This document shows positions 1 to 61,205 of a stretch of 61,205 nucleotides of DNA, one piece after another. Source of the DNA: an uncultured Smithella sp. (GTDB lineage Bacteria; Desulfobacterota; Syntrophia; Syntrophales; Smithellaceae); contig CAYNWA010000011.1 of NCBI GenBank assembly GCA_964400795.1, forward strand, positions 26,374 through 87,578, in the 5' to 3' direction. The translations under genes were made by a program, and so were the position numbers. Within the stretch, counting starts at the first letter, position 1. Every line of letters begins with the position of its first letter. The notes below the pieces were generated by a model, which searched no databases, had not been told where the DNA came from, and saw nothing but the letters and a program-made list of their open reading frames with translations.

Positions 1-55
1 CGTCGGAACGACAATCACTGTAACAAATCTAGAATGCCTTCTGTTAATAAATTTT

Positions 56-1105
56 TTAATTTTTCTTGTTGCTTCGAAACTCTGCTAAAAGACTTTTAAC
101 ATAGTCCAAGTCAGCTTTTGAGTAATATCCCTTTCCCGCAAATTCATCTCCAACAGGAAGGACTCTCTGTTTAAAAGCATCAATTTCCGCCGGCGTCATT
201 TTAACTTCTTTCATGCCGTGTTTATACATGGCTGCAATGCCCTTTTCGTTAATTTTGCGGATTTCCTCCCTAAACTCCTTCTCTATTGATCGTAAGTAAT
301 TATCAATTGCATCTTGATCTTCCTTGGAAAGTTTGTTCCAAGCTTTTAACGATACAATACCGCCTGCCGGTGAATATCGTATGCGAAGAGGATTAAGGTA
401 TTGCATGGCATTATAGAGCTGAGCGCTGACCGCCCAGATCGCCGGGCTGATAAGAGCATCGCATACCCCTGTACGAACTGCAGAAGATATCTCCGTAGGG
501 CTAATGGGGATGGGACTGGTACCTAAAGCCTTTAGAGTCTTTTCTTCCATGGGACCATACCATGTTTGAAAACGACTTTTCTTGATATCATCAAAAGTCC
601 TGATTTCGTGCTTTGTGGAATAAATTTGATCAAAGCCCTGTTCTGCCAGAAGAACAAGGTGATAGCCTCTTTTTTCGAACCACTCATTAATACGGGGTCT
701 CATAATAGAATAAACATATTCAACTTCTTCATAATTATTAAATAAAAACGGAATTTCAAACAATGACATCTCGGGACAAAGCATCACCATTCCCCTTCCG
801 GAAAATCCGCCTCCCTGCAACTGCCCGTTGATCATTTTGGCCAATATCTGCTGTTCTTCTCCCATCTGAGCGCCGTAATACCAGTCCAAAGAAGCCCTGC
901 CATTTGTTGCCTTCGCTATCCCCGGATTAATAACATCGTTTATTAAAGCAGACCATCCCATATGGGCGGGCGCTATTGTCCCCATCTTAAAAACGTTTTT
1001 TGTTTGCTTAACATTTTCAGCTCCCCTTGCTTCCTGAGATAACACCGTCCCCATAAAAAACACAACAACGCCTAAGCAAAGAAGCTTTATTATATTGCGG
1101 CTCAT
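56..1105 (-). CDS. dctP: TRAP transporter substrate-binding protein, DctP family (TatP/TPAT-like)
   Basis: Signal peptide, then FKMGTIAPxxxGW, GAQMGEE, ELPF-like EIPFLF and EQGF motifs. Start moved from 1138 to the ATG at 1105, which has a GGAG RBS. Confidence 0.85.
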   Translation of the reverse strand: MSRNIIKLLCLGVVVFFMGTVLSQEARGAENVKQTKNVFKMGTIAPAHMGWSALINDVINPGIAKATNGRASLDWYYGAQMGEEQQILAKMINGQLQGGGFSGRGMVMLCPEMSLFEIPFLFNNYEEVEYVYSIMRPRINEWFEKRGYHLVLLAEQGFDQIYSTKHEIRTFDDIKKSRFQTWYGPMEEKTLKALGTSPIPISPTEISSAVRTGVCDALISPAIWAVSAQLYNAMQYLNPLRIRYSPAGGIVSLKAWNKLSKEDQDAIDNYLRSIEKEFREEIRKINEKGIAAMYKHGMKEVKMTPAEIDAFKQRVLPVGDEFAGKGYYSKADLDYVKSLLAEFRSNKKN

Positions 1106-1565
1106 AAAAATCTCCTTTCTGAGTACTTTAAAAGTCAATTATGAACGTAGTTTTTCCTTATTATATGCATATATCATAACATTATTATTTTGTTTTAAAA
1201 GAAAAAAATTCGAAGAAGATAATTTTATGTTTTGCTGCGACAAAAAACTTGTGATCGACATGCGCTGCTTCTCTATGCTTACGATATTTTACCCTATAAT
1301 TCTTATTAGACAATGATCAGCAATTCATTGTATAAAAAATATTATAATACAAGAAATAATATGAATATCAACAGGATTTTATTTACCAAAGAGTAAATAA
1401 CCATAAGCGCCACGCTCAATCTTCGGCACGCAACATTTACTCATTGGCAAATATAAAATTTTAAATTAAGCTTTAAACCATCGAAATAATATTCTTAACA
1501 ACTTCAGATCAGTACCATTAATTCATAAATGAAACTTTATAAGGAAACTAAATACTAATATAAAG

Positions 1566-3068
1566 ATGGGAATATTAAAATACACTTTAACAATATTCTT
1601 ATTATTGTTCTTTACCGGATTTTCATCAATTGCTTTTTCGGCAAATGATGCGCCCATGGATTTAATCGATGTTCAGATTAAAGCGAATCCGGGTAAAAGT
1701 GGCGTTTATGTGCTGGATACCGGAACAGAAGCCCTTCTGGCCAGGGCTTGGCTGGCGGACAACGCCCGGCAATCGATTGCTATCCAGTATTTTATCTGGA
1801 GCACGGATAACATCGGCATTCTGGCAGCGGAAGCATTACTGCGGGCGGCCCAGCGCGGCGTTCGGGTGCGGGTCATTGTGGATGACTTGCTGATCGACGC
1901 GCCGGACAAATCACTGCTCGCCCTGAGTCGACATCCGAATATCGAGATCCGCATCTATAATCCCAAACTATCTGTCGGTGTTCCTCTGCAAACCCGTCTT
2001 TTAAATGTGCTGACCCGTTTTCGGGGGGTCAATCAGCGCATGCATAACAAGGTTGTGGTTGTTGACGGAAAGATTGCCATCACCGGTGGACGGAACATGG
2101 CCGCCGAATATTATGACTATAATCATGAGTATAATTTCCGGGACAGAGACGTGCTGATGCTTGGCGAAACGGTCAAAACGATTCAGGCAAGCTTTGCAGA
2201 TTACTGGAACAGTGATCTGACCGTCAACGTTGAAGATCGCTTTAACGGCTGGGGCTTGATGAAGAAAAATGTCAATATTGATGAAAAGGACATCCAAAAA
2301 ATCTATCGCGACTTGCATACGTACGCGAAAATGCCGGAAAACTTTGCACCGGAAGTGAGGGCGGCCATCAATGATGTACCGACATCCTTTGCTACACTTG
2401 CACAGCAGATCATCTGGGGGCAGGTTGATTTCATCAGTGACCGGCCCGGCAAGAATAACCGTACCCTTTCTCTCGGAGGCGGCGGACAGGCTACACTGGA
2501 ACTGGCAAAACTGGTCGAAAAGGCAAAAAAGAGCATTGTCATCCAGTCGCCTTATCTGGTGCTTTCAGATGAAGCGATAGAATTATTCCGCAAATGCATT
2601 GCGCGCGGCGTAACGGTTCGCATCAATACCAATTCACTGGCTTCCACGGATAACCTCCAGGCGTTCAGTGGATACAGGAACCAGCGCAAACGGCTGCTGG
2701 ACATGGGTATTCATATCTACGAATGCAAACCCCAGCCGGATATTCAGCAAAAGCTCATGCAAAATTTTCCGGCGGCCAAGGGGACGCCCATTTTTTCACT
2801 GCATGCCAAGACGATGGTGATTGACAAAGAGATTGTCTTTATCGGAACCTTTAATTTAGATCCCCGTTCCGAGAATTTGAATACGGAAGCCGGAGCGATC
2901 ATTCACAACAGTGAACTCGCGCGTAAAATTAACGACCTGATTGAAATCGACATGGCGCCGGGTAACAGCTGGGATAGCGCCGAGGACGACCCTGATCAAT
3001 ACAGCTCGTTTGTCAAGCTCAACAAGGTAAGACTGTATCAAATGATGCCCATCAAACCGCTTCTTTGA
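1566..3068 (+). CDS. Exported phospholipase D family protein (ClsC/YmdC-like)
   Basis: Two HKD motifs (HNKVVVVD, HAKTMVID), GGRN and GTFNLDPRS. N-terminal signal peptide. Confidence 0.9.
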   Translation: MGILKYTLTIFLLLFFTGFSSIAFSANDAPMDLIDVQIKANPGKSGVYVLDTGTEALLARAWLADNARQSIAIQYFIWSTDNIGILAAEALLRAAQRGVRVRVIVDDLLIDAPDKSLLALSRHPNIEIRIYNPKLSVGVPLQTRLLNVLTRFRGVNQRMHNKVVVVDGKIAITGGRNMAAEYYDYNHEYNFRDRDVLMLGETVKTIQASFADYWNSDLTVNVEDRFNGWGLMKKNVNIDEKDIQKIYRDLHTYAKMPENFAPEVRAAINDVPTSFATLAQQIIWGQVDFISDRPGKNNRTLSLGGGGQATLELAKLVEKAKKSIVIQSPYLVLSDEAIELFRKCIARGVTVRINTNSLASTDNLQAFSGYRNQRKRLLDMGIHIYECKPQPDIQQKLMQNFPAAKGTPIFSLHAKTMVIDKEIVFIGTFNLDPRSENLNTEAGAIIHNSELARKINDLIEIDMAPGNSWDSAEDDPDQYSSFVKLNKVRLYQMMPIKPLL

Positions 3069-3297
3069 AGTAAAATGAGAATATTTTTCATAATGTACAA
3101 TATATTTCATCCAATCAAGAAATTGCAGCAATGATTCTTCCTGAAGTCAACAATCCAGATGACCACTCAAAATAATAACTCCTTTAACATAGGCTCCTTT
3201 CTAGCACAATTCTTAACCTTTCGCTGCATATCCGGCATTGACAGTAGCACTCTCTATATGAAATAAAGCATTCCTAAAAATCTTCTGGAGAAAAGAT

Positions 3298-6200
3298 TTG
3301 CAAAGCATCAGGCAAGATATTCGGCAAATCAGGCATAATCTTGATTCTGTCATGATTGCCGATTATTATCGTATATTCCGTCAGCTCAAAGGCCTCGAAG
3401 AGCATAAAATCAAGGATGGAAGATCCGCTTTAGGAACATTAAACCATCTGAAAAGAATAGCGGACCTTTCCGCCAACCGTTATCATAGCCGGAAGCAGAA
3501 TGTTCCCGCGGTAAGATTTTCACAAAACCTGCCGATCATTGCCAAAAAAAGAGAGATTGTTGAATGCATTCACAAGCATCAGGTCACGATCATTACCGGC
3601 GAGACCGGATCGGGAAAGACAACGCAGATTCCGAAGATGTGTCTTGCTGCCGGTCTAGGTCTGCGGGGCATGATCGGTCTGACCCAGCCCAGGCGGATTG
3701 CGGCTATCAGCATTGCCCAGCGCATTGCCTCGGAACTGGGCGAGGAGTGCGGCCAGTCGATCGCCTACAAAATCCGTTTTGAAGAAAAAAGCTCCTCCGA
3801 GCCTTTCATTAAAGTCATGACGGACGGCATTCTGCTAACGGAAACGGTCAAAGACAGGGACTTGCTGGCTTATGATACCATCATTGTCGATGAAGCCCAC
3901 GAACGCAGCCTGAATATTGATTTTATTCTGGGCTATCTGCGAACCCTGCTTGCCAGAAGAAAAGATTTGAAAGTTATCATTACGTCGGCAACCATCGATA
4001 CGGAAAAATTTTCCGAAGCGTTCAACAAGGCGCCGATCATCAAGGTTTCCGGCCGGATGTATCCGGTAGAGGTTCGTTACCGGCCGCTTGATCCAGAAAA
4101 AGAAGAAAAGGGCGAGACAACCTACATTGATGAAGCCGTGGTCTGCGTGGAACAGTTGCAGCGGGAACGGCGCTACGAAGATATTTTGATTTTCATGCCG
4201 ACCGAGCAGGACATCCGCGAAACCTGCGGACTGCTGGCTAAAAAATGTTCAGGTCTTGTTCTTCCTCTTTATGCACGATTATCCGGATCTCAGCAGAGAC
4301 TTATCTTCGCCGCCGCAGAAAAGCAGAAAATTATTGTGGCCACCAATATCGCCGAAACGTCGCTGACGATTCCCGGAATCAAATATGTGATTGACGCTGG
4401 ACTGGCGCGAATCCTGGAATACAATCCCCGCAGCCAGACGACCGGTCTGCCGATCAAACCGGTTTCCGCCAGCAGCGCCGAACAGCGAAAAGGACGCTGC
4501 GGCCGCGTGCAAAACGGCATCTGCATCCGGCTTTATTCGCAGGAGGAGTTTTTCCAAAAGCCTCTTTACACGCTGCCGGAAATTATGCGTTCCAATCTGG
4601 CTGGCGTCATTTTGCGGATGCTGGAGCTTAATCTTGGCGCAGTCACGTCCTTTCCGTTTATTGACAAGCCGCAACCCAAAAGTATGCGCGATGGTCTTGA
4701 TATCCTGCGCGATCTGGGAGCGCTGACCAAAGATGATCGTGCTGAAGAAACAAACCTTTATAAGCTGACGGATACCGGCTGGAAGATGGCGGCGTTTCCG
4801 CTTGATCCCCGGGCATCCCGAATGCTGATTGAAGCGCAGAAGGAAAACTGCGTCAACGAAATCGCCGTTATTGCCGCCGCCTTAAGCATTCAGGACCCGC
4901 GTGAACGTCCCTACGATAAAGCCGACGAGGCATCCAAAGCCCACGCGCAGTTCGCGCATCCGGAGTCGGACTTTTTAACCTATCTCAATATCTGGAACCG
5001 CTATCACGGATCACTGGAGAGCCTGCCGACGCAAAGCAAGCAAAGAAAATTCTGCCGCGATCATTTTCTTTCCTACAAGAGAATGATTGAATGGCGGGAC
5101 ATCTATCACCAGATCATGGACATTATCGACGGGAAGAACAAAACGGCAAAACAGAAGAAACATCACAAGATTGAAATTAATCAGGACATTTCCGACAGAA
5201 TTCACCGCTGTATTTTGAGCGGGTATCTTTCCAACATTGCCCGGAAGAAAGAGAAGAACTTTTACAACGCCGCCAAAAGCAGAGAGGTGATGATCTTTCC
5301 CGGCTCCGGCCTGTTCAATAAAGCAGGTCAATGGATCGTGGCCGGAGAAATCAGCCTCACCTCGCGGGTCTTCGCCCGCAATGTCGCCAATATCCAGAGC
5401 GATTGGCTGGAGAAACTGGGCGGTGAAAACTGTCGCTACACATATACCGCCGCTCACTGGGAAAAAAGCCGCGGGCAGGTGGTTGCTCTGGAGAAGGTAA
5501 CACTTTTCGGCTTAACGATCGTGGAAAGTCGCCCCGTTGCTTATGAAAGAATCACTCCGGAAGAAGCCAAATCCATATTCATCCGCGAAGCTCTTGTGCC
5601 CGGCGAAGTCGCCCGACGGATTCCTTTTCTCGAACACAATCTATCTTTATACGATAAAGTCAGAACCATGGAAGAAAAGCTGCGCCGGCGCGGCATTGTC
5701 GCCAACGAAGACACGATCGCCGACCTTTACGACCAACGGCTGCCGGTATTATCCGATATCCGGTCTCTGATGAATCTCATCCGGGAAAAAGGCAGCGATG
5801 AATTTCTGCGTTTTTGTGAAGAGGACTTAGTTGCCCATGAACCGGATGAAGAAGAAATGTCGCAGTATCCTGATCAGATAAAGTTGAAAGATGCGTCTTT
5901 GCGCTGTACCTATAATTTTGAGCCGGGCAAACGTGAGGATGGTGTAACGGTCAAGGTTCCGCTGGGACTGGTTTCCAGCGCGGCTAGGGAAAACATCGAC
6001 CGCTACCTGCCTTCCCTGCTGAAAGAAAAGGCCGTTCATTTATTAAAGACCCTGCCCAAATCATTGCGTCAGAGAATTCCATCGCCTGCCCAGGCCGCAC
6101 AGTTATTGCTGGGAGACAAATCCTATTTAAACAAACCTCTGCCACAGGCCTTGAGTGAATTGCTGCGCGATAAATACAAGATAACGGTTCCCCGCGATGC

Positions 6201-7371
6201 CTGGGCTGTGGAAAAACTGCCGGATTATCTGAATATCCGCTACAGTGTAATTGATGAAAAAGGAAAGGAGATTGGTAGCAGTCGGGACATTAGTCTTTTA
6301 CAAAAAGACCTTGCCGAAACGGTCAACACATCGGCTTTGGATAAAATCAGATGCGATTGGGAGAAGGAAGGAATCACCGGTTGGGATTTCGGTGAATTGC
6401 CGCAGCAGATTCCTCTTCAGGGAACGCACGGTTTGATCGGCTATGCCTATCCGGCACTTACTGTCAGCGATGATTCCATTGATCTGCGGCTTTTCACCGA
6501 CGAAAAACAAAGTGTCTTCCATCAGCTGCACGGTATTGCGGCGCTCTACGACATTCACTTCGCCGATAAAATGAAACAACTAAAAAAGAATGTCGCCCTG
6601 ACTGGCTCGATGAAGATCATCGCTGCCAGCATCGGCCCTCCCAAGCAACTGGAACAATCCATTATCAACCGGGTGAAGAAGGATTTGTTTTTCAAACCGT
6701 GGCGAAGACAGGAAGAGTTTATCGCGCATGCCGATTATCTAAATTCCAAAATTCTGCCTTACGGCCAACAGGTACTGACATCAATAGAACCCGTCTTGAA
6801 AGCCTTTGACGATACCTGCATCGTTATCAGCAAACTGATGACGAGAAATAAAGGCCATAATCCTGTTTTGAATTTTCTTAAAGAAACACGAGCAGAATTG
6901 CAAAGCCTTGTCCCCGTCGATTTTCCCGAACTCTACACCTTTGAACGGATGAAGGAAATCCCGCGTTACTGCAAGGCGCTTGCTCTACGGGCTGAACGGG
7001 GTAGCTTGAATCTTTCCGCCGCGCAAAGGAAAATGCAGGACGTTTTAATTTATTCGCAAAAACTGCAGCAGATGGTAAATGACCTTGTTCAGCCAAGTCT
7101 TTTTGACTTGGCTGGCGGTAAAAATATTCATTCGTGTCCAAAAGACTCGACTGAACCTATGGTAATCGTAAATGTTGGAATTAAGGAAATCACACAGTAT
7201 AAAGAGGACATATCAAGTGATTCTCCGGAAGAAAAGAATACATTGGTGGAAGAATTCTTTTGGATGATTGAAGAATACAAGGTCTCTCTGTTCGCCCAGG
7301 AACTCAAAACCCCCCACCCTGTTTCACCGAAAAAATTGAATCAGTTGATTGAAAAGATTGAAGACCTTTAG
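3298..7371 (+). CDS. hrpA: ATP-dependent RNA helicase HrpA
   Basis: GETGSGKTTQ, DEAH, SAT, QRKGRCGR and C-terminal WMIEEYKVSLFAQEL; 1357 aa. Confidence 0.95.
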   Translation: MQSIRQDIRQIRHNLDSVMIADYYRIFRQLKGLEEHKIKDGRSALGTLNHLKRIADLSANRYHSRKQNVPAVRFSQNLPIIAKKREIVECIHKHQVTIITGETGSGKTTQIPKMCLAAGLGLRGMIGLTQPRRIAAISIAQRIASELGEECGQSIAYKIRFEEKSSSEPFIKVMTDGILLTETVKDRDLLAYDTIIVDEAHERSLNIDFILGYLRTLLARRKDLKVIITSATIDTEKFSEAFNKAPIIKVSGRMYPVEVRYRPLDPEKEEKGETTYIDEAVVCVEQLQRERRYEDILIFMPTEQDIRETCGLLAKKCSGLVLPLYARLSGSQQRLIFAAAEKQKIIVATNIAETSLTIPGIKYVIDAGLARILEYNPRSQTTGLPIKPVSASSAEQRKGRCGRVQNGICIRLYSQEEFFQKPLYTLPEIMRSNLAGVILRMLELNLGAVTSFPFIDKPQPKSMRDGLDILRDLGALTKDDRAEETNLYKLTDTGWKMAAFPLDPRASRMLIEAQKENCVNEIAVIAAALSIQDPRERPYDKADEASKAHAQFAHPESDFLTYLNIWNRYHGSLESLPTQSKQRKFCRDHFLSYKRMIEWRDIYHQIMDIIDGKNKTAKQKKHHKIEINQDISDRIHRCILSGYLSNIARKKEKNFYNAAKSREVMIFPGSGLFNKAGQWIVAGEISLTSRVFARNVANIQSDWLEKLGGENCRYTYTAAHWEKSRGQVVALEKVTLFGLTIVESRPVAYERITPEEAKSIFIREALVPGEVARRIPFLEHNLSLYDKVRTMEEKLRRRGIVANEDTIADLYDQRLPVLSDIRSLMNLIREKGSDEFLRFCEEDLVAHEPDEEEMSQYPDQIKLKDASLRCTYNFEPGKREDGVTVKVPLGLVSSAARENIDRYLPSLLKEKAVHLLKTLPKSLRQRIPSPAQAAQLLLGDKSYLNKPLPQALSELLRDKYKITVPRDAWAVEKLPDYLNIRYSVIDEKGKEIGSSRDISLLQKDLAETVNTSALDKIRCDWEKEGITGWDFGELPQQIPLQGTHGLIGYAYPALTVSDDSIDLRLFTDEKQSVFHQLHGIAALYDIHFADKMKQLKKNVALTGSMKIIAASIGPPKQLEQSIINRVKKDLFFKPWRRQEEFIAHADYLNSKILPYGQQVLTSIEPVLKAFDDTCIVISKLMTRNKGHNPVLNFLKETRAELQSLVPVDFPELYTFERMKEIPRYCKALALRAERGSLNLSAAQRKMQDVLIYSQKLQQMVNDLVQPSLFDLAGGKNIHSCPKDSTEPMVIVNVGIKEITQYKEDISSDSPEEKNTLVEEFFWMIEEYKVSLFAQELKTPHPVSPKKLNQLIEKIEDL
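7087..7156. repeat. Palindromic repeat element inside the hrpA coding sequence
   Basis: CAGCCAAGTC-TTTTT-GACTTGGCTG perfect 10-bp hairpin (7090-7114). 7087-7103 and 7140-7156 form a 15/17 inverted repeat. Confidence 0.8.
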
Positions 7372-7390
7372 GACATATTCTTGTGTCGTT

Positions 7391-7443
7391 TTCAGTCAGG
7401 TTTTTTTGACCTCTCGTTCATCCAATTCTTTTTGACATGGCTG
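7391..7443. repeat. Two further copies of the same 28-bp palindrome family, between convergent hrpA and mnmA
   Basis: 7416-7443 matches 7087-7114 at 25/28. 7391-7410 is a partial copy matching at 17/20. Confidence 0.8.
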
Positions 7444-7468
7444 TCAGCAAGGGGAATATCCTTTAAGT

Positions 7469-8530
7469 TCACTCTAAATGCAAAATCTTATCTATTATTC
7501 CTCCACCGAGAACCCTATCGTGGTCATAAAACACCACGGATTGTCCGGGCGTGATCGCTTCCTGTTCTTCGGCAAATATTACTTTCAATTTTTCTTTCTC
7601 TGTCTTTACTTCGCAAAGCGCCTCTTTTTTCCGGTATCTGATTTTCGCGTGCATTTGCGCGGGCCAGGCTTCTACCAGTATATTGACGCCGGATGCGACA
7701 AGACCTTTACCCATCAAATCTTTCTTGTCTCCCACAACAATGCGATTCTTCACCGGATCAATAGATACAACATACAGAGGCGTGGGATGGCTGATGCCCA
7801 GGCCTCCCCGCTGGCCGATGGTGTGAAAAATAATCCCCCGATGTTGTCCCAGCACTTTTCCGTGAATATCCACAATCGGCCCTGGCTTTATATCCTGTAC
7901 CCGCTCCATAAGAAATTCCTGAGAATTCTTCTGCGTCACAAAACAAATATCCTGACTTTCTTCTTTCACCGCCACCGGCAGTGAGTATTTTTTTGCCAAT
8001 TCTCGCACTTCATCCTTTGTCAGATGCGCAAGGGGAAACAGTATGTTGCCAATCCTTGAATAAGGAATGGAATAAAGAAAATAGGTCTGGTCTTTCCTTT
8101 TGTCTCTGGGCCTTACCAGACAATAGCCGTCTTCACGTTTTTCAATCGCCGCGTAATGGCCGGTTGCCAGAAAATGAAATCCCATCGACAGCGCTTTATC
8201 CAGAAGAGAACCGAATTTCAGATGACGGTTGCAGCGGACGCAGGGATTGGGCGTTCTCCCTTTCCGATATTCGCTGATAAAATCGGTAATGACCTTGTCT
8301 TCAAGTTGACCGGCGTAATCAAAAACATCATGAGGAATCTTGAGATAACTGCAAACTTTTTTTGCGTCGTCAATCGCAGCGGATGTACAGGATCTTTTTC
8401 GGTCTCCTTCAGTCAGCGAGCCAAAATTCATCGTTACACCGGAGACATTGTAGCCCTCATTTTTAAGCAGCAATGCCGCAACGGAAGAATCAATCCCACC
8501 ACTCATCGCCACTAAAACTTTATTGCCCAT
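7469..8530 (-). CDS. mnmA: tRNA 2-thiouridine(34) synthase MnmA
   Basis: AMSGGIDS, NPCVRCN, KDQTYFL, ESQDICF, TIGQR and ITPGQSVVFY. Start moved to the ATG at 8530 (AGAGGA RBS). Confidence 0.95.
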   Translation of the reverse strand: MGNKVLVAMSGGIDSSVAALLLKNEGYNVSGVTMNFGSLTEGDRKRSCTSAAIDDAKKVCSYLKIPHDVFDYAGQLEDKVITDFISEYRKGRTPNPCVRCNRHLKFGSLLDKALSMGFHFLATGHYAAIEKREDGYCLVRPRDKRKDQTYFLYSIPYSRIGNILFPLAHLTKDEVRELAKKYSLPVAVKEESQDICFVTQKNSQEFLMERVQDIKPGPIVDIHGKVLGQHRGIIFHTIGQRGGLGISHPTPLYVVSIDPVKNRIVVGDKKDLMGKGLVASGVNILVEAWPAQMHAKIRYRKKEALCEVKTEKEKLKVIFAEEQEAITPGQSVVFYDHDRVLGGGIIDKILHLE

Positions 8531-8640
8531 TAATCCTCTGGTTATATTAATGCATTCTTTGTACCGGCAGAGTATAAGAATAACGATATTTTGTGTCAAT
8601 AAAATATAAATTTTGACCGGATACTTAAAAGATTTCATGG

Positions 8641-8669
8641 TTGACATATAGTGCTGTTCTTCCTATACT
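8641..8669 (+). promoter_or_regulatory. Sigma70-type promoter for the DUF853 ATPase
   Basis: TTGACA, 17-bp spacer, TATACT. Confidence 0.75.
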
Positions 8670-8709
8670 TTCTCTCACCATAAATAAAACCACCTAACAA
8701 GGAGCCAAT

Positions 8710-10251
8710 ATGACCACACCGCTTGTCATCGCCATGTCGCAAGGGAAGGAAATTACATTACTGCCGCAGATGGCCAACCGCCACGGTTTGATTACCGGCG
8801 CCACCGGCACGGGTAAAACCGTCACGTTGCAAAAAATGGCCGAATCCTTCGCTTCCATCGGCGTTCCTGTTTTTATGGCGGATGTCAAGGGAGACCTTTC
8901 CGGCATCGGCGCGGCGGGTGTCGCTTCGGAAAAACTGCTCAAGCGCCTGGAAGGCATCGGTGTGAAAAATTACACGCCTCGGGCCAACACGACGGTGTTC
9001 TGGGATGTGTACGGTAAATCCGGTCATCCGGTACGCGCCACCATATCCGATATGGGGCCATTGCTTCTGGCGCGTCTGCTTAACCTCAATGACACGCAAT
9101 CCGGTGTTTTGCAGATTGTCTTCAAAATCGCCGACGACAACGGATTGCTGCTGATTGACCTGAAAGATCTGCGGGCCATGGTTCAATTCGTGGGGGACAA
9201 TGCCAAAAAATTCAAGACGGAATACGGAAATATCTCCGCCGCATCCATCGGCGCGATACAACGCGGACTGCTCACGATCGAAGAACAGGGCGGCGATAAA
9301 TTTTTCGGCGAACCGATGCTGGACATTTCGGATCTGATTCAGACGGACAGCGAAGGACGCGGCGTCATGAACATTCTGGCCGCCGATCAGCTCTATAATA
9401 ATCCCAAACTTTATTCGACGTTTCTGCTCTGGATGCTGGCCGAACTGTTTGAGCAGTTGCCGGAAATCGGCGATCCGGAAAAGCCCAAGCTGGTTTTCTT
9501 TTTTGATGAAGCGCATCTTCTTTTCAGCGAAGCGCCCAGGGCACTTCTGGAAAAAATCGAGCAGGTCGTTCGCCTGATTCGTTCCAAGGGCGTGGGTGTA
9601 TACTTTGTTACACAGAATCCGCTGGATATCCCGGATACGGTTCTGGCACAACTGGGCAACCGAGTCCAGCATGCTCTCCGCGCTTTTACGCCGCGTGACC
9701 AGAAAGCGGTGCAAACGGCTGCTTCTACGATGCGCCAGAATCCGGCCTTCGATGCTGAACAGGCCATTACCGAGCTGGGTGTCGGGGAAGCGCTGATTTC
9801 TTTTCTGGATGAAAAAGGACGTCCGAATATTGTCGAGCGATCCAATGTAATCGTTCCTTTCTCGCGCATGGGCGCCATGACACCCAATGAACGCCTGATG
9901 GCCATCAAATCTTCCACGATTTACGAGCATTATGAAAAAACCGTCGATCGTGAATCCGCCTACGAAAAACTGCGTGAAGCCCAACAGGAAGAGGAAGCGC
10001 CCGAAGAAAAACCCGCCATTAAAATGGAGCGGTCCAGGGCTCCGGCAAAGAATGACGAGGAGAAGGACAGCAGAGGCATGGGAGATGCACTCAGCAAAAT
10101 TATTTTCGGTAGCAAAGGTCCTCGCGGAGGACAACGGGAAGGCATGGTGCAGGCCGCAGCCAAAAGCGTGGCGCGCAGCATCGGTTCTTCATTGGGACGC
10201 CAGATTATCCGCGGTGTGCTGGGCTCAATCCTGGGCGGTTCCCGCCGCTGA
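8710..10251 (+). CDS. HerA-like ATPase, DUF853/YjgR family
   Basis: [32 protein letters not shown] and [10 protein letters not shown]. Confidence 0.9.
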
Positions 10252-10319
10252 TCAAGCAACTATGATTGTCTGAACTTTTTTAACAAGATCCTTATCGCAC
10301 TGACAAAAGGTGGTCAGCA

Positions 10320-12425
10320 ATGAATGTTATTTATCTAAGAACATTTTTTGTCAGCTATGTGTTGTTCATTTCTCTTTGTGTTATCGTCATAGCCCCCCTA
10401 TGGTGGCAAAATCGTAAACGCTTTCCGGAAATTGCTCTGTGGCTCACAGATTATATCTTTCAGTTCATAGGGCTCCTGCTCATTACATTACGCGAGATCA
10501 TCCCCGATTTTTTTTCGATTGTTGTCGCGAATATTCTCATCATTGGAGGAACCATTATTCTCTATATCGGTCTCTGCCGATATGTAAATCGCGGAACTCG
10601 TCAAATTCATAACTTCGTTATGCTGACCGTCTTCACGGTTTTTCAAACTTACCTCACCTATATTTATCCGAGCACGGCGTGGCGTACGATCAATATATCC
10701 GTTGCCCTGTTTTATATTTGCGCTCAGGCCTCCTGGCTGATGTTGCGCCGAGCAGATGCGTCTCTTCGATCGGCTACAAGACCGGCAGGTATTGTTTTTG
10801 CCGTGTTTTGTTTGATCAGCGTAATTCAAGTTATCGCCAATATCATTATTCCGGAAAAACATACGTTAATCGTGTCGTCTTTTTTCGGCATTACTGCCGT
10901 TGTTATGTATCAGATCGTTTTTGTTGCTTTAACCTTTGCCCTGTTTCTTATGGTAAGCCGCCGGTTGTCTATGGAACTGGAGGTAGAGATGACCCGGCGT
11001 GAACAGGAAGAGAGGATTATCCGGCTCCGGTTGTCTTTGCTGGAATTTGCCACAACGCACACACTGGATGAAGTCCTTCAAAAAACACTGGATGAAATCG
11101 GGAGTCTGCTAGAAAGTCCCGTCGGTTTCTATCACTTAGTTGATGAAGATCAGAAAAATCTTACGCTTCAAACATGGTCAAGTCGCACGTTGAAAGAGTT
11201 TTGCAACGCTGAAGGCAAAGGCATGCATTACAACATTGATCAGGCTGGCGTGTGGGTAGACTGCGTTTATCAAAAGCGTGCGGTGATTCACAACGATTAC
11301 TATGCGCTGCCTCATCGCAAAGGATTGCCGGAAGGACACGCACCGGTTATCCGGGAACTTATTGTGCCGATTTTGAGGAGCGGCAACGTCATGGCCATAC
11401 TCGGTATCGGAAATAAGCCGACATATTATACCGAGAAAGATGCCGAAATAGTTTCTTACCTGGCGGATGTGGCATGGGAAATTATCAACCATAAGAAGGC
11501 GGAAGAGGCTGTCAATCAGTATTCCAACGATCTGAAAGAGCGTGTCAAAGAACTCAATTGCCTCTACAAAATCTCTGAAATCGCTCAGAGAAAAGATATT
11601 TCTCAGGAGGAAATACTAAGGAAGTGCCCGTTGATTATTTCCCGGGCATATCGATTTCCGGAAATTACAGCTTGTCGCATCATCCTGGGTAATCATGAGT
11701 ATCGAACGGATAACTTCAACAAAACAAACTGGACGCAAAACAGCGTAATTGTCACTAACGGCGAACGGGTGGGGATAATTGAAGTCTTCTACTTGAAAGA
11801 AAAATGTAAGGCAAATGAGGACCCTTTTTTGGCCGAAGAACATAATCTGCTTGATGCGGTTGCGGATATTCTGGGAAAATCCATCGAACGAAGACAGGCG
11901 GAGGAGCGGATAAGATATCTGGCCTCGCATGATTTACTGACCGACCTGCCGAGTTTGAGATTGGCTATGGACAGGCTGGCTTCAGCGATGAATATAGCTC
12001 GCCGGTATAAAAAAGGAGCCGCCGTCATGTTCATCGACCTCGATGGTTTTAAAACCGTTAATGACACGCTCGGTCATGATGCCGGTGATTACGTATTAAA
12101 ACAAATTGCCCAACGTATGCTTTCCTGCGTACGTGAAACAGATACCGTCGCACGTGTCGGAGGTGATGAGTTTTTGATTATTGCGACAGAAATTATGACT
12201 GCCGACAATGCCACCCAGATTGCGCAAAAAGTAATTCAGACGGTTTCTCAACCGATTTTCATTAATGGTGAACAAGCCATGGTCAGTACCAGTATCGGCA
12301 TCGCGCTTTTCCCCGAACATGGTGAAGATATGGACAAATTGATCAAACTGGCTGACGAAGCCATGTATAAAGTTAAAAACTCCGGTAAGAACAATTTCCG
12401 TTTTGCAGATGCATCATTAAAATAA
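10320..12425 (+). CDS. Membrane sensor diguanylate cyclase (multi-TM, GAF, second sensor segment, GGDEF)
   Basis: About 7 hydrophobic segments, a GAF-like region (GVWVDCV...HNDY...ELIVPI), FIDLDGFKxVNDxxGH and RVGGDEF. Confidence 0.9.
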   Translation: MNVIYLRTFFVSYVLFISLCVIVIAPLWWQNRKRFPEIALWLTDYIFQFIGLLLITLREIIPDFFSIVVANILIIGGTIILYIGLCRYVNRGTRQIHNFVMLTVFTVFQTYLTYIYPSTAWRTINISVALFYICAQASWLMLRRADASLRSATRPAGIVFAVFCLISVIQVIANIIIPEKHTLIVSSFFGITAVVMYQIVFVALTFALFLMVSRRLSMELEVEMTRREQEERIIRLRLSLLEFATTHTLDEVLQKTLDEIGSLLESPVGFYHLVDEDQKNLTLQTWSSRTLKEFCNAEGKGMHYNIDQAGVWVDCVYQKRAVIHNDYYALPHRKGLPEGHAPVIRELIVPILRSGNVMAILGIGNKPTYYTEKDAEIVSYLADVAWEIINHKKAEEAVNQYSNDLKERVKELNCLYKISEIAQRKDISQEEILRKCPLIISRAYRFPEITACRIILGNHEYRTDNFNKTNWTQNSVIVTNGERVGIIEVFYLKEKCKANEDPFLAEEHNLLDAVADILGKSIERRQAEERIRYLASHDLLTDLPSLRLAMDRLASAMNIARRYKKGAAVMFIDLDGFKTVNDTLGHDAGDYVLKQIAQRMLSCVRETDTVARVGGDEFLIIATEIMTADNATQIAQKVIQTVSQPIFINGEQAMVSTSIGIALFPEHGEDMDKLIKLADEAMYKVKNSGKNNFRFADASLK

Positions 12426-12578
12426 TTTCCAATCTGAGAATTAGCACAACTTTTTTAAAATTACCGCAATATTCCTTTGACATGGAGGGATCTTCTTTAT
12501 ACATGATCGCAACAATTCACTCTCAGATCATGTCCTAGCCGTAACCATGCGGCATCCAGATCGACCAAGAAATGCCGT

Positions 12579-13685
12579 ATGAATATACATTTCAATTTTG
12601 AAAAATTATCCTTATGTTTTAAACGTCCTGTTTCCGTCATCCATTGTTCTGCCTTTCAGAACGTTCCCCGGGCATTTGAAAAAATTGAAGACGTGCTGAA
12701 ACAAGGATTACATGTTGCCGGATTTTTTTCCTACGAACTGGGTTACGCCTTTGAAGAAGCATTTTCCTCTTATAGTATTAATGGGTTTCCCCTCATATAC
12801 TTGGGATGTTATGAAAAGCCTCAAGAGTATAAAGATCAACTGCCTGCTGCTAGTCATTCGAATGTAGTAGAAAATCTGCGATTTAATATGTCCAAAGAAA
12901 AATATTTCGAACATTTAGATATGATCCGTTCCTATTTGCAGGCAGGCGATGTATATCAAATCACCTATTGCCTGAAAATTCTTTTTGATTTTCAGGGCAA
13001 CACTTTTGATTTGTATAAAAAGCTGTTTGCTGTTCAACCTGTTCCATATGCCGCTTTTGTGGAGACGGACCAATACAGCATTGCGTCGCTTTCGCCGGAA
13101 TTGTTCCTGTATAAAAAAGGAAAATCGATCTTTTCGAAACCTATGAAAGGAACATGGGAAAGGGGGAAAAACTTTTTCAGCGATATTGCGGCTAGATATC
13201 AATTTTATCGCGATGAAAAAAACCGGGCCGAAAACGTGATGATTACTGATTTGCTGCGTAATGATCTGGGACGCATCGGGAAGAATATTCATGTGCCGCG
13301 TCTGTTCGAAATCACGCCATATAAAAAACTGTTTCAAATGACCTCGACGGTTGCGGCGGATATCGAGCCGGATGTGCCACTGTATGATTTGTTCAAAAGC
13401 CTGTTCCCTTCGGGATCGGTCACCGGAGCGCCTAAAATCCGGGCCATGGAAATCATTCATGACCTGGAAAACGAGCCGCGCAACATCTACACCGGCGCCA
13501 TCGGCTATATTAAGCCGAACAAAGACTTGTACATGAATATTCCGATACGAACTGCCTTTATCAATAAAACCAATGGAATGGGCGAGATGGGCATTGGCGG
13601 CGGCATTGTCTGGGATTCAACTGCTGAAGGAGAGTGGGCCGAAGGTATTTTAAAAGCGCAATTCTTTACGAACGGGCGTTTGTAA
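12579..13685 (+). CDS. pabB: Aminodeoxychorismate synthase component I (chorismate-binding enzyme)
   Basis: SPELFL, KPMKGT, ENVMITDLLRNDLGR, FPSGSVTGAPK, YTGAIG and GGGIVWDS. Confidence 0.85.
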   Translation: MNIHFNFEKLSLCFKRPVSVIHCSAFQNVPRAFEKIEDVLKQGLHVAGFFSYELGYAFEEAFSSYSINGFPLIYLGCYEKPQEYKDQLPAASHSNVVENLRFNMSKEKYFEHLDMIRSYLQAGDVYQITYCLKILFDFQGNTFDLYKKLFAVQPVPYAAFVETDQYSIASLSPELFLYKKGKSIFSKPMKGTWERGKNFFSDIAARYQFYRDEKNRAENVMITDLLRNDLGRIGKNIHVPRLFEITPYKKLFQMTSTVAADIEPDVPLYDLFKSLFPSGSVTGAPKIRAMEIIHDLENEPRNIYTGAIGYIKPNKDLYMNIPIRTAFINKTNGMGEMGIGGGIVWDSTAEGEWAEGILKAQFFTNGRL

Positions 13686-13699
13686 AAAGAGCGCTTTGG

Positions 13700-14007
13700 C
13701 GCATACCGATTGCGGAGAGAAACCTCTTTAGATCGGAAACCTCATGCTCCATATTTTTGAGCGCGCGCGGCAAGCATTTTTCGTTGAATATCAGCGCCGG
13801 TGACTTGACCTCAGGAGTCGACCAGCGTGACCAAAGGTATGGCGAAATAGACCTTGCCGGGTCCAATATCAATTATTGTATCGCTCTTGTGAGCGTTTGG
13901 GCTGAGAAATTTAACCGGATCATGAAAAATCTTGCGCAACGGATTATCGAATGTAAAACACAACCGCCAGGGACAAACGTGCCTTTGATTCAGCAGTTTT
14001 TTAACAT
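13700..14007 (-). pseudogene. Degraded class I SAM-dependent methyltransferase (end approximate)
   Basis: Minus strand reads HVCPWRLCFTFDNPLRKIFHDP...IIDIGPG...V-D-S-stop-GQVTGADIQRKML, and another frame gives HEVSDLKRFL. The ATG at 14007 is out of frame. Confidence 0.75.
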
Positions 14008-14127
14008 GGTGTTGCCAGTAAAATATTAATGAAAGTATATATTCATCTAAACCAATGTTGTCTTAAAAGCAATCGTTTGTTATAAAAGGATTAAGAAATA
14101 TTCCATGCGTGCTATGAAAAGATTTCT

Positions 14128-14156
14128 TTGACACGCAAAAGCCTTCTCCATATACT
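14128..14156 (+). promoter_or_regulatory. Sigma70-type promoter for the ALDH gene
   Basis: TTGACA, 17-bp spacer, TATACT. Confidence 0.75.
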
Positions 14157-14196
14157 ACCAATATAAGAGAGAACATCGGTATATGGAGAATGTTTT

Positions 14197-15582
14197 ATGT
14201 TACCGGAATCCATATCGCAAACATTGACCAGACTGAGGGTTTTCTATGCCGATGGTAAAACAAGAGAGGTAGAGTTTCGTATTGCTCAGCTCAAAAAGCT
14301 CAAAGAGGGCATACGCAAATACGAACCAGAGATCATGGCTTCTCTTTATGACGATCTGCACAAGCCTCTTTTTGAATCCTACGCGAGTGAAATCGGCATT
14401 CTCTACACGGAAATCGATCATGTCATCCGCCATCTTCGATCATGGTCACGTACCCGGCGTGTGGCAACACCCATCATTCATTTTTTGTCCCGCAGCTATG
14501 TGTATCAGGAGCCTTACGGTGTTGTTTTGATCATCGGTCCCTGGAATTATCCTTTTCAGTTGGTCATCGCTCCGCTCATCGGAGCCATTGCCGCGGGCAA
14601 TTGCGTGCTTATCAAACCTTCAGAATTTTCTCCATCAACGTCGCAGATCATTGCCCAGATGATCGGCGAATTATTCAGTCCTGATTATGTAACGGTTTTT
14701 CAGGGAGAAGCCGAAGCAACGCAAAAACTTCTGGAAGAGAAATTCGATTATATCTTTTTTACAGGAAGTACAGCCGTCGGGCGGAGTATTATGACCGTTG
14801 CCGCACGTTATCTTACGCCGATAACGCTGGAGTTGGGGGGAAAGAGTCCTTGTATCGTGCACGAAGATGCCAGCCTTAAATACGGGATTAAAAGAATTAC
14901 CTGGGGAAAATTTTTCAACGCCGGTCAGACGTGTATTGCCCCGGATTATGTTTTGATTCATCGGAACATCAAGGATGAATTTGTCGAAAAGATGATCAAA
15001 ACGATTTTTTCATTTTACGGTGAAGATCCGATGAAAAGTCCGGACTATGCCAGGATTATCAATGAACGTCATTTCACCCGTCTGCTTTCGCTGATGAAAA
15101 GCGGGCGGATTCTGTCCGGAGGCAAATATCTCAGCAAAGATTTGTATATATCGCCTACTATCATTGATCAGATTTCTCCGGAAGAGCCCCTGATGCAGGA
15201 GGAAATCTTCGGTCCTCTTCTTCCTTTAGTTGAATATGACGACATTGACGAGGCCATTGCTTTTGTCAATCAACGGTCTCGGCCTTTGTCTCTTTATTGT
15301 TTTTCTGAAGACAAAGGAATTCAGGACAGGGTTCTGCGGGAAACGTCTTCCGGGGGCGGTTGTATCAACGATACGATATCCCATATCGGCAGCCAGGAAT
15401 TGCCTTTCGGTGGTATCGGGGATAGCGGCATGGGCGCTTATCACGGTAAGGCAAGTTTCGATACTTTCTCCCATCGGCGCGGTATTCTTTTCCGCTCGAA
15501 CCTGGTAGATATGCCCTTGCGTTATCCGCCATATCGTGACAGGATTTCGCTGCTGCAATTCATTTTCAGGTTTATCAGATAG
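14197..15582 (+). CDS. Aldehyde dehydrogenase (family 3-like)
   Basis: PWNYP, KPSE, FTGS, LELGGKSP, GQTCIAPDY (catalytic Cys), EEIFGP and LPFGGIG. Confidence 0.93.
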   Translation: MLPESISQTLTRLRVFYADGKTREVEFRIAQLKKLKEGIRKYEPEIMASLYDDLHKPLFESYASEIGILYTEIDHVIRHLRSWSRTRRVATPIIHFLSRSYVYQEPYGVVLIIGPWNYPFQLVIAPLIGAIAAGNCVLIKPSEFSPSTSQIIAQMIGELFSPDYVTVFQGEAEATQKLLEEKFDYIFFTGSTAVGRSIMTVAARYLTPITLELGGKSPCIVHEDASLKYGIKRITWGKFFNAGQTCIAPDYVLIHRNIKDEFVEKMIKTIFSFYGEDPMKSPDYARIINERHFTRLLSLMKSGRILSGGKYLSKDLYISPTIIDQISPEEPLMQEEIFGPLLPLVEYDDIDEAIAFVNQRSRPLSLYCFSEDKGIQDRVLRETSSGGGCINDTISHIGSQELPFGGIGDSGMGAYHGKASFDTFSHRRGILFRSNLVDMPLRYPPYRDRISLLQFIFRFIR

Positions 15583-15634
15583 AATATTTATAGAAAAAAA
15601 CAGACATCAATAACGTAAAATACGGAGGTGTCCT

Positions 15635-16105
15635 ATGGCAGAAAAAACCATGATTAAATTAGGCAAGGCCGCGAAAAATTTTATTTTGCAGGATCAATTC
15701 GGTCAGAACCTCGTCTTTTCCAAAATGAAGGGTAGACGCGTCTTGTTGTCCTTTCATCCACTGGCCTGGACGCCGGTTTGTACGAAGCAGATGCAGTCGC
15801 TGGAGAAAAACAAAAAAGTATTCGACAACCTCAACACCATTGCCGTCGGCTTGAGCGTGGATAGTGTTCCCTCCAAGGCGGCCTGGGCCAAAGCGATCAA
15901 GATAAAAAATACTAGGCTGCTGGCTGATTTCTGGCCGCACGGCGGTGTGGCGAAAAGCCTGGGATTTTTCAGGGACAAGGACGGTATCTCACAACGGGCA
16001 AACGTTATTCTCAACGAGAAGGGAAAGGTTTGTTTTGTGAAGGTTTACCTTCTCACCGAACTGCCGGATATTAAAGAAATAATTTCTTTTCTGAAAAATT
16101 CATAA
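15635..16105 (+). CDS. Peroxiredoxin / AhpC-TSA redoxin (AhpE-like)
   Basis: FHPLAWTPVC (PxxxTxxC), LLADFWPHG and RANVI. Confidence 0.85.
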   Translation: MAEKTMIKLGKAAKNFILQDQFGQNLVFSKMKGRRVLLSFHPLAWTPVCTKQMQSLEKNKKVFDNLNTIAVGLSVDSVPSKAAWAKAIKIKNTRLLADFWPHGGVAKSLGFFRDKDGISQRANVILNEKGKVCFVKVYLLTELPDIKEIISFLKNS

Positions 16106-16129
16106 CGAAGGACAAGCCCTGTCCTGTGT

Positions 16130-16170
16130 GCCGCCATTCCAAAATGGTGGCGATATATTTTTGATTTTTT
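16130..16170 (+). terminator. Probable intrinsic terminator after the redoxin gene
   Basis: GCCGCCATT-CCAA-AATGGTGGC hairpin followed by a T-rich tract. Confidence 0.55.
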
Positions 16171-16185
16171 TGGATAAATATTTCT

Positions 16186-16214
16186 TTGACACGCTTTGGT
16201 CTTACTCATATACT
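16186..16214 (+). promoter_or_regulatory. Sigma70-type promoter for the ABM gene
   Basis: TTGACA, 17-bp spacer, TATACT. Confidence 0.75.
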
Positions 16215-16245
16215 CCCGCCGTCAAACACCAATAAGGAGGATATC

Positions 16246-16530
16246 ATGATTACACTCATTGCGACTTTAAAAGTCAAAGATGGAAAGATGGAAGAGGCAG
16301 CCAAGGTTTTGAAAGAGATTGTTCCGAAAGTCAAAGCAAGCGAGCCGGGCTGTCTGGAATATATTCCGCACACCGTCCGCGGCGATGAAAAGACAATTAT
16401 TTTTTATGAAAAATACAGCGACAAGGATGCGCTGAAACTGCATTCCGCCAATTTGATGAAAAATATGGAAACGCTTTTCCCCCTGCTGGAACCGGGCATG
16501 GATATCAAAACCTGTTCCGAGATCATCTAA
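16246..16530 (+). CDS. Antibiotic biosynthesis monooxygenase (ABM/YgiN-like) protein
   Basis: IATLKVK...EPGCLEY...FYEKY...H pattern. AAGGAGG RBS before the ATG at 16246. Confidence 0.85.
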   Translation: MITLIATLKVKDGKMEEAAKVLKEIVPKVKASEPGCLEYIPHTVRGDEKTIIFYEKYSDKDALKLHSANLMKNMETLFPLLEPGMDIKTCSEII

Positions 16531-16558
16531 TAGATTGTATTTTCTTTAAGGAGAATAG

Positions 16559-18391
16559 ATGAAGCAGGTTTTAGAACTCTTAAAATTATGCTACCGCGTA
16601 ACTGTACATAGAATTAAACACGGTAAAAGTGATGTCAATCCGTTTAGTGCCATCATCCAGTTGCTGAAATTCAGGGCGACCTGGGAGCAGCATGATTCCG
16701 ATTATGTGCCGGATGGGCATCTGTCCAACGTCTTTATGTCTGCGAGAGAAGCGGCCAGGCTTATTCCCGATGGCGCGACGGTTATATCAACAGGAATCGC
16801 CGGCAACAGCAGATGTTCGACCTATTACTGGGCCGTACGGGAAATGTTCGAACGAGAGGGAAAGCCCTCCGGGCTGACCTGGATGGTTGTTGCCGCCGCC
16901 GGAGGCAGGGGAGAGGCTCCCGGAACTCTCGAAGAAGTCGCCCTGCCGGGTTTGCTGAAATGTCACATCTCGGGACATGTGGAAACCCATAAAGCCCTGC
17001 TCAAACTTGGCGATCAAGGACAACTGGACGTTCATACCATGCCGCAGGGCGTGATGACGCGTCTCATAGCAGGTCAGGCCAACGGCATAAAGGAAGTCGC
17101 CAGCACGGTCGGTGTGGGAACATTTCTCGATCCCAGGGTCGGCAGCGGCACCAGTCTGTTAAGAAACAAGGAAAGCAGCTTTGTCCGAGCCGAAGGCGAT
17201 ACGCTTGTTTATACCCTTCCCGAAATAAATGTGGCGATATTCTCCGCGCCCTACGCGGACAGGGACGGCAACATTTATTTCAAGAATGCAGCGACGATCA
17301 CCGAGAACATCGAGGCGGCGCGTGCCGCTAAAGCCAACGACGGCGTTGTGCTGGTAACGGTCAGCGATATCATCGAAGCCACCTCGAAAGAGATATCCAT
17401 GCCCGCGTCAATGGTTGATGCGGTTGTGGTCAATCCGAGAAATGAGCAGACCGGCGGTGTGCTCCAGAGAAATTATTTCCCGATGTTTGCCGAAGGAGCC
17501 AACGTCGATATTGTCAATGCCAGTTATCTGGTCAAGCTGGCCAATACATTTACCGGCATCACGCCGATCAGGGACAAGGTGGATAACGCCGTAGCCCGGA
17601 TGGCCGCTTCGCTCTTTGTCAAGGAAACTACGCCCGGTTCGCTGATCAATTTCGGGGTCGGACTTCCCGAGGAAGTTGGCCGTATCCTATTTGAGAGTGG
17701 ATTGTACAGGCAGCTGACTTTCACCACGGAAAGCGGCGCTTATGGCGGCATGCCCGCGTCGGGGATGTATTTCGGCGCAGCTATAAATCCGCGAAAGCTC
17801 ATCAGCTCGGCAAAAATGTTCCGTCTTTATGAAAAATATCTTGACGTTGCTGTCCTGGGATGTCTGGAGGTCGATTCCGAAGGCAATAATAATGTGTCGA
17901 GAAGAGGCGATCTGGTCTTCAATTGCGTGGGACCCGGCGGTTTCCCCGATATCGTGGATGCGGCCAAAACGATTATATTTGTGGGCAAGTGGACAGAGGG
18001 AGGACAATATTCAATTCAACAGGGCAGACTCGTTGTCGAAAAACACGGCGAGCCGAAGTTTGTCGACAAGCTGCGGGAAATAACATTCAATGCCAAAAAA
18101 GCGCTGGCCAGGAGTGCCAACGTTTATTATGTGAACACGGTCGGCATATTTCAGCTGACAGAAGCAGGACCGGAGCTGATAAAGGTAATGCCCGGTGTTG
18201 ATATTCAAAAAGATATCATCAACATCAGCGGCGCAAAAATCAATATCCCGAAAAATGTTCCTGTTGTTTCAACCGATCTTGTTACCGGCAAAGGCTTTGC
18301 ACTGAAGTTTGAACACATGCAGGATGCAGAAAAAATGGCCCAAAGGGCGAAAGAGAGGGAGGCCGAAGTATGTTCGATGGCAAGAATGTAG
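16559..18391 (+). CDS. Family I acyl-CoA:acetate CoA-transferase (YdiF/Pct-like, fused alpha/beta) with N-terminal extension
   Basis: MPQG, VGVGTFLDPR, INFGVGLPEE, FTTESG (catalytic Glu), GNNNVSR, GPGGFPDI and VDIQKDI. Confidence 0.85.
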   Translation: MKQVLELLKLCYRVTVHRIKHGKSDVNPFSAIIQLLKFRATWEQHDSDYVPDGHLSNVFMSAREAARLIPDGATVISTGIAGNSRCSTYYWAVREMFEREGKPSGLTWMVVAAAGGRGEAPGTLEEVALPGLLKCHISGHVETHKALLKLGDQGQLDVHTMPQGVMTRLIAGQANGIKEVASTVGVGTFLDPRVGSGTSLLRNKESSFVRAEGDTLVYTLPEINVAIFSAPYADRDGNIYFKNAATITENIEAARAAKANDGVVLVTVSDIIEATSKEISMPASMVDAVVVNPRNEQTGGVLQRNYFPMFAEGANVDIVNASYLVKLANTFTGITPIRDKVDNAVARMAASLFVKETTPGSLINFGVGLPEEVGRILFESGLYRQLTFTTESGAYGGMPASGMYFGAAINPRKLISSAKMFRLYEKYLDVAVLGCLEVDSEGNNNVSRRGDLVFNCVGPGGFPDIVDAAKTIIFVGKWTEGGQYSIQQGRLVVEKHGEPKFVDKLREITFNAKKALARSANVYYVNTVGIFQLTEAGPELIKVMPGVDIQKDIINISGAKINIPKNVPVVSTDLVTGKGFALKFEHMQDAEKMAQRAKEREAEVCSMARM

Positions 18392-19179
18392 TGATAACCG
18401 GCGGCTCTTCGGGTTTGGGGCTGGCACTAGCAAAGAAATTGGCGGAGAAGGGGGCGGTCATCACTGTTATTGCCCGCAGCAAGGAAAAACTGCAGACCGC
18501 AAAAGCCGATATAGCCAGGGTAGGGGGCAAGGTCCATGCGTTTTCATCCGATGTTTCCAAAATTGAATCGATAACAGAGACCTTTCAGAAAATTAATAAC
18601 GAAGTCGGTCCCCCTGACATTCTAATCAACTCAGCCGGCATTCTCCGGGAAGGTTATTTTGATAAACTTTCCGTGGAAACCTTTCGGGAAGTTATCGAAA
18701 CAAATTATTTCGGAGTTCTTTATGCCATCAAAGCCGCTCTGCCTTATATCATCAAACAAAGAGGCAGAATCGTTAACATATCCTCTGTTGCCGGACTGCT
18801 TGGTGTTTTCGGCTATACAACCTATTGTTCATCGAAGTTTGCTCTGGTTGGTCTTTCAGAATCTCTGCGGTATGAAATGAAACCACTCGGCGTCGGGGTT
18901 CACCTTGTATGCCCTTCAGAGTTTGTTTCTCCCATGACGCTGGACCTTAACGATACGAGAAGTCCCGAGAATAAAGCACATACGCTGACTATACCCGAGT
19001 ATGATATCAATACAATGGTCAGGGATACCATCAAAGGAATAGAAAAAGGGAGGTTTCTGATCGTTCCGGGGCTATTATGCAGGTTAACCGTTTGGGGAGC
19101 GAGGAGCTTCCCCGCGATCACCAGAATCGTTTCCGATTGCAGAATTCGCAGCGTTTTCGTTGATAGAAAATTAAATTAA
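18370..19179 (+). CDS. Short-chain dehydrogenase/reductase (KDSR-like subfamily possible)
   Basis: TGGSSGLG, NSAG and YCSSK (YxxxK), with a GVFGYxxYxxSKFALxGLxESLRxE block. Confidence 0.85.
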   Translation: MFDGKNVVITGGSSGLGLALAKKLAEKGAVITVIARSKEKLQTAKADIARVGGKVHAFSSDVSKIESITETFQKINNEVGPPDILINSAGILREGYFDKLSVETFREVIETNYFGVLYAIKAALPYIIKQRGRIVNISSVAGLLGVFGYTTYCSSKFALVGLSESLRYEMKPLGVGVHLVCPSEFVSPMTLDLNDTRSPENKAHTLTIPEYDINTMVRDTIKGIEKGRFLIVPGLLCRLTVWGARSFPAITRIVSDCRIRSVFVDRKLN

Positions 19180-19309
19180 AGAGGGTTGTGATGGAGTGCT
19201 TTAAATGTCCGGTCCTGTATTTGACGTGATGGGCCACCTCCAATTAAATCTTGGTTTGAAAACCTTGACACCGACCAAGTTTCCGTTTTTTGTGGCTGTT
19301 GTCAGAATT

Positions 19310-19460
19310 CTGCGTCGCTTTCCTCTTGGAATAATTTCCAATCCCGATCTATCGGGATTGGATAATTCGACTTACGCTTCAAACTTCTCTATGCTCGTTT
19401 TCATAGAGCCTCTCTACCACTTACGCTTTGAACATCGTATCGCTCGCCCTCAGCGAGTGT
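19310..19460. repeat. REP-like composite intergenic repeat
   Basis: Perfect 12-bp stem TCCAATCCCGAT-CT-ATCGGGATTGGA (19337-19362) and repeated TTACGCTT. Boundaries approximate. Confidence 0.55.
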
Positions 19461-19680
19461 CATTATTGAGGATTGCCGTTTGAAAAATAGTATGTTCAAT
19501 ATCAAACCAAACTTTAGGCAGTCTAATCTTCTGGCTTATGTGCAGGTTGATTTATAAACATTCAAAATATCTCATGAAATTCATTAAGTTTACGCGCCAT
19601 CTTGTGCTTGACGCGCAAGGCAATTATTTATATTCATAAAAACTAAAAATTTTTGCTCTATCAATATTGAATTTATTGTG

Positions 19681-20928
19681 ATGAAAACCAGTAAAACCGG
19701 CAACAAGGACATAACTGAATATCTGGAAGAATATTTTGGCAAAAATATCTTGCCGCTATCCAAAGCCGAAAATAAATACATGCCAGGCGCAGGTCCTCTG
19801 GAAGTTTTCATATTTTACAAAAAAGATACTCCCGTACAAAAAGGAATAGAATGTTTTTTAAAAACGGCTGAGGACTACAATCTCTTTTCAAGCCGTTTAA
19901 TTATGATTGATGAAAATAAATTTGCCTTGCAATATTGCACTGACGGGATTGTGATAGAAACCTTGCCGCCTTTTCATACAGATTATACCGACGTAAGCAT
20001 TGATGATTTTAAAAATATGATGAGGCATGTTAAAACGTTGCCCGGCGAACCCCTTTTGGCTCTTACCATAATCCCCTTTAAAAATGGACATTTTGTAGGA
20101 GTCAGTTGCTCTCATGCAGTAGCGGATGGAACGTCTTTAATTCTTTTTCTTTACGCCTGGAATTGCACCGTTGAAGGGAAAAATATTATACCTCCTTCAA
20201 GACAAAGATTTTTTAGTGGAAATCCCATTCGCTCCGATAAAATCGACAAAAGTTTTACTCCTCCATTGTCTGAGCTGAACGATGAAATTAAGAAACGTTA
20301 TGAACGTGGCGTGACCATAAAAACATTCACGAAGATGGAATACTTTACGGATGAATTTCTCCATGAAATGAAAATTAACGCCAAGGCAGATAACAAGAAT
20401 TACATTATTTCCAATAATCAAATCATGACGGCATTGTTATTAAAAAAATATCATCAAAGTATTTTACCTGATACTGATCAGATTAGGATAAGAACTCCTG
20501 TAGATCTCAGAAATTTACACCCTGATATTGATTCAATGTATATGGGTTATGCAGTTGTAAACAGTTTTACGGAATTTAAAAAAGAAGAGATTGACAAAAT
20601 GTCAATCCCTCAGATCGCCTATCGTTTAAAAGAATCCATTACAAAAACAAGAGATAAAAAATTCATCAAAGAAATATCATATTTATCAAAATACGGCGTT
20701 GAGATTCAAGATGATGTTCTTGAAAAATTTCCTCCTTATAATATGGACACGGACATCCTTGCAGCCAATTTAACTCATTTGAATGATCTGGAATCTCTGT
20801 TTTTAGATCCGGATGCCATGAGTATTTTTTATGTTGGCGGAGCATCAATTAAAACATATTTCTCTATTTTGAAAGAAAAAACCGGTAAAATGGTTACTCA
20901 AATAACAAGCAGGTATCCATTAGTATAA
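19681..20928 (+). CDS. CoA-dependent acyltransferase, HxxxD (BAHD/condensation-like transferase) family
   Basis: SCSHAVADG motif, R-x-P-V-D-L-R, about 415 aa. Paralog at 34688-35938. Confidence 0.7.
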   Translation: MKTSKTGNKDITEYLEEYFGKNILPLSKAENKYMPGAGPLEVFIFYKKDTPVQKGIECFLKTAEDYNLFSSRLIMIDENKFALQYCTDGIVIETLPPFHTDYTDVSIDDFKNMMRHVKTLPGEPLLALTIIPFKNGHFVGVSCSHAVADGTSLILFLYAWNCTVEGKNIIPPSRQRFFSGNPIRSDKIDKSFTPPLSELNDEIKKRYERGVTIKTFTKMEYFTDEFLHEMKINAKADNKNYIISNNQIMTALLLKKYHQSILPDTDQIRIRTPVDLRNLHPDIDSMYMGYAVVNSFTEFKKEEIDKMSIPQIAYRLKESITKTRDKKFIKEISYLSKYGVEIQDDVLEKFPPYNMDTDILAANLTHLNDLESLFLDPDAMSIFYVGGASIKTYFSILKEKTGKMVTQITSRYPLV

Positions 20929-20948
20929 TTTTTTGAGGTAAATTACGC

Positions 20949-22265
20949 ATGTCAATGTCAAAACCCAGTTACAAAATTCGTTTTGCCCGATCCGGAGACA
21001 TCCCCGATATCATCGAATTGATGCGTCCCTACAATATGCATCACATTCCCTCTCCGGAGATGGGCCCGCTCGATTACAAGTGTTTTATCGTTGCCGAACA
21101 AGACGGGAATTTGATTGGAACGGCCGGTTACACCTTTCTTTCGGATGATGTTGGCAAAACAACCCTGATGGCCGTACGTCCAGACTGCACGAAGATGGGT
21201 CTGGGCAAGATACTGCAAACCCAGCGTATGCAAATTTTGAAAAGTCTGGGGTGTACGAAAATCATAACGAACGCGGACCGTCCGGAAACCATTGCCTGGT
21301 ACAAGCAACATTTCGGATACCGTGAAATCGGTAAACTGCTGAAGATTCATTCGTTTAGTTTGGAGGACATTCCGGAATGGACGACTCTGGAAGCTGACCT
21401 AACAAACGTTGACGTTCCAGCGCCTCTAAACGACAAATTGTTGATTAATGCCGCCCTAACAGGCATGAAGAACGAAAAAAGTGACAATCCTTATCTGCCC
21501 GTCACGCCCGCCGAAATCGCCAAAGCTGCATTAGAAGCAGGAGAACTAGGGGCGGCCATTGTTCACCTTCATGCAAGAGACGTCCATGAAAAGCCAACGC
21601 CGGATTCGTCGGTATATGCAGAAATTATAAGTCGTATCCGGGAAAAAAACAGTGATCTGATCATCTGTACAACAACCAGCGGACGCAACTGGCACGAACT
21701 GGAGAAAAGAGCTGCTGCATTAGAATTGTCCAATGATGTAAAGCCGGATATGGCTTCTCTGTCGTTGGGTTCAATGAATTTCCCTTCACAGACCAGCATA
21801 AATTCACCACAGGTAATTCAGTCTTTGGCTCTGCGTATGATGGAGCAAAATATCAAGCCGGAATTGGAAGTTTTCGAAGTGGGAATGGTCGAGTATGCTA
21901 AATATCTGGTAAGGAAAGGCTTACTACGTCAGCCCGCATATTTTAACCTCATTCTCGGTTCCCTTGGCACGATGGGCGCTTCGCAGCACAATCTCCGTTA
22001 CCTGGTTTCTCAACTCCCGGCATTTTCAATTTGGGCCGCTTCCGGTATTGGTAAATTTCACAGCAAGGTACAGGAGTTGGCCGCAGCAATGGGTGGTGGT
22101 ATCCGAACCGGATTAGAAGATAGCCTTTATTTGGATATTAATAAGCACGCATTCGCAAGCAACAGAGATTGGATCAAAAAAGCTTTGGATGCAGTAACAC
22201 GTAACGGCCGCAAAATTGCCACTCCGCGTGAAGTGAGACAATGGTTGGATTTGGAGATGTCTTAA
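20949..22265 (+). CDS. GNAT acetyltransferase fused to a 3-keto-5-aminohexanoate cleavage enzyme (BKACE/DUF849) domain
   Basis: N-terminal ~150 aa GNAT (motif A ...MGLGK, WYKxxFGY). C-terminal INAALTG...P.TPAEIA...IVHLHARD...PELEVF...RTGLED. Confidence 0.85.
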   Translation: MSMSKPSYKIRFARSGDIPDIIELMRPYNMHHIPSPEMGPLDYKCFIVAEQDGNLIGTAGYTFLSDDVGKTTLMAVRPDCTKMGLGKILQTQRMQILKSLGCTKIITNADRPETIAWYKQHFGYREIGKLLKIHSFSLEDIPEWTTLEADLTNVDVPAPLNDKLLINAALTGMKNEKSDNPYLPVTPAEIAKAALEAGELGAAIVHLHARDVHEKPTPDSSVYAEIISRIREKNSDLIICTTTSGRNWHELEKRAAALELSNDVKPDMASLSLGSMNFPSQTSINSPQVIQSLALRMMEQNIKPELEVFEVGMVEYAKYLVRKGLLRQPAYFNLILGSLGTMGASQHNLRYLVSQLPAFSIWAASGIGKFHSKVQELAAAMGGGIRTGLEDSLYLDINKHAFASNRDWIKKALDAVTRNGRKIATPREVRQWLDLEMS

Positions 22266-22420
22266 GTTAAAATTTAACATTTTATTAGCAATTGAAGCCT
22301 TGAGAATTTTTACAACCGATCTTAATGTATGGTGTCATGAAAACCCGGATTTTTAGAATTGAAAATTATTTGACATCTTTCAGCGCTGATTCCTGTTCGC
22401 GAAGCGGTTAATGCTTGCAT

Positions 22421-23650
22421 CTATTCAAACCGTAGCGCGTCAATGGGATTCAAAAGCGACGCTTTGTAGGCCGGATAGAAACCGAAGAAAATTCCCACCA
22501 GGCCGGAAAAGCTGAATGAAAGCAAAACCGAAAAAAACGAGACAACGGAAGGAATTTCAAAAACAGTCGACAGGATGAAGGAACCACCGCTTCCAATGAT
22601 GATGCCTGCAATGCCTCCGAGCATGGAAAGGGTCAGGGCTTCAATAATAAACTGGATGCGAATGTCCCATGTTTTTGCGCCGACGGCCATACGAATGCCG
22701 ATTTCCCGAGTTCTTTCCGTGACGGAAACCAGCATAATGTTCATGATACCGATGCCGCCGACCAGCAGCGATACGGAGGCGATGGCTCCCAACAGCAGGG
22801 CGAAGATGTTTGCGGTCTGTTCCGCCATATTCAGAACCTGCGTCAAATTCATGACGGTGAAATCATCCTCTTTATTGGGGCCGATGCGGTGCCGTTGACG
22901 CAGCAGATTCGTGATTTGTCTTTCCGCAATGGTTAGCTCTTCGGTGCCTTTCGCCTTGACCATGATCGACCGCACCATTCCGGGGACGGTTCTGCCGAAG
23001 ACTTTTTTCTGCGCGGTGCTCAATGGGATGATAATCGTATCGTCCTGATCCTGGCCGCCCAATGACTGTCCTTTGGGCTCCAAAACGCCAATAACCGTGA
23101 AGGGAATTTTCTTGATTCTGATAATCTGACCGATAGGATCTATACTTCCGAAAAGATTGTCCACGACGGTCTGTCCCAGAAGGCAGACTTTTGTGGCGCT
23201 ACGGACGTCCTGTTCGTTCATATTCCGTCCCGCCGTTAGACCGCAATCCTTGACTTCCAGAATACCGGGCGTCGTTCCCTGAATGCCGGTTGACCAGTTC
23301 TGATTTCCGTACACCACCTGCGCAGTTCCGTATTGCATCGGCGCTACAGCAGCAACGGCGGAACATTCTTTTTCGATGGCATCCGCGTCGGCGGTTGTTA
23401 ATGTGGACTGGCTGCCTCCTCCCATCCGGACGCCTCCCTGCGAGGTGCTGCCCGGCATGACGATGATCAAGTTGCTGCCGATACTGGAAATTTGTGCGGA
23501 AACCTTCCGGCTGACACCCGTGCCGACAGCCAGCATAATAATCACGGCGCTGACGCCGATAATGATTCCCAGCATGGTCAGGGCCGAGCGCATTTTGTTG
23601 ACCCATAATGCCCTGAGCGCGATTTTGAGAGTGGAAATGATGCTGATCAT
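22421..23650 (-). CDS. MacB-family ABC permease
   Basis: RSALTMLGIIIG, VGGIGIMNIMLVSVTERTREIGIR and PIDALRFE. Confidence 0.93.
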   Translation of the reverse strand: MISIISTLKIALRALWVNKMRSALTMLGIIIGVSAVIIMLAVGTGVSRKVSAQISSIGSNLIIVMPGSTSQGGVRMGGGSQSTLTTADADAIEKECSAVAAVAPMQYGTAQVVYGNQNWSTGIQGTTPGILEVKDCGLTAGRNMNEQDVRSATKVCLLGQTVVDNLFGSIDPIGQIIRIKKIPFTVIGVLEPKGQSLGGQDQDDTIIIPLSTAQKKVFGRTVPGMVRSIMVKAKGTEELTIAERQITNLLRQRHRIGPNKEDDFTVMNLTQVLNMAEQTANIFALLLGAIASVSLLVGGIGIMNIMLVSVTERTREIGIRMAVGAKTWDIRIQFIIEALTLSMLGGIAGIIIGSGGSFILSTVFEIPSVVSFFSVLLSFSFSGLVGIFFGFYPAYKASLLNPIDALRFE

Positions 23651-24339
23651 GATTTTTTAACCTCTTCATCGCTGACGATATGTCCGTCCACAAAGCGAAT
23701 GTTACGCTTGCTGAAGGCGGCAATATCCGGTTCATGCGTCACAAGAATAATCGTCGTCCCGGAATTGCGGTTCAGCTGCACCAGAAGTTCCATGATCTCA
23801 ATGCTTGTTTTTGTGTCAAGATTTCCCGTCGGTTCGTCGGCCATTAGAATGGGAGCTTCATTGACCAGGGCGCGGGCAATTGCCACCCGCTGTTGCTGAC
23901 CGCCGGAGAGTTGATTGGGGTGGTGATATTCTCTTCCTTCAAGGCCAAGCATTTTTAAAGCGGCAAGGGATTTCTTCTTTCTTTTGCCGGCTGGAACGTG
24001 ATTATAAAGAAGGGGGAGTTCCACATTTTCCAGAGCCGATGTCCGGGAAAGCAGGTTGAATCCCTGAAAGACAAAACCGATCTTGCGGTTGCGGATGGTT
24101 GCCAGTTCATCGCGTGACAAACCGCTGATCTGCCGACCATCCAGCGCATATTCGCCGGCCGTCGGCTGATCGAGACAACCGATGATATTCATGAAAGTGG
24201 ATTTGCCGGAACCTGAAGGTCCCATGATGGCGACAAACTCGCCCTTCTTAATCCTGACGGAGACATTTTCCAGCGCACGCACGCCTTCGTCCCCGACATC
24301 ATACGTTTTGACGAGCTGCTTGGTTTCAATGAGAGCCAT
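23647..24339 (-). CDS. MacB/LolD-type ABC ATP-binding protein
   Basis: GPSGSGKST, LSGGQQQRVAIARAL and ADEPTGNLD. Confidence 0.95.
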   Translation of the reverse strand: MALIETKQLVKTYDVGDEGVRALENVSVRIKKGEFVAIMGPSGSGKSTFMNIIGCLDQPTAGEYALDGRQISGLSRDELATIRNRKIGFVFQGFNLLSRTSALENVELPLLYNHVPAGKRKKKSLAALKMLGLEGREYHHPNQLSGGQQQRVAIARALVNEAPILMADEPTGNLDTKTSIEIMELLVQLNRNSGTTIILVTHEPDIAAFSKRNIRFVDGHIVSDEEVKKS

Positions 24340-25526
24340 TACATAAACCTCCGCGGCGGGCGTTGCGTGCTGCTGCCTCCTTTTTTATTATTCAAATTGT
24401 CCGTGATAATATCCTGCCCCGCTTCCAGTCGGCCGGAGATGATTTCCGTATAATTACCGTCACTGATTCCCATGGTAACCTGCACCGGTCTGGGTTTCTC
24501 TTGTTCCAGTACCCAGACGTTTGTTCCTTTTATTTCCTGTTGTTCCGTCCTGATTCCTTTTCTATCGCCCGTTTCTGCAGGTTTGAAGCGCAGGGCGGAG
24601 TTGGGAACCCGTAAAACATCGGGACGCATTTCAATGGTAATGGAAACATTGGCGGTCATTCCCGGTTTTAATTTCAACTGAGGATTGTTCACCTTGACAA
24701 TGACATCGTAGGTTACAACATTCGACACCGTGGTCGGCGCATTGCGCACCTCGGAAACTTTTCCGGCAAAGACCGCGTCCGGATAGGCGTCAACCGTGAA
24801 CGAGACTTCCTGTCCCGTCTGCACCCTGCCGATGTCCGCCTCATCCACACTGGTGTTAATCTGCATTTTGGTCAGGTCCTGGGCTATGCTGAAGAGAGTC
24901 GGAGTTTGAAAGCTGGCGGCAACCGTTTGACCCACATCCACATTGCGGGAGATCACAATTCCGTTCACCGGAGAAATAATGTTGGTGTATTGCAAATTTG
25001 TTTCGGCGATTTTTAACGAGGCCTGCGCCTGGCCAACCTGTGCCTGTGTTACTTTGTGCTGGGCTTCAGCAGCATGCAGATTGGTTTCGGCTGTATCCAG
25101 TTCGCTTTTGGCAATGAAATTCTGAGCAAAGAGTTCCCTGTTGCGTTCATAGGTTCTGCGCGCGTCAGTCACGCTGACGGCAGCTTTTTCCATGTTCGCC
25201 TGTGCCGATAACAGATTGGCACGGGCCTGATCGACCTGTCCCTGAAACGTGGAGGGATCGATCTGTGCGAGCAGCTGACCTTTTTTTACAGGTGAATTGT
25301 AATCAACCAGGAGTTTTCTTATAGTGCCGGATACCTGCGTGCCGACGGAAACCGTTGTCACGGCGTTCACCGTGCCGGTTGCCGTGACGATGGATTTTAT
25401 TTCACCGCGCGAGACTTTTTCCGTTTTGTAGGCGGCTTTTTTCCCGTCTCGGTGAACATAAAAGAATAACCCGGTGACAATGACGGTGATCAGCAATACA
25501 GATATGATAATAATTTTTTTCTTCAT
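24339..25526 (-). CDS. Efflux periplasmic adaptor (MacA-like MFP)
   Basis: VGTQVSG, KKGQLLAQID, SPVNGIV and LKPGMTANV. Confidence 0.93.
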   Translation of the reverse strand: MKKKIIIISVLLITVIVTGLFFYVHRDGKKAAYKTEKVSRGEIKSIVTATGTVNAVTTVSVGTQVSGTIRKLLVDYNSPVKKGQLLAQIDPSTFQGQVDQARANLLSAQANMEKAAVSVTDARRTYERNRELFAQNFIAKSELDTAETNLHAAEAQHKVTQAQVGQAQASLKIAETNLQYTNIISPVNGIVISRNVDVGQTVAASFQTPTLFSIAQDLTKMQINTSVDEADIGRVQTGQEVSFTVDAYPDAVFAGKVSEVRNAPTTVSNVVTYDVIVKVNNPQLKLKPGMTANVSITIEMRPDVLRVPNSALRFKPAETGDRKGIRTEQQEIKGTNVWVLEQEKPRPVQVTMGISDGNYTEIISGRLEAGQDIITDNLNNKKGGSSTQRPPRRFM

Positions 25527-26800
25527 GGGTTTACTCCTATGGATTTTTCCAGTGCGGCCTGTGCAATCTTGTAGTTGTAAAGCGCGGTATTTAAATTAGC
25601 TTTGGCGTTATTAAGCGTTATGGTGGCATCCGCTACTTCGATGGGATTGCCTACACCTGTCCGATATCGTCCCGCAGCCAGATCGTAATTTTCCTGAGCT
25701 TGAACCACCGTCATCTCGGTCACGGCTATTTGTTCTGCGCTGTCCCGAACTTCCAGATAGGCCTGCTCGACCTCTAAACGAATGGCCCGGCGTGTGGCAT
25801 CCTCGTTGGCTTTAAGCACTTCAAGACTGGCATTGGCTTCGTCAACCTGATATTTTGTCAAAAATCCGGAAAAAAGCGGAAAACTCAATGTGGCGCCGGC
25901 ATTCCAGCCGCGTCCCAGGGGAAAATCTGTTCCGGAAAAATCGTATCCGGCGCTGCCCGAGAGGGTCGGATAATAATCCTTTCGCGCGAGTTCAACCGCG
26001 CGTTCTGCCGCTTTACGTTTAGCCCTGATGGAAATGAGATCAGGCCGGCTCGCATAAGCTTTTTTCAGTACATCGTTTAATTCCAATTCGTTTTTCTGAA
26101 AAGCGAGATTATCGATGATGGTAAAATCGGCGTTTTCAGGAACGCCCATGGCATCTTTCAGGGTTATTATGGCGGCGCGAACGGCATTTCCGGCTTTCAA
26201 TACGCTCAACTTCGCGTTGCCGAAATCAACCTCCGCCTTTGTCACGTCGAATTTCGGTTTGGTGCCGATTTGGAAAAAAGCATTGGCCTGATCCAGATGC
26301 TGCTGGAATTGTTTCATGGTGTCGGCAGCGACGCCCTTATTCCGTTGGGTCTGTAGCAGCTTGTAATAAGCTTTTTTCACATTCAGGATGACTTGTGATT
26401 TGACATCGTTGTAGTCGGCGCGAGAGGCCGCAACATTCAAATCCTGGATGTCTACACGGGTTGATGTCTTGCCGAAATCAAAAAGAGTCACTCCGAGGTT
26501 GATTCCCGTTGAATATTGATCATAGGCATCGATACTTTCGCCCGGCGGTGTTGTTGGACCGATCCTTTTATAGCCGGTCGATAAATCGATTTGCGGATAA
26601 TAATTGGACCGGACCTGTCCGACCCGGCTTTCATTCACTTTGATTGTGCCTGCCGACGCCTTGAGATTCGGATGTTTCTCCAGCGCAATGGACAGGCATT
26701 GTTCCAGACTATACAAAACGGTTTCTTCCACCGGTTCCGCGGCTTTCACGGCGAACGGCATTATCAGTAAAAGGATTATAAAAAAAATCTTTTTGTGCAT
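25523..26800 (-). CDS. TolC-family outer membrane efflux protein
   Basis: Signal peptide, YYPQIDL, LFDFG and RYRTGVG..IEV.DA. Confidence 0.9.
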   Translation of the reverse strand: MHKKIFFIILLLIMPFAVKAAEPVEETVLYSLEQCLSIALEKHPNLKASAGTIKVNESRVGQVRSNYYPQIDLSTGYKRIGPTTPPGESIDAYDQYSTGINLGVTLFDFGKTSTRVDIQDLNVAASRADYNDVKSQVILNVKKAYYKLLQTQRNKGVAADTMKQFQQHLDQANAFFQIGTKPKFDVTKAEVDFGNAKLSVLKAGNAVRAAIITLKDAMGVPENADFTIIDNLAFQKNELELNDVLKKAYASRPDLISIRAKRKAAERAVELARKDYYPTLSGSAGYDFSGTDFPLGRGWNAGATLSFPLFSGFLTKYQVDEANASLEVLKANEDATRRAIRLEVEQAYLEVRDSAEQIAVTEMTVVQAQENYDLAAGRYRTGVGNPIEVADATITLNNAKANLNTALYNYKIAQAALEKSIGVNP

Positions 26801-26804
26801 TTTT

Positions 26805-27452
26805 TCACCTGTGGGTTTTTCTTTTCTCTTTCATGAGTCCGCGCAAAGAGAAGGTCGTGATATGTTCCATCAATTCATCGATTTGATTTACGCCGAACGC
26901 TTCACCCGGATAGATTCGGGTGATGACCGGGTGTGAATGCCGGAAATAAAGACATTGACCGACAATACTCATAGCGCAAAGCCGCACAATCCTGTCTTTC
27001 GGGCTTTTGTCCAGAATCGCGGCGATAATTCCGGTGAGCAGTTGAAAGGAAGGGCGAATGTTTTCTTCTACCAGAATATCAAATGCCCATGTCGGATTGG
27101 TAAACTCGCGGGCCAGCAGTTTGCCGAACCAGGCGGGACGATCGTCGTCCATAATCCGCATCAGGAATGACCGGATAAACGCGCGCAGTTTTTCCTCGGG
27201 CTTTTGTGTTTCGGTCATGCCGAGATCAGGAGGGTAGGTTTGAAAAGCGATTTCCTGATAATGTTTCAGTACGGCAAGATACAATTCTTTTTTGTCTCCG
27301 AAATGGTAATTGATGGCCGCGACATTGGCTCCGGCGTGGCTGCAAATGTCTCTGACCGTTGCCTGCTTATAACCTTCCTCGGCAAAGATTCTTCCCGCCG
27401 CTTCGATGATCGCCGCGCGTGTTTTTGAAATTGTTTTTTTGTTTTCCATCAT
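26805..27452 (-). CDS. TetR-family regulator (CecR/YbiH-like C-terminal domain)
   Basis: FAEEGYKQATVRDICSHAGANVAAINYHFGDK helix-turn-helix; heads the efflux operon. Confidence 0.9.
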   Translation of the reverse strand: MMENKKTISKTRAAIIEAAGRIFAEEGYKQATVRDICSHAGANVAAINYHFGDKKELYLAVLKHYQEIAFQTYPPDLGMTETQKPEEKLRAFIRSFLMRIMDDDRPAWFGKLLAREFTNPTWAFDILVEENIRPSFQLLTGIIAAILDKSPKDRIVRLCAMSIVGQCLYFRHSHPVITRIYPGEAFGVNQIDELMEHITTFSLRGLMKEKRKTHR

Positions 27453-27457
27453 TATTA

Positions 27458-27488
27458 TTCAAACAATTGTTTTAAACATTTGTATGAA
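27458..27488. promoter_or_regulatory. Putative tandem TetR operator
   Basis: Perfect palindrome AAACAATTGTTT (27461-27472) and a second imperfect site 13 bp downstream (14/18 identity), immediately upstream of the TetR start. Confidence 0.6.
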
Positions 27489-27673
27489 TATTTTTTGTCT
27501 TTGTCAAGCATTATTTATGTAACGGTAAATTCTCCATGGATATTCAGAATTATTTTGACACAAAAAATCAATTATCATATGTTCTTACATCGGTGCGAAC
27601 GGAACGGTTTTTTTGTTCCTTGTCAATGGCGATGCCGGGGATACGCCGGCAAAGATACGATGGAGACAAAACA

Positions 27674-28681
27674 TTGAACTACAAGCACATTCTGCGATAT
27701 GTTGTCGCGTTGGCGGTCATCATCGCAGCCGGATACTTTTTCTATCATGAATTCAAAATTAACGCAGACGCGTTGAGTCGATACCATTTTGCCATTTATC
27801 CGCCGTACATTTTTATATCGATATTTTTCGGGACGACCGGATTTCTCATCGGGCCTGTCGTCTGGAAAATCTGTGTAAACCAGTATGTTCAAAGGAAATT
27901 GAATCTTCAGGAAAGCGTCGCTTTGTATAATACATCCGCGTTACTGAAATACGTTCCGGGAAAAGTATGGACGTACGCGGCACAAATGGCACTGCTGTCT
28001 TCCAAGGGTATTTCCAATGCGGTTGTGGTGTATATTAATCTGATTAGTTTTGTCTGCCTTGTTTTCGTTTCCGCAGCCAATGCTTTATTTTATTATCTCA
28101 TCATTTTAAAAATAACGTCTCTGGAAATTTCCGTTTTGCTTTTTCTGCTTTTGATTGCGCTGGATTTTATTTTTATAAAATGGAACACCACGATCATCAA
28201 TTTCATTATTATTCCGCTGGGGCGGTTGTTCAAAATAGACATAGAGCCGATCATGATGAAAAAGCGCATTTTTATATATATTCAACTGTTGTATTTTCTC
28301 GCCTATGCTTATTTGGGGATCGCCATGTTTTTTCTGGCGAAGGGGATAGGCATGAGCATGCCCTTTGTCAATATATTTGCCGTGACGGCAACGATTTCCA
28401 TCTCCGCCATACTGGGTTTTTTAGCTTTTTTCAGCCCGGGCGGTCTGGGGGTTAGAGAAGGGATGATGTTCATCCTGCTCAGGCAATTCTTGAGCGTGGA
28501 GGCGGCTTTGATTCTTCCGATTGCCGTAAGATTGCTGTGCATCATTGCCGATCTTTTACTGGCCGGTATTGGCGTATATGTAGGCATGAAATACAGATAT
28601 TTTCCTGAATTGCTGAACATCCATCAGACAGGAAGCATGGCTGAAGAAACAGTCGTAGATAAAATCAATGAAAGAGCGTAA
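27674..28681 (+). CDS. Lysylphosphatidylglycerol-synthase TM-domain (UPF0104) membrane protein
   Basis: KYVPGKVW and FFSPGGLGVREG motifs, multi-TM. TTG start after GGAG chosen over 27536. Confidence 0.8.
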   Translation: MNYKHILRYVVALAVIIAAGYFFYHEFKINADALSRYHFAIYPPYIFISIFFGTTGFLIGPVVWKICVNQYVQRKLNLQESVALYNTSALLKYVPGKVWTYAAQMALLSSKGISNAVVVYINLISFVCLVFVSAANALFYYLIILKITSLEISVLLFLLLIALDFIFIKWNTTIINFIIIPLGRLFKIDIEPIMMKKRIFIYIQLLYFLAYAYLGIAMFFLAKGIGMSMPFVNIFAVTATISISAILGFLAFFSPGGLGVREGMMFILLRQFLSVEAALILPIAVRLLCIIADLLLAGIGVYVGMKYRYFPELLNIHQTGSMAEETVVDKINERA

Positions 28682-28690
28682 TCATTCATT

Positions 28691-29320
28691 ATGGGACTCA
28701 TACAATTACTCATCAAAGATCCGCCGGCTTTTATCATATTATCCGTACTGCTTCTCTATTCGGTCATTTTTCATGAACTGGCTCACGGCTGGATTGCTTA
28801 TAAAATGGGCGATTCTACGGCGAAATGGCTGGGAAGGCTGACGCTCAATCCTGTTAAACACATTGATCCTTTCGGGTCTTTGATGCTGCTGATTGTCGGT
28901 TTCGGCTGGGCGAAACCGGTTCCGGTTAATCTGGGAAATATTCCGCATGAAAAGCAACGCATGGGGCTAATTCTGGTTTCGGCAGCCGGCGTCACAGCAA
29001 ACATTATCATCGCTTTTGCAGCGCTTTTATTATTCAGGTTGATATCTCCCGAACTTTCAGGGATGGAGGGAAAGGTTCTTTTGCTGCTGGCCCGGATTAA
29101 CCTGATCCTCGCCGCGTTTAATTTGATTCCGATACCTCCGTTGGACGGATCTAAAATTCTCATGGGTTTCGCACCGGCATCCGTCAACAGAGTTTTACAT
29201 CAAATTGAACCTTTTGGAATTTTTATTGTTATCGGGCTGCTTTTTTTAGGCGTTCTGGATCCAGTGATCAATTTATTTCAATCTTTAATCCTGGCGCTTA
29301 TTTCTGTTTTTTTGCCTTGA
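28691..29320 (+). CDS. Site-2 protease (M50)
   Basis: HELAH, GRLTLNP, FGWAKPVP and NLIPIPPLDG. Confidence 0.93.
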   Translation: MGLIQLLIKDPPAFIILSVLLLYSVIFHELAHGWIAYKMGDSTAKWLGRLTLNPVKHIDPFGSLMLLIVGFGWAKPVPVNLGNIPHEKQRMGLILVSAAGVTANIIIAFAALLLFRLISPELSGMEGKVLLLLARINLILAAFNLIPIPPLDGSKILMGFAPASVNRVLHQIEPFGIFIVIGLLFLGVLDPVINLFQSLILALISVFLP

Positions 29321-29373
29321 TGATTGATAGTCAAACACAAAGACAAAATCTTTAAGAAGGAGGTAAAATAGAT

Positions 29374-29943
29374 ATGGAAACATTTGCAGACTTATTAAAA
29401 AATCGAAGATCCATCCGTGATTTTCAGGATAAGGAAGTCCCGCTGAAAATCGTAGAGGAAATTCTTCAGGAATCGACTCTGGCGCCTTCAGCCAGTAACA
29501 ATCAACCCTGTCGGTTTTCCATCGTTAATTGCAGGAATACCATTCAAGCTCTTTCCGATGAAAGCAAAGCCAACCTCCTTCATGATTTTGCCCAGAATAA
29601 AGCATCATCTAATCCGGCCTATGTGGACGTGCTGAAAGATAAAAACTTTAATGTCTATTATAACGCGCCCTGCGTGATCTTTATTAGCGGCTCCAGCGCG
29701 GTGTATTCCTTGGATGTGGATTGCGCGCTGGCGGCGAGTTATATTATGTTTTCGGCGGCATCAAGAGGATTGGGGACCTGCTGGATCGCGTTGGGTGCAC
29801 AAATCCGTGATCCCAAATCAAAAACTCTGCTTGGAATTCCCGACGGCTGCCGAATTGTCGCGCCGATCATTCTCGGTTATCCAAAAGCAATTCCCGCGGC
29901 ATCGGAAAGACACGCTCCGGAGATTCTCAGGGTGATCAGTTAA
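29374..29943 (+). CDS. Nitroreductase family protein
   Basis: RRSIRDF, APSASNNQP and GLGTCWI. Confidence 0.9.
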   Translation: METFADLLKNRRSIRDFQDKEVPLKIVEEILQESTLAPSASNNQPCRFSIVNCRNTIQALSDESKANLLHDFAQNKASSNPAYVDVLKDKNFNVYYNAPCVIFISGSSAVYSLDVDCALAASYIMFSAASRGLGTCWIALGAQIRDPKSKTLLGIPDGCRIVAPIILGYPKAIPAASERHAPEILRVIS

Positions 29944-29955
29944 AAAAGGTAATAT

Positions 29956-30063
29956 TGTCATTTCGATGAGTACCGACACTTGCCCGGCGAATATCGGGTG
30001 TCGGGACGAAGAGAAATCTTTTTCTTCAACCGACAAAATGTCTCGCTATCTCTCAACATGACA
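29956..30063. repeat. REP/MITE-like element (TGTCATTTCGA...ATGACA family)
   Basis: Terminal TGTCAT/ATGACA inverted repeats and an internal CCGACAC...GTGTCGG hairpin. Related copy at 39229-39326. Confidence 0.7.
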
Positions 30064-30086
30064 AAGATGAAAAGTGTTGCTGCCTT

Positions 30087-30200
30087 TGTCATTCTCGTGC
30101 GAGCGCCGGCGAGACAAGGGAATCCAGGCGTCCTTCCCGTGTAGGCGGGGGAACCAGGTTCTGATACAACTGGATTACGCGCTCCCGCCCGGCAATGACA
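30087..30200. repeat. REP/MITE-like element (GTCATT...AATCCAG...CTGGATT...AATGAC)
   Basis: Nested inverted repeats read directly from the sequence. Confidence 0.7.
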
Positions 30201-30224
30201 TAACTTGCAGATCTTGAGATTTGC

Positions 30225-31883
30225 TTAAAGAAAATTGACGATTGTGTTTAACCCATCGGTGGGATTTTCTCGAAAATGAATCCGGATGATTCTTCTTTTC
30301 TTTTCTGTCAGCGCCTGAAAGTCACCTTTGGCTTGCGCGTCTTTAAGGGCGCCAAAGGAAAGCGACGATTTTTCCCGCCCTATTTCGTCGGGTATATCCA
30401 AATCTAAAGCATAATTCTGAGTCAATTGAATAAATAAGCCGTTTCCGGAATCACCCTTGTGTAATTGTCCGGTGGAATGCAGATAACGCGGGCCGTATCC
30501 GCAGGTCACCGGCAACACATATTTTCGTGCAAGCATTTCACGCAGGCGATTAACCGCCGCATCAATTTCCGGCGACGGGCTCAAATAATTTTGCAGACAA
30601 ACATAATCACCCGCATTCACCTGTTTTAAAAAATTATTTAAAATTTCCTTTGGAGTCTTCCCCTCAACCTTACCAAAGATTTCAGTTTGTTCAAATTTTA
30701 TGGCCGGTTTTTCATCTGTGCTCTTATCCAAATTCGAAATCACGGCGCGGGTATGCTTCTTGGTGGCTTCCACATCCGGTTGATCGAAAGGATTGACGCC
30801 CATAAAATGCGCGGCAACTGCGGTGGCCATTTCCCAGACAAACATATGCGCCCCCAGATCATCATCTTCATTCACTGAAATTTCAATAACGGGATGACCG
30901 ATTTTCATTAGAGATTCTGTGGGTGATGGGTTGGTGTCACCCTGATTTTTAAAAACAATAAATAAACGATCTTTTCCGTAAACGGAAATATTCTTAAGCG
31001 TTTCATCCGTCACAGGCAGAATACCTTTGCCTTCCTTGCCGGTACTTTCGGCAATCATCTGCTCCAGCCAGTCGCCAAAATGTTTCCAGCGCGTTGGCAA
31101 AAAGAAAGTCAGTTTGTCCCTGCCTTTTGTCGCCAAAACGCCTAACGTTGCGCCGATCGACACGCCGGTGTTCATGAGGATTTCTATATTTGATGAGACT
31201 GTTTGTAATAATTTTTCTACGTCAACACCGATCAAGGCCGTGGGAACGATTCCCGGCAGAGAAAGAGCCGAATAACGCCCGCCGATGTCGGGGTTGTTGA
31301 GGAAAATATAGCGGGCGGAAATACTTTCGGCTGTTTTCACCAGCGGACTTCCCTCGTCGGTGATAAAAATAAACTGACGTCCCGCTTTGCCGTCGGATTT
31401 TTTCAGACACAGGTTATAAAAATATTTGAAGAGCGATGTTATCTCCAACGTTGAACCTGATTTTGATGAAACAAGAAACAAGGTTTTCTCTAGATTTAAA
31501 CGTTGTGTGACGTCAGATATAAAAACGGGATCGGTTGTATCGGCGACATGCAAACGGGGGAAACCCGGTTTGCTGCCAAAAATTTTGCCGAAAACTTCCG
31601 TCGCCAGCGACGACCCGCCCATGCCGATTAAGACGACATCGCTGATTTTATCTTTTTGCAGAGAATCGACAACGCTGCGGATGTCATTTATTTTTGAGAG
31701 TGTTTCAGCCGGAGCGTTGAGCCAGCCCAGACGGTTGACGATTTCATCGGGCTTCGGTTTCCACAGGGTGTAATCTTTTGCACGGATGCGCTCAATGACG
31801 TTATCCCGACGCATTTTCTCCAGGGCACTGTTAACGGCACCCTGATAATCTCCTAGAGAATAATCAATGCGTATTTCAGTCAT
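30225..31883 (-). CDS. pgi: Glucose-6-phosphate isomerase (Tal/Pgi-type PGI domain)
   Basis: GMGGSSL, VSSKSGST, IGGRYSALS, EQMIAESTGKEGKG, NPFDQPDVEATK and GPRYLHSTGQLHKG. Confidence 0.9.
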   Translation of the reverse strand: MTEIRIDYSLGDYQGAVNSALEKMRRDNVIERIRAKDYTLWKPKPDEIVNRLGWLNAPAETLSKINDIRSVVDSLQKDKISDVVLIGMGGSSLATEVFGKIFGSKPGFPRLHVADTTDPVFISDVTQRLNLEKTLFLVSSKSGSTLEITSLFKYFYNLCLKKSDGKAGRQFIFITDEGSPLVKTAESISARYIFLNNPDIGGRYSALSLPGIVPTALIGVDVEKLLQTVSSNIEILMNTGVSIGATLGVLATKGRDKLTFFLPTRWKHFGDWLEQMIAESTGKEGKGILPVTDETLKNISVYGKDRLFIVFKNQGDTNPSPTESLMKIGHPVIEISVNEDDDLGAHMFVWEMATAVAAHFMGVNPFDQPDVEATKKHTRAVISNLDKSTDEKPAIKFEQTEIFGKVEGKTPKEILNNFLKQVNAGDYVCLQNYLSPSPEIDAAVNRLREMLARKYVLPVTCGYGPRYLHSTGQLHKGDSGNGLFIQLTQNYALDLDIPDEIGREKSSLSFGALKDAQAKGDFQALTEKKRRIIRIHFRENPTDGLNTIVNFL

Positions 31884-31963
31884 TTAGTGAAACTCCAATT
31901 ACGAAAGCGAATAACCTAAAGGTCACTATAGGCGCAGCGGAATTGGTAAGTTGAACTATTCCG

Positions 31964-34021
31964 TCAGGAGCGATGAAGTAAGTCTTTTGCCGCTTCAATA
32001 ATTTTTTCAACGGTAAAGCCGAATTTTTCGTAAAGAACCGGTCCGGGCGCGGAAGCGCCGAAGGTTTCCATACCAATAATTTTTCCGTTCAAACCGACGT
32101 AGTGTTCCCATCCCAGTTTGATGCCTGCTTCCACGGCAATGCGTGCGGAAACCTGCGGCGGGAGAACCTTATCGCGGTAGTCACGCGGCTGGCGGTCGAA
32201 TATTTCCCAGCTGGGCAGAGATACAACTCGGACTTTAGAGCCGTTTTCCGCCAGCTTGCGGGCGGCTGTCAGCGTCAGCGGAACTTCCGAACCGGTGGCA
32301 ATCAGAATCAATTCAGAATCGGGCGCCGATTCCCACAGGATATAACCGCCCTGTTTGGTGCCGGACGCGGGTGCTGCAACACTTCTGTCCAGCACGGGAA
32401 GATTTTGTCTGCTGAAGATGAGCGTGGTCGGTCCTTTTGTATTGGTAATGGCGGTTTTCCAGGCCTCCAGCGTTTCATTGGCGTCTGCTGGACGGATCAC
32501 CGTCATGTTCGGCACCTGACGCAAATTCATGATTTGTTCGACAGGCTGATGCGTCGGGCCGTCTTCTCCGACGCCGATGCTGTCATGCGTAAAGACGAAT
32601 ACAGCGCGCAGGCCCATCATTGCCGCGAGGCGCATGGGTGGGCGCATGTAATCGGCAAAGGTCAGAAAGGTTGCCGTATAGGGAATAATGCCGCCATGCA
32701 GGGCCATGCCCACGGTGATCGAGCCCATCGCGTGTTCGCGCACACCAAAATGAATGTTGCGACCCGAATAATCCCAAGCGCCGCCGACCATGCCATGCAA
32801 GCCTTCTTTGGAAAGTTGCAGACTTTGAAAATCTCCCATGCCTTTCAGCCAGGTAAAACAGGAAGGATTAAGATCAGCCGAGCCGCCCGCCAGTTCGGGA
32901 ATTTTCGCCGCGATGGACTGCATCACGATCTCGCTGGCCTTGCGCGTGGCTACGTCTTTTGATCCGTTGGGGAATTCGCTCAAAGCCGATTCCCAACCTT
33001 CAGGCAGGTTGCCTTTCATGATGCGTTCAAATTCCGCCGCCAAAGCAGGTTCATTTTGTCTGAATCCGTTAAACGATTCCTGCCATTGTTTTTCGTATTT
33101 TTTGCCGCGCGACACGGCTTTGCAGAGAAATTTATAAACATTTTCGGAAACAGAAAAAGGAGAATCGGACAGCCAGCACAAGGCGTCCTTGGTTTTTTTC
33201 AGTTCATCGGCTCCCAGCGGTGAACCGTGAGCCTCGCAGCTTCCCTGCCTGCCGGGTGCGCCATAACCGATCGTCGACGAAACACAAATCAACGACGGTT
33301 TTTCGGGTTCACGTTTCGCTTTTTTGATGGCTTTGTCGATAGAGGCAACGTCGTTACCTTTGGCAACTTTCAGCACCTGCCAGCCGTAGGCCTTGAATCG
33401 CTGTTCAATGTTTTCCGTGGAGGAAAGGGCCGCGGAACCGGCCAGCGTTACCCGGTTATCATCGTAAAGGACAATCAGTTTGCCCAGGTGCAAATGACCG
33501 GCCAGCGAACAGGCCTCGGCGACTACGCCTTCCATCATGTCACCGTCACCGGCCATGACATAGGTGAAATGATCAACTATTATTTTATCTTCTCTGTTGA
33601 AGCGCGCGGCAAGATGCGCTTCCGCAATCGCCATGCCCACCGCGTTGGCCAGTCCCTGGCCCAACGGACCGGTCGTTACTTCGACACCGGGCACATGTTT
33701 ATATTCCGGATGCCCCGGCGTGCGGCTTCCCCACTGCCGGAAGGTCTTGATATCGTCAAGTGTCAAATCGTAACCGGTCAGATGCAGAAGAGCATATAAA
33801 AGCATGGAGGCATGACCGGCAGAAAGCACAAAACGGTCACGATCAGGCCATTGCGGATTCTTGGGATTGTGTTTCAAGTGTTTTGTCCAGAGAGTAAAAG
33901 CGGCGGTGGCGGCGCCCAGTGGCATGCCGGGATGACCGGATTTGGCTTTTTCAATCGCGTCCACTGCGAGAAAACGGATGGTATCAATACATTGTTTTTC
34001 CAGCTCTTTTTTGTCAGGCAT
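31964..34021 (-). CDS. tkt: Transketolase
   Basis: [47 protein letters not shown]. Confidence 0.97.
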
Positions 34022-34267
34022 GAAGACTCCTTTAATTATCGTAAGGATGGTGATGTACTAGCACATTTGGAGCTTTTTTAAAACTTTTCTTGGAATATAT
34101 TTTGGACGTAGTCCGTTAAAGCTTATTGTAAAATAAATATCAAGAGATTATGTATTGTTAACAATACGTTAGTTCATGCCGGAATCAATGTATATCATTG
34201 CTTTTTAGGTGATATTCTGTTCAAGACAATTTATCGTCCATACAAAACTATGTAATGATGATATTGA

Positions 34268-34669
34268 TCATCGGCTAATAAATTCTTTTTGCTCATAGGT
34301 AAGATTGCTAATTAACCATCCGCCATAATCCAAACACAGAGTCAAAACATCAACCCCTTTGCGTATCTCATGATCTGTTGTAAGGATATAATCGGCCTTG
34401 ATGACGGCGATATTTCCGTATTGTTTAATTTCCACATTCTGCCATTCTTCAATAAATATTTTGTTTTCAGCCGCATACTCCCGTTGTTCGGGCATACCTT
34501 CGATGATACTTAAACACGAGACAGGCTTCCCCTGCTCTACTCGCACCATGATTGCCCGTTCATCAAAAAGATTTTGCCACTCATCCAAACGTTTTTGGGA
34601 ATAATAAAGAGGGTAGAGTTTTACGATGTCTTCCAATCTAGAATACTGTCTTTCAATTTTCTTGCACAT
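34268..34669 (-). CDS. NTF2/SnoaL-like small protein
   Basis: W..LF...A..., ..GNIAVIKADY...GVDVLTL...GWLI pattern typical of NTF2-like folds. Confidence 0.6.
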   Translation of the reverse strand: MCKKIERQYSRLEDIVKLYPLYYSQKRLDEWQNLFDERAIMVRVEQGKPVSCLSIIEGMPEQREYAAENKIFIEEWQNVEIKQYGNIAVIKADYILTTDHEIRKGVDVLTLCLDYGGWLISNLTYEQKEFISR

Positions 34670-34687
34670 ATTGGATTCCTTGAAGTT

Positions 34688-35938
34688 TTATGTTTTAAAT
34701 GGATATCTGCTTTGTATCTCTACAAATATCATATCCTTCTTTTCTTTCAATATAGCAAAGCTTGTTTGCATTGTTGAACTCATAAATATAATATTTCCAA
34801 GATCTGAACCCAAGCCCAGCGATTCAAGATTATTAACGTGAGTTAAATTAGCTGAAAGGATGTCTGTGTTAATATTATAAGGAGGAAGTGTTTTAAAAAT
34901 GTCACCCTGATATTCTACCCCATATTTCGACAGATATGCTATTTTTTTTACATAGTTTTCATTTCTCATTTTGGAAATTGATTGCTTAATGCGATAGGCA
35001 ATCTGATATTCCGACATTTTCTTGACTTCATTTTTTTCAAATTCAATGACACTAGAGAAAACTGCGTTACCCATATATGATGAATCAACATCAGGATGAA
35101 TGTATCTTAGATTAATGGGAATCCTTAATCTGACTTTATCAGTATCAGGCATAATTTCTTCATGATATTTTTTTAGTATTAAGGCATTTATAATTTGATT
35201 ATGGGAAATTACGTAGTTCTCATTTTCTGATTTTGCTTTGTTTTTAATTTCATCAAGTAATTTTTCGGTAAAGTATTCTCTTTTATAATATGTCTTCCAG
35301 CAATTTAAATTTTTAACTCGATTTTGAATTTCATCGTTTAACTCGGATAATGGAGGAATGAATGCTCTGTCAATCGTGTCAAAACAAACGGGTTGACCCT
35401 TGAATAGTCTCTGATTTGAGGGCATGGGGAAATTATGTCCATAGTGTATACATCCCCATGCAAACATAAAAAGCATCAAGGACGTAGCATCGCCTACCGC
35501 ATGAGAACAACTGATCCCACCTAATATGCCATCCTTTACTGGTATTAATGTAATAGCAAAAAGAGGTTCTCCCGGTAATGTTTTAACATGCTTTATTTTA
35601 TTCATTACATCATCAATATTTATATGATCGGAAGCTACATCAATAAACGGCAAAACATGATATTCAAAACCCTCTTTGCAATATTGGAGCGCATATTTAT
35701 TTTCATCAATCATTATTAAACGGCTGGAAAAAAGGTTGTAATGTTTAATGGTCTTCAAGAGACTTTCTCTTGCTTTCGAGAGAGAGGTCTTTTTCTTATA
35801 AAATACCAAAAATTCCGTTGGCCTGCTGCCGGGATAATCTTTATTTTCAAATATCGACAAAGGTAGAATATTGTTGCCATAATTATTTTCCAGATATGCA
35901 TTTCTTGCATCTTTACAGGTCTTCTGATTTTCTGTCAT
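34688..35938 (-). CDS. CoA-dependent acyltransferase, HxxxD (BAHD/condensation-like) family; paralog of 19681-20928
   Basis: SCSHAVGD motif and many blocks shared with the paralog. Confidence 0.7.
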   Translation of the reverse strand: MTENQKTCKDARNAYLENNYGNNILPLSIFENKDYPGSRPTEFLVFYKKKTSLSKARESLLKTIKHYNLFSSRLIMIDENKYALQYCKEGFEYHVLPFIDVASDHINIDDVMNKIKHVKTLPGEPLFAITLIPVKDGILGGISCSHAVGDATSLMLFMFAWGCIHYGHNFPMPSNQRLFKGQPVCFDTIDRAFIPPLSELNDEIQNRVKNLNCWKTYYKREYFTEKLLDEIKNKAKSENENYVISHNQIINALILKKYHEEIMPDTDKVRLRIPINLRYIHPDVDSSYMGNAVFSSVIEFEKNEVKKMSEYQIAYRIKQSISKMRNENYVKKIAYLSKYGVEYQGDIFKTLPPYNINTDILSANLTHVNNLESLGLGSDLGNIIFMSSTMQTSFAILKEKKDMIFVEIQSRYPFKT

Positions 35939-35969
35939 GATATTCCCAGGTATTTATAAGAAATTTCCA

Positions 35970-35997
35970 GTTCAGCTAAGTCTTTTGAACTTTGCTG
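35970..35997. repeat. Copy of the 28-bp GTTCAGCCAAGTC palindrome family
   Basis: Matches 7087-7114 at 24/28. Confidence 0.7.
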
Positions 35998-36029
35998 TTG
36001 ATAATATATACTGCATGTATGAATAGGAT

Positions 36030-36362
36030 CTATTCTTTAATTTTATTTTCCGTTTCAGCATCCAGCCATTTCAGATATTCCTTGCTGCCCTTGATAATCG
36101 GAACAGCAATGATTTCCGGTGTTTCGTAGGGATGCAGTTTTTTGATGGCGGCTTCAACTTTTTTGAACAAGGATTCCCGGGTTTTAATCAGGCAAAGCCA
36201 CTCGGAAGCTGTTTCCACCTTTCCTTTCCAGTGGTAAGTGCTTTCGATAGGGCCGGAAATCTGTACACAGGCGGCCAGCTTTTTTTCCACAAGATGCCGG
36301 GCGATTTTTTGTGCCTGTTCTTTGGTTTCGGTGGCTGTGGTTATTTGAATGAAGGATTTCAT
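36030..36362 (-). CDS. cutA: Divalent-cation tolerance protein CutA
   Basis: LVEKKLAACVQI, SxYHWKG and HPYETPEII. Confidence 0.95.
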   Translation of the reverse strand: MKSFIQITTATETKEQAQKIARHLVEKKLAACVQISGPIESTYHWKGKVETASEWLCLIKTRESLFKKVEAAIKKLHPYETPEIIAVPIIKGSKEYLKWLDAETENKIKE

Positions 36363-36379
36363 ATTTCACCATTCAGGTT

Positions 36380-36490
36380 TTGTCCCCCTTGAGAGAGGGG
36401 GGGGGTCGCAAAGCGACGGGGGAGGAAAAACAATAACGTAGTGCGAAACTTTAGCTTCGCTTTAACGGATCTAAACATCCGTACTACATT
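36380..36490. repeat. REP-like hairpin cluster
   Basis: CCCCCT..AGGGGG, GTCGC-AAA-GCGAC and GTAGT...CGGAT-CTAAAC-ATCCG-TACTAC hairpins. Confidence 0.55.
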
Positions 36491-36518
36491 TTCTTCCACC
36501 CCTTCTGTTTAACGACCT

Positions 36519-36630
36519 TGTAAAAAGCTTCAGAGGCAAGGCGCGCAAATCCCGAGGAGTGAGGCGTACATTTGGCGTACGTCGCAACGACGAGGGATGT
36601 AGGGCAACGTAGCATCTGAGTTTTTTTTCA
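36519..36630. repeat. Deltaproteobacterial-type REP/MITE (GCAAGGCGCGCAAATCC..AGGAGTGAGGCGTAC family)
   Basis: Imperfect terminal inverted repeats AAAAAGCTTCAGAGGC / GCATCTGAGTTTTTT and an internal CGTAC dyad. Family recognised from memory. Confidence 0.65.
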
Positions 36631-37407
36631 ATGTCGTGTGCATTCGTACATCATAATCGCCGCTGCCTGCGGCAGACTCAGGGAATCCGCTTTGCCACTT
36701 CCGGGGATGCTCCATTTTTCATCGGCTATTGTTAAAACAGTCTCCGGCAGACCGTGGCTTTCATTACCCAGCATCAACGCGGCCTTTTTATGAACCGGAT
36801 GTGGCAACATTCCTGCACGCACATGAGAGCCAATGATGAAAAAACTTTTCTTAATTTCCGGAAGTGCCGCTTTTAAATCAATGTTGGGAATAATTGTCAA
36901 ATGAAAAATACTGCCCATGGAAGCGCGTACAGCTTTGGGATTGATGTAATCCACAGAATTTGTACTCAAAATTATGCTGTCAAAGCCAAACCATAGTGCA
37001 CTGCGCATAAGTGCTCCGAGATTCAACGGGTTGTTGATTTCGTGTAAAATCAGAATGTTACCGCTGGTATTCTTAAGCCATAAAGAAATATCCGGTTTGT
37101 TCTTCATGGCAACTAAAGCCATGATGCCTTCCGGCTCTCTGTCCTGTCCGATTTTTTCCCACTGCGTTCGCTTCAATTGATATACAGGGATGTCTTTTGC
37201 CGCGGTCGTGACACACTTCTCCCAGAATTTTATTTTTTCAGGAATAACGAGCAATGCCTTGATGGACCAGTCGCTTCTCAGCAGTTCTTCTACAACCTTG
37301 ACGCCTTCAGCGAGAAGCTTTCCTTCTTCCTGACGCGTTTTACTGTCGTCAAGCCTTGCCCATTTTTTTAACTGAGCTTGCGAAGGCGTCTGAAATTCGG
37401 TTTGCAT
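36628..37407 (-). CDS. TrmH/SpoU family RNA methyltransferase
   Basis: EGVKVVEE, NPLNLGALMRSA, GNESHGL and SLSLPQAAAIMMYE. Confidence 0.9.
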   Translation of the reverse strand: MQTEFQTPSQAQLKKWARLDDSKTRQEEGKLLAEGVKVVEELLRSDWSIKALLVIPEKIKFWEKCVTTAAKDIPVYQLKRTQWEKIGQDREPEGIMALVAMKNKPDISLWLKNTSGNILILHEINNPLNLGALMRSALWFGFDSIILSTNSVDYINPKAVRASMGSIFHLTIIPNIDLKAALPEIKKSFFIIGSHVRAGMLPHPVHKKAALMLGNESHGLPETVLTIADEKWSIPGSGKADSLSLPQAAAIMMYECTRH

Positions 37408-37411
37408 GGCA

Positions 37412-38350
37412 TCAATCCTTCATCGTTACGTTAGGAATGTCTTCATACTTTGTATCCGGCCAGATAACGGAAGCTATAATTGATATAATAAGAATAGATG
37501 ATATGACAATCAGAGAAATTCCGGTCGGCACATGGAAAAAATCCGTGATGAGCATCTTCACGCCGACAAAACTCAGGATGGCCGAAAGACCATAATGCAG
37601 GAGGTGGAATAATTTCATCAAACCGGAAATTGCGAAAAAGAGTGAACGCAGTCCCAGGATGGCAAAGACATTGGACGTGTAAACGATAAAGGGATCTGTA
37701 GAAATCGCCAGAACTGCCGGGATGGAATCGACCGCAAACAGGATATCCGTGGTTTCCAGCGCCAGCAAAACCGCCAGCATGGGCGTCGCGAAGCGCTTGC
37801 TGTTTTTGATGATGAAAAATTTGGCTTCCTGAAATTCCTTGGTCACCGGAATGACATAGCGAAGCACTTTGATCGCTATGTTTTTTTCAGGATGCACTTC
37901 AGTTTCTTTATTGAGTGCCATTTTGATGCCGGTGAAAATCAGGAAAGCGCCGAAAATGTACATGATCCAATGGAATTTGTTGATGAGCGCGACGCCGGCA
38001 AAAATAAATGCGGCTCGTGTAATGAGTGCCAGCAGAATGCCCCAGAAAAGCGCTTTGTGTTCATAAGCAGGAGGCACGTTGAAAAACCTGAAGATCAACA
38101 AGAATACGAAAAGATTGTCGATGCTTAGAGAGTATTCAATAATATAAGCGGTAAAAAACTCCAGCGCCTTGGAATGGCCGTAAAAATAATAGACCCCCGC
38201 GCCAAACAGGCAGGCAAGCGTCACCCAGAAGCCAACCCACAGCAGGGCTTCCTTCATTTTGATGACATGGGCCTTGCGGTTGAAAACGCCCAGATCCAGC
38301 GCCAGCATCGCAAAAATAAAAACACCGAAAATGATCCACCAGAGAGTCAT
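37412..38350 (-). CDS. TerC/Alx family membrane protein
   Basis: EYSLSIDNLFVF, DILFAVDSIPA and SNVFAILGLRSL. Confidence 0.93.
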   Translation of the reverse strand: MTLWWIIFGVFIFAMLALDLGVFNRKAHVIKMKEALLWVGFWVTLACLFGAGVYYFYGHSKALEFFTAYIIEYSLSIDNLFVFLLIFRFFNVPPAYEHKALFWGILLALITRAAFIFAGVALINKFHWIMYIFGAFLIFTGIKMALNKETEVHPEKNIAIKVLRYVIPVTKEFQEAKFFIIKNSKRFATPMLAVLLALETTDILFAVDSIPAVLAISTDPFIVYTSNVFAILGLRSLFFAISGLMKLFHLLHYGLSAILSFVGVKMLITDFFHVPTGISLIVISSILIISIIASVIWPDTKYEDIPNVTMKD

Positions 38351-39196
38351 TTACATATCCTTTTTATTGGTTGAAACCGAAACATGTCTACGCCAGAAAA
38401 TGATGATCACTCCAAAGGCCATCATCAAAGCGCAAAGAACCTGCCCGATACTGACCGGGCCAATGATAAAATCAGGTTCGCGGAAAAATTCAATCATAAA
38501 ACGTACAAAACCGTAGCCGAAAATGTATGACCCAAGCAAGAAACCTTCAAAACATTTCTTTTTTCTCATCAGCCATAGAACGACAAATAGGAATATTCCT
38601 TCAAAGAATGCTTCATAAAGCTGGGAAGGGTGGCGCAGGCTCTGTGTCGGATCAAGCGGAAAATACATTCCCCACGGCACTGTTGTTGCTCTGCCCCAGA
38701 GCTCACCATTGAGAAAATTCCCGAGACGCCCGAAAGTATAACCCAACGGTATGGAGGGAACGATTAGATCGGCAAATCGCCAGAAGTCGATTTTTCGTCT
38801 CCGGAAGAACCATATGGAAAGTAAAATAATGCCGATGACGCCGCCGTGATAGGACATCCCGCTGATGCCTGTGAAATGAATACCGTTGGAGAAAGAAAAG
38901 GGAAGAAATATTTCCAACGGATGTTGTATAAAATAGCCGAAGTTATAAAACAACACCTCACCGAGACGCGCGCCGATGATCATGGCCAGCATTGCCCAAA
39001 CCATGTAATCCTGCAACATTTCCGCGGTATATTCGTAATGTTCATTTTTTATCCGGTAGACAGTGAGTACGTAAACGATGGCGAAACCTACCAGATACAT
39101 CAGACTGTAGTAGCGCAGTTGAAAAGAGCCGATGCTGAAAATGGCAGGATTAATATGAGAAGGCAATTGCTGCCAGGTGCTGATAAAAGATTCCAT
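38351..39196 (-). CDS. lgt: Prolipoprotein diacylglyceryl transferase
   Basis: LRYYSLMY, GARLG, GMSYHGG, GRLGNFLNGELWGR and HPSQLYE. Confidence 0.96.
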   Translation of the reverse strand: MESFISTWQQLPSHINPAIFSIGSFQLRYYSLMYLVGFAIVYVLTVYRIKNEHYEYTAEMLQDYMVWAMLAMIIGARLGEVLFYNFGYFIQHPLEIFLPFSFSNGIHFTGISGMSYHGGVIGIILLSIWFFRRRKIDFWRFADLIVPSIPLGYTFGRLGNFLNGELWGRATTVPWGMYFPLDPTQSLRHPSQLYEAFFEGIFLFVVLWLMRKKKCFEGFLLGSYIFGYGFVRFMIEFFREPDFIIGPVSIGQVLCALMMAFGVIIIFWRRHVSVSTNKKDM

Positions 39197-39228
39197 GTTG
39201 TATTTATGTCTACCTAATTCATAGATTT

Positions 39229-39326
39229 TGTCACTTCGACTCGGCGCATGCCGGGGAGAAGTCTTGTAAAACAGTGTTGAAAAGATTCTTCGTCATCCCG
39301 ACTCGTCGGGATTCCTCGGAATGACA
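39229..39326. repeat. REP/MITE-like element, same family as 29956-30063
   Basis: TGTCACTTCGA...GGAGAAGTCTT...GGAATGACA, with a nested ATCCCGA-CTCG-TCGGGAT palindrome. Confidence 0.7.
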
Positions 39327-39377
39327 CTGTAAATCATTACGGATGCTCATTTGCCATTGCGTTTGATATGACAGACT

Positions 39378-40340
39378 TTAGTATGTCTGGCCTTTCAGTT
39401 CATCAACGTAGAGTTCTGCGCTGTAAATGGCGGTGGCGCCGTCGCCCGCGGCCGTAACCACCTGACGGAACAACTTGGAACGGCAGTCGCCCGCGGCAAA
39501 TATGCCGGGGGCTGAGGTGTGCATATTATCGTCCGTTATGATATAGCCGCCTTCATCCATGTTCACGATATCGCGGAAAAGTTCCGTGCTCGGTGTCAGG
39601 CCAATAAAGATAAAGACGCCATCGGCATCGATGGTGGTAATGTTGTCCGATTCAACGTCGGCTACTTTCACGCCGGTGACAAATTCCGTGCCGGCGACTT
39701 CGACCAGTTTTGCCTTCCAGGCAAATTCGATTTTCTTTTCCGCAAAAGCCCTTTTCTGCAGAATGGCCGCGGCGCGCAACCGGTCGCGGCGGTGGATGAT
39801 AGTAACCTTTTTGGCAAAATGGGTTAGGAACAGGGCTTCCTGAATGGCGGTATCCCCGCCGCCGACGACCACGACATCCCGGTTCCGATAAAACGGTCCG
39901 TCGCAGGTGGCGCAATACGACACGCCCTTGCCGGCAAATGCCTCTTCGCCGGGAACGCCCAGTTTGTTCCACTGCGCGCCGGTGGCAGCAATCACGCTCA
40001 ACGTTCTGTAGGATTTATCGCCCACGGCGATTTCCCAGATCGCCGGATGATCGCTGGCTTTCTTGACGGATTGAACATCGTTGGCGATGATTTCCAGGCC
40101 GAAATTCTGCGCCTGTCTCTTGAATAGCTGCATCAGGTCAAAACCGTTGATGCCGTCGGGAACGCCCGGATAGTTTTCAATCAGATCGGTAATCGTTATC
40201 TGACTGACCGTTGACGCACCCTCCACCAACAGCGATTTCAGACCGCTGCGGGCAGCATAAATGCCCGCGGTATAACCGCCCGGCCCACCGCCGATGATAA
40301 TCGTATCATAATCGTATTGAGGTAAATTTGCCGTGCTCAC
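39378..40340 (-). CDS. trxB: Thioredoxin reductase
   Basis: GGGPGG, YCATCDG, GGGDTA, HRRD and FAAGDC. GTG start at 40340 after GGAGG. Confidence 0.95.
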   Translation of the reverse strand: MSTANLPQYDYDTIIIGGGPGGYTAGIYAARSGLKSLLVEGASTVSQITITDLIENYPGVPDGINGFDLMQLFKRQAQNFGLEIIANDVQSVKKASDHPAIWEIAVGDKSYRTLSVIAATGAQWNKLGVPGEEAFAGKGVSYCATCDGPFYRNRDVVVVGGGDTAIQEALFLTHFAKKVTIIHRRDRLRAAAILQKRAFAEKKIEFAWKAKLVEVAGTEFVTGVKVADVESDNITTIDADGVFIFIGLTPSTELFRDIVNMDEGGYIITDDNMHTSAPGIFAAGDCRSKLFRQVVTAAGDGATAIYSAELYVDELKGQTY

Positions 40341-40467
40341 GAAAAACCTCCTGCATAAAGTTGCCATACTTTAATCAGGATAAGAGTATTTTGTAAAGTC
40401 CAAAAAACCGTAATTAATGTTTATAGTTTGATTTATTTATGATAAGGCACTTTCATCAAAAGGAAAG

Positions 40468-40770
40468 TTGATGAGTACTCTCAAAGGTTCGCAAAAAAAA
40501 TATCTGCGCGCGCAGGCGCATCATTTAAAGCCGCTGGTCATCATTGGCGCCAAAGGCGTAACAGGATCGCTGATCGCTTCTGTTGATCACACTTTGAACG
40601 ACCATGAACTCATCAAGGTAAAATTTGGCGACTTCAAGGAATCGAAAAAAGAAATCTCCGGAGAAATCGTCAAAGCAACCAAAAGCGAACTGATCGGCCT
40701 GATCGGCAACATCGCCATTTTCTACCGTCAAAACCCGGATCCGGAAAAAAGAAAAATTAAGATTCCGTAA
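40468..40770 (+). CDS. yhbY: RNA-binding protein YhbY (CRM domain)
   Basis: LRAQAHHLKP, IIG..G and HELIKVK. Confidence 0.92.
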   Translation: MMSTLKGSQKKYLRAQAHHLKPLVIIGAKGVTGSLIASVDHTLNDHELIKVKFGDFKESKKEISGEIVKATKSELIGLIGNIAIFYRQNPDPEKRKIKIP

Positions 40771-40806
40771 TTAACAATAAAACCCTGGAAGCTCTTTTAT
40801 CTAAAG

Positions 40807-41136
40807 GTGCCCATGTCGTCTGAATTGCCCCGATATGAGATTAACAGAAAAATAAGGCAGGTTCTGGTGAGTCATAATGCCGACATGACGAAAATCAGCT
40901 ATTCCTTCGTGCATCGAACGGTCTATGTATCCGGCAGTCTGGTCAGGGAGTCTCAGGGTGAGTTCAGCCTTTCGGTTGTTGAAGGAATGATCCGGGAACT
41001 CATGAAACTGCCCCGTGTTCAAAAGATTCAGTTTGATCTGGAAAACTGGATTATTTCCAACGAGCCCGGAGCATTAAATATCGTCAAGAAAAAAGGTCTG
41101 GGACAATATCCCACGAGCAAATACCAGCGTGAATAA
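40807..41136 (+). CDS. Hypothetical protein, possibly BON-like
   Basis: Follows yhbY with an AAAGG RBS. Helix-beta-beta(V.VSG)-helix-beta pattern. Confidence 0.6.
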   Translation: MPMSSELPRYEINRKIRQVLVSHNADMTKISYSFVHRTVYVSGSLVRESQGEFSLSVVEGMIRELMKLPRVQKIQFDLENWIISNEPGALNIVKKKGLGQYPTSKYQRE

Positions 41137-41250
41137 ATTCCTGAAGAGAGAGTGCTTTACTTAAAATAATAGGGCGCATTCCTAATAGTCTATATGATTG
41201 TCTTTTAGAATTTGGCTTGGTCCTTTTTAAATTAATTTGAAATACGAATT

Positions 41251-43560
41251 ATGCTAAAAACATTTTCATTGGATCAAAAAATGCCATGGTACATGGCTTT
41301 ATTCATACTCGCTTTATTCACGCTGGCCATGTTTGCCGATGTTTTGTTTTCCCCGGATAATATAATCCTTTCTAACTTTAGAACAGACATTGCCAGACAG
41401 TTTTTTTACTGGAGAGATTTTGGTTTTAGCCAGTTAGCACAGGGAACAATTCCATTATGGAATCCCCACATCTTCTCCGGAGCGCCATTCTTCGGGGGAT
41501 TTCAGTCGGCAATCCTGTATCCGCCGAATATTTTATTTCTGATATTACCTGTGACCAAAGCCATTAATTTCAGCATTGCCTTACACGTTCTGCTGATTGG
41601 ATTTTTCATGTATCTCTGGACAGCCTATCGCAAATTGCATCCGTTGGCGTGTCTTTCATCATCCGTTATGCTTATGTTCAGCGGTTCATATTTTCTTCAC
41701 ATTTACGCCGGACATCTTTCCAATTTATGCACGGTCGCCTGGATTCCTCTTATTTTTTTATGCGTCGACAGATTGTTTGATGAGCGTTCGCTGAAATGGC
41801 TTCTGATCGGTATTTTTTCATTGACTATGTTTATCCTGGCCGGGCATCCTCAGTATGTATATTATACCGCTCTGGTAATCATGATTTATTCGGCGCTTCG
41901 CCTGATGAAAGCAACGCACCGTTTCGGCATCATCGTCAGTCTTGCGGCCGTTTGCATGGGAAGCCTGCTGTTATCCGCGGTGCAGGTTCTCAGCGGTCTG
42001 GATGCCGCCGGGGAAAGTGCGCGCGGCGCCGCCTCGTATTTATATGCTGCAAGATTCTCGCTGCCTCCCGAAAATATGATTACTCTTCTTGTTCCTGATT
42101 TTTTTGGAGATGTTGTGAACATATCCTATTGGGGGCGGTTCTTTCTCTGGGAAATGTCGCTCTTTATCGGGGTCACCGGAATATCCATGGCGATTTATGG
42201 TGCTTTGTATGGAGAACGTCAAAAACGGCATTTTTCGCTAACAATGGTCATCATTCTTTTTGTGCTTGCGCTTGGAGCCCATACGCCGTTTGCCCGTATT
42301 CTTTATCATTGGCTGCCCGGATTTGATAGTTTCAGGGGCGCATCAAAGTTCATTTCTTTACTGGCAGTATTTCTGGTGATGCTGGCCGGTATCGGATTGG
42401 ATGATTTGTTGCGAAATAAGTATCGAAGTTTAACAATGCCTATTACGCTTTTAATGGCAGGCCTGACGCTTTTGGGTGCGGCACTTTGGATATCGGTGTC
42501 CATGAGCAGTGCAAACATACCAAACCTTATTCAACAATTGATAAATTATATTGTGAGCACAAAAGAATCATATCTTGCGACCAATGTATATTCCAATCCC
42601 GATTTTATCAACGCCGCCAATCATTTTGCGATGAAAGCTCTTTTGCGTTCAGCGTTGATATTTCTGTTCCTGGCTCTTTTGTTGTTTGCCGTGAAATATC
42701 ATCGGGTATTTATCTATATTATTGCCGTTTTGGGAGTTGTTGAAATTTTTGTTTTTGCCCATGCGTCGAAGCAGGTTTTTAATGCCGACATCCTGAAGCC
42801 TTCCGAAATGGATGCATTTTTAAAAGAGCATCCCGGAGATTATCGTATTCTGAATCTGGTCAATCCGAACAGTGCCATGTCCAGCGGCGCGAGGGATATT
42901 TGGGGTTACGATTCTGTAGTTCTTCTTCGTTACGACCGGTTTTTAAGATTCACACAGGGAATGGATCCGAATGATTCCACGCAGTATTTGGTTTTGGGGA
43001 AAGCTCATCGTTTATTGAATATGCTCAGATGTCGATATTTTTTTGTTCCTAGGAAGAATGAATTCTTAATCATTGAAGGAAAAGACGTGATGAATCATAT
43101 TCATCTTATTCCGCACTGGCAGGTTATCAGTAAACCGGATGACATATTTAAGGAAATGAATAAACCGACTTTTGATCCGCGTCAGACGGTTATACTGGAA
43201 TCATCGCCGGATATAGAAGCACCTAAAAAAGCGGGCATGCGAGAATGTACGATAGAAAACGCTTCGACGAATCATTTAACCATTAAAGCAAAACTCGCAC
43301 AACCGGCCATTTTGTTAATAACGGATAACTTCAGCAAAGGCTGGAAAGCGGTGGCATTGCCGGCCAGTGCTCAGAAAAATTATACCGTCATGCCTGCCAA
43401 TTACACGCTGATGGCAATCCCGCTGTCTTCGGGTGAACACCATTTGCGCCTCGAGTATAAACCCAAAGCTTTTGTAGCGGGGGCGTGGATATCATTGTCC
43501 GCTTTGATTATTTATTTAATCCTGGTATTTATCGCCGTAAGAAAATCAAAACCCTTGTAA
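41251..43560 (+). CDS. YfhO-family polytopic membrane protein (GT-C-like)
   Basis: PLWNPHIFSGAPF, AGHPQY, multi-TM core, and C-terminal LLITDNF..GWKA...ANYTLMAI..G.H. Confidence 0.8.
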   Translation: MLKTFSLDQKMPWYMALFILALFTLAMFADVLFSPDNIILSNFRTDIARQFFYWRDFGFSQLAQGTIPLWNPHIFSGAPFFGGFQSAILYPPNILFLILPVTKAINFSIALHVLLIGFFMYLWTAYRKLHPLACLSSSVMLMFSGSYFLHIYAGHLSNLCTVAWIPLIFLCVDRLFDERSLKWLLIGIFSLTMFILAGHPQYVYYTALVIMIYSALRLMKATHRFGIIVSLAAVCMGSLLLSAVQVLSGLDAAGESARGAASYLYAARFSLPPENMITLLVPDFFGDVVNISYWGRFFLWEMSLFIGVTGISMAIYGALYGERQKRHFSLTMVIILFVLALGAHTPFARILYHWLPGFDSFRGASKFISLLAVFLVMLAGIGLDDLLRNKYRSLTMPITLLMAGLTLLGAALWISVSMSSANIPNLIQQLINYIVSTKESYLATNVYSNPDFINAANHFAMKALLRSALIFLFLALLLFAVKYHRVFIYIIAVLGVVEIFVFAHASKQVFNADILKPSEMDAFLKEHPGDYRILNLVNPNSAMSSGARDIWGYDSVVLLRYDRFLRFTQGMDPNDSTQYLVLGKAHRLLNMLRCRYFFVPRKNEFLIIEGKDVMNHIHLIPHWQVISKPDDIFKEMNKPTFDPRQTVILESSPDIEAPKKAGMRECTIENASTNHLTIKAKLAQPAILLITDNFSKGWKAVALPASAQKNYTVMPANYTLMAIPLSSGEHHLRLEYKPKAFVAGAWISLSALIIYLILVFIAVRKSKPL

Positions 43561-43650
43561 AACAATTTTTATATTTAATCTGACAATGGTTTTGAGTAAC
43601 AAGGCATCCGATGTGCAATATGCCGGATGAATTAAGAAAACAAGATTGAA

Positions 43651-44973
43651 TCAGTTTTTAGACGATTTAACCTGCTGGGCGGGTGAAGATAACGAAGCAT
43701 ATAATAAAGCCGGTTGCAGGCTGTGATTCTTTCTTTGTGTGTTTTTCGTGTCATAGAAAAGAGCTATGTTGAAAATATTGTTTATGGCTTTTGTCAACTT
43801 TGTGAATTCTGCCATTTGTGCTGATGGAACAGGCTTGCCCGGAACGTTTTTAATTTTTAACGGATTCATCGGCGTGTTTCCCTGTCTCATTTCATAGTGC
43901 AGGTGCGGACCGGTTGCTAAACCCGTAGCTCCTACATAACCAATTAAATCGCCCTGCTGAACTTTTTTGCCCCGACGAATGTTTTTGCCGATTCTGGACA
44001 GGTGGCCATAGTATGTCCGGTATCCGTTGGGATGGTAAATAATAATGAGGTTTCCATATCCGCCTTTGTACCCGACAAATCTTACAGTGCCGTTTCCAAT
44101 GGCGCTGACAGGTGTCCCCGTTGCGGCGACATAATCAATGCCATGATGAGGACGGCGGACCTTCAGGATAGGATGAAGACGGCTCTTGCTGAAATGAGAG
44201 CTTATGCGCCTGAAGCTGAGCGGTGCTTTTAAGAACGCTCTGCGCAGGGACTGCCCATCAGCGTTGTAATAATCTGTTTTACCGTCGTGTTCGAAAAGAT
44301 ACGCATTGTAGATCTGATTGTTATTGACAAATTCGATGGACAGAATTCTGCCATATTTTTTGAATTTTCCATCCACATACAGCCCTTCAACAATAATTCT
44401 GAAAGAATCGCCCGTACGGATGTCGGTGTTGAAATCAATATCCCAGGCCAATATATCCGCCATTTGCAGGGCAAGAAGATAATCTTCCTTTTCAGAGCCG
44501 AAAGCGGAAACCAGCATATTTTGAATAGTGCCGCCGATGGTCAAAATGCGTGTTTCATAGGGGATATTGTATTTACACGCCTGGAAGCAGCCGTCCACCC
44601 GTTCTATTTTGAGAATAGTGCTGTCATCAATTTCGTAAGTAAAAGAATTGATATAATTCTCATCATCCAAGGTGAAACTATAGGGTTTGCCCGGACGGAT
44701 TTCCCGCGGAGAATGAACATTGGCCAGCGCTGTTTTTATTTCGAAAAGTTCATTGGAGTGCATTCCATATTTAGAGAAAATGGAGGAAAGCGTTTCGCCT
44801 TTTTTGATTTTGTCGTTTATGGATTTTACAGGCTTAGTTTCCGATACGGGAGCCGTTCCTCCAGATGAGTAAGCCATTTCCCCCGTGAAATGATTTATCA
44901 GGGATTGATGTACAGGGAAAAATCCGATCAAGACGAATAAAATGACTAACAAGATCAAGGTTTTTCTGTTCAA
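43651..44973 (-). CDS. M23 peptidase (MepM-like)
   Basis: HHGIDY, YGHLS and ATGPHLHYE. Confidence 0.93.
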   Translation of the reverse strand: MNRKTLILLVILFVLIGFFPVHQSLINHFTGEMAYSSGGTAPVSETKPVKSINDKIKKGETLSSIFSKYGMHSNELFEIKTALANVHSPREIRPGKPYSFTLDDENYINSFTYEIDDSTILKIERVDGCFQACKYNIPYETRILTIGGTIQNMLVSAFGSEKEDYLLALQMADILAWDIDFNTDIRTGDSFRIIVEGLYVDGKFKKYGRILSIEFVNNNQIYNAYLFEHDGKTDYYNADGQSLRRAFLKAPLSFRRISSHFSKSRLHPILKVRRPHHGIDYVAATGTPVSAIGNGTVRFVGYKGGYGNLIIIYHPNGYRTYYGHLSRIGKNIRRGKKVQQGDLIGYVGATGLATGPHLHYEMRQGNTPMNPLKIKNVPGKPVPSAQMAEFTKLTKAINNIFNIALFYDTKNTQRKNHSLQPALLYASLSSPAQQVKSSKN

Positions 44974-45194
44974 TAAACGGCTCCTTATTTATAAAAAATA
45001 ACGTTCGCAAAATACTGATTATAAAAATTATGTCAAGAAAAAAATGCTAAGCAATTGAAATAATTGGATAATATTTTAAGATTGATTTATGGTATTTAAT
45101 GCGTTGGGGATAAATAGTGCCACATTACCTTAAGATAGTTTTCCCTGACACATCCCTGACTTGTAATATGGTTTTTGGATTAAGTATGCTAAAG

Positions 45195-45222
45195 AAAGCA
45201 GAGCCATTTCTGGCCCTGCTTT
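45195..45222 (-). terminator. Probable intrinsic terminator downstream of the OmpA-family gene
   Basis: AAAGCAG(A)GCCA-TTTC-TGGC(C)CTGCTTT hairpin with T-rich flanks on both strands. Confidence 0.6.
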
Positions 45223-45264
45223 TTCATTTTTGCATCCTTATCTCCCGCAGGGAGCTTTCAATGC

Positions 45265-45939
45265 TTACGGCGTCTGGGGTTGTGTTTGAGGTGCAATTTT
45301 GATTTCCACCCTTCTGTTCATTTGACGTCCAGCCTCGGTACTGTTGGTTGCCACAGGCATGGTTTTTCCGTACCCGACAACTTCAATACGGCTGGAAGCT
45401 ACGCCGCGCTGAACCAGCAGATTTTTCACCGCATTGGCGCGCCGCCTGGAAAGATCCATGTTATATGCATCGGACCCGACACTGTCTGTATGCCCTTCTA
45501 CCATGATCAATGTTTGGGGATATTGATTCAAAACGCCGGCGACGCGGTTTATTTCAGAGTAAAGTCCCTTTCGTACTTCTGTCGAATTTGTATCGAACGT
45601 GACATCACCTCTGAAGGTTACCGCCAAAAGGTTTCCCTCCCGCGTAACGGCAGCAGCTTCGGAGGTTGCCAAAGCATCTCTCATATCTCTTTCCTGATTA
45701 TCCATCATTTTGCCAACACCATATCCGCCCGCTCCACCTACCGCTGCACCTATGGCCGCTCCGATAAGAGTTCCTTTTGTGTCATGGGTTATGACTTGTC
45801 CCAGTATCGCTCCGACCGCCGCTCCACCTCCCGCTCCTACAAGACCGCCTTTTTGCCCTTTTGTCATCGTTCCAGTCTCCGCACAACCAGCCAGAAGCAA
45901 AATGCAACACAGTAACAAAGAAAATCTTTTTTTATTCAT
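45265..45939 (-). CDS. OmpA-family lipoprotein (YiaD-like)
   Basis: Lipobox LAGC, glycine zipper, VEGHTD, LSRRRA and NRRVEI. Confidence 0.93.
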   Translation of the reverse strand: MNKKRFSLLLCCILLLAGCAETGTMTKGQKGGLVGAGGGAAVGAILGQVITHDTKGTLIGAAIGAAVGGAGGYGVGKMMDNQERDMRDALATSEAAAVTREGNLLAVTFRGDVTFDTNSTEVRKGLYSEINRVAGVLNQYPQTLIMVEGHTDSVGSDAYNMDLSRRRANAVKNLLVQRGVASSRIEVVGYGKTMPVATNSTEAGRQMNRRVEIKIAPQTQPQTP

Positions 45940-46159
45940 TTTGTCTCCTTTCAAAATAATAGTTTCGACGTTTTACATTTTTTTAGAAGTTATTTTTAAT
46001 AATCTAATTATAAGCAACTATTGATTTACGCGTCAAGCAAATGTTGGCCACGTGAAATATTGAACGCTATTTGTTTCCGGTGAAAATGTTTAACAAAATT
46101 GTGTTAATGAAACGTTGACTGTCTTGCTGTAAGATATCAAATACTTTAAACTTTTCAAT

Positions 46160-47845
46160 TTATCTGCGGGTTAACTGACGATATTTGATGCGATGGGGTT
46201 GGTTAGCGGCGGCTCCGTATCTTTTCTTATAATCCTCTTCGTATTCGGAATAATTACCATCAAAGAAAAGCACGTTGCTTTCGCCTTCAAAGGCCAGAAT
46301 ATGCGTGCAGATTCTATCCAGAAACCAGCGGTCGTGACTGATGACAACGACACATCCGGCAAAATTTTCCAGTGCGTCTTCCAGTGCACGGAGCGTATTG
46401 ACATCCAAGTCGTTGGTCGGCTCGTCGAGCAGAAGGACATTGCCGCCTTCCTTGAGCATGCGCGCCAGATGAACGCGGTTGCGCTCACCGCCGGATAGGG
46501 TTCCCACTTTCTTCTGCTGATCGGTGCCAGAAAAGTTGAAACGCGACACATAAGCGCGGGAGTTAATCTGGCGGTTGCCGATAGGGATGATATCCTGTCC
46601 GTCGGAAATCATTTCCCAGATATTTTTACTGGGATCAAGCGAATCGCGGCTCTGGTCAACATAAGCCAGCTTGACCGTATCGCCGATGCGAATGGCGCCG
46701 GCATCGGGTTTTTCCTGTCCGGTAATCATTCTAAAAAGGGTCGTTTTCCCTGCACCGTTTGGACCGATGACACCGATAATGCCGCCGGGCGGCAATGAAA
46801 AAGTCATGCCCTCTACCAGAAGATTTTCGCCATAACCTTTGTTCACATCCTTGGTTTCAATCACCAGATCGCCTAATCTTGGTCCCGGCGCGATGAAGAT
46901 TTCGCGAGTGCCGGATTCTTTATCCATCGTTTTTCCCAGCAGTTCTTCGTAAGCATTGATACGCGCCTTGGATTTGGCATGCCTTCCTTTAGGTGACATG
47001 CGAATCCATTCCAGTTCGCGTTCGAGAGTTTTTATCCGGTCGCTTTCCGCCTTTTCCTCGTTTTTCAGACGGTTTTGCTTCTGTTCCAGCCAGGAGGAAT
47101 AATTGCCCTGCCAGGGAATGCCCTGTCCGCGGTCGAGTTCCAGAATCCAGCCAGCCACGTTATCCAGAAAATAGCGGTCGTGCGTGACGGCAATGATGGT
47201 GCCTTCATATTTTTGCAGATGATGTTCCAGCCAGGCAACGGATTCAGCGTCCAGATGATTGGTTGGCTCGTCCAGAAGCAGGATGTCCGGCTTCTGTAAA
47301 AGCAGACGGCACAGCGCGACACGGCGGCGTTCACCGCCGGAGAGCACCTTGACCGGTGTGTCGCCGGGCGGACAGCGCAGCGCGTCCATGGCCATTTCCA
47401 GACGGGAATCAATATCCCAGGCATCCAGGGCGTCGAGTTTTTCCTGAACCTCGCCCTGCCTCTCACAGAGCTTGGTCATGTCGTCATCGGACATCGGTTC
47501 GGCAAATTTTTCGTTTATTTCATTGTATTCCTGAATCAGATCCATCGTGCTTTGTACGCCCTGTTCCACAATTTGCCGTACGGTTTTATTGTCATCCAGA
47601 CGCGGTTCCTGTTCCAGATAACCAACGGTATAGCCGGGAGAAAGAATGGTTTTGCCTAAAAAATCCGTATCCACGCCGGCCAGAATTTTCAGAAGAGAAC
47701 TTTTTCCGGAGCCGTTCAAACCGATGACGCCGATCTTTGCCCCGTAAAAATAAGACAGATAGATATCCCTGAGTACGGGTTTTTTTTCGTAAATTTTACT
47801 GACTCCAATCATGGAGTAGATTACTTTGTTTCCTTCATTGGCCAT
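46160..47845 (-). CDS. ettA: Energy-dependent translational throttle protein EttA
   Basis: Two ABC domains, GAKIGVIGLNGSGKS, RMSPKGRHAKSKARI and PHRIKYRQL. Confidence 0.96.
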   Translation of the reverse strand: MANEGNKVIYSMIGVSKIYEKKPVLRDIYLSYFYGAKIGVIGLNGSGKSSLLKILAGVDTDFLGKTILSPGYTVGYLEQEPRLDDNKTVRQIVEQGVQSTMDLIQEYNEINEKFAEPMSDDDMTKLCERQGEVQEKLDALDAWDIDSRLEMAMDALRCPPGDTPVKVLSGGERRRVALCRLLLQKPDILLLDEPTNHLDAESVAWLEHHLQKYEGTIIAVTHDRYFLDNVAGWILELDRGQGIPWQGNYSSWLEQKQNRLKNEEKAESDRIKTLERELEWIRMSPKGRHAKSKARINAYEELLGKTMDKESGTREIFIAPGPRLGDLVIETKDVNKGYGENLLVEGMTFSLPPGGIIGVIGPNGAGKTTLFRMITGQEKPDAGAIRIGDTVKLAYVDQSRDSLDPSKNIWEMISDGQDIIPIGNRQINSRAYVSRFNFSGTDQQKKVGTLSGGERNRVHLARMLKEGGNVLLLDEPTNDLDVNTLRALEDALENFAGCVVVISHDRWFLDRICTHILAFEGESNVLFFDGNYSEYEEDYKKRYGAAANQPHRIKYRQLTRR

Positions 47846-47870
47846 AAAACATCTTTTTTCGAACGGGATT

Positions 47871-48536
47871 TTAAATGTAAGGGAATATCCCCTGGATAAT
47901 TAAATTAAAATTTCTCTGAATATTGCCTTGTCCCTGCAAAATGCCCATGTGCCCCGGGAAAAGCCACTCAAGATCAAGTTTGGAAAAATTCAGAATGCTT
48001 TTTTTTAAAAGGGAGCCGTTGCCGCCGGGAAAATCCGTTCGCCCCACGCTTTGATCGAAAATCACATCGCCGCAAAACAGCGCTCTCTGGTCGGGCCAGT
48101 AAAGTCCGACGGAGCCGGGAGAATGACCGGGAGCAAGAATGATTTTAAATATCTGGTCTCCCAAAGCCACATCGCCTTCTTCCAGCGGCAAGTTTACATT
48201 CATTCTGGGAACATTGATGCCAAAAAGACTGTAAATATCACCGCCGTCGCTTTTTAAAAATTCGATTTCCTTGGTATGCAGGCCCACCTTGACGTGTTCC
48301 TGATCAAAAACTTCCGATCCCTGAAAATGGTCGGGGTGCGAATGGGTGTTGATGACAAAGCGGATATCTTCTTTTTTGATGCCGTCAGCGGACATCTGCT
48401 TGAGCAAGTTGGGCACATAACCGGTCAAGCCGGGATCGATTAAAGCATTGATACCGCCGCCTATAAAGAAGCTGTTGCAGTTGTTTTCGAACGGGCTGGT
48501 CCATTCATAGACATAAATATCATTTTTTAATTTCAT
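47871..48536 (-). CDS. MBL-fold metallo-hydrolase
   Basis: THSHPDH, PGHSPGS, GDVIF and PGH. Start moved to the ATG at 48536. Confidence 0.9.
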   Translation of the reverse strand: MKLKNDIYVYEWTSPFENNCNSFFIGGGINALIDPGLTGYVPNLLKQMSADGIKKEDIRFVINTHSHPDHFQGSEVFDQEHVKVGLHTKEIEFLKSDGGDIYSLFGINVPRMNVNLPLEEGDVALGDQIFKIILAPGHSPGSVGLYWPDQRALFCGDVIFDQSVGRTDFPGGNGSLLKKSILNFSKLDLEWLFPGHMGILQGQGNIQRNFNLIIQGIFPYI

Positions 48537-48751
48537 TTTGACTCCTGTGCATTTGATTTGGATGGAATAAAAATCCAAAGTAATATGTATAGTAATATAC
48601 CGGTGCCGAAACATATAACAAGTGTCACGAACAAAAGACGCCATGCCCAGGATGGAATAGGAGAACTTTCGCCCAATCCACCGCAAACACCGCCAATCCA
48701 TTTATCTAAATCAGATTTTGTCAAATTTTGCAGCCAGTTGTCCTGTTTCAT
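48533..48751 (-). CDS. PspC-domain protein
   Basis: DKWIGGVCGGLG...R..F...G.GILLYILLWIFIP. Confidence 0.88.
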   Translation of the reverse strand: MKQDNWLQNLTKSDLDKWIGGVCGGLGESSPIPSWAWRLLFVTLVICFGTGILLYILLWIFIPSKSNAQESK

Positions 48752-48784
48752 AATTGTTCCTCAAAAAAATATTATTTTCAAAAC

Positions 48785-49294
48785 TTAGTTTTTTGTTAGA
48801 AAAAGATTTTCTACGGCCAAATCCGATATTCTGTGGCTGACACTGACAATATTTCCTTCTTTATCCAACAGAATGAATGTCGGTACGCCGATAATATTAT
48901 AGTTCGTGGCAACGCTACCGTCGTCATCAACAAGGACCAGATAAGGGAACAAATTTTGTTTGGCAAAGCGTGCCACCCTTTCCGTGGATTCATTGATATC
49001 AATGTATAAAAACTTTAATCCGCGCAAAGCGTATTTATCGTAAAGATCTCTATATAACGGCATTTCAATGCGACAGGCGGGGCACCAGGTGGTTCCGAAA
49101 AACATCACCACGGGATTTCCGCGCTGGCTGTTAAGCCTGAATATTTTCCCCTGGATATCTTTTAAAGAAAAATCAGGGGCTGGAACTTTATCATGCCTGG
49201 AAAAAAAGCCAGGCCTGTATTGTCCAAAACACATGGCGACTGTAGCTAAGATAAACAGGGAAATCAAAGCCAGCAAAACTTTTTTATTCATCAT
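48785..49294 (-). CDS. TlpA-family thioredoxin
   Basis: APDFSL, TWCPAC and GVPTF; N-terminal anchor. Confidence 0.9.
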   Translation of the reverse strand: MMNKKVLLALISLFILATVAMCFGQYRPGFFSRHDKVPAPDFSLKDIQGKIFRLNSQRGNPVVMFFGTTWCPACRIEMPLYRDLYDKYALRGLKFLYIDINESTERVARFAKQNLFPYLVLVDDDGSVATNYNIIGVPTFILLDKEGNIVSVSHRISDLAVENLFLTKN

Positions 49295-49303
49295 GCCCTC
49301 GTT

Positions 49304-50020
49304 TCATATTGATAATGTGCCCGCAATATACAGGAAATATTCCGCCGCGCCAATTAATATCAGTCCGGACATGAATTTAATTTTTGTCATCCATTCTCCT
49401 GACTTGGGCAAGGAAGCAATAAATCCGGCAAAGGTGCCAACAATAATCAGCAGCGTTCCCATCCCAAATGCAAAGACAAAAAGCAACCCCATTCCCAGTA
49501 AAATATTTGTTTTTACCGCCACATAACCAAGTAAAACACCCAGAGCGGGAGCGGTACAAGGACCGATAACCACACCGGAAACCATACCGATGAGGAAGCT
49601 GTTTAAGAAACTTTTTCTATTGCTTGGATCGTAAAGTTTCATCAGTTTTTGTGGGACGGGAATTGATATGTTGAAAACATCCAGCATGGATAATCCCATC
49701 ACCAGACACAAATTAGCCATAATGAAATAGGTCCAGGGCGTCGTCTGCATTTGTCCGAAAATTCTGCCTGATAAAGCTGCCGCCGCGCCTAAAGCTGCGT
49801 AGGTGATCGCCAGTCCAATGACATAAAACAAGGAAAGCATAAATCCGCGAAGCCTGGAAGATGATTCCTGTATACCGATAAATCCGATTGTTACCGGAAT
49901 TAAAGGATAGGTGCAGGGAGTAAAGCTGATTAAAATTCCACCCAGGTAGGCGGCAAGAAACGCTAAAAAGACAGATGTCTCCAGATAGAGGGATAAATTG
50001 TTAATCAGGTTTTCAATCAT
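49304..50020 (-). CDS. ccdA: CcdA/DsbD-beta transmembrane electron transporter
   Basis: SFTPCTYPLIP and IGPCTAP. Confidence 0.9.
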   Translation of the reverse strand: MIENLINNLSLYLETSVFLAFLAAYLGGILISFTPCTYPLIPVTIGFIGIQESSSRLRGFMLSLFYVIGLAITYAALGAAAALSGRIFGQMQTTPWTYFIMANLCLVMGLSMLDVFNISIPVPQKLMKLYDPSNRKSFLNSFLIGMVSGVVIGPCTAPALGVLLGYVAVKTNILLGMGLLFVFAFGMGTLLIIVGTFAGFIASLPKSGEWMTKIKFMSGLILIGAAEYFLYIAGTLSI

Positions 50021-50138
50021 CCGTAAATATCCTTATTTTGTGTTTCATGACAGGATAAAAAATACTTTCAAAAGTCAACAGAGAAATTGTTTATGAATAT
50101 GATAATCTGCAAATTCAAAATTAATACAAACGAAAAAA

Positions 50139-50193
50139 TGGTGCCGAAGACTGGATTTGAACCAACACAGGCATACCTCCACAAGTCGCTGAA
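50139..50193 (-). pseudogene. Degenerate 3' fragment of tRNA-Leu (probable att scar)
   Basis: Minus strand reads TTCAG...GGAGGTATGCCT-GTGTTGGTTCAAATCCAGT-CTTCGGC-A-CCA: variable arm, T-loop and a Leu-type acceptor strand. No matching 5' half GCCGAAG is seen. Confidence 0.65.
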
Positions 50194-50346
50194 TGCAGAA
50201 ATCAGGACATTCAAGGATAAGAAGGGATAGCAAGAACTTATTATGATGTCAAATAAAATGATCATTTTATCGCGGTAAGAACAGCAAGCTTTTCGTAATG
50301 AATTATACAAAATTTCGAGTCATTGAGAATTTTCCCGCCGATCGCA

Positions 50347-51192
50347 TCATTCCCGAATGACCTGTTGAGGAGATTTTTCAAGAACCAAGGGATTTTCCAC
50401 GCATTCTTTAAAAAATAAAAGTATGTCGCAGGCCTTTTTACCATCGAAGATTCGTTCATCTATGGTGAATCCGAATTTGATGACATCTGAAACTTTTAGC
50501 GTGCCTTCAGGTGTCACGACCGGTGCTTTATGCATTGCGCCTATAGTAACAAAAACCGATGCGTTCCCCCAGTCATAGAGATGATGATAAAGAGACTTTA
50601 AACCAAAAGATCCTATGTCTGAAACTACACACGAAGAAAACAAAGGGTTATCTTTATATGATGCATAGGGCAAAAGTCCTTTGTCAATCAGCCATGGATA
50701 TAATATCGCGCAAAATGACGAAATAAAATTGGGAAGTTTCATAAAGAAATCGATTATATTTTCATTGCTGTCGGCCGGTTTTTTAACTGTGTCATTAATA
50801 ATTTCTTTAATTTCCTTTGAGACGTCAAAAATATCCCATTCGGGTTGTCCAAATATTTTACGAAGAACAATTTTCCCGTTGATGTTTATAGCGAATGCTG
50901 CGGAATATTCACGTCTGGCGTAGAATTTATGATTATAAATAAATCTGTTTATCTCGGGAAACTGACTTGTTGTTCTAAGAAGAGCAGAAATGACCAGCTC
51001 AAAAATTGTGATATCATGACCTTCTTTTTTTTTGTTGTTTATAAAATTAACGGTGTGAGCAACGTCAACTTCCAGTTCATGCCAAACAATGGCTTCACTT
51101 CGTTTGGGCATGAAAAATGTGTAGCATTTCTGAAAACTGCTGATTGTTTTAAGATGGCGTCCATCTTTTCTTCCCATGTCAACCTCCGGCAA
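50347..51192 (-). CDS. Standalone 2-oxoacid dehydrogenase E2-like acyltransferase catalytic domain
   Basis: PEINRFI, SDIGSFG...YHHLYDWG and TIDERIFDG. No lipoyl or E3-binding domain. Confidence 0.75.
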   Translation of the reverse strand: MPEVDMGRKDGRHLKTISSFQKCYTFFMPKRSEAIVWHELEVDVAHTVNFINNKKKEGHDITIFELVISALLRTTSQFPEINRFIYNHKFYARREYSAAFAININGKIVLRKIFGQPEWDIFDVSKEIKEIINDTVKKPADSNENIIDFFMKLPNFISSFCAILYPWLIDKGLLPYASYKDNPLFSSCVVSDIGSFGLKSLYHHLYDWGNASVFVTIGAMHKAPVVTPEGTLKVSDVIKFGFTIDERIFDGKKACDILLFFKECVENPLVLEKSPQQVIRE

Positions 51193-51400
51193 AACAGAAT
51201 ATTCATTTGAGAGTTTTACTTGAAACTAATCGTGGTTTGGTATACATGAACAATGCAAAAAGTCAATAAGATGTTGGTCTTTAAATGTGCGAATTAAATG
51301 CGAAAAATAAAAATCTCCTTTTTAATAATTAAGATTCAGGTTATGTTTAACATCCGGTGTGTTCTGAAAAGAGGGACATTATTACCGGAGCGGTAAATTA

Positions 51401-52642
51401 ATGATGAAATGGATCAAGTTGTCATTACGCAATATATTAAGAAATAAACGCCGCTCTTTATTTACTATTGTCACCATAAGCATCGGTTTTGCTTCCATTG
51501 GATTGTGCTACGGATATCTTCATCATACCTATTGGGCTTTAAGCTATCTTGCTATTCACGGTGAAGGACTCGGACATCTGAGAATCAACAAAGCCGGATG
51601 GAAACAATATTCAAAGATGGACAAATTAAAATACATGTTTACATATGAAGAAACCCAAAAAATAATGAAGATTGTCGGTGAAGAAAAAGATGTGATATTG
51701 TCCACACCTCAGATTCAGCTCGCCGGTCTGGTGAGCAATGGTGAAATTTCCACTCTTTTTGTCGGTCAGGGTGTTGTCCCCAAAGACGATAAAATTCTTC
51801 AGACACAACGGTGGATCAAATATTCAAAGATCAAAGGGAAAAGATTGACGGAAGACGATCCCTCCGGTGTGGAGATGTCAAAAGGTTTGAGTAAATATCT
51901 CAATTTAATACCGGGGACAAAAGGCGTGGTTATGTCAAACACAGTCGATGGCCAGATGAAAGCTCTCGATATAAAAATAAATGGGGTCTACGATGCAGGA
52001 AATGAGATTTCCAATAACAAATTTTTACGATTCAATTTAAAATTTGTCCAGTCTCTCCTTGACACTCCATCGACAGAAAGAATCGTCGTTTTGCTCAAAG
52101 ACGTCACAGAAACAGAGGTAATGCGTAAACGCTTACTAAAGAAACTCGACGCTGCCGGCATAAATTGTGAAATGCTGACATGGAATGAATTGTCAATGGT
52201 TTATTCCAAGGTAAAATCTTTTCTCGACGCGATCTTTATTTTTCTTTTTGTTATCGTTTTGTTTATCGCAGTATTATCAATCATTAATACCATGAGCATG
52301 GTGGTCCTGGAAAGAACAAGAGAGATTGGGACATTGCGTACGCTGGGTTTAAAACGCAAAGGCGTAACCATAATTTTTGCTTTGGAGGGAGCTTGCCTGG
52401 GGTTTTTCGGCAGCATAGCCGGTTTTGTGTTGCATAGTGTCGTTGTGGGTATTACCAGATATCATCCCATGCGCTACACGCCGCCGGGTGCATCGAGTTC
52501 CGTATTGCTTTATATAGATATGGTGCCCGATGCGCTGTTTGTATTATTTATAAACTTTATTTTGCTGTCCATGGCGTCAGCTGTTGTTTCCGCCAGGCGC
52601 GCAGCCGGTAAAAATATTGTCGATGCGCTGGGGCATACTTGA
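51401..52642 (+). CDS. FtsX/LolE-type ABC permease (orphan in this window)
   Basis: RNILRNKRRS, VLERTREIGTLRTLG and IVDALGH. Confidence 0.88.
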   Translation: MMKWIKLSLRNILRNKRRSLFTIVTISIGFASIGLCYGYLHHTYWALSYLAIHGEGLGHLRINKAGWKQYSKMDKLKYMFTYEETQKIMKIVGEEKDVILSTPQIQLAGLVSNGEISTLFVGQGVVPKDDKILQTQRWIKYSKIKGKRLTEDDPSGVEMSKGLSKYLNLIPGTKGVVMSNTVDGQMKALDIKINGVYDAGNEISNNKFLRFNLKFVQSLLDTPSTERIVVLLKDVTETEVMRKRLLKKLDAAGINCEMLTWNELSMVYSKVKSFLDAIFIFLFVIVLFIAVLSIINTMSMVVLERTREIGTLRTLGLKRKGVTIIFALEGACLGFFGSIAGFVLHSVVVGITRYHPMRYTPPGASSSVLLYIDMVPDALFVLFINFILLSMASAVVSARRAAGKNIVDALGHT

Positions 52643-52749
52643 AATCTTAAACGAGTAGGCAAAAAGGTTTTTACGGATATTTCATATCAAACAGCGAAAA
52701 ATTTTATTGTGAGACTCAAATTTCAAAAACGAAGTGCGTTGAAATTTGC

Positions 52750-52862
52750 CAGTCGAACAATCCCGCGATAAGCGGAGGGTATAATTCCCCGCCCCTTAGA
52801 GCGAAATTAGGGTTCAGTCCCGATAGCAATCGGGATTGCCTTGGGGTTCATACCCGTGATGC
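52750..52862. repeat. REP-like intergenic element
   Basis: TCCCGAT-AGCA-ATCGGGA palindrome (52818-52835) shared with the elements at 19341 and 39295. Boundaries approximate. Confidence 0.5.
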
Positions 52863-52943
52863 CGGAAATTCAAAAATTTCTGAATTATGATTTAACATAA
52901 GCTGGAAAATTGAAATAAATATTGTAGAGGTTATTGCTGAATT

Positions 52944-53801
52944 TTGAAAAATGTACTGGTTGCCGGAGCCTCATCCGGCATAGGACTTGCTGCATCGCGC
53001 CAACTTAATACTGACGGTTTCTGCGTCTACGCGGGCGCGCAATCATTCGGCAAAGAACAAATCGCATCCGAAGGGTTTATCATGTTGCCCCTGGATGTCA
53101 CCGATGATTTGTCCGTACAGGAAGCAATCCGGAATATTATACAAAGAGATGGCCGCATTGACGCGCTGGTAAACTGTGCCGCGTTTTTGACACTGGGAGC
53201 CTGCGAAGACGTCTCCGCTGAAGAATTACGCCTGGTCATGGAAACAAACTTTTTAGGAATGGCACGCATGACCCGGGCAGTGCTGCCAGCCATGCGCGAA
53301 CAGCAATATGGCCGTATTGTTAATATTTCATCTCTGAACGGTCTGTTCGGCATTCCTTTTCAGGGTGCCTATACAGCATCCAAGCACGCGATTGAAGGTT
53401 GGAGTGAAAGCCTTGCCCAGGAAACAAGACGATTCGGCATTTATGTGACCCTTGTGGAGCCGGGTGATTGTCGGGGCGGTGCTTTGAAGTACCGGACACG
53501 CGCGAAAGCTGCTGAGAAAAAAACTTCCCCTTATGCAGCATGGTATAAAAAAGCTGTCGACAAAATCATTCACGATGAACAAAACGGTCTCCATCCGGAG
53601 CGTGTGGCTCTTGCCATATCAAGCATTCTGCAAAGCCGGTGTCCGCCGTCTCGCCGAATTGTTGCAGATCCAATTCAGCGCTCGGCTGTTTTATTGCACA
53701 AGTTGCTGCCTCGTAGTGTATTTAACCGCATGATTGAAGTTTATTACACACCTGGGCAAGACGATATGCGATCTGAAATAAAAAAAATGGAGGGTAATTG
53801 A
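52944..53801 (+). CDS. Short-chain dehydrogenase/reductase; candidate 3-ketosphinganine reductase
   Basis: GASSGIG, NCA, YTASK and EPGD. Its stop overlaps the next ATG (TGATG). Confidence 0.85.
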   Translation: MKNVLVAGASSGIGLAASRQLNTDGFCVYAGAQSFGKEQIASEGFIMLPLDVTDDLSVQEAIRNIIQRDGRIDALVNCAAFLTLGACEDVSAEELRLVMETNFLGMARMTRAVLPAMREQQYGRIVNISSLNGLFGIPFQGAYTASKHAIEGWSESLAQETRRFGIYVTLVEPGDCRGGALKYRTRAKAAEKKTSPYAAWYKKAVDKIIHDEQNGLHPERVALAISSILQSRCPPSRRIVADPIQRSAVLLHKLLPRSVFNRMIEVYYTPGQDDMRSEIKKMEGN

Positions 53802-55057
53802 TGCCGGGGGAAAAAGATCAGCTGGCTTCGGCATTGCAGCAGGTTTTAAATAAAAAACAATCCAATAGAGATCCAAGAGTATTTACTGAAGACGTCTCTG
53901 TGCAACTGGCGATACTGATGAAAGAAATGGGATTGTATCCTTACTTCATGCCGATATCAGGGCAAATCGGACCGCGAATAATCATTGACGGCAGAGATAC
54001 CATTAACCTTGGCTCCAACAATTACATGGGACTGGCAAACCATCCGGATATGATTAAAGCCGGATGCGATGCCATGAGGAAATACGGTACGGGGTGCACG
54101 GGATCGCGCTTTCTCAATGGAACGCTTGAAATTCATAATGAACTGGAAGCAAAACTTGCAAAATTCTTTCAAAAAGAAGCCGCTCTTTGCTTTACGACGG
54201 GGATGCAGACGAACCTTGGCGTTATCTCTGGAATTACTCATAAGGGTGACCACATCATTTCCGATGAGAATAATCATGCCAGCATTATTGATGGCTGTCG
54301 GCTTTCACGTGCCAGCACTCATGTTTACAAGTATAATAATATGGATGATCTGAAAAGAGTTCTGACCGGTCTTCCAGAACAAGGTAACCGCTGGATCATC
54401 AGTGATAGTATTTTTTCCATGGAAGGGAATGTTGCTCAGATACCGCGTATTGTCGAACTGGCTGAAAGATACAGCGCGCGTGTAATTATTGACGATGCCC
54501 ATGGTATTGGCCACTTCGGGGAGCACGGGGAAGGTATTTGCGGACATTTGGGGTTAATGGATAAGATCGACATCCTCGTCGGTACATTTTCCAAATCATT
54601 TGCCAGCATTGGAGGTTTTTGCGCGGCCGGCAGAGAGATTATTCAACACCTTCAGCATCATGCGCGCAGTTTGATTTTCAGCGCTTCGATGCCCCCGGCT
54701 ATGGTTGCTACGGCCAGCAAAGCCCTGGATATCTTTTATGATGACGATAAAAGAAGAAAACAGGTTTTGCAAAATGCTTCCATTCTAAGAAAAGGTATAG
54801 AGTCTCTGGGGTTTAGAACTGTCCCACAAAAGATACCCACACCCATCATTCCCATTATTGTAGGAGATGTAATGAAATTAGCTTATTTCAGCAAGGGACT
54901 TCTGGAAAACGGTGTCTATATAAATCCGGTCATTCCTCCTGCGTCATCGGAAGCCATGATCAGAATGTCCGTTATGGCTACTCATTGTCAAAAGGATCTC
55001 AAAGATGCCCTGATCATATTGGAAAAAGAAGGCAGGAAACTGGATTTGATAAAATAA
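53801..55057 (+). CDS. spt: Serine palmitoyltransferase-like alpha-oxoamine synthase
   Basis: GLYPYF, GSNNYMGL, YGTGCTGSRFLNGT, NHASIIDG, DDAH, GTFSKS (PLP Lys), IFSAS, NPVIPPA and RMSVMATH. GGAGGG RBS. Confidence 0.78.
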   Translation: MPGEKDQLASALQQVLNKKQSNRDPRVFTEDVSVQLAILMKEMGLYPYFMPISGQIGPRIIIDGRDTINLGSNNYMGLANHPDMIKAGCDAMRKYGTGCTGSRFLNGTLEIHNELEAKLAKFFQKEAALCFTTGMQTNLGVISGITHKGDHIISDENNHASIIDGCRLSRASTHVYKYNNMDDLKRVLTGLPEQGNRWIISDSIFSMEGNVAQIPRIVELAERYSARVIIDDAHGIGHFGEHGEGICGHLGLMDKIDILVGTFSKSFASIGGFCAAGREIIQHLQHHARSLIFSASMPPAMVATASKALDIFYDDDKRRKQVLQNASILRKGIESLGFRTVPQKIPTPIIPIIVGDVMKLAYFSKGLLENGVYINPVIPPASSEAMIRMSVMATHCQKDLKDALIILEKEGRKLDLIK

Positions 55058-55134
55058 CGAACTTATCGAGAATAACACATAATCATATCGCATTAACCAT
55101 TTCAAGATTATAAATTGTTACCAAAGGAAGCATC

Positions 55135-55842
55135 ATGAAACTCAAACAGAACCAAGACGGTAAAAAAGTACTAAAAACAATTTCCAATGATCGCACAAGA
55201 ACCAATTTAATAAGAAAGCCTGAACACATTGCGTTGGTTTTTTTAGTTCAACGCATTCCTTCCTGGATGAGTTCAGACACGCTTACGTTTATCGGATTGT
55301 TAGGAAGCGCAATAACGCTGACGGGTTTTGTTTTAGCCGCCCATATTCAACCCTGCTATTTTTTACTGTGTGTTCTGGGTTTGGCCATAAACTGGTTTGG
55401 TGACTCTCTGGATGGACGACTTGCCTTCTATCGCAACAAATCCCGTCAATGGTATGGATTTACGCTTGATATTATCATCGATTGGATAAGTATAATTTTA
55501 ATAGGTTTGGGATATTTGCTTTATGTTGAAGGCAACTGGAAACTGGCAGGTTTCGGACTCATTGTTTTGTATGGATGGAGTATGCTGATTACGTTGTTAC
55601 GGTATAAAGTTACGGGGAAATATATCATTGATTCCGGTATTTTCGGACCGACGGAAGTCAGGATTCTCATAGCGCTCTTTTTAATTCTTGAAATATTTTT
55701 CAAAGACATCATTTTGTATTCTGCAGCGCTTGCTTGCCTTGTTTTATTCTTCATCAATATTACCGACTCTCTTAAATTGCTAAGCCTTGCTCATGGCAGG
55801 GATCTTGAAGAAAAGCAAAATAATTTATACGGGAAAAAATGA
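55135..55842 (+). CDS. CDP-alcohol phosphatidyltransferase family protein
   Basis: DSLDGRLA...G...D...D signature and GPTEVR; multi-TM. Confidence 0.9.
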   Translation: MKLKQNQDGKKVLKTISNDRTRTNLIRKPEHIALVFLVQRIPSWMSSDTLTFIGLLGSAITLTGFVLAAHIQPCYFLLCVLGLAINWFGDSLDGRLAFYRNKSRQWYGFTLDIIIDWISIILIGLGYLLYVEGNWKLAGFGLIVLYGWSMLITLLRYKVTGKYIIDSGIFGPTEVRILIALFLILEIFFKDIILYSAALACLVLFFINITDSLKLLSLAHGRDLEEKQNNLYGKK

Positions 55843-56020
55843 TTAAAAAAATTTATTTTCATGGTAACTTTAAGCATTTAGCATTTTTCTGGTCTTATCG
55901 GAAAATAAACTGGCCTCAATGCTCTGGGTGATTCCCATATTGTCACAGTATCTTTTGATGAATCTCGTGATGCCTATGTGCCAGGGAGGATTACTTTGGA
56001 TGCTATTGAAATGTTCTAAC

Positions 56021-57466
56021 CTATTTTTCTGAAGGCATGAGATTTTTTCGTTCCTTGTATGCCCAAACGCCCAGAGCGATCATTAATGCAAGGTAAATCG
56101 GAATTCTCCAGAAAAGAGGGAACAGTGCGAACCGGGATTGAACAAAAAAGACTGCTCCGATGAATCCGAACAGACAAAGCATATGTGGCGTCAGTTCCCG
56201 TTTGTAAAGCCAGCGTCCCGTCAGGCGGGTTTGTAAGACGATGACTTGAAGAAATTGCACGCCAATCATTAGAAGCGAGGTAAACGCCGCGCCTAATAGT
56301 CCATGCTGGGGTATGAGCATCACTCCGAATGTCGCCGCAAACAGCAATGTAATCACATTCCGCTTCAGCATCAGTGTGCTTTCCCCCAATCCATAAATCA
56401 CTTGAGAAGAAAGTTCACCGATTCCATTAACGAGCCGCCCGGAGAGGAGAATGAGAAACGCAAACAAATCGACGGAATACTGAGCTCCCGCTATGGACAG
56501 CAGTTCCTTGGGAAAACATGCCATGGTTGCGGCCACAGCGATCTGGATCATGGATACCATGCGAACGGTGTAGGAAAGGACATCCCTTAATTTTTCCCGT
56601 TGGTCATTTGATTGCAGGTGACTGACGATCGGGACGATTAGAGGATCATAACTCAACCGGACTTTCGCGATGCCGTCCGCGAGCATGCGCATGATTCCAT
56701 AGACAGCTGCAGAAGCGGGTCCGAGAAAGAAGAGCACCATCCAAAGATCAATTTGTGTAATGATATTTGCTATTAACCGTGCAAACGCTACGGGCAATGA
56801 ATAGCGAATCAGGCTTTGATCCACGGCTGTAATTCCTCTTTCAAGACTTGGGGGGAAATTATTTGCGAGGTATGTCAGAATGACGATGGCGCAAATCCAT
56901 TTCGCTCCGAACAGGCTCCATGCCAGGGCATTCGAAATTCCCGTCGGCCAGAGGGCAATGGCCAGAATCGGGATAAAGGAAAGGGAAAGAAATTGTTCCC
57001 ATATGGCGCGATATTGCGGTTTCCGGATTCCCATCAGGCATGCGGAACCATAACTGAGAACGACTGAGCCGGGAACGCTGAAAAGACAAATGGTGTAGAA
57101 CCCTAGCGTAACATGTTCAAAGCCGGTTGGGATCCATGCCTTACCGGTTGATAAGACGAGCACGGCAAAAAAAATGAAGCCCCCACTTAGAAAAAGCACA
57201 ATAAGCAACCACTTCCAGACTGTCCCGGCCGTCTGACCCTCTGTCGTTGATTGTTTCGGTATCCACCATGTCATCCCGGAGCTCATGCTCAAGCCGAGAA
57301 TCGTGGCAAGTGTTGTACAAAATGACTGCATCGAGATGAAGATTCCAAACATCTCCTGATTAAAAAGTCTCGGGACAATCAACATTAACGGTGAAATAAT
57401 GATTCTCAAAACCATTGCCGACATGTTGATAAACGAACCGCGAAAAATGAATCGGGTTTCAGACAT
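56021..57466 (-). CDS. MOP-superfamily (Wzx-like) oligosaccharide/lipid flippase
   Basis: About 13 TM segments, ..FG.., RYSLP, D.WMV.FFLG...AAVYG and PQHGLLGAA. Start at 57466 or 57484. Confidence 0.85.
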   Translation of the reverse strand: MSETRFIFRGSFINMSAMVLRIIISPLMLIVPRLFNQEMFGIFISMQSFCTTLATILGLSMSSGMTWWIPKQSTTEGQTAGTVWKWLLIVLFLSGGFIFFAVLVLSTGKAWIPTGFEHVTLGFYTICLFSVPGSVVLSYGSACLMGIRKPQYRAIWEQFLSLSFIPILAIALWPTGISNALAWSLFGAKWICAIVILTYLANNFPPSLERGITAVDQSLIRYSLPVAFARLIANIITQIDLWMVLFFLGPASAAVYGIMRMLADGIAKVRLSYDPLIVPIVSHLQSNDQREKLRDVLSYTVRMVSMIQIAVAATMACFPKELLSIAGAQYSVDLFAFLILLSGRLVNGIGELSSQVIYGLGESTLMLKRNVITLLFAATFGVMLIPQHGLLGAAFTSLLMIGVQFLQVIVLQTRLTGRWLYKRELTPHMLCLFGFIGAVFFVQSRFALFPLFWRIPIYLALMIALGVWAYKERKNLMPSEK

Positions 57467-58580
57467 GGTCGAGTCCTTCTTCACGGGATGGTTCCGGAAC
57501 GACTTCCTGTGTCCGGTCTCCTAACCCTTTTTCCATCATGATGTCCACGAAGCGCTCTCGTTCGTCCGGAGGTATGTTGTTCAGACACGCCAATCCGGCG
57601 TTTGATCCGGCAACCTGTTTCCAGAACAGCTCTATGTTTTCAGAAACGGAGGACGAGGGAAAATCAAACATCGCATGCGGTGCGGAAAGGTACCGGAAGA
57701 GGTGTCGATAAATGCGGTCATGAGGGTCCCATGCAGACAGATTTCCGAAAAGATGCAGATAAAGACGGTCATGAGGGTTCCATTTCTTTTCCATGCTGTA
57801 AAGAATGGTATAATAGGAAATATCTTTGGCATCACGAAAACGCCGCTGGCGAGTTTCCTCCAGGATAGGCCCGAATTCCTCTTCGACGCGCCATGCCGTT
57901 GATTTGCGAATGACAAGAGTCGAATGTATCGGAAAGATAATTTCATAACCGGCAAGACGGTGCCTGCATCTTCTTAGGTGGTCGTAAGCGTTCGCAATAC
58001 CAGAGGAGTAGATATTTGTTCGATACTGCGGCGATACGCGGGAATATTGTCGTTTTATCCACCTGAAATAGGCCGGATGAGTATGCAACTTAAGTGAAAT
58101 TGATCTGTTCCCCTTTATCGTGAAAAAAAAGCTCGGGTTGATTGGTGAAAAATGCATAACATCGTCGTTATTGTGGAGAAAGATTTCGGACAACCCGTCA
58201 ATACGATAGAGAAACGAACCAATGGCTCTGCTGTTAAATGTCGGGAGGCATTGTGCAGGAATGATTTCCCGGTGATCGATGATTTGGACTTGCCCCGAGT
58301 TGAGCAGATGAGATGCAAGGGGCGGAACCTGGGCATCGGTTACGATGAAGATTTTACGAATCCACGGCAGATATTTCAGAACGCTGTTGACGCTGAAAGT
58401 GATTTCTCCTACATCAAAGAAGCGGATATCGATATCTCCTGTATCGGAAACGTTTTTTGATAACGTTGCGTCTGGAGACTCCGAACGATACCGGTGACGT
58501 TTTTCCAGATGTACAGGATCGCTGCCATCGACATAGGTGAATACCATGTCTATCGGAATTTTCGATGTGACTGAATTCAT
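57459..58580 (-). CDS. Stealth-family hexose-1-phosphate transferase (copy 2)
   Basis: CR1 PIDMVFTYVDGSDP; CR2 KYLPWIRKIFIVT...LPTFNS...RIDGLSE...NDD; CR4-like CLNN. Start at 58580 after an AAGGAG RBS. Confidence 0.9.
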   Translation of the reverse strand: MNSVTSKIPIDMVFTYVDGSDPVHLEKRHRYRSESPDATLSKNVSDTGDIDIRFFDVGEITFSVNSVLKYLPWIRKIFIVTDAQVPPLASHLLNSGQVQIIDHREIIPAQCLPTFNSRAIGSFLYRIDGLSEIFLHNNDDVMHFSPINPSFFFTIKGNRSISLKLHTHPAYFRWIKRQYSRVSPQYRTNIYSSGIANAYDHLRRCRHRLAGYEIIFPIHSTLVIRKSTAWRVEEEFGPILEETRQRRFRDAKDISYYTILYSMEKKWNPHDRLYLHLFGNLSAWDPHDRIYRHLFRYLSAPHAMFDFPSSSVSENIELFWKQVAGSNAGLACLNNIPPDERERFVDIMMEKGLGDRTQEVVPEPSREEGLDHV

Positions 58581-58608
58581 GGGTTGCCCCTGTGCTCCTT
58601 TGTAATAT

Positions 58609-59664
58609 CTACTCACCTTTTGAAAGCATCGATACAGAGTCCGTTGCTGTTTCAGCCAATCCTTTTTGCCTCATAACTTCTTCGAACCGCCGGCGTTCAC
58701 TAATGGGCATGTTGTTCAGGCACGCCAGTGGAGCATGAGATCCGGTTATGCGTTTCCAGAGCAGATTACTGTTTCCAAACACGGAAAACGCAGTGAAGTC
58801 GAACATCGTGTTGGGGGCAAAAAGACTTCCCCAGAAGTGCAGATGAACGCGGTTCTGCGGATTCCATTTGTTTTCCATGCTGTAAAGAATTGTGTAATAA
58901 GAAAGATCTCTGGCATTTCGAAAACGTCTGCGGCGGGTTTCTTCCAGAATAGACCCAAACTCCTCCTCTACCCGCAGGGCTGTCGCTTTGCGCCAGATTT
59001 TCGTTGCGTGTACCGGCACGAGAATCTTACGACAGGCAAGATGATGCCTGCATTTTCTCAGAAGAGAATATGCGTTAGAAATCCCGATCGTGTGAAGGTT
59101 GGTGCGATATCCCCAAAATATATAAGATAACTCGGTCATTATCCATCGATACACGGCCGGATAGGTGTGCAACTCAAGGGAAATTGCTCCTTCCGCATTT
59201 GTTGTGCAAAAGAAGTCGGGGTGGATCGGAGAAAAATGCATGTAGTCGTCATTATTGTAGAGAAAGATTTCGGATAAACCATCGATGCGGTGGAGAAACG
59301 ATTCAATGACGTTGCTGCTGAATATGGGCAGGTATTGTGAAGGAATGAATTCCTGAGGATCAACAATTCGGATGCGGCCTGAATTTAGAAGATGCAAAGA
59401 AACGGGAAGTCGTGGGGTTTCGGTTACAATGAAGATCGTGCGGATCCACGGCAGATATTTCAGCACACTGTTGACGCTGAACGTGATTTCCCCGACGTTG
59501 CGGAAACGGATATCGACATCGCCCGAATCGGAGACGTGATTTGATCGTACGGTGTCCGGGAGTTCCGAACGATAACGGCTGCGTGTTTCCAGATATTCGG
59601 GATCATCGCCATCGACATAGGTGAATACCATGTCTATCGGAATTTTCGATGTGACTGAATTCAT
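58609..59664 (-). CDS. Stealth-family hexose-1-phosphate transferase (copy 1)
   Basis: PIDMVFTYVDGDDP, KYLPWIRTIFIVT, IESFLHRIDGLSEIFLYNNDD and CLNN. Confidence 0.9.
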   Translation of the reverse strand: MNSVTSKIPIDMVFTYVDGDDPEYLETRSRYRSELPDTVRSNHVSDSGDVDIRFRNVGEITFSVNSVLKYLPWIRTIFIVTETPRLPVSLHLLNSGRIRIVDPQEFIPSQYLPIFSSNVIESFLHRIDGLSEIFLYNNDDYMHFSPIHPDFFCTTNAEGAISLELHTYPAVYRWIMTELSYIFWGYRTNLHTIGISNAYSLLRKCRHHLACRKILVPVHATKIWRKATALRVEEEFGSILEETRRRRFRNARDLSYYTILYSMENKWNPQNRVHLHFWGSLFAPNTMFDFTAFSVFGNSNLLWKRITGSHAPLACLNNMPISERRRFEEVMRQKGLAETATDSVSMLSKGE

Positions 59665-59717
59665 GAGTTGCCGCGGCGCTCCTTTTGCTGGACAAATAAT
59701 GCAATGGTTATTAATAA

Positions 59718-61205
59718 TTACAAATTGAATTTAATGCCCAGCATTGCTTGATAATTAAGAACACCGCCATATTCCGTATCTTCATTTCCCACGTTAATCG
59801 CTGTAGTACCAAAAATATCCCAATAATCACCCAGTGAATATGAAAAGAGTCCAAATAATTGGCCGGAGCCATCATCGAAATTTTGCGTCCAGCGTAAGGT
59901 AACGGCTAATCTGTTGAATATGTTAACCTGATGATATTGAAGCATGACGTAGTTTCTGCGTAAAAATCTTAGCCCGGGATCTGTGGGTTGAGAAGAAAGA
60001 TAGTCTAAGATATCTTCCTTGGTTTTCAACGCCCAACGGCTATTCTTTTTGTGTATCGTACGATCGTAATCGTCAGAAGCTTCTTGTAGAGTAGAGAAAG
60101 CCAGGTTGGCTTCATCTTTATCATAACCAACTCCATTATATAAATACTCCAGGGTTAAGGTACCTCCATTGAAAAACGTGTATGCCCCTCCGGCCAGAAT
60201 GGATGGCCTAATATCATTGTCATCACTATGGATCTGTTGCAGGGAGGCTCCGAAACGTGATGAATCCTTTACAGGATACCACGCGTTGCTTCCTTGTCGT
60301 ACATTTCCTTCTGTGTAAAGCAGCAGAGCATCAGATGCTGTCCATACACCGAAAAAGCCGAATTTATCCGTTTGATTGGCTTCCTTTCTTGAATAAATTA
60401 AAGATCCGTAACCGTTAACACCTGTATAATCAATCTTAAGGGCATAGGTTTTATCAAAAGGTTCCAAATTGGGGAGGGTATTACGTCCTTCATCCGTATT
60501 AGCAATCAGAGATATTGACCAGTCGGAATGGGGAACCAACAAAAGACGAACGAAATCCATTCCCTGAATTTCCGCGTAGGTATTGCCCCGGCCGTTATCG
60601 CTAAAAAAAGGATTAGACGGAGAAACAAGGAAAGAAGGACCCCATTGCAGATTTTCTCTTCCGTAGGACACAAAAAGTCTGTTCCACCCATTTAGTCTGA
60701 CTAACCATTCGTTTACGTACCAGTCATCTTTTCCTTCTGTATCTCCTTCACGCATCCCTTCTTCCCAAAGCCGACAGTCGAGTTTCGCTCTGGGTTTGGC
60801 GGAAAGCTCCAGGTAATTTGAATTAAAATAGAAATCGGGCCTTATTTCCAGATCAGCACGATAATGCGGAATTTCAAGAAAATCATTGTTGGGATTGCGG
60901 CTCGATTCAACGGGATCCTGAGCAATTCCATAAGCGAGGACTTTCAAATCTGACGAAAAAAAATTCCTGATTTTTTGTAATGTCGTTTGGTTTTCGGCAT
61001 CCATCAGTATCATATCGATATTTTCATCGGATAAACGTAATGCCTCCGGATTTCCTTCAACGGAAGGAGCGCTTGTAATACCTGACGTTTCCTCCGGAAG
61101 AGCTTTTGGAGATTGAGAGGAATATTGATCTTCGACAAACTCTTCATGAGGATTTTCTGTAGCCCGGGCTGGACTCGGCATCCATAAAAAAGGAACAATG
61201 ACTAG
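59718..61205 (-). CDS. Exported, probable outer-membrane beta-barrel protein; 5'-partial (frame open to the window edge)
   Basis: The frame continues upstream of 61181 as LVIVPFLW-MPSPARA, resembling a signal peptide. GRENLQWG motif, alternating beta-strand pattern and C-terminal GIKFNL. Confidence 0.7.
   Translation of the reverse strand, partial: LVIVPFLWMPSPARATENPHEEFVEDQYSSQSPKALPEETSGITSAPSVEGNPEALRLSDENIDMILMDAENQTTLQKIRNFFSSDLKVLAYGIAQDPVESSRNPNNDFLEIPHYRADLEIRPDFYFNSNYLELSAKPRAKLDCRLWEEGMREGDTEGKDDWYVNEWLVRLNGWNRLFVSYGRENLQWGPSFLVSPSNPFFSDNGRGNTYAEIQGMDFVRLLLVPHSDWSISLIANTDEGRNTLPNLEPFDKTYALKIDYTGVNGYGSLIYSRKEANQTDKFGFFGVWTASDALLLYTEGNVRQGSNAWYPVKDSSRFGASLQQIHSDDNDIRPSILAGGAYTFFNGGTLTLEYLYNGVGYDKDEANLAFSTLQEASDDYDRTIHKKNSRWALKTKEDILDYLSSQPTDPGLRFLRRNYVMLQYHQVNIFNRLAVTLRWTQNFDDGSGQLFGLFSYSLGDYWDIFGTTAINVGNEDTEYGGVLNYQAMLGIKFNL

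Follow-up and report, generated by a model that had tools for sequence, protein, structure and literature searches.

REPINs and REP-associated tyrosine transposases (RAYTs) have reportedly been treated by Nunvar in 2010, by Bertels and Rainey in 2011 and by Ton-Hoang in 2012. REPs have also been found within the coding regions of several species, where intragenic REP dimers encode 20–30 amino acids and where the host proteins include many nucleic-acid enzymes, such as RNA helicases and repair enzymes; some genomes have just a single gene that is affected (Di Nocera, De Gregorio & Rocco, 2013; BMC Genomics 14:522, PMC3733652). RAYT genes that are flanked by the same repeats have been termed 'REPtrons' (PMC3733652). 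Longer palindromic inserts are represented by RPE-1, the first of the Rickettsia palindromic elements (RPEs) to be described, and, as far as the account of Ogata et al. (2000) is relayed in PMC3733652, the RPE families are specific to Rickettsia and have a large share of their copies within genes. A literature search for papers mentioning both Smithella and repetitive extragenic palindromes returned none.

In this study, a stretch of 61,205 nucleotides from an uncultured Smithella sp. (GenBank assembly GCA_964400795.1, contig CAYNWA010000011.1, positions 26,374–87,578 of the forward strand; hereafter the window) was analyzed together with the genome from which it derives, a Smithella MAG of 3.25 Mb in 56 contigs with a G+C content of 43.8% (G000), and with related genomes. 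The hrpA gene of the window carries a REP doublet of a RAYT-type family that was very probably inserted in frame into a loop of the protein, where it would be a tolerated passenger on an allele that appears to have passed between species by recombination.

The gene lies at 3298–7371 on the plus strand and, according to the list of open reading frames and the translation, is an intact, uninterrupted reading frame for the ribosome-rescue helicase HrpA, a DEAH/RHA protein of 1357 amino acids. It is present as a single copy, with one match in the genome. Its identity as HrpA is borne out by the helicase core, the HA2, OB and DUF3418 regions and the fold of the Hook domain: Pfam identifies the domains DEAD, Helicase_C, HA2_N/HA2_C, OB_NTP_bind and DUF3418, and the sequence matches the HrpA entries 9GGR/9GFT of the PDB at 3e-60. 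The DUF3418 match (8e-142) is broken by the insert into two stretches, the first of which stops at residue 1262. Between QQMVNDL and SSDSPEEK the reading frame encodes VQPSLFDLAGGKNIHSCPKDSTEPMVIVNVGIKEITQYKEDI, and here both the sequence and the translation agree with the preliminary description of this DNA.

The doublet, which is REPIN-like, occupies positions 7087–7161 of the plus strand, corresponding to 75 nt or 25 codons (V1264–M1288, peptide VQPSLFDLAGGKNIHSCPKDSTEPM). Its limits, GTTCAG on one side and GAAC followed by YTAWG on the other, were set by aligning the 12 doublets of G000 and the BLAST matches (query positions 5–80). The left unit (type A, 7087–7114) consists of the GTTC tag and a perfect 10-bp stem, 7090–7099 paired with 7105–7114, around a 5-nt TTTTT loop, and is identical to the family consensus. 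A spacer (7115–7130), the length and sequence of which differ between copies, separates it from the inverted right unit (type B, 7131–7156), which reads TTCGTGTC CAAAA GACTCGAC TGAAC and is slightly decayed, with two differences from the family consensus GTCGAGTC CAAAA GACTCGAC YGAAC that both weaken the stem. The element closes with a conserved 3' tail, CTATG (7157–7161; family consensus YTAWG). In addition, 7087–7107 pairs with 7136–7156 as a terminal inverted repeat of 21 nt with 86% complementarity, so that the perfect hairpin and the terminal inverted repeat that had been described from the letters are both present. Compared with 200 shuffled sequences, none of which equals them, the 75 nt fold far more stably (z = −6.9 for DNA folding and −5.3 for RNA folding). 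A search of Rfam over 6900–7600 gave no RNA family at E ≤ 1. For the protein, the tryptic peptides predicted from the doublet region are LQQMVNDLVQPSLFDLAGGK and DSTEPMVIVNVGIK.

The insert had been put at about 42 codons, a figure that is appropriate for the comparison with Escherichia coli, as residues 1264–1315 replace eight residues of E. coli HrpA (1252–1259) and thus give 44 extra residues; as a repeat, it is confined to the 25 codons of 7087–7161. The remainder (7162–7212, plus strand) is non-repeat DNA that encodes the Smithella linker VIVNVGIKEITQYKEDI found throughout the genus. This stretch aligns with the ..IGIxEIxxFKED.. of all genus orthologues, only its first 9–12 nt, the MVI/MAI codons, being common to just G000 and the carrier L043, and a search of G000 found no repetition elsewhere of anything from 7162 onward.

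The repeat belongs to a dispersed family. The 28-mer GTTCAGCCAAGTCTTTTTGACTTGGCTG occurs identically at ten sites in G000 and at about 20 with up to four mismatches, and it is usually followed, after a variable spacer, by a related second hairpin in inverted orientation, GGTCGAGTC-CAAAA-GACTCGACC-GAAC. The family, with its unit of 28 nt, accounts for about 25 loci; at 12 of them it forms doublets of 64–86 nt with the same architecture of type A followed by inverted type B, and 24 of the 25 loci lie outside long open reading frames. Although the genome-wide search that had been proposed did recover further copies, hrpA is the only long reading frame to contain one, the other spanning frames in G000 being of 144 codons or fewer and the borderline ones in G000 and its relatives of 100–177 amino acids. 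All copies share the tag GTTC (GAAC in the inverted unit), which differs from the GTAG/CGTC tags. A reversed-pattern control gave no match in any of the 31 genus genomes. Within the window itself, the repeat had been said to occur between genes as well, and two single left hairpins, both degenerate, bear this out, with a chance expectation of zero for the 28-mer with up to three mismatches: one at 7416–7443 on the plus strand (three mismatches), 45 nt past the hrpA stop in the 97-nt gap between the convergent hrpA and mnmA genes, and one at 35970–35997 on the plus strand (four mismatches) between two minus-strand reading frames. At the place equivalent to 7416–7443, the relative L042 has an intact doublet.

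A candidate for the mobilizing enzyme is encoded in the same genome. A Pfam Y1_Tnp search of G000 gave three matches, one of which, a reading frame of 179 amino acids on contig C34 (15430–15969), matches NCBIfam NF047646, the model for REP-associated tyrosine transposases, at 91.7 bits (cut-off 80 bits). It contains the HUH motif (NHLHLII) and the tyrosine motif YIHENPVRAG, and its PDB sequence search gave no match at E ≤ 0.01. Two type-B hairpins stand on each side of the gene (15333–15357 and 15373–15402; 15976–16002 and 16017–16043) with their GTTC/GAAC tags facing outward, which is the classic REP–RAYT arrangement. Among the 31 genus genomes a close RAYT was found in G000 only; at E ≤ 1e-10 there is none in G009 and G014, the other carriers rich in REPs, an absence for which the incompleteness of MAGs may be responsible, and no correlation was found in the genus between a C34-type RAYT and the abundance of REPs. 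The connection of the enzyme with the repeat is therefore drawn from the flanks in G000, and because the close RAYT was found in this genome alone, the C34 enzyme is regarded here as the putative rather than the established agent of mobilization.

The HrpA comparison took in 18 members of the genus and 12 further families of the order. The nearest hrpA loci among public genomes are all from Smithella MAGs. In the other families and in E. coli, the helix ending in ...L runs almost directly into the helix EEK...WMIEEYKVSLFAQEL, and the linker is missing, whereas in all Smithella HrpA proteins about 15 variable linker residues precede a stretch of the form ..GIxEIxxFKED... A gap at the insert had been anticipated in close relatives, and 13 of the 18 genus orthologues have one exactly at the doublet. 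These relatives lack both the palindrome and the peptide, and the interpretation thus survives the objection, raised in advance, that palindrome-free relatives might share the peptide. The doublet was found in five MAGs from different projects: G000, G014 (= L020/L044), G009 (= L037/L042), L043 and L052. In these carriers it measures 72–75 nt and the reading frame is always kept. Their linkers have 32–36 residues versus 15 in non-carriers, and the net gain is 17–21 codons rather than the 24–25 contained in the element, which implies that some of the original linker was lost or has diverged. Across the 31 genus genomes, the family is represented by 11–39 matches in six (G000, G009, G013, G014, G024 and G041) and by none in fourteen, and all three hrpA carriers among the 31 are REP-rich. 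A search of five relatives listed 33 matches to hairpin A; in the 30 for which the DNA was inspected, the only copies within long reading frames are those in hrpA. One further copy coincides with the first codons of a frame of 467 codons and probably precedes the actual start of that gene.

A single clade of carriers was considered and rejected, as the carriers are scattered in the tree of the C-terminal half of HrpA, in which L009 groups with the non-carrier L045 and L037 with the non-carrier L021, each with a support of 100. Sliding-window identities are mosaic: G000 is nearest to L045 (84–93%) over most of the compared region, to L037 (90–95%) across the element and the 120 nt before it, and to L043 (88–94%) directly after it. 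Homologous recombination would have moved the allele among Smithella species and would thus account for its patchy distribution, to which repeated loss is an alternative. The species behind L042/G009 also appears to have a 290-nt tandem copy of the 3' end of hrpA.

The preliminary description expected a structure model to place the insert in a surface loop. An AlphaFold2 model of HrpA residues 1035–1357, based on a 37-sequence alignment, agrees with this (mean pLDDT 90.4, pTM 0.84): the sole stretch with a pLDDT below 50 is model residues 232–251, within the repeat-coded residues 230–254, with a long helix (205–230) before the disordered loop and a short linker helix (261–269) after it. The best Foldseek matches of the model are to E. 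coli HrpA in the collided-disome complexes 9GGR/9GFT (TM 0.67–0.74). The residues encoded by the repeat are thus predicted to form a disordered surface loop of the C-terminal Hook domain, at a position that falls between residues 1251 and 1260 of E. coli HrpA. The E. coli Hook domain comprises 1078–1300, and its C-terminal three-helix element contacts helix h39 of the 16S rRNA of the collided ribosome; HrpA that lacks its last 121 residues no longer splits ribosomes (bioRxiv 10.1101/2024.09.11.612461). Judged from the model, the insertion site is a loop in a functionally important element, a loop that was already lengthened in the genus.

The five carriers also provide a record of how the element has changed. 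Of 72 aligned sites, 19 vary, and they are distributed over the three codon positions as 7/3/9 of 24 each; the sites are few and there is no clear excess at third positions. Every stem substitution breaks a pair and none is compensated, and peptide positions vary freely (P/S, L/F, A/P, GG/VV); in G000 and G009, the left stem has kept all of its pairs. Because the stem changes are uncompensated and the peptide is free to change, the doublet appears to be a tolerated passenger, the small sample of sequences being consistent with neither the hairpins nor the peptide bearing signs of selection.

Taken in order, the proposed events would be as follows. A REP doublet, consisting of two inverted units of 26–28 nt with a GTTC/GAAC tag and of the kind mobilized by RAYT transposases (REP-associated HUH tyrosine transposases), would have entered the reading frame of hrpA in a forebear of some of the Smithella lineages. 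The landing site would have been a loop that separates the last helices of the Hook domain and that had already become long and variable. As its length is a multiple of three (72–75 nt) and it contains no stop in frame, about 25 disordered residues would be translated and the protein would remain whole. The allele would then have spread among Smithella species via homologous recombination. We infer that the original event was mediated by a RAYT and that the insert has been neutral.

Four other explanations were weighed against this sequence of events. The whole segment of about 44 residues, including the shared linker, could be a single ancient REP insertion in the ancestor of the genus that has decayed or been partly deleted in the non-carriers and has persisted in its original form in the carriers. 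E. coli and the order's other families do indeed lack the linker in its entirety, a D–S pair recurs in many of the non-carrier linkers, and the non-carrier L021 has ..TKDSTLPQ.. where the carriers have ..PKDST(E/D)P.., a stretch encoded in hairpin B by its loop and right arm. However, local alignments of 15 non-carrier linkers to the doublet, with 500 shuffles each, placed them no nearer to it than the shuffles (p = 0.08–0.97), such that the linker as a decayed REP is unsupported; moreover, a perfect 10-bp stem would hardly outlast, without selection, a divergence of the genus that amounts to 20–25% in protein elsewhere. An ancient insertion is for these reasons considered unlikely. A co-opted doublet, the hairpins of which (−27.5 kcal/mol in the mRNA) would tune the translation or stability of hrpA, or the loop of which would alter the sensing of collided ribosomes by the Hook, would suit a site within the last 121 residues that E. 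coli HrpA needs for ribosome splitting, the persistence of a perfect left stem in two carriers and the recurrence of repeat inserts at the same loop in other species; nevertheless, the uncompensated stem changes, the freely changing peptide, its predicted disorder and the apparent intactness of insert-free sister sequences make a function of this type quite improbable.

A MITE left by a DDE-type insertion sequence with a target-site duplication would explain the ends GTTCAG...CTGAAC and the 7-nt word ATGGTAA on both flanks of the hrpA copy in G000 (7072–7078 and 7159–7165). Against this, a word of this length is shared by chance in about 2.4% of controls and in 11 of the 12 doublets no word of more than 4 nt is common to both flanks, so that the family has no target-site duplication. 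Furthermore, the 'inverted repeats' are two hairpin units that are each also found singly, and the sole associated gene is the RAYT. The absence of target duplications fits RAYT chemistry of the IS200/IS605 type and speaks against a MITE of the DDE type, at least as judged from these flanks, and this origin is very unlikely. Of the preliminary view that an intact housekeeping helicase had taken up a REP or MITE in frame, the REP doublet is thereby retained, with a RAYT gene in the same genome, and the MITE with target duplications is abandoned. Lastly, an assembly or binning artefact splicing a repeat into hrpA might be suspected in a genome that is a MAG of 56 contigs, but the element stands at the same codon in MAGs of five projects with the frame kept, and five independent assemblies with lineage-specific substitutions of their own rule out an artefact for practical purposes.

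The insertion of the REP doublet into the loop, which remains the preferred explanation, has parallels elsewhere in Smithella HrpA. In-frame palindromic inserts follow residue 243 in G019 and G020 and residue 618 in G020, and a shorter stretch in G006 is related to the latter. The Hook loop itself contains a different, GC-rich element encoding ..LEGRGRGRVD.. in G003, G007 and L050, and in L052 this element and the REP doublet adjoin each other. The residue-243 insert and the GRGRGR insert belong to families that are dispersed in their genomes: G006 has at least 40 matches and G003 about 20. At least two further repeat families are thus in frame in the HrpA of other Smithella, in the Hook loop and at one or two other sites, and Smithella HrpA seems to be prone to palindromic in-frame inserts. 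A broader proposal is that several unrelated palindromic families have repeatedly landed in, and been exchanged at, the last Hook loop and perhaps one or two further HrpA sites. The doublet in the loop and the doublet after the stop would then bracket the final helices as a cassette, and REP-to-REP recombination would duplicate this cassette, as in the 290-nt tandem copy, and swap it between species. This proposal is rather doubtful at present; if it is true, cassette exchange would diversify the part of HrpA that senses collided ribosomes in E. coli. The wider pattern of HrpA inserts is of no more than moderate interest unless an effect of the inserts can be shown.

The locus offers a clean, well bounded REP doublet inside a coding sequence of a syntrophic member of the Syntrophales, and its GTTC tag falls outside the two described REP superfamilies. 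In addition, the site can be mapped on a solved structure, namely to the loop of the element that contacts the collided ribosome in E. coli HrpA, and this Hook loop accordingly tolerates 25–60 extra residues of predicted disorder. In annotation, hairpins and an odd peptide of this kind should not be taken for a frameshift or a pseudogene.

When compared with the described systems, the doublet in hrpA is a further case of the already well known intragenic REP event. Like the intragenic REPs of Di Nocera and coworkers (PMC3733652), the family consists of small palindromes that are mostly intergenic, form inverted dimers, are occasionally read through in frame and flank a RAYT gene; unlike them, it has a GTTC tag instead of GTAG/CGTC, a host in the Syntrophales (Smithella) and only tens of copies rather than hundreds, and the host protein is HrpA, with the insertion in a defined loop of the Hook domain. 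The REPIN–RAYT systems share with it the two inverted units with a short spacer, the single-copy HUH-Y1 gene flanked by such units and the lack of target duplications, but recent activity is not evident here, and a close RAYT was detected in only one of the 31 genus genomes, of which at least six are rich in REPs. With the RPEs of Rickettsia, to the extent that these are covered in the account available, it has in common a palindromic repeat translated in frame at a surface-exposed position of a conserved and apparently functional protein. The likeness to RPEs that had been proposed holds for the in-frame insert in a conserved protein and does not extend to the distribution of copies: hrpA is the sole long reading frame to be hit, one of 25 loci, so that the family is not frequently genic as the RPEs are, and it has a RAYT as its partner. 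The RPEs are therefore an analogy only, and the intragenic REP dimers are the system of which the hrpA doublet is an instance.

In the hrpA locus of Smithella sp. Go_SlDig_bin_11 (L042:1273-2200, corresponding to G009 C54:36707-37314), the terminal 290 nt of the gene are tandemly duplicated with 99.7% identity. The left boundary of the repeated segment is exactly the start of the intragenic REP doublet, the pair of inverted hairpins found in frame at 7087-7161 in the window, and the tandem copy is followed by a third REP doublet with an identical spacer. This arrangement looks as if unequal recombination had occurred between the doublet inside hrpA and another, intergenic one directly 3' of the hrpA stop codon. 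In the window, the hrpA doublet has a 7-nt direct repeat, ATGGTAA, on both sides (7072-7078 and 7159-7165), and the pair is also present, in decayed form, in the carrier locus L043, giving MVN...MVIVN. A flanking direct repeat of this type is not a feature of the REP family, and the pair may be a local duplication. Furthermore, on comparison of window 5800-7371 with L045, L037 and L043, the closest relative was found to change along hrpA, in the order L045, L037/L021, L045, L037 and L043; this mosaic sequence pattern suggests recombination between species or, alternatively, chimeric MAG contigs.

The REP-associated tyrosine transposase (RAYT) of the MAG containing the window is encoded on a 26.7 kb contig (C34:1-26753) that carries six REP loci, at 2544, 2856, 4844, 15373, 15976 and 16017, among which the variant stems GGTCAAGTC and GGCCGAGTC occur. 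Two other matches to Y1_Tnp (IS200-like) in this MAG, at C31:379-711 (67.8 bits) and C51:4328-4618 (37.1 bits), are not flanked by the REP family of the hrpA doublet. In the genus scan, no close homologue of the RAYT was found in five REP-rich Smithella genomes (G009, G013, G014, G024 and G041); either the repeats outlast the enzyme or the gene was missed in fragmented MAGs.

The Hook-domain loop of HrpA also accommodates a distinct repeat, CTCCCCTCCCTTGAGGGGAGGGG..., which codes for ..LEGRGRGRVD.. and lies in frame at the position equivalent to window 7087-7161 in four other Smithella genomes (loci L018, L036, L050 and L052), adjoining the REP doublet in L052; matches to this repeat number approximately 20 in G003 and 17 in G007. 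In other Smithella species, in-frame GC-rich palindromic inserts of 36-37 codons occur at two further HrpA sites, after residue 618 (L028 and L012, from G020 and G006) and after residue 243 (L019 and L028, from G019 and G020), the latter insert being a member of a dispersed family with at least 40 matches in G006.

Follow-up and report, generated by a model that had tools for sequence, protein, structure and literature searches.

Gene content of the tRNA-Leu-bounded island

Direct repeats of the 3' end of tRNA-Leu(CAG) enclose a discrete island, about 12.2 kb long, that occupies the right-hand part of the window (the whole 61,205-nucleotide stretch of Smithella sp. DNA that was analysed) and continues past its end, where it was completed from contig L011, which is 98% identical. 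The left repeat (50139..50193, minus strand) is an att-like scar that reproduces 55 nt from the 3' part of the tRNA; it matches the corresponding end of the complete tRNA-Leu gene in contig L001 (15480-15566) at 45 of 55 positions and the right-hand copy (L011 5140-5194) at 46 of 55. An earlier note on this DNA had described a tRNA-Leu scar bounding the block; it is a genuine 55-nt fragment, and its partner lies at the opposite end of the island. ARAGORN and Rfam called no tRNA in the window, and both likewise missed the scar. The fragment keeps its position in L001 and L006. Ten genes lie between the two 55-nt copies, which argues that they were acquired and inherited as a unit; most likely the block is one horizontally acquired island integrated at tRNA-Leu(CAG).

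The genes form two convergently transcribed arms. In the left arm, genes for an E2-like acyltransferase and for an FtsX permease precede a coupled operon for a KdsR-like SDR, a serine palmitoyltransferase (SPT) and a CDP-alcohol phosphotransferase; the right arm holds a LolA-like protein, a secreted 510-amino-acid protein, two Stealth genes and a Wzx-fold flippase. Every gene named in the earlier note is present, with HMM support, and one detail of its layout is corrected: the E2-like gene lies to the left of the permease gene and is transcribed divergently from it.

The SDR (52944..53801, plus strand) is probably a 3-ketodihydrosphingosine reductase. Its best NCBIfam match, KdsR (NF049977, 235 bits), outranks generic SDR models but falls below the equivalog cut-off of 400. 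The stop of this gene overlaps by 4 bp the start of an alpha-oxoamine synthase of the CFB-type SPT clade (53798..55057, plus strand). The earlier note had considered that this enzyme might group with BioF or Kbl, and the NCBIfam and PDB scores both favour SPT. The SPT model (NF047600) scores 455 bits, under the equivalog cut-off of 640, ahead of the BioF/Kbl-related TIGR01825 (389), Kbl (368) and BioF (366), and the top PDB match is the Sphingobacterium multivorum SPT (3a2b, 344 bits), followed by Kbl (254) and cysteate acyltransferase (211). The PLP lysine (GTFSKS), the histidine (NHAS) and the DDAH motif all align, and the enzyme has a C-terminal loop in common with the Sphingobacterium SPT.

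A gap of 78 bp separates the SPT gene from that of the phosphotransferase (55135..55842, plus strand), which is closest to the choline/ethanolamine-phosphotransferase type. Its PF01066 score of 20 bits is slightly under the cut-off of 22, but the four catalytic aspartates are all there, and the motif D90xxD93G94xxA97xxR100...G108xxxD112xxxD116 is invariant among 23 homologues. A family profile searched against the PDB matched human CEPT1 (8gyw, E 6e-11) and CHPT1 but gave no hit to a chain of the PgsA or PIPS type. The protein is predicted to transfer a phospho-headgroup onto a lipid alcohol. Neither a cytidylyltransferase nor any other CDP-alcohol donor enzyme was found within the island.

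The remaining two genes of the left arm encode a standalone E2/CAT-fold acyltransferase-like protein (50347..51192, minus strand; PF00198, 59.7 bits), which probably starts at Met6 (51177) to give 276 amino acids, and an FtsX-family permease (51401..52642, plus strand) of the LolC/E-like, type VII ABC kind (PF02687, 59.5 bits; TIGR02212 lolCE, 84.8 bits). The E2-like protein has no lipoyl domain and reads DERIFDG where DHRxxDG is expected, so that Glu replaces the catalytic His, as it does family-wide (127 of 151 aligned sequences); its conservation among island variants is 88-95%. The permease gene is kept in L001, L006 and L016, and no ABC ATPase adjoins it or occurs elsewhere in the island.

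In the right arm, the flippase (56021..57484, minus strand) belongs to the MOP superfamily and resembles Wzx-like transporters of lipid-linked glycans. Its PF01943 score (25.4 bits) is below the cut-off of 28.2; the Wzx-like fold is confirmed by structure modelling, the AF2 model (pLDDT 81, pTM 0.84) finding WzxE as its best PDB match (9g9n, TM 0.63/0.73), with MurJ and MATE also among the top matches. The subfamily is rare, with 10 proteins in 5.8 billion. Two tandem paralogues encode Stealth hexose-1-phosphate transferases. Stealth A (57459..58616, minus strand; CR2 100.8 bits, CR1 32.1, CR3 25.3) most likely starts at Met13 (58580), giving a gene of 57459-58580; Stealth B (58609..59664, minus strand; CR2 94.3 bits, CR1 28.4, CR3 25.1) is about 60% identical to it, with N-terminal sequence in common. 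CR4 was not detected.

The gene for the secreted protein (59718..61205, minus strand; ORF 59718-61181 in the window) has its 5' end cut off by the window end. The full copy in L011 (6235-7767) encodes 510 amino acids, with a signal peptide ending ...PARA|TE and the C-terminus ...GIKFNL. It has no match in Pfam, NCBIfam or the PDB, and its single-sequence AF2 model (pLDDT 31) is unusable; with low confidence, it may be an outer-membrane beta-barrel. The LolA-like gene (LolA_like PF17131, 108.8 bits) lies outside the window at L011 5468-6229, 6 bp upstream of the gene for the 510-amino-acid protein.

A proposed pathway to a phosphosphingolipid

From these genes we infer, wholly by prediction as regards the identity of the product, that the island makes and exports a complex phosphosphingolipid bearing sugar-phosphate units, a reading that we regard as an even call. 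On the sequence evidence the product is probably a new surface glycolipid, and synthesis and export of a bacterial complex sphingolipid in a new form at this locus is plausible. Homology and operon structure suggest that SPT would join serine to an acyl thioester and that the KdsR-like SDR would convert the resulting 3-keto compound by reduction into a base of the sphinganine type. An N-acyltransferase would then yield dihydroceramide. No bCerS (GNAT), CerR or other recognised ceramide synthase is present in the island, whose sole, weak candidate for this step is the E2-like protein; otherwise the enzyme would be encoded elsewhere. The ceramide anchor proposed in the earlier note was overstated: it requires an N-acyltransferase, and the only candidate has DER in place of DHR. 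It also tells against the pathway that the island lacks a cytidylyltransferase and an ABC ATPase and that SPT and SDR score under their equivalog cut-offs.

The phosphotransferase, judged by its family type and co-transcription with SPT, would attach a phospho-alcohol headgroup at the C1 hydroxyl, onto which the two cytoplasmic Stealth enzymes may transfer hexose-1-phosphate from UDP-sugars. The Wzx-fold protein would flip the product over the inner membrane, and a Lol-like relay to the outer membrane could be formed by the FtsX permease, served by an ATPase from outside the island, together with the LolA-like protein and the 510-amino-acid protein. Signal peptides occur on the LolA-like and 510-amino-acid proteins but not on the Stealth pair, a topology consistent with this pathway.

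Association of the two arms

Whether the arms serve one pathway can be judged from the neighbourhoods of relatives. Both co-travel in Smithella/Syntrophaceae MAGs: the whole gene set is kept in Smithella MAG CAYZRT01 (L001/L005), in Syntrophaceae UBA6255 (L006, SPT 86% identical) and in L016 (flippase 78%). This conservation, which reaches down to 78-86% protein identity, supports a functional link. The co-conservation of SPT and Stealth genes elsewhere, on which the earlier note had made its proposal depend, is found in these relatives, and a similar layout with a different oxoamine synthase occurs in L008.

A rather unlikely alternative, though the stronger of two, is that two cargo modules, independent of each other, are neighbours in the island only through joint mobilisation. 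The SDR, SPT and CDP-alcohol transferase would then make a simple phosphosphingolipid, for example of the ceramide phosphoethanolamine or phosphoglycerol type, and the LolA-like protein, secreted protein, Stealth pair and flippase a separate phosphoglycan or exopolysaccharide, polymerised on undecaprenyl phosphate or another acceptor. The convergence of the arms fits this and counts against a single pathway, since the layout does not demonstrate co-regulation. The nearest SPT relatives outside the clade are solitary: those at 65-68% identity (L003, L004, L007, L018) have no other island genes within 8-10 kb, nor does an Asgard SPT homologue (L017). Phosphotransferase homologues are abundant, solitary and free of Stealth genes in sphingolipid-making Bacteroidales, and Stealth enzymes, including the CpsY and GNPTAB kin of the present pair, are a family known for capsule polymerases. 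L014 bears on the link in both directions. Its flippase orthologue shares an operon with genes for an ABC ATPase and an FtsX permease and adjoins a CDP-alcohol transferase, which speaks for the proposed pathway; SPT and Stealth are absent there, which speaks against it, as does the lack of detectable pairwise similarity between the FtsX proteins of L014 and the window.

Against two separate modules, an initiating phosphoglycosyltransferase, Wzy, Wza and Wzc are all missing from the Stealth arm, which therefore cannot stand alone as a Wzx/Wzy capsule locus and depends on a lipid acceptor. On an unrelated contig (L008/L009), moreover, the phosphotransferase (65%) again converges on the flippase (43%) and Stealth (43%) genes, as in the island, beside a PKS, an oxoamine synthase (31%) and an SDR (28%), a set not orthologous to that of the island and suited to making a long-chain amino alcohol; this independent recurrence of the layout beside a different oxoamine synthase and SDR supports a functional link. 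In L016 the strand of the SPT operon has gained two genes downstream of that for the phosphotransferase, one for a GT92 glycosyltransferase and one of the radical-SAM family. The permease is encoded in one arm, and the periplasmic and outer-membrane proteins presumed to work with it in the other.

It is improbable that the lipid core is not ceramide at all. On that reading the core would be a long-chain amino alcohol, free or otherwise modified: a sphingoid left unacylated, a base of the sulfonolipid type, or a 1-deoxy base made from alanine. Alternatively, diacylglycerol or some other glycerolipid would be the substrate of the phosphotransferase, flippase and Stealth enzymes, with the amino-alcohol lipid made apart from it. 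The sub-cut-off scores of SPT and SDR, the lack of a recognised ceramide synthase beside an E2-like protein without its His, the diacylglycerol use of CEPT1/CHPT1, the pairing of flippase and transferase with a radical-SAM/amine-oxidase lipid module in L014, and the correlation of Black Sea Desulfobacterota with 1-deoxyceramides (PMC11334938) would fit, but the enzyme is clearly nearer characterised SPT than Kbl, BioF, ALAS, CqsA or cysteate acyltransferase, and has the Sphingobacterium loop, and on a 1-deoxy base the co-transcribed phosphotransferase would find no C1 hydroxyl.

Comparison with known systems

The phosphosphingolipid pathway that we favour has partial counterparts in several systems. 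The Stealth pair shares CR1-CR3 with the Neisseria meningitidis capsule polymerases CsaB/CsxA, with CpsY and with human GNPTAB; direct sequence similarity is to M. tuberculosis CpsY (8j2n, the best PDB match of Stealth B at 81 bits) and the GNPTAB catalytic domain. The Neisseria enzymes work in group 2 (ABC-transporter) capsule loci, where the anchor is glycerolipid–Kdo, whereas the island genes have a Wzx-fold flippase gene and an SPT operon as neighbours. Among Kennedy-type enzymes, the phosphotransferase family finds its best relatives of known structure in CEPT1 and CHPT1, and chemistry between a CDP-alcohol and a lipid hydroxyl would suit a ceramide acceptor, as in the insect enzyme CPES (Drosophila ceramide phosphoethanolamine synthase), which uses a CDP-alcohol and ceramide. 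The island protein differs in being bacterial, 235 amino acids long, of the motif variant DGxxAxxR, and with no cytidylyltransferase nearby. The FtsX-fold permease (best to LolC/E), the LolA-like protein and the possible outer-membrane partner recall LolCDE–LolA–LolB and MacB-type (type VII) ABC systems; unlike these, the island has no ATPase, places permease and LolA-like gene in opposite arms, pairs them with a 510-amino-acid protein of no detectable family, and would carry a glycolipid, where Lol carries lipoproteins.

Bacterial ceramide pathways proceed through Spt, bCerS and CerR in Caulobacter, and through SPT and KdsR in Bacteroidota. The island likewise has SPT followed by a ketoreductase, its SDR nearest the Bacteroidota-type KdsR and its SPT nearest the CFB type, but its only acyltransferase-like gene is of an uncharacterised E2-fold family. 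Spt, bCerS and CerR were used as a set in a survey that also reported Spt-like genes in Desulfobacterota MAGs (PMC11334938), so the view that sphingolipids are unestablished in syntrophic Desulfobacterota was overstated; the companion statement that no SPT-plus-Stealth cluster had been described agrees with our literature search, which found no paper joining the two proteins.

The inositol-phosphorylceramide cluster of Bacteroides thetaiotaomicron, BT_1522-BT_1526 (Heaver et al. 2022, PMC9246714), also groups membrane enzymes that build the phospho-alcohol headgroup of a bacterial sphingolipid, including a CDP-alcohol phosphotransferase family member; a capsule link has been reported for it (PMC9246714), and its GtrA- and LPG-synthase-like neighbours occur in L012, L008 and L014 as well. 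There the CDP-alcohol enzyme converts CDP-DAG to PIP-DAG and an AUR1-like enzyme transfers the headgroup to ceramide (PMC9246714), whereas the Smithella phosphotransferase is CEPT/CHPT-like, not PIPS-like. SPT, Stealth genes, a MOP flippase, FtsX/LolA-like parts and a tRNA-bounded island are lacking from the Bacteroides cluster and all present at the Smithella locus. Among eukaryotes, whose enzymes are unrelated to those of the island except for SPT, the predicted product class has analogues, by inference only, in fungal M(IP)2C, plant GIPC and Leishmania lipophosphoglycan, each a lipid anchor bearing phosphodiester-linked sugar units.

Layout and borders of the island

Gene calling and HMM searches recovered every gene that the earlier note had listed for this region. 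At its left edge lies a 55-nt fragment of the 3' end of a tRNA-Leu (50139-50193), followed by a standalone E2-fold acyltransferase-like gene on the minus strand (50347-51192; PF00198, 59.7 bits) and then, on the plus strand, by genes encoding an FtsX/LolCE-like permease (51401-52642), an SDR whose best NCBIfam model is KdsR (52944-53801), an alpha-oxoamine synthase (53798-55057; its first 4 bp overlap the end of the SDR gene), and a CDP-alcohol phosphotransferase (55135-55842). Convergent with these is a minus-strand series encoding a Wzx-like protein (56021-57484), two Stealth proteins (A, 57459-58616; B, 58609-59664), and a protein without a family match (59718-61181), the last of which runs off the window's right end.

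No tRNA was called at the left scar by ARAGORN or Rfam, and the fragment was recognised solely by comparison with the intact tRNA-Leu(CAG) of a related Smithella contig (L001); the scar described previously is nevertheless real, 45 of its 55 nt being identical to the 3' end of the intact gene. The earlier note had also proposed extending the contig rightwards. This was achieved with a sediment metagenome contig (L011), whose DNA is 97-98% identical to the window and extends 6.3 kb beyond its right end, adding a LolA_like gene and, upstream of it, a further 55-nt copy of the 3' end of tRNA-Leu (L011 5140-5194; 48/55 identical). An intact tRNA-Leu(CAG) occupies the same position in L001. The two copies are oriented alike, with the 3' end of the intact gene facing the island. 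At each border there is thus a direct repeat of the tRNA 3' end, and the repeats delimit ten genes as a discrete island of approximately 12.2 kb, an arrangement that site-specific integration at a tRNA gene classically leaves behind. No integrase was found in the island or within 5-6 kb of its right border, and base composition is unremarkable (GC 0.434 in the island versus 0.454 in the rest of the window). The left flank is of housekeeping character (DsbD, AhpC/thioredoxin, a metallo-beta-lactamase-fold protein, an ABC-F ATPase, OmpA, and an M23 peptidase). A scan for promoters and terminators was uninformative, with counts near shuffle expectation.

To the right of the tRNA-Leu repeat, L001 (15535-18256) carries the intact tRNA and then FAD synthase and asd, whereas in L011 (1-5139) the tRNA is reduced to its 3' fragment, and next come genes encoding a zinc-ribbon protein, a TPR protein, and a staphylococcal-nuclease homologue. 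Such a difference between close strains suggests that this tRNA hotspot has undergone a second rearrangement or insertion. Elsewhere in the window are two 416-amino-acid paralogues sharing 54% identity (19678-20928, plus strand; 34688-35938, minus strand) and belonging to PF02458 "Transferase" (BAHD/HxxxD acyltransferase), a family unusual in bacteria; both have a SHAVADG motif and are located in local stretches of low GC (0.34-0.37). The gene immediately downstream of the first (20949-22265, plus strand) encodes a fusion of a GNAT acetyltransferase with a beta-keto acid cleavage enzyme (BKACE) domain.

Sphingoid-base and headgroup enzymes

The oxoamine synthase groups with serine palmitoyltransferase (SPT), as the earlier note had supposed. 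It scores 455 bits against the NCBIfam model SPT-CFB (NF047600), compared with 389 for the BioF/Kbl-related model TIGR01825, 368 for Kbl, and 366 for BioF; among PDB entries, the Sphingobacterium multivorum SPT scores 344 bits, other SPTs 265-279, Kbl 254, and cysteate acyltransferase 211. SPT models and structures rank above those of Kbl, BioF, ALAS, CqsA, and cysteate acyltransferase, and a BioF/Kbl identity was rejected. The PLP-binding lysine and the active-site motifs GTFSKS, NHASIIDG, and DDAHG align with the Sphingobacterium SPT (3a2b), whose C-terminal loop the protein's own resembles. Its 455 bits lie below the NCBIfam equivalog cut-off of 640, as do the scores of the whole Smithella/Asgard clade (435-520 bits). 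The enzyme is predicted to condense L-serine with a long-chain acyl thioester. The best match of the SDR is the 3-ketodihydrosphingosine reductase KdsR (NF049977), at 235 bits, a score that is under the cut-off of 400 and exceeds that of a generic SDR model by only 15 bits.

The closest relatives of the Smithella SPT include proteins of Asgard archaea (53-62% identity; P0018, P0021, P0028, P0036, P0042). Among these are homologues from the closed genome of Ca. Lokiarchaeum ossiferum (CP104013.1) and from Promethearchaeota and Kariarchaeota MAGs, and for every Asgard protein the CFB-type SPT model is the best match (460-520 bits). The Lokiarchaeum homologue (L017 8001-9248) lies approximately 3.6 kb from ESCRT-II/Vps4 genes, with no SDR or phosphotransferase nearby. 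We found no paper pairing "serine palmitoyltransferase" with "Asgard", and a Black Sea study found no archaeal Spt (PMC11334938).

The CDP-alcohol phosphotransferase narrowly misses the PF01066 gathering score (20.0 bits versus 22). Its motif, D90xxD93G94xxA97xxR100...G108xxxD112xxxD116, is invariant in 23 homologues and retains the four Asp and both Gly of the CDP-alcohol signature (DxxDGxxAR...GxxxDxxxD), with the Arg shifted (DGxxAxxR). Searched against PDB, the family profile matched only the eukaryotic choline/ethanolamine phosphotransferases CEPT1 (E 6e-11) and CHPT1, and no PgsA- or PIPS-type enzyme, which points to a predicted reaction of the type "CDP-alcohol plus lipid hydroxyl".

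This CEPT-like family, of approximately 230 amino acids, is well conserved and widespread in Bacteroidales (Tannerella, Prevotellaceae; P0128-P0240), where its genes (L010, L012, L013) are usually solitary or sometimes adjacent to GtrA or DUF2141. Our literature search found neither a functional assignment for the Bacteroidales family nor a paper naming the enzymes that form the phosphoethanolamine and phosphoglycerol dihydroceramides of Bacteroidales; in these bacteria, the family is a candidate headgroup transferase for phospho-dihydroceramides.

The E2-like protein, the most conserved of the island proteins (88-95%), aligns with E2 catalytic domains, the only fold matched among the lipoyl, E3-binding, and catalytic domains of E2 enzymes, and has DERIFDG in place of the catalytic DHRxxDG. 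Lacking both the His and a lipoyl domain, it was rejected as a canonical E2. A search of 1.84 billion representatives returned 1221 relatives, mostly standalone proteins of 270-310 amino acids, one of them fused to an AMP-ligase C-terminal domain. When the query was aligned with the best 150 of the 1221, the His position was occupied by Glu in 127 of the 151 sequences and by Asp in 15. This substitution, together with the mostly standalone form of the relatives, marks the protein as a member of a distinct family.

The Stealth arm and export components

Stealth proteins A and B are approximately 60% identical and have their N-termini in common. Both pass the gathering scores for regions CR1, CR2, and CR3, neither matches CR4 at E <= 0.01, and no signal peptide was found in either; they resemble M. 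tuberculosis CpsY and the catalytic domain of GNPTAB. An AF2 model of the Wzx-like protein built from 10 sequences (pLDDT 81, pTM 0.84) has as its best fold match the lipid III flippase WzxE (9g9n; E 3e-7, TM 0.63/0.73), with MurJ and MATE next, so that the protein, as modelled, is of the MOP fold. The subfamily is very rare, with 10 proteins among 5.8 billion.

Neither an initiating phosphoglycosyltransferase nor a Wzy polymerase is present among the island genes. A complete Wzx/Wzy capsule locus, which would need an initiating transferase, a polymerase, and an exporter, was accordingly rejected as a description of the Stealth arm, and the lack of the initiating enzyme, Wzy, and Wza/Wzc argues that the arm needs a lipid acceptor from outside itself.

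The last gene of the window is truncated by approximately 15 codons; the full L011 protein has 510 amino acids, a signal peptide (...PARA|TE), and the C-terminus ...GIKFNL. Six bases upstream of it in L011 is the LolA_like gene (253 amino acids; PF17131, 108.8 bits), which also encodes a signal peptide. With this completion, the minus-strand operon comprises the LolA-like protein, the 510-amino-acid secreted protein, Stealth B, Stealth A, and the flippase. The secreted protein has no Pfam or PDB match at E <= 10, and a single-sequence AF2 model of its 487-amino-acid window form was unusable (pLDDT 31). The candidate Lol-like parts of the island are the FtsX permease and the LolA_like protein. 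No ABC ATPase is encoded in the island, the nearest such genes being in other operons. One of these is a TetR/CecR-regulated MacB-type efflux operon (22421-27452, minus strand) encoding OEP, an HlyD-family adaptor, an ABC ATPase, and a MacB_PCD/FtsX permease. For the orphan island permease, the closest candidate partner of this kind is the ATPase of that operon, and nothing links the two.

Possible linkage of the two arms and known systems

The full gene set and order recur in a Smithella MAG (CAYZRT010000042; SPT 96%), in a Logan contig, and in Syntrophaceae UBA6255 (SPT 86%), which has at least three Stealth copies. In the last (L006 13632-16148) these are tandem paralogues, and the contig ends inside the third. 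With one copy in L008, two in the window, and at least three in L006, Stealth copy number varies between variants of the island. A further contig (L016; flippase 78%) has gained, after the phosphotransferase and on the strand of the SPT operon, a GT92 glycosyltransferase and a radical-SAM/SPASM gene, with the rest kept.

More distant contexts retain part of this arrangement. In a different organism (L008/L009), a phosphotransferase (65%) converges on a flippase (43%) and a Stealth gene (43%), and the trio adjoins a large type I PKS overlapping an oxoamine synthase (31% to the window SPT; best model BioF) and then an SDR (28%). This layout indicates that a non-orthologous long-chain amino alcohol module has been joined to the same phosphotransferase/flippase/Stealth trio. 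The PKS (L008 1-6385) exceeds 2582 amino acids (KS-AT-DH-MT...) and overlaps the BioF-like gene by 11 bp; with the SDR it follows a fumonisin/sphingofungin-like logic for a polyketide amino alcohol, here on a bacterial metagenome contig. The same contigs encode DUF6492, an LPG-synthase-TM flippase-like protein, an MJ1255/MurG-like glycosyltransferase, a polysaccharide deacetylase, and an MptA-like GT-C. In a third context of the flippase subfamily (L014/L015), an operon of ABC ATPase, 796-amino-acid FtsX permease, flippase (38%), and DUF3108 is divergent from genes for a membrane-fusion protein, a CDP-alcohol transferase (33%), a B12 radical-SAM enzyme, an amine oxidase, and LPG-synthase-TM; SPT and Stealth are absent from this context. 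The FtsX proteins of L014 and the window belong to the same family, show no pairwise similarity, and are not counted as orthologues. Comparison of these contexts indicates a stable core of phosphotransferase and flippase, often with an FtsX-type exporter, around which the lipid-core and Stealth parts vary.

Whether both arms form a single pathway is, in our judgement, evenly poised. In the proposed pathway, SPT and the KdsR-like SDR would make a sphinganine-type base, a step supported by homology and operon structure. N-acylation might be performed by the E2-like protein or by an enzyme encoded elsewhere; the CEPT-like enzyme would use a CDP-alcohol to place a phospho-alcohol on the C1 hydroxyl; and the two cytoplasmic Stealth enzymes would add hexose-1-phosphate. 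The Wzx-fold protein could then flip the product, the FtsX permease with an ATPase encoded elsewhere could extract it, and the LolA-like carrier could take it for outer-membrane delivery through the 510-amino-acid secreted protein. The topology of this pathway is coherent.

That the arms are two independent cargo modules is less probable, though a serious alternative. SPT relatives at 65-68% (L003, L004, L007, L018) and the Lokiarchaeum homologue are solitary, as are the many phosphotransferase homologues at 55-61% in Bacteroidales, all of which counts against a link between the arms; on the other side stand the recurrence of the full set and the apparent need of the Stealth arm for an external lipid acceptor. 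A scan of genome contigs with SPT gave three loci only, and a metagenome scan with a flippase alignment gave one, from a near-identical strain, so that co-occurrence of the arms rests on four architectures and not on statistics. A non-ceramide core or a glycerolipid acceptor, against which the SPT grouping of the window enzyme speaks, is improbable.

A single pathway may be extended to a joint reading that we regard as doubtful in its entirety: that the mobile island is a complete, self-contained route to a sphingolipid-anchored phosphoglycan in syntrophic Smithella, with four new elements. Under it, the Stealth enzymes would act on a lipid headgroup and not on a capsule polymer, and so would have a role outside capsule polymerisation; the rare Wzx-fold flippase would be specific for phosphosphingolipids; the FtsX permease, LolA-like carrier, and new outer-membrane protein would form a Lol-like relay, if true the first dedicated pathway of sphingolipid export to the outer membrane; and the E2-fold family with "DER" and no catalytic His would represent a new ceramide synthase type. 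To our knowledge, the route of bacterial sphingolipids to the outer membrane is largely unknown, and the flippase, type VII ABC permease, LolA-like carrier, and secreted partner beside SPT are testable candidates for their transport. We speculate that, in syntrophs carrying such a horizontally mobile module for a surface glycolipid, cell-to-cell contact with methanogen partners could be affected.

The presence of sphingolipid genes in this phylum is less surprising than the earlier note stated, since Spt-like genes in Desulfobacterota MAGs, and a correlation with 1-deoxyceramides, were published in 2024 (PMC11334938). The statement in the earlier note that no described SPT-plus-Stealth cluster was known to it agrees with our literature search, which found no paper joining SPT with Stealth proteins. 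Sphingolipid headgroup clusters are known in bacteria, such as BT_1522-1526 of Bacteroides for inositol phosphorylceramide (PMC9246714), and surface polysaccharide presentation in P. gingivalis is reported to depend on sphingolipids (PMC5126122). New in the Smithella island, relative to these systems, are its Stealth enzymes, rare flippase, Lol-like parts, and tRNA-bounded mobility.

Follow-up and report, generated by a model that had tools for sequence, protein, structure and literature searches.

A stand-alone E2-type gene at the edge of a tRNA-Leu island

The window, which is the whole stretch of 61,205 nucleotides that was analysed from an uncultured Smithella sp., carries on its minus strand an open reading frame (50347-51192) that encodes a small protein of the E2 acyltransferase type, here named E2L. 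The start codon of E2L is likely the ATG at 51177, as read from the sequence, because GGAGG lies 6 nt upstream of it and because every close homologue is 276 aa long. E2L and the features that surround it are listed here, with coordinates counted from the first nucleotide of the window:

50139..50163, minus strand: 3' end of a tRNA-Leu(CAG), 25 nt, attachment-site scar at the island edge (comparison with congeners)
50347..51177, minus strand: E2L, stand-alone E2-catalytic-domain acyltransferase, 276 aa plus stop codon (ORF, PF00198, AF2 model, homologue length)
50440..50460, minus strand: DERIFDG motif, residues 240-246 of E2L (aligned column by column to DHRMIDG of PDB 1b5s)
50581..50586, minus strand: His198-His199 dyad, proposed relocated catalytic base (alignment of 74 family members; trimer model)
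51178..51400, no strand: intergenic region between the divergent E2L and FtsX-type permease genes (sequence reading)
51401..52642, plus strand: FtsX/MacB/LolCE-type permease, divergent partner of E2L (PF02687)
52944..55842, plus strand: operon of SDR (KdsR-like), SPT-like and CDP-alcohol phosphotransferase-like genes (Pfam, NCBIfam)

The tRNA fragment is located between dsbD and E2L, where ARAGORN detected no whole tRNA. An intact tRNA-Leu(CAG) is found beside the dsbD orthologue in two island-free congeners, G006 and G024 (L192 2389-2475; L193 1284-1370), and the fragment is identical to the 3' end of the G024 tRNA. Because of this scar, and of the intact tRNA in the island-free congeners, E2L can be placed first among the genes of an island that integrated at tRNA-Leu, which agrees with the position given to it by the first-pass annotation. 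GC content goes down to 0.366 at 50-52 kb, and a member of the E2L family was found in only one of 24 congeners, at 31% identity. At the genome level the locus is closest to MAGs of Smithella and Syntrophaceae, with 95% and 92% protein identity and full synteny, and a sediment metagenome contig is 99% identical to it. An intact copy of the tRNA-Leu would be expected at the far end of the island, past the end of the contig (C11), which comes 1164 nt after that of the window.

E2L is transcribed divergently from the permease and lies outside the SPT operon. The intergenic region holds, besides the GGAGG ahead of the E2L start codon, a putative promoter (TTGACT-17-TATACC). In the operon the SDR and SPT-like genes (52944-55057) overlap; the top model for the SPT-like gene is NF047600 (455 bits, under the cut-off of 640), while the SDR is of the classical type, not CerR-type, and has KdsR as its top NCBIfam model (NF049977, 235 bits, under the cut-off of 400). 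The best homologues of the SPT-like gene in the phylum have 44-50% identity and score highest against the CFB-type SPT model. Further genes of the island encode a flippase, two Stealth transferases and a 487-aa protein. Domain annotation of the island genes left E2L as the only acyltransferase-like one, as had been claimed from the sequence.

The permease (51401-52642), a 252-aa gene past the window (G000:C11:87623-88378) and the 487-aa gene (59718-61181) together make up an additional, rearranged copy of an operon whose parent, conserved in the genus, has the order ABC ATPase-FtsX-252aa-487aa (L040, L041). This FtsX-252aa-487aa copy has no ATPase, and the sphingolipid and Stealth genes are found between its parts.

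E2L has an E2 fold and a conserved, probably rewired active site

PF00198, the acyltransferase catalytic domain of 2-oxoacid dehydrogenases, is the sole Pfam domain in E2L (E 3.9e-16, 59.7 bits with respect to a cut-off of 23), and no lipoyl or subunit-binding domain was found by Pfam. Scores against the NCBIfam E2 equivalogs are 17-33 bits, far under the cut-offs of 378-449. A match to the CAT family was not obtained either, since PF00198 is the only family found at E<=0.01 and E2 cores make up the Foldseek hits listed. The AF2 model of E2L, built on 74 relatives, has a mean pLDDT of 94.8, and its top Foldseek hits are all E2 catalytic cores (E ~1e-16, TM 0.6-0.7). No E1 or E3 gene was found in the searched neighbourhood of E2L, which is also the sole PF00198 gene in the genome (97.7% complete). 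These results support the first-pass description of an E2 catalytic domain that is free of a lipoyl domain and of E1/E3 neighbours. The same description stated that the DHRxxDG motif is replaced by DERIFDG; residues 240-246 indeed align with DHRMIDG of 1b5s, and Glu241 occupies the position of the catalytic His of E2 and CAT enzymes.

An exhaustive HMMER search, with clustering at 50% identity, gave 1221 clusters of relatives at E<=1e-3 and 529 at E<=1e-10, most of which are stand-alone proteins of 270-300 aa. The motif in 123 motif-bearing relatives is DER in 105, DDR in 12, DNR in 3, DSR in 2 and DTR in 1, and none of the 123 has DHR. Across 74 aligned members, which have 24-35% identity to the window protein, H198 and D240 never vary, and conservation is at least 90% for H199, R242 and G246. 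The traits of this DER/HH family are a length of ~270-300 aa, PF00198 alone, the motif D-[ED]-R-x-x-D-G and an HH dyad ~42 residues upstream, and E2L fits all of them. Glu241 is a conserved trait of the family and not a private loss of the His. The HH dyad aligns with the 'TP' of the FTPVIN strand in E2p (1b5s), which would pair with the strand bearing the E2 oxyanion Ser/Thr; the position of this Ser/Thr is not conserved in the E2L family.

A model of three copies of E2L with CoA reached an ipSAE of 0.92, compared with 0.00 for the best control, a score that may reflect the likeness of E2L to solved E2 cores; among proteins of solved structure, 20 of 30 that are one-chain pairs and 1 of 23 that are single chains attain the mark used for ipSAE. 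Contacts in the trimer model agree between runs by at least 96%, and the pLDDT of the partner is at least 88. More specifically, residues 198 and 199 are predicted to contact residue 241 of the next subunit (198-241' and 199-241'), with an expected error of ~1.1-1.2 A.

The first-pass annotation had read the lost His as a sign of altered chemistry or of a non-catalytic role. If the catalytic His is simply gone, E2L could be a pseudoenzyme that serves as scaffold or regulator, a view in keeping with the Glu in the canonical motif and with the variable residue at the E2 oxyanion position. We consider this very improbable: members with no more than 25-35% identity to one another all, or nearly all, keep H198, D240, R242 and G246, the predicted active-site interface has HH placed against E241, and acyl-CoA ligases recur as partners of the family. 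Because DER is conserved throughout the family, and because the invariant HH dyad is modelled against the Glu, the idea of a lost His with altered or no catalysis should give way to that of a conserved, rewired site; we judge it more probable that E2L is active, with its base relocated, than that it is dead.

Compared with E2 cores (Geobacillus stearothermophilus E2p, PDB 1b5s; Listeria E2, 3mae), E2L has in common PF00198, the fold and a collinear D-x-R-x-x-D-G, together with a predicted trimer that has the same kind of inter-subunit site, although here the model may echo the solved E2 cores. It differs from them by the absence of lipoyl and subunit-binding domains and of E1/E3 partners among its neighbours, by the Glu in place of the His of DHRxxDG, by HH where E2 has the 'TP' of FTPVIN and by an identity of only 15-20%; its family is found in anaerobes, and the genome has no other PF00198 gene. 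The CAT/E2 superfamily also includes chloramphenicol acetyltransferase, NRPS condensation domains, WS/DGAT and PapA5. Its common logic is a His-centred motif followed by xxxDG; long acyl chains serve as substrates of some members, and condensation domains catalyse amide formation. Whereas CAT, condensation domains, WS/DGAT and PapA5 have the His within an HHxxxDG-type motif, the His of E2L would act from ~42 residues upstream and, according to the model, from another subunit.

Literature searches for stand-alone PF00198 proteins or E2-like sphingolipid enzymes returned nothing relevant. The E2L family is thus large and uncharacterised, with at least 1221 clusters at 50% identity and a presence in 38% of the sampled Bacillota class, and it clearly illustrates how an active site of the E2/CAT fold can be rewired. 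A second stand-alone E2-like type is present in Desulfobacterota (L057, L058 and L059, in G180, G269 and G081); these proteins keep DHRxxDG and have no HH dyad, so both active-site layouts exist in stand-alone forms.

The genome has no recognisable ceramide synthase

The published pathway is Spt-bCerS-CerR (Stankeviciute et al. 2022, as presented in PMC11334938 and PMC11087976). The common Desulfobacterota unit, composed of a CerR-like reductase of the NAD-dependent epimerase/dehydratase type, an SPT-like gene and a GNAT of ~380 aa (L071-L082; L078 8991-12079, L082 7940-10294), matches this pathway by the description given in those two papers. In G150, SPT and GNAT are fused in one protein of 784 aa. 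The GNAT family is wider than SPT (101 versus 51 of 300 Desulfobacterota genomes), so some GNATs probably acylate other amines.

In the genome of the window, no bCerS-like GNAT was found by tblastn with nine SPT-adjacent GNATs, by a genome sequence search with one SPT-adjacent GNAT, or at E<=10 by a profile HMM of 9 SPT-adjacent GNATs, for which held-out positives score 1e-142 to 1e-169. The Lag1/TLC domain PF03798 was likewise absent at E<=0.01. The profile, made from SPT-adjacent GNATs of the same phylum, was used in place of PF13480 and PF13444, which had been tried as stand-ins for bCerS; the sole match of PF13480 is a weak one to a generic 235-aa GNAT, and PF13444 has no match. As no ceramide synthase of the bCerS or Lag1 type is found in this 97.7%-complete genome, the N-acyl step has no assigned enzyme here. 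The earlier statement that a recognisable ceramide synthase is missing is thereby confirmed, and a bCerS homologue elsewhere in the genome or island, which the same annotation had named as evidence against its proposal, was looked for and none was found.

E2L does not co-occur with SPT but is complementary to the bCerS-like GNAT

Co-occurrence of E2L and SPT across genomes, suggested as a check of the N-acyltransferase idea, was not observed. We used a Bacillota sample of 300 genomes from the class that holds G043, with SPT-like genes counted at E<=1e-85: E2L is present in 114/300, an SPT-like gene in 66/300 and both in 23 (odds ratio 0.84, p 0.57). E2L does not adjoin SPT in any of these 23 genomes, and a distance of 40 kb or more separates the two genes wherever they share a contig. 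Nine of 300 Desulfobacterota genomes match the E2L profile, 7 of them with a DER-type protein, and SPT-like genes at E<=1e-104 are found in 2 of these 9 versus 47 of the 291 others. E2L is next to SPT only in the lineage of the window (L013, L014, L085). The nearest outside orthologue, at 68% identity (L015/G041, L087, L088), keeps its FtsX partner (69%) and the Stealth, flippase, GT2 and deacetylase genes; the SPT operon is absent from L015, L087 and L088, and G041, a genome with no completeness figure, has no alpha-oxoamine synthase at E<=1e-20. Since E2L is far commoner than SPT, with an SPT-like gene in only 23 of the 114 E2L-bearing genomes, other acceptors must exist in the family, and a role confined to ceramide synthesis is excluded for the family as a whole.

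We also compared the distribution of E2L with that of the bCerS-like GNAT among SPT+ genomes, taking SPT-like genes at E<=1e-100, and found the two to be complementary. In Desulfobacterota, 49 of the 51 genomes with an SPT-like gene have the GNAT, and a DER-type E2L is confined to the two that do not (G081 and G269, of one family; 2/2 versus 0/49); a weaker E2L match in G276 and the second matches in G081 and G269 are not of the DER/HH type. The genome of the window is likewise SPT+, GNAT- and E2L+. In the Bacillota class, which has 41 SPT-like genomes at this threshold, E2L is present in 9/11 genomes without the GNAT versus 10/30 with it (Fisher p 0.012), a difference to be read with the fact that related genomes are not independent, as collapsing by lineage gives p ~0.08 by hand estimate. 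Few independent lineages underlie the complementarity: Desulfobacterota contribute one besides that of the window, and Bacillota about five of seven. Such a pattern in two independent groups is what a non-orthologous replacement would be expected to give.

An additional link to SPT concerns the Bacillota genomes with at least two E2L matches, which are SPT+ in 10/14 cases versus 38/286 (p 3e-6; ~0.002 after lineage collapse, by hand estimate). The second copies form a separate clade in the tree. At 9 of 13 loci of this extra paralogue, E2L is directly followed by a FadD-like acyl-CoA ligase of ~570 aa, and in 4 a MarR-like gene is found ahead of E2L.

With bCerS, E2L would share cytoplasmic, acyl-CoA-dependent N-acylation of the SPT product, a likeness that is only proposed. 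The folds are different (E2/CAT versus GNAT), and bCerS-like genes are usually directly beside SPT, up to the fusion in G150, unlike E2L, which adjoins SPT in the lineage of the window only.

In G081 and G269 the SPT-like gene adjoins AmtB and E2L is found behind a GMC-oxidoreductase-like gene, so this context gives no direct link between E2L and SPT. More precisely, in L128 (G269), E2L (9997-10827) starts 20 nt past the GMC-oxidoreductase-like gene (8151-9977; 608 aa), which belongs by PDB hits to the cholesterol/choline/alcohol oxidase family, and a 637-aa gene with no PDB relative comes after E2L. The second gene downstream of SPT in G530, G478, G556 and G451 proved to be an uninformative diaminopimelate dehydrogenase. 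SPT-like genes of the Bacillota class are often directly followed by a classical SDR that is 31-35% identical to the SDR of the window (L179, L180, L182 and L188, in G412, G454, G624 and G442); the pairing of SPT and SDR therefore recurs beyond the phylum.

Close relatives of E2L are found beside lipid transporters and acyl-CoA ligases

The window protein belongs to a distinct deep clade of 8 rows (support 100). An FtsX-type permease is found beside the clade members of the window, L015, L087 and L088; in L090 the start of a FadD-like ligase gene overlaps the stop of E2L, in L091 an ABCB/MsbA-type exporter is 16 nt upstream of E2L, and in L089 E2L adjoins a PF03706 'flippase-like' membrane protein, several of these neighbour genes being named by PDB sequence matches or precomputed Pfam labels only. 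A distant relative, P0057, is fused to an AMP-binding-type domain. The clade neighbours have a common theme, activated fatty acid in and membrane lipid out. No shared theme was found for the neighbours of the common Bacillota copies, which include gluconolactonase-like, MATE, PduL, amidase, thymidine kinase and EamA genes.

These neighbourhoods bear on two other explanations. One is that E2L is an active acyltransferase that takes its acceptor from a transporter/phosphoglycan module, the SPT operon being a variable cargo of the same island; E2L would then O-acylate either a phosphosugar conjugate made by Stealth or some lipid or lipoprotein on which the FtsX-type permease acts. In L015, L087 and L088 the E2L-FtsX pair does recur in the company of Stealth, flippase, GT2 and polysaccharide-deacetylase genes, SPT being absent there, G041 has no SPT-like gene at E<=1e-20, and other members of the window clade adjoin different lipid transporters. 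In addition, capsules made by Stealth proteins, such as that of meningococcal serogroup A, are commonly O-acetylated, but the polysaccharide O-acyltransferases known to us are all of other folds. We find this explanation rather unlikely, as it leaves unaccounted for both the enrichment of E2L in SPT+ GNAT- genomes and the link of the extra paralogue with SPT, and as the FadD-like ligase partners suggest long acyl chains and not acetyl.

The other explanation is that E2L has a general function unrelated to the island, perhaps like that of single-copy relatives in numerous small Bacillota genomes, and just travels with the FtsX gene at the island edge. In its favour are the occurrence of the family in 38% of the genomes sampled from the Bacillota class, some of them of 0.8-1.5 Mb, the varied Bacillota neighbours and a separate clade that adjoins Kbl. 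The clade of the window is, however, a distinct deep branch with support of 100; its E2L is carried on mobile DNA and is absent from 23/24 congeners, and its neighbours are consistently lipid transporters or ligases, so that a function of this kind seems improbable here.

A candidate N-acyltransferase for the product of SPT and SDR

Based on these results, we favour a role for E2L as an active, CoA-dependent acyltransferase of a large, uncharacterised stand-alone E2-fold family. As in E2 and CAT enzymes, E2L is probably a trimer with active sites at the subunit interfaces, according to the structure models. His198-His199 of the facing subunit would be positioned against Glu241, and this His-Glu pair most likely replaces the old general-base His, with His198/His199 as the base and Glu241 orienting it. 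E2L is probably a lipid acyltransferase with activity, for which we infer catalysis, donor, acceptor and product as follows: the acyl donor is probably fatty acyl-CoA, the most likely acceptor in this genome would be the long-chain amino alcohol formed by the SPT-like enzyme and the SDR, and the product is probably a membrane lipid that is passed on by the adjacent transporter. E2L may thus carry out the N-acyl step in a genome without bCerS. This reading is plausible because it combines an enzyme of the right kind, a step without assigned enzyme and a complementary pattern in two groups; we estimate at roughly 0.4 the probability that E2L N-acylates the SPT/SDR product in this island, in the manner of a ceramide synthase.

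Somewhat less likely than this is the wider proposal, which we put forward tentatively, that some DER/HH proteins evolved convergently into ceramide synthases of a third class, next to Lag1/CerS and GNAT-type bCerS, with a His-Glu pair across the trimer interface. To our knowledge, many SPT-bearing bacteria have no known ceramide synthase, and a third class, if real, would explain N-acylation in SPT+ bacteria without bCerS; its representatives would be, here, a gene on the mobile island of a Smithella-like syntroph and, among Bacillota of the gut and rumen, the paralogue in an acyl-CoA ligase operon. Bacterial sphingolipids influence host immunity and membrane biology. Even with another acceptor, the pairing with acyl-CoA ligases and lipid transporters would mark an unrecognised lipid-modifying enzyme of anaerobes.

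Loci with other alpha-oxoamine synthases

An SDR adjoins E2L in L018, L021 and L022. In L016, from a Christensenellales MAG, a 1117-aa protein (532-4658) is a fusion of acyl-AMP ligase, carrier domain and alpha-oxoamine synthase (FAAL-ACP-AOS). An SDR adjoins this fusion that is 59% identical to the SDR of the window, which is unusually close across phyla, and E2L is located ~5-6 kb from the fusion.

The carrier domain of L016 is relevant to one more explanation, in which E2L would transfer acyl groups from thiol to thiol, between CoA and a carrier thiol such as that of acyl carrier protein, as a true E2 does. Acyl chains from the FadD-like ligases would be fed into SPT or other lipid synthesis, with no amide bond formed by E2L. 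The fold and the trimer are shared with enzymes that move acyl groups between CoA and a swinging-arm thiol, E2L is coupled to acyl-CoA ligases, the FAAL-ACP-AOS fusion is near E2L in L016, and the link with SPT would be explained with no need for adjacency. Yet neither the window nor any examined locus has an ACP gene adjoining E2L, the catalytic residues of true E2 are lost, and the enrichment of E2L specifically where the bCerS-like GNAT is missing is left unexplained. We consider thiol transfer quite improbable, and retain N-acylation of the SPT/SDR product as the preferred reading.

The alpha-oxoamine synthases beside E2L in the metagenome loci L111, L112, L119 and L124 were considered as SPT candidates and turned out to be Kbl; the kbl neighbour is a glycine C-acetyltransferase (~600 bits with respect to a cut-off of 460). 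The links of E2L with enzymes that form or reduce alpha-amino ketones, through the SDR, FAAL-ACP-AOS and Kbl, were found after the fact and are weak. The four loci represent a Kbl-linked E2L clade, with 46-52% mutual identity among L112, L119 and L124, in which the E2L gene converges on kbl. A small ORF lies between E2L and kbl in L124 and L112, and that of L124 matches an FmdB-type zinc ribbon.

Follow-up and report, generated by a model that had tools for sequence, protein, structure and literature searches.

Described bacterial systems

Among the described systems closest to the locus presented here, Bacteroides thetaiotaomicron carries a CFB-type SPT, BT_0870, followed in the pathway by BT_0972, a classical SDR of NAD(P)H type for which the 3-keto reduction has been proposed; an assay for NADPH-dependent 3-ketosphinganine reduction is described in the same work (PMC9278070). 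In Caulobacter crescentus, where the pathway comprises Spt, bCerS and CerR, the SPT gene is found with a reductase gene and with lipid-export or head-group genes (PMC11087976, PMC11334938). CerR is periplasmic, and Caulobacter cells lacking it accumulate oxidised ceramide (PMC11087976). The clean division between a Bacteroides and a Caulobacter route that an earlier note on this DNA had drawn is not established: homologues of bCerS and CerR occur in Bacteroides too, and which step comes first is debated there and for bacteria at large (PMC10865984, PMC11087976). Non-canonical bacterial routes to sphinganine-type products include the sphinganine-producing SgaAB system of Pseudomonas fluorescens MYb115, a PKS and an alpha-oxoamine synthase (AOS) with SPT activity, whose layout is resembled by two further loci, L011 and L012 (PMC12134224). 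The synthesis of capnine also employs an SPT-like condensing enzyme and a ketoreductase step (PMC9304779). Finally, Black Sea metalipidomics has tied 1-deoxyceramides to Desulfobacterota, and alternative amino acids have been proposed as substrates of Spt-like enzymes (PMC11334938).

The window analysed here, 61,205 nucleotides from an uncultured Smithella sp., contains an SDR gene and an SPT-like gene that overlap, whereas the SPT and reductase genes of B. thetaiotaomicron are unlinked (PMC9278070). The locus is read, with somewhat more confidence than doubt, as a gene cluster of a Syntrophaceae-like sediment bacterium for making a lipid of sphingolipid type (a long-chain amino-alcohol lipid), plausibly a new form of bacterial sphingolipid cluster. 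It differs from the Caulobacter system in that bCerS and CerR homologues were not found in the 61-kb window, the scope within which their previously claimed absence holds; in addition, no ACP or acyl-ACP synthetase genes adjoin the SPT. A scan of the open reading frames detected no known ceramide synthase in the 61-kb window. Unlike SgaAB and L011/L012, the window has no PKS, and its AOS falls within the classical SPT clade and outside the PKS/FAAL-linked one.

Gene layout

The SDR reading frame occupies positions 52944–53801 of the forward strand, with a TTG start and a TGA stop at 53799–53801. The ATG of the synthase lies at 53801–53803, and the two genes share one nucleotide within the sequence TGATG (53799–53803). 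A GGAGGG ribosome-binding site at 53789–53794 ends 6 nt 5' of this ATG and, together with TGATG, forms the element (53789–53803, forward strand) that couples SDR and synthase. Direct reading of the sequence thus bears out both the overlap and the ribosome-binding site reported before. A TTG at 53798 is given as the start in the program-made list of reading frames; with the ATG at 53801 the protein has 418 aa, as do its closest homologues (P0121–P0124). The third gene (55135–55842) begins after a gap of 77 nt from the synthase stop and has an AGGAAG site of its own, so that 'translationally coupled', a term previously extended to all three genes, is true of the SDR–synthase pair alone.

Stop/start overlaps of one or four bases are commonplace in operons, and the SDR–synthase overlap is therefore ordinary by itself. 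What goes beyond chance is that the order SDR-then-AOS, with tight spacing, is found again in another phylum: Clostridial SDR and AOS genes overlap by 4 nt in L007, L008 and L115 and by 14 nt in L116. In a Syntrophaceae MAG locus (L001) the overlap is also of 1 nt. A scan of the locus for promoters and terminators gave a result at chance level.

The oxoamine synthase

The gene at 53801–55057 (forward strand) encodes a PLP-dependent alpha-oxoamine synthase of 418 aa, placed in the SPT clade by NCBIfam and PDB matches, a neighbour-joining tree and individual residues. The four motifs originally quoted are all present, namely GLYPYF (aa 44), GSRFLNGT (aa 101), IFSAS (aa 292) and NPVIPPA (aa 375) with MATH at about aa 392; GSRFLNGT is the same in the SPT of S. 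multivorum, and the others are close matches. The best NCBIfam model is SPT-CFB (NF047600) with 455.3 bits, a lead of 66 bits over TIGR01825 (389), ahead of KBL (368) and BioF (366). This score falls short of the curated SPT-CFB equivalog cut-off of 640, as the protein does of every curated cut-off. SPT-CFB is likewise the best model for all relatives within the clade, which score 435–629 bits, none reaching 640, and the clade is the most divergent among the SPT-like sequences tested. Among PDB entries S. multivorum SPT matches best (344 bits); it is the nearest validated CFB-type enzyme, at just 44% identity, and the top solved relatives are three validated SPTs (344, 279 and 265 bits) with KBL at 254 bits.

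A phylogeny of the kind advocated in the earlier note was built by neighbour joining, a distance method, from 391 columns with 100 bootstraps and with E. coli Kbl and BioF as sole outgroups. The synthase groups with the validated SPTs of S. multivorum, S. paucimobilis and S. wittichii in a clade with 98% bootstrap support, outside which fall Kbl, BioF and the fused or PKS-linked AOS domains. The PKS/FAAL-linked AOS domains form a separate group with 100% support and are 30–31% identical to the synthase. Model scores, identity and tree agree in supporting the original view that the predicted enzyme is a relative of the Bacteroidetes-type SPTs and not a BioF or Kbl.

A function in primary metabolism, as a Kbl-type glycine C-acetyltransferase acting with a threonine dehydrogenase or as BioF, is to be weighed at this point. 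The KBL and BioF models still return 366–368 bits, database entries for many relatives are automatically named '8-amino-7-oxononanoate synthase', and threonine dehydrogenases of the SDR type exist. Such a function is nonetheless highly improbable: Kbl and BioF fall outside the SPT clade of the tree at 98% support, SPT structures score above KBL, and the neighbouring SDR is of the classical type (adh_short 151.7 bits), unlike threonine dehydrogenases of the SDR type, which are epimerase-like (Epimerase 25.2 bits for the window SDR). Moreover, no bio or tdh genes were detected among the 42 larger open reading frames of the window scanned with Pfam, a scope within which the previously noted lack of bio genes holds.

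The active-site residues listed as conserved in SPTs (PMC9304779) are all retained (N73/N74, H159, D231/D232, H234, K265 and R388) and align with those of S. multivorum and Sphingomonas SPT, the PLP lysine K265 lying in GTFSKS. A further residue bears on a sulfonolipid (capnine-type) pathway, in which the pair would act as cysteate acyltransferase and dehydrocapnine reductase. That pathway has the same pairing of SPT-like enzyme and ketoreductase (PMC9304779), and cysteate acyltransferase structures (SulA/CapB) are detectable at 206–211 bits, far under the SPTs and also under KBL. Lys281 of the sulfonolipid cysteate acyltransferase SulA, where Spt has Ala, is a discriminator between the two enzymes (PMC9304779); the equivalent position in the window's synthase, K265+30, is A295 within IFSASM, aligned to FSASM of S. 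multivorum SPT. No cysteate synthase was found in the window either, and a capnine-type product seems very remote.

Scores below the curated cut-offs and membership of the most divergent sub-clade lend some weight to the idea that the synthase may take alanine, glycine or a basic amino acid, for example, in place of serine, which would yield a 1-deoxy- or non-canonical long-chain amino alcohol, as do the 1-deoxyceramides tied to Desulfobacterota in the Black Sea (PMC11334938). Two observations make this distinctly unlikely: every active-site residue common to validated SPTs is kept, and a putative phospho-head-group transferase adjoins, which would imply a C1 hydroxyl, provided by serine only.

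The SDR and its Clostridial relatives

The SDR (52944–53801, forward strand; 285 aa) is a classical member of its superfamily by Pfam and NCBIfam and, from its neighbourhood, a proposed cytoplasmic 3-keto-amine (3-ketodihydrosphingosine-type) reductase. The Rossmann motif GASSGIG (aa 8–14) and the catalytic residues N102, S130, Y143 and K147 are all intact; GASSGIG and the Ser-Tyr-Lys features are common to all SDRs and non-specific. The protein shares its broad PRK06179/PRK06182-like branch with BT_0972, and the top NCBIfam model is KdsR (NF049977, BT_0972 type). With 235 bits where 400 are required, the protein lies outside the equivalog, and unrelated SDRs (Bacteroidota PRK06182-type and one PRK06179-type) score 209–231 bits on the same model. 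The KdsR score is thus about the background of this SDR branch and is no evidence of function; membership of the KdsR (BT_0972) family was ruled out.

CerR is of the epimerase/extended-SDR type. In contrast, the window protein is a classical, cytoplasmic adh_short enzyme (adh_short 151.7 bits, Epimerase 25.2 bits), and a CerR type was rejected on these scores and on the lack of a hydrophobic N-terminal segment. No signal peptide, transmembrane or other hydrophobic segment was found in the SDR, whose N-terminus opens with the Rossmann strand; without a signal peptide the enzyme should reside in the same compartment as the SPT.

The subfamily has two signatures that do not vary across its alignment (A1): NCAA, which replaces NNAG, and the substrate-loop motif PGDCRGG, which is unlike that of characterised SDRs. 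Beyond the Syntrophaceae lineage, close relatives are Clostridial SDRs only. In a set of FAAL-ACP-AOS loci (L006–L008, L013, L014, L017, L023, L026, L027 and L114–L116) the SDRs have both signatures at 45–63% identity, and the genes keep the same SDR-first order, often with a 4-nt overlap. A literature search for such Clostridial SDR plus FAAL-ACP-AOS loci retrieved no publication. Thirteen of 21 Clostridial relatives lie directly upstream of, or near, an oxoamine-synthase gene, compared with none of 65 generic SDRs. In all six relatives that were looked up (52–63% identity) the SDR is immediately upstream of a FAAL-ACP-AOS fusion. Among 15 from species-representative genomes, seven have an AOS-domain gene nearby, downstream in six cases; in L021 a stand-alone AOS lies ∼2 kb upstream, and the remaining eight of this genome scan have no adjacent AOS. 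The Clostridial loci differ from the window in that the partner synthase is part of a ∼1100-aa adenylation-carrier-AOS fusion from a different AOS clade and in that CDP-alcohol phosphotransferase, Stealth and flippase genes are absent nearby. The nearest synthase relatives outside the Syntrophaceae (other Desulfobacterota-like contigs and Lokiarchaeum) have no SDR alongside, and the SDR of L011 is of another type (PRK06181-like, 29% identity).

By sequence and gene context, the SDR forms a separate subfamily that recurs beside oxoamine synthases and is an orthologue of neither BT_0972/KdsR nor CerR. Its adjacency to AOS genes in Clostridia supports a 3-keto-amine reductase role, and the SDR probably reduces the keto product of the synthase. 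The earlier proposal of a 3-ketosphinganine reductase is upheld as regards this role, while the family match that might have underpinned it is at background.

The same chemistry could proceed in another order, with the SDR acting on an N-acylated 3-keto-dihydroceramide, as in Caulobacter, and not on free 3-ketodihydrosphingosine. The debate on step order in bacteria and the oxidised ceramide of Caulobacter without CerR speak for this option (PMC11087976, PMC10865984), and the SDR sequence, with its unusual substrate loop, fixes no substrate. Yet the SDR is cytoplasmic and coupled to the synthase, whereas CerR is periplasmic (PMC11087976); the Clostridial SDR/FAAL-ACP-AOS pairs have no annotated acyltransferase gene alongside, and no bCerS homologue was found in the window. 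Reduction after acylation appears unlikely, although sequence does not bear out the direct succession to SPT that was first proposed.

The third gene

The third gene (55135–55842, forward strand) encodes a membrane protein of 235 aa with ∼6 transmembrane segments, identified by its structural model as a divergent protein of CDP-alcohol phosphotransferase fold, with an altered form of the motif, and proposed as a phospho-head-group transferase. The family is characterized by D-x2-D-G-x2-A-R-x8-G-x3-D-x3-D on a cytoplasm-facing helix pair. The corresponding sequence here is D90-x2-D93-G94-x2-A97-x2-R100-x7-G108-x3-D112-x3-D116, invariant in the alignment A2. In 20 members of the third-gene family the four Asp, both Gly and the Ala are all invariant; the Ala is followed by Tyr, Phe, Ile or Val, an invariant Arg comes two positions later, and the spacing from Ala to Gly is one residue longer. 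Against Pfam PF01066 the protein scores 20.0 bits, under the cut-off of 22, while E-values of 0.01 or lower were obtained for 18 of 20 homologues, down to 2e-9.

Among solved structures the third-gene profile best matches human CEPT1/CHPT1 (31 bits, ∼20% identity), which use a CDP donor to attach a phospho-alcohol to a lipid hydroxyl, the role proposed for the third gene. The resemblance is very distant, the window protein is far shorter, and the Arg of DGxxAR is shifted by two positions. The insect ceramide phosphoethanolamine synthase is also a CDP-alcohol phosphotransferase. An AlphaFold2 model (pLDDT 83.5, pTM 0.77) shares the common fold: ranks 1–18 of a Foldseek search of the PDB are all CDP-alcohol phosphotransferases (PIPS, CHPT1, CEPT1, IPCT-DIPPS and AF2299; probability 1.00, query TM 0.48–0.73), followed by noise. 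Predicted fold and altered motif together make the third-gene product a probable, divergent CDP-alcohol phosphotransferase; the assignment made at first sight is retained on these grounds, with a sub-threshold Pfam score and without the translational coupling. The scan of the window's reading frames found no cytidylyltransferase for a CDP-alcohol donor.

Flanking genes and probable extent of the cluster

Convergent with the operon, the reverse strand encodes a 487-aa multi-TM flippase of polysaccharide type (MOP/Wzx-like; 56021–57484; a weak Pfam Polysacc_synt match of 25.4 bits). Next to it on the same strand are two Stealth-family proteins: the first (57459–58616; CR1–CR3, Stealth_CR2 100.8 bits by Pfam) is a putative hexose-1-phosphate transferase, and the second (58609–59664; Pfam, and tblastn on L095) is a tandem paralogue ∼60% identical to it. 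On the other side, 301 nt upstream of the SDR and on the same strand, lies a gene for an FtsX/LolE-like ABC permease of 413 aa (51401–52642; FtsX 59.5 bits, NCBIfam lolCE 84.8 bits, sub-cut-off), a possible lipid exporter whose membership of the cluster is uncertain. Divergent from it on the reverse strand (50347–51192) is a gene for a stand-alone 281-aa acyltransferase-like protein of 2-oxoacid-dehydrogenase type (CAT fold; Pfam 2-oxoacid_dh 59.7 bits). Alignments to E2 structures show Glu (DERIFDG) at the position of the catalytic His of DHRxxDG, and the motif YHHLYDWG is conserved; the protein is a speculative N-acyltransferase candidate. The pairing of permease and divergent CAT-fold gene is kept in L001, L095, L097 and L098, and in L112 a 24%-identical CAT-fold homologue is divergent to an SPT-like gene, with a desaturase, a DAGK-type kinase and an ABC exporter as neighbours.

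It may be asked whether SDR and synthase make a sphingoid base while the third gene, flippase and Stealth proteins merely lie alongside and serve something unrelated, a phospholipid pathway or one for capsule or phosphoglycan. Capsule synthesis is the setting in which Stealth proteins are best known, and the third gene is set apart by its 77-nt gap and separate ribosome-binding site. Its Bacteroidales homologues (55–60% identity) lie beside a GtrA-like gene with no SPT nearby. L097 has flippase, Stealth, permease and CAT-fold genes and is missing SDR, synthase and CDP-alcohol phosphotransferase, which indicates that the modules are separable. On the other hand, in L011/L012 a 65%-identical CDP-alcohol phosphotransferase homologue adjoins a PKS-AOS-SDR set that is non-homologous to the window's pair, with a flippase homologue (43%) convergent to it and then a Stealth homologue (43%). 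The whole arrangement is also conserved at 85–99% identity in L001 and L095, though both are close relatives. Separate pathways are on balance doubtful, if the most serious of the competing explanations to be kept in mind. Recurrence of the trio beside an unrelated PKS-AOS-SDR cluster suggests that a single cluster probably reaches 59664, with the flippase and the first Stealth protein as probable members.

Proposed pathway

In the sphingolipid-type pathway favoured here, the PLP enzyme, by homology, would carry out a condensation of L-serine and a long-chain acyl thioester that gives 3-ketodihydrosphingosine. The cytoplasmic SDR, as operon coupling and conserved neighbourhood suggest, would then use NAD(P)H to reduce the ketone at C3, giving a sphinganine-type base, before or after N-acylation, an order that is not readable from sequence. 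N-acylation would fall to an enzyme other than those assigned, possibly and speculatively the CAT-fold protein. From its fold, motif and neighbourhood, the third-gene protein may add a phospho-alcohol head group from a CDP donor at the C1 hydroxyl. More speculatively, the flippase and the two Stealth hexose-phosphate transferases could elaborate and export the head group. The locus would most likely make a sphingolipid-type membrane lipid through a gene set without earlier description.

Gene arrangement and coupling

Direct reading of the sequence bore out the coordinates and features that the earlier note had assigned to the segment 52944–55842. The SDR gene (52944–53801, +; 285 aa) has a TTG start preceded by AGAGG ∼14 nt upstream and encodes a protein with the N-terminus MKNVLVAGASSGIG. 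Its TGA (53799–53801) and the ATG of the oxoamine synthase gene (53801–53803) have one base in common, with GGAGGG at 53789–53794. The synthase (53801–55057, +) is a 418-aa PLP enzyme in which GLYPYF is found at residue 44, GSRFLNGT at 101, IFSAS at 292 and NPVIPPA...MATH at 375–395. The description of the whole segment as a translationally coupled operon holds for the SDR/synthase pair, with its 1-nt overlap, but not for the third gene (55135–55842, +), which follows after a 77-nt gap and has its own AGGAAG site. Stop/start overlaps are frequent in operons, so that the overlap is in itself unremarkable. A promoter and terminator scan of 51150–56100 gave counts equal to the shuffled expectation, and no operon boundaries were obtained. 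The 301-nt spacer located 5' of the SDR gene (52643–52943) is hairpin-rich and harbours an inverted repeat, TCCCGATAGCAATCGGGA, at about 52819–52836; it shows neither an Rfam match nor a terminator-like T run.

The Syntrophaceae MAG GCA_016928665.1 gives the best protein matches, at 86–87% identity and in identical gene order, and the sediment-metagenome contig ORXD01001417 encodes proteins that are 95–99% identical across the whole cluster. The G+C content of the window is ∼45%, without a break in composition at the cluster, and whole-window scans disclosed no tRNA and no Rfam match.

The 42 larger ORFs of the window include no homologue of the Caulobacter-type acyltransferase (bCerS) or reductase (CerR), no ACP or acyl-ACP synthetase, no cytidylyltransferase for a CDP-alcohol donor, and no bio or tdh genes, in agreement with the earlier observations that bio genes are not nearby and that a GNAT-type synthase and CerR are missing from the operon. 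The sole GNAT found forms a fusion with a BKACE domain and lies 30 kb from the cluster. A separate same-strand string (14197–22265, +) comprises genes for an aldehyde dehydrogenase, a peroxiredoxin, a malonate-decarboxylase-alpha-like protein, a second SDR, a BAHD-like transferase and a GNAT–BKACE fusion. Two BAHD-like acyltransferases of the PF02458 'Transferase family', a family chiefly of plants and fungi, are encoded at 19678–20928 (+) and 34688–35938 (−), the latter in a markedly low-GC stretch (34001–36000, GC 0.336).

The oxoamine synthase

Pfam assigns to the synthase no more than the generic aminotransferase class I/II fold. Of the NCBIfam equivalog models, that of Bacteroidetes-type SPT (SPT-CFB) is best at 455 bits, followed by TIGR01825 (389), KBL (368), BioF (366), beta-proteobacterial SPT (356) and alpha-proteobacterial SPT (317), all of these scores, that of SPT-CFB included, lying under the cut-off of the model concerned. 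The proposal that the motif blocks are nearer to Bacteroidetes-type SPT than to BioF is thus upheld. In a control set of relatives from across the SPT clade, SPT-CFB is the best model for 10 out of 10 (435–629 bits), with none at the cut-off. Among solved structures the SPT of S. multivorum ranks first (344 bits, 44% identity), ahead of those of S. wittichii (279) and S. paucimobilis (265), with KBL (254) and the cysteate acyltransferases (206–211) lower.

A neighbour-joining tree (31 sequences, 391 columns, 100 bootstraps), with references taken from PDB alignments together with E. coli K-12 bioF and kbl, places the enzyme with the SPTs: it falls inside a clade with 98% bootstrap support that contains all three validated SPTs and leaves E. 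coli Kbl and BioF outside. The FAAL- and PKS-linked oxoamine synthases (AOS) form a separate clade with 100% bootstrap, also external to the validated-SPT clade. The conserved residues of the Spt family are complete in the synthase (Asn, stacking His, Asp/His, PLP Lys and Arg). Ala295 is located 30 positions past the PLP lysine, where SulA, the cysteate acyltransferase of sulfonolipid synthesis, has Lys281 and Spt has Ala (PMC9304779); the IFSAS block therefore coincides with a published Spt/SulA discriminator. Within the SPT clade the synthase takes an outlying position; it very probably makes a long-chain 3-keto amine, and serine ranks as its most likely substrate, with good though somewhat lesser confidence. 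The neighbourhoods of its closest relatives beyond the Syntrophaceae (loci L002–L004) contain no SDR and no lipid genes, which indicates that SDR–SPT coupling is not general to this SPT sub-clade.

Homologues 48–62% identical to the synthase are present in Asgard archaea, namely Lokiarchaeum ossiferum, Promethearchaeota, Kariarchaeota and Harpocratesius (proteins P0138, P0141, P0148, P0150, P0156, P0159–P0163, P0175 and P0195; locus L004). In the neighbour-joining tree the Loki- and Promethearchaeota sequences cluster with those of Syntrophales with 100% bootstrap within the validated-SPT clade; the Kariarchaeota and Harpocratesius sequences branch just outside this group, still within the same clade. 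In a Black Sea survey, no Spt-like proteins were reported for archaea, and no paper connecting Asgard archaea with SPT was found in the open literature. Should the Asgard homologues prove to be functional SPTs, they would bear on the origin of eukaryotic sphingolipid synthesis.

The SDR and its AOS-linked relatives

By family the SDR is a classical adh_short protein, and both its cofactor motif and its catalytic residues are intact. Its top match is the NCBI KdsR model, which represents the BT_0972 reductase family of Bacteroides (PMC9278070), at 235 bits against a cut-off of 400. Bacteroidota PRK06182-type SDRs and one PRK06179-type SDR reach 209–231 bits with the same model: unrelated SDRs of the same branch score alike, and KdsR orthology was rejected. 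The SDR belongs to neither of the known bacterial reductase families, KdsR and CerR.

Gene neighbourhoods are more informative. Apart from the Syntrophaceae lineage, all relatives above ∼45% identity are Clostridial, and the six looked up in the protein collection (52–63% identity) are, without exception, encoded directly upstream of an ∼1100-aa adenylation/carrier/AOS fusion, with spacings between a 14-nt overlap and a 168-nt gap. In a scan restricted to one genome per species, an AOS-domain gene lies near 7 of 15 Clostridial relatives, usually directly downstream, and near none of 65 more distant SDRs. The Clostridial partner AOS belongs to the other AOS clade, being 42–46% identical to a PKS-linked AOS and ∼30% to the window synthase; what stays constant is therefore the SDR subfamily rather than the AOS. 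Two distinctive motifs are invariant in this subfamily: NCAA, in the place usually taken by NNAG in SDRs, and, in the substrate loop, PGDCRGG.

The AOS neighbourhoods support a predicted function as 3-keto-amine reductase, compatible with reduction before or after N-acylation, and the SDR probably reduces either the product of the synthase or its N-acyl form. Of the earlier assignment as a 3-ketosphinganine reductase acting straight after SPT, the keto-reductase role is thus sustained by gene context, whereas the KdsR match, a background score, lends it no weight. No signal peptide or hydrophobic segment was found in the protein, so that it should act in the cytoplasm beside SPT, unlike CerR, which is periplasmic in Caulobacter (PMC11087976).

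The SDR–fusion pair (AMP-binding, carrier and oxoamine-synthase domains) occurs in many MAGs of Clostridia and Oscillospiraceae (loci L006–L008, L013, L014, L017, L023, L026, L027 and L114–L116), often adjoining hprK/ROK/gidB genes and, in the MAG GCA_031550535.1, in two copies. The pair appears to be an uncharacterised long-chain amino-alcohol route of Gram-positive gut and rumen bacteria. A literature search on FAAL–ACP–AOS plus SDR in Clostridia yielded nothing relevant, and this large set of uncharacterised loci is flagged here as probable long-chain amino-alcohol makers.

Head-group, export and acyltransferase candidates

The third gene scores 20.0 bits with Pfam CDP-OH_P_transf, slightly under the cut-off of 22, a model matched by 18 of its 20 homologues (54–87% identity). 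The motif D-x2-DG-x2-A...R...G-x3-D-x3-D is invariant in these homologues, with the Arg shifted by two residues towards the C-terminus relative to the canonical form. Against solved structures the family profile retrieves human CEPT1 and CHPT1 only (E 1e-6), and the first 18 structural matches of an AlphaFold2 model (pLDDT 83.5) are all CDP-alcohol phosphotransferase chains. Homologues 64–87% identical are Syntrophaceae-like or of the L011 type described below; the remaining ones listed are 54–61% identical, and the few with a taxonomic name are Bacteroidales. The one Bacteroidales homologue looked up (L009/L010) lies upstream of a GtrA-like gene with no SPT nearby. Orthology with the Bacteroides PIP synthase BT_1523 is not supported: in that enzyme the DGxxAR motif is canonical (PMC9246714), and no MIPS or PgpA genes occur at the locus of the Bacteroidales homologue. 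The third gene may add a phospho head group to the predicted sphingolipid-type product of the locus, a role given slightly less than even weight.

Downstream lie genes for a flippase (56021–57484, −) and two Stealth proteins (57459–58616 and 58609–59664, −). The locus L011/L012, part of a metagenome contig of 621 kb, carries a homologue of the third gene (65% identity) in convergent orientation to flippase and Stealth genes that are each 43% identical to those of the window. Within a few kb the contig also encodes a PKS of 2582 aa, then an AOS and an SDR of a different type, a layout like that of the sphinganine-producing SgaAB system (PMC12134224). As the phosphotransferase/flippase/Stealth trio recurs there next to a route that would yield an amino ketone of the same type through non-homologous enzymes, 56021–59664 is argued to share the pathway, and participation of the Stealth and flippase genes is tentatively entertained. 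The Stealth paralogues (57459–59664, −) stand in tandem, the stop of one overlapping the start of the other, and are ∼60% identical; only one such gene is present in the relatives L011 and L097. The Stealth/flippase string ends with a gene (59718–61181, −), retained in ORXD01001417, for a 487-aa protein with an acidic, low-complexity N-terminus and no Pfam or NCBIfam match.

Upstream, an FtsX/LolE-like permease gene (51401–52642, +) and a divergent gene for a CAT-fold protein (50347–51192, −) are kept together in L001, L095, L097 and L098, that is, in the Syntrophaceae MAG, the sediment contig and two further loci. L097 has this pair, the flippase and Stealth, with transposase fragments and a GT2 gene between the flanking modules and no SDR, synthase or CDP-alcohol phosphotransferase; the cluster modules are therefore separable. 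At 2968–5514 of L097, whose flanking genes are 68% identical, transposase/integrase fragments and a duplicated flippase fragment replace the three genes, and the GT2 glycosyltransferase gene lies further along (5862–7433), a pattern that suggests insertion-sequence-mediated loss or rearrangement.

The CAT-fold protein was considered as the missing N-acyltransferase because a distant homologue (24% identity) in L112 is divergent to an SPT-like gene (44% identity) amid genes for a fatty-acid desaturase, a DAGK-type lipid kinase, a nucleotidyltransferase and an MsbA-like exporter. This adjacency is confined to two lineages, that of the window and L112, and is absent at the other OADH-like loci scanned (L100–L111 and L113); moreover, the catalytic His is changed to Glu. 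A role as general SPT partner is poorly backed by such a distribution, and the protein is judged unlikely to be the N-acyltransferase. The L112 genes form a compact putative sphingolipid cluster (6250–14901 of the high-GC contig Ga0315338_1000081), which also holds a 330-aa gene without assigned family, the CAT-fold acyltransferase-like gene and an ELM1-like glycosyltransferase.

Comparison with known pathways

Bacterial sphingolipid synthesis is known chiefly from Bacteroidota, Sphingomonads, Caulobacter and myxobacteria, and both the identity of the bacterial 3-keto reductase and the order of steps are still disputed. The SDR–synthase system would follow the same SPT-then-ketoreductase logic as in eukaryotes, like that proposed in Bacteroides (PMC9278070). 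Among bacterial sphingolipid clusters, no counterpart of the linked head-group genes has been described. Spt-like genes were predicted for Desulfobacterota in surveys, which also recorded clusters without bCerS and CerR (PMC11334938); no paper on sphingolipids of Syntrophales was found.

A bolder and rather unlikely reading is that of a self-contained sphingolipid route assembled from parts foreign to the described bacterial pathways. Here the cytoplasmic 3-keto reductase may represent a new AOS-coupled family of classical SDRs, also Clostridial; the His-to-Glu CAT-fold (2-oxoacid-dehydrogenase-like) protein may replace bCerS as N-acyltransferase; the short CDP-alcohol phosphotransferase, the Stealth hexose-phosphate transferases and the flippase may build a phospho-glyco head group; and the SPT sub-clade is common to Syntrophales and Asgard archaea (55–62% identity). 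If true, this would place sphingoid-base synthesis in syntrophic partners relevant to eukaryogenesis models.

The SPT-overlapping SDR, lacking an export signal and belonging to an AOS-linked subfamily, constitutes a directly testable candidate for cytoplasmic, eukaryote-like reduction, and the phosphotransferase/Stealth/flippase module suggests undescribed head groups, which would be relevant to the unusual sphingolipids of anoxic sediments and water columns.
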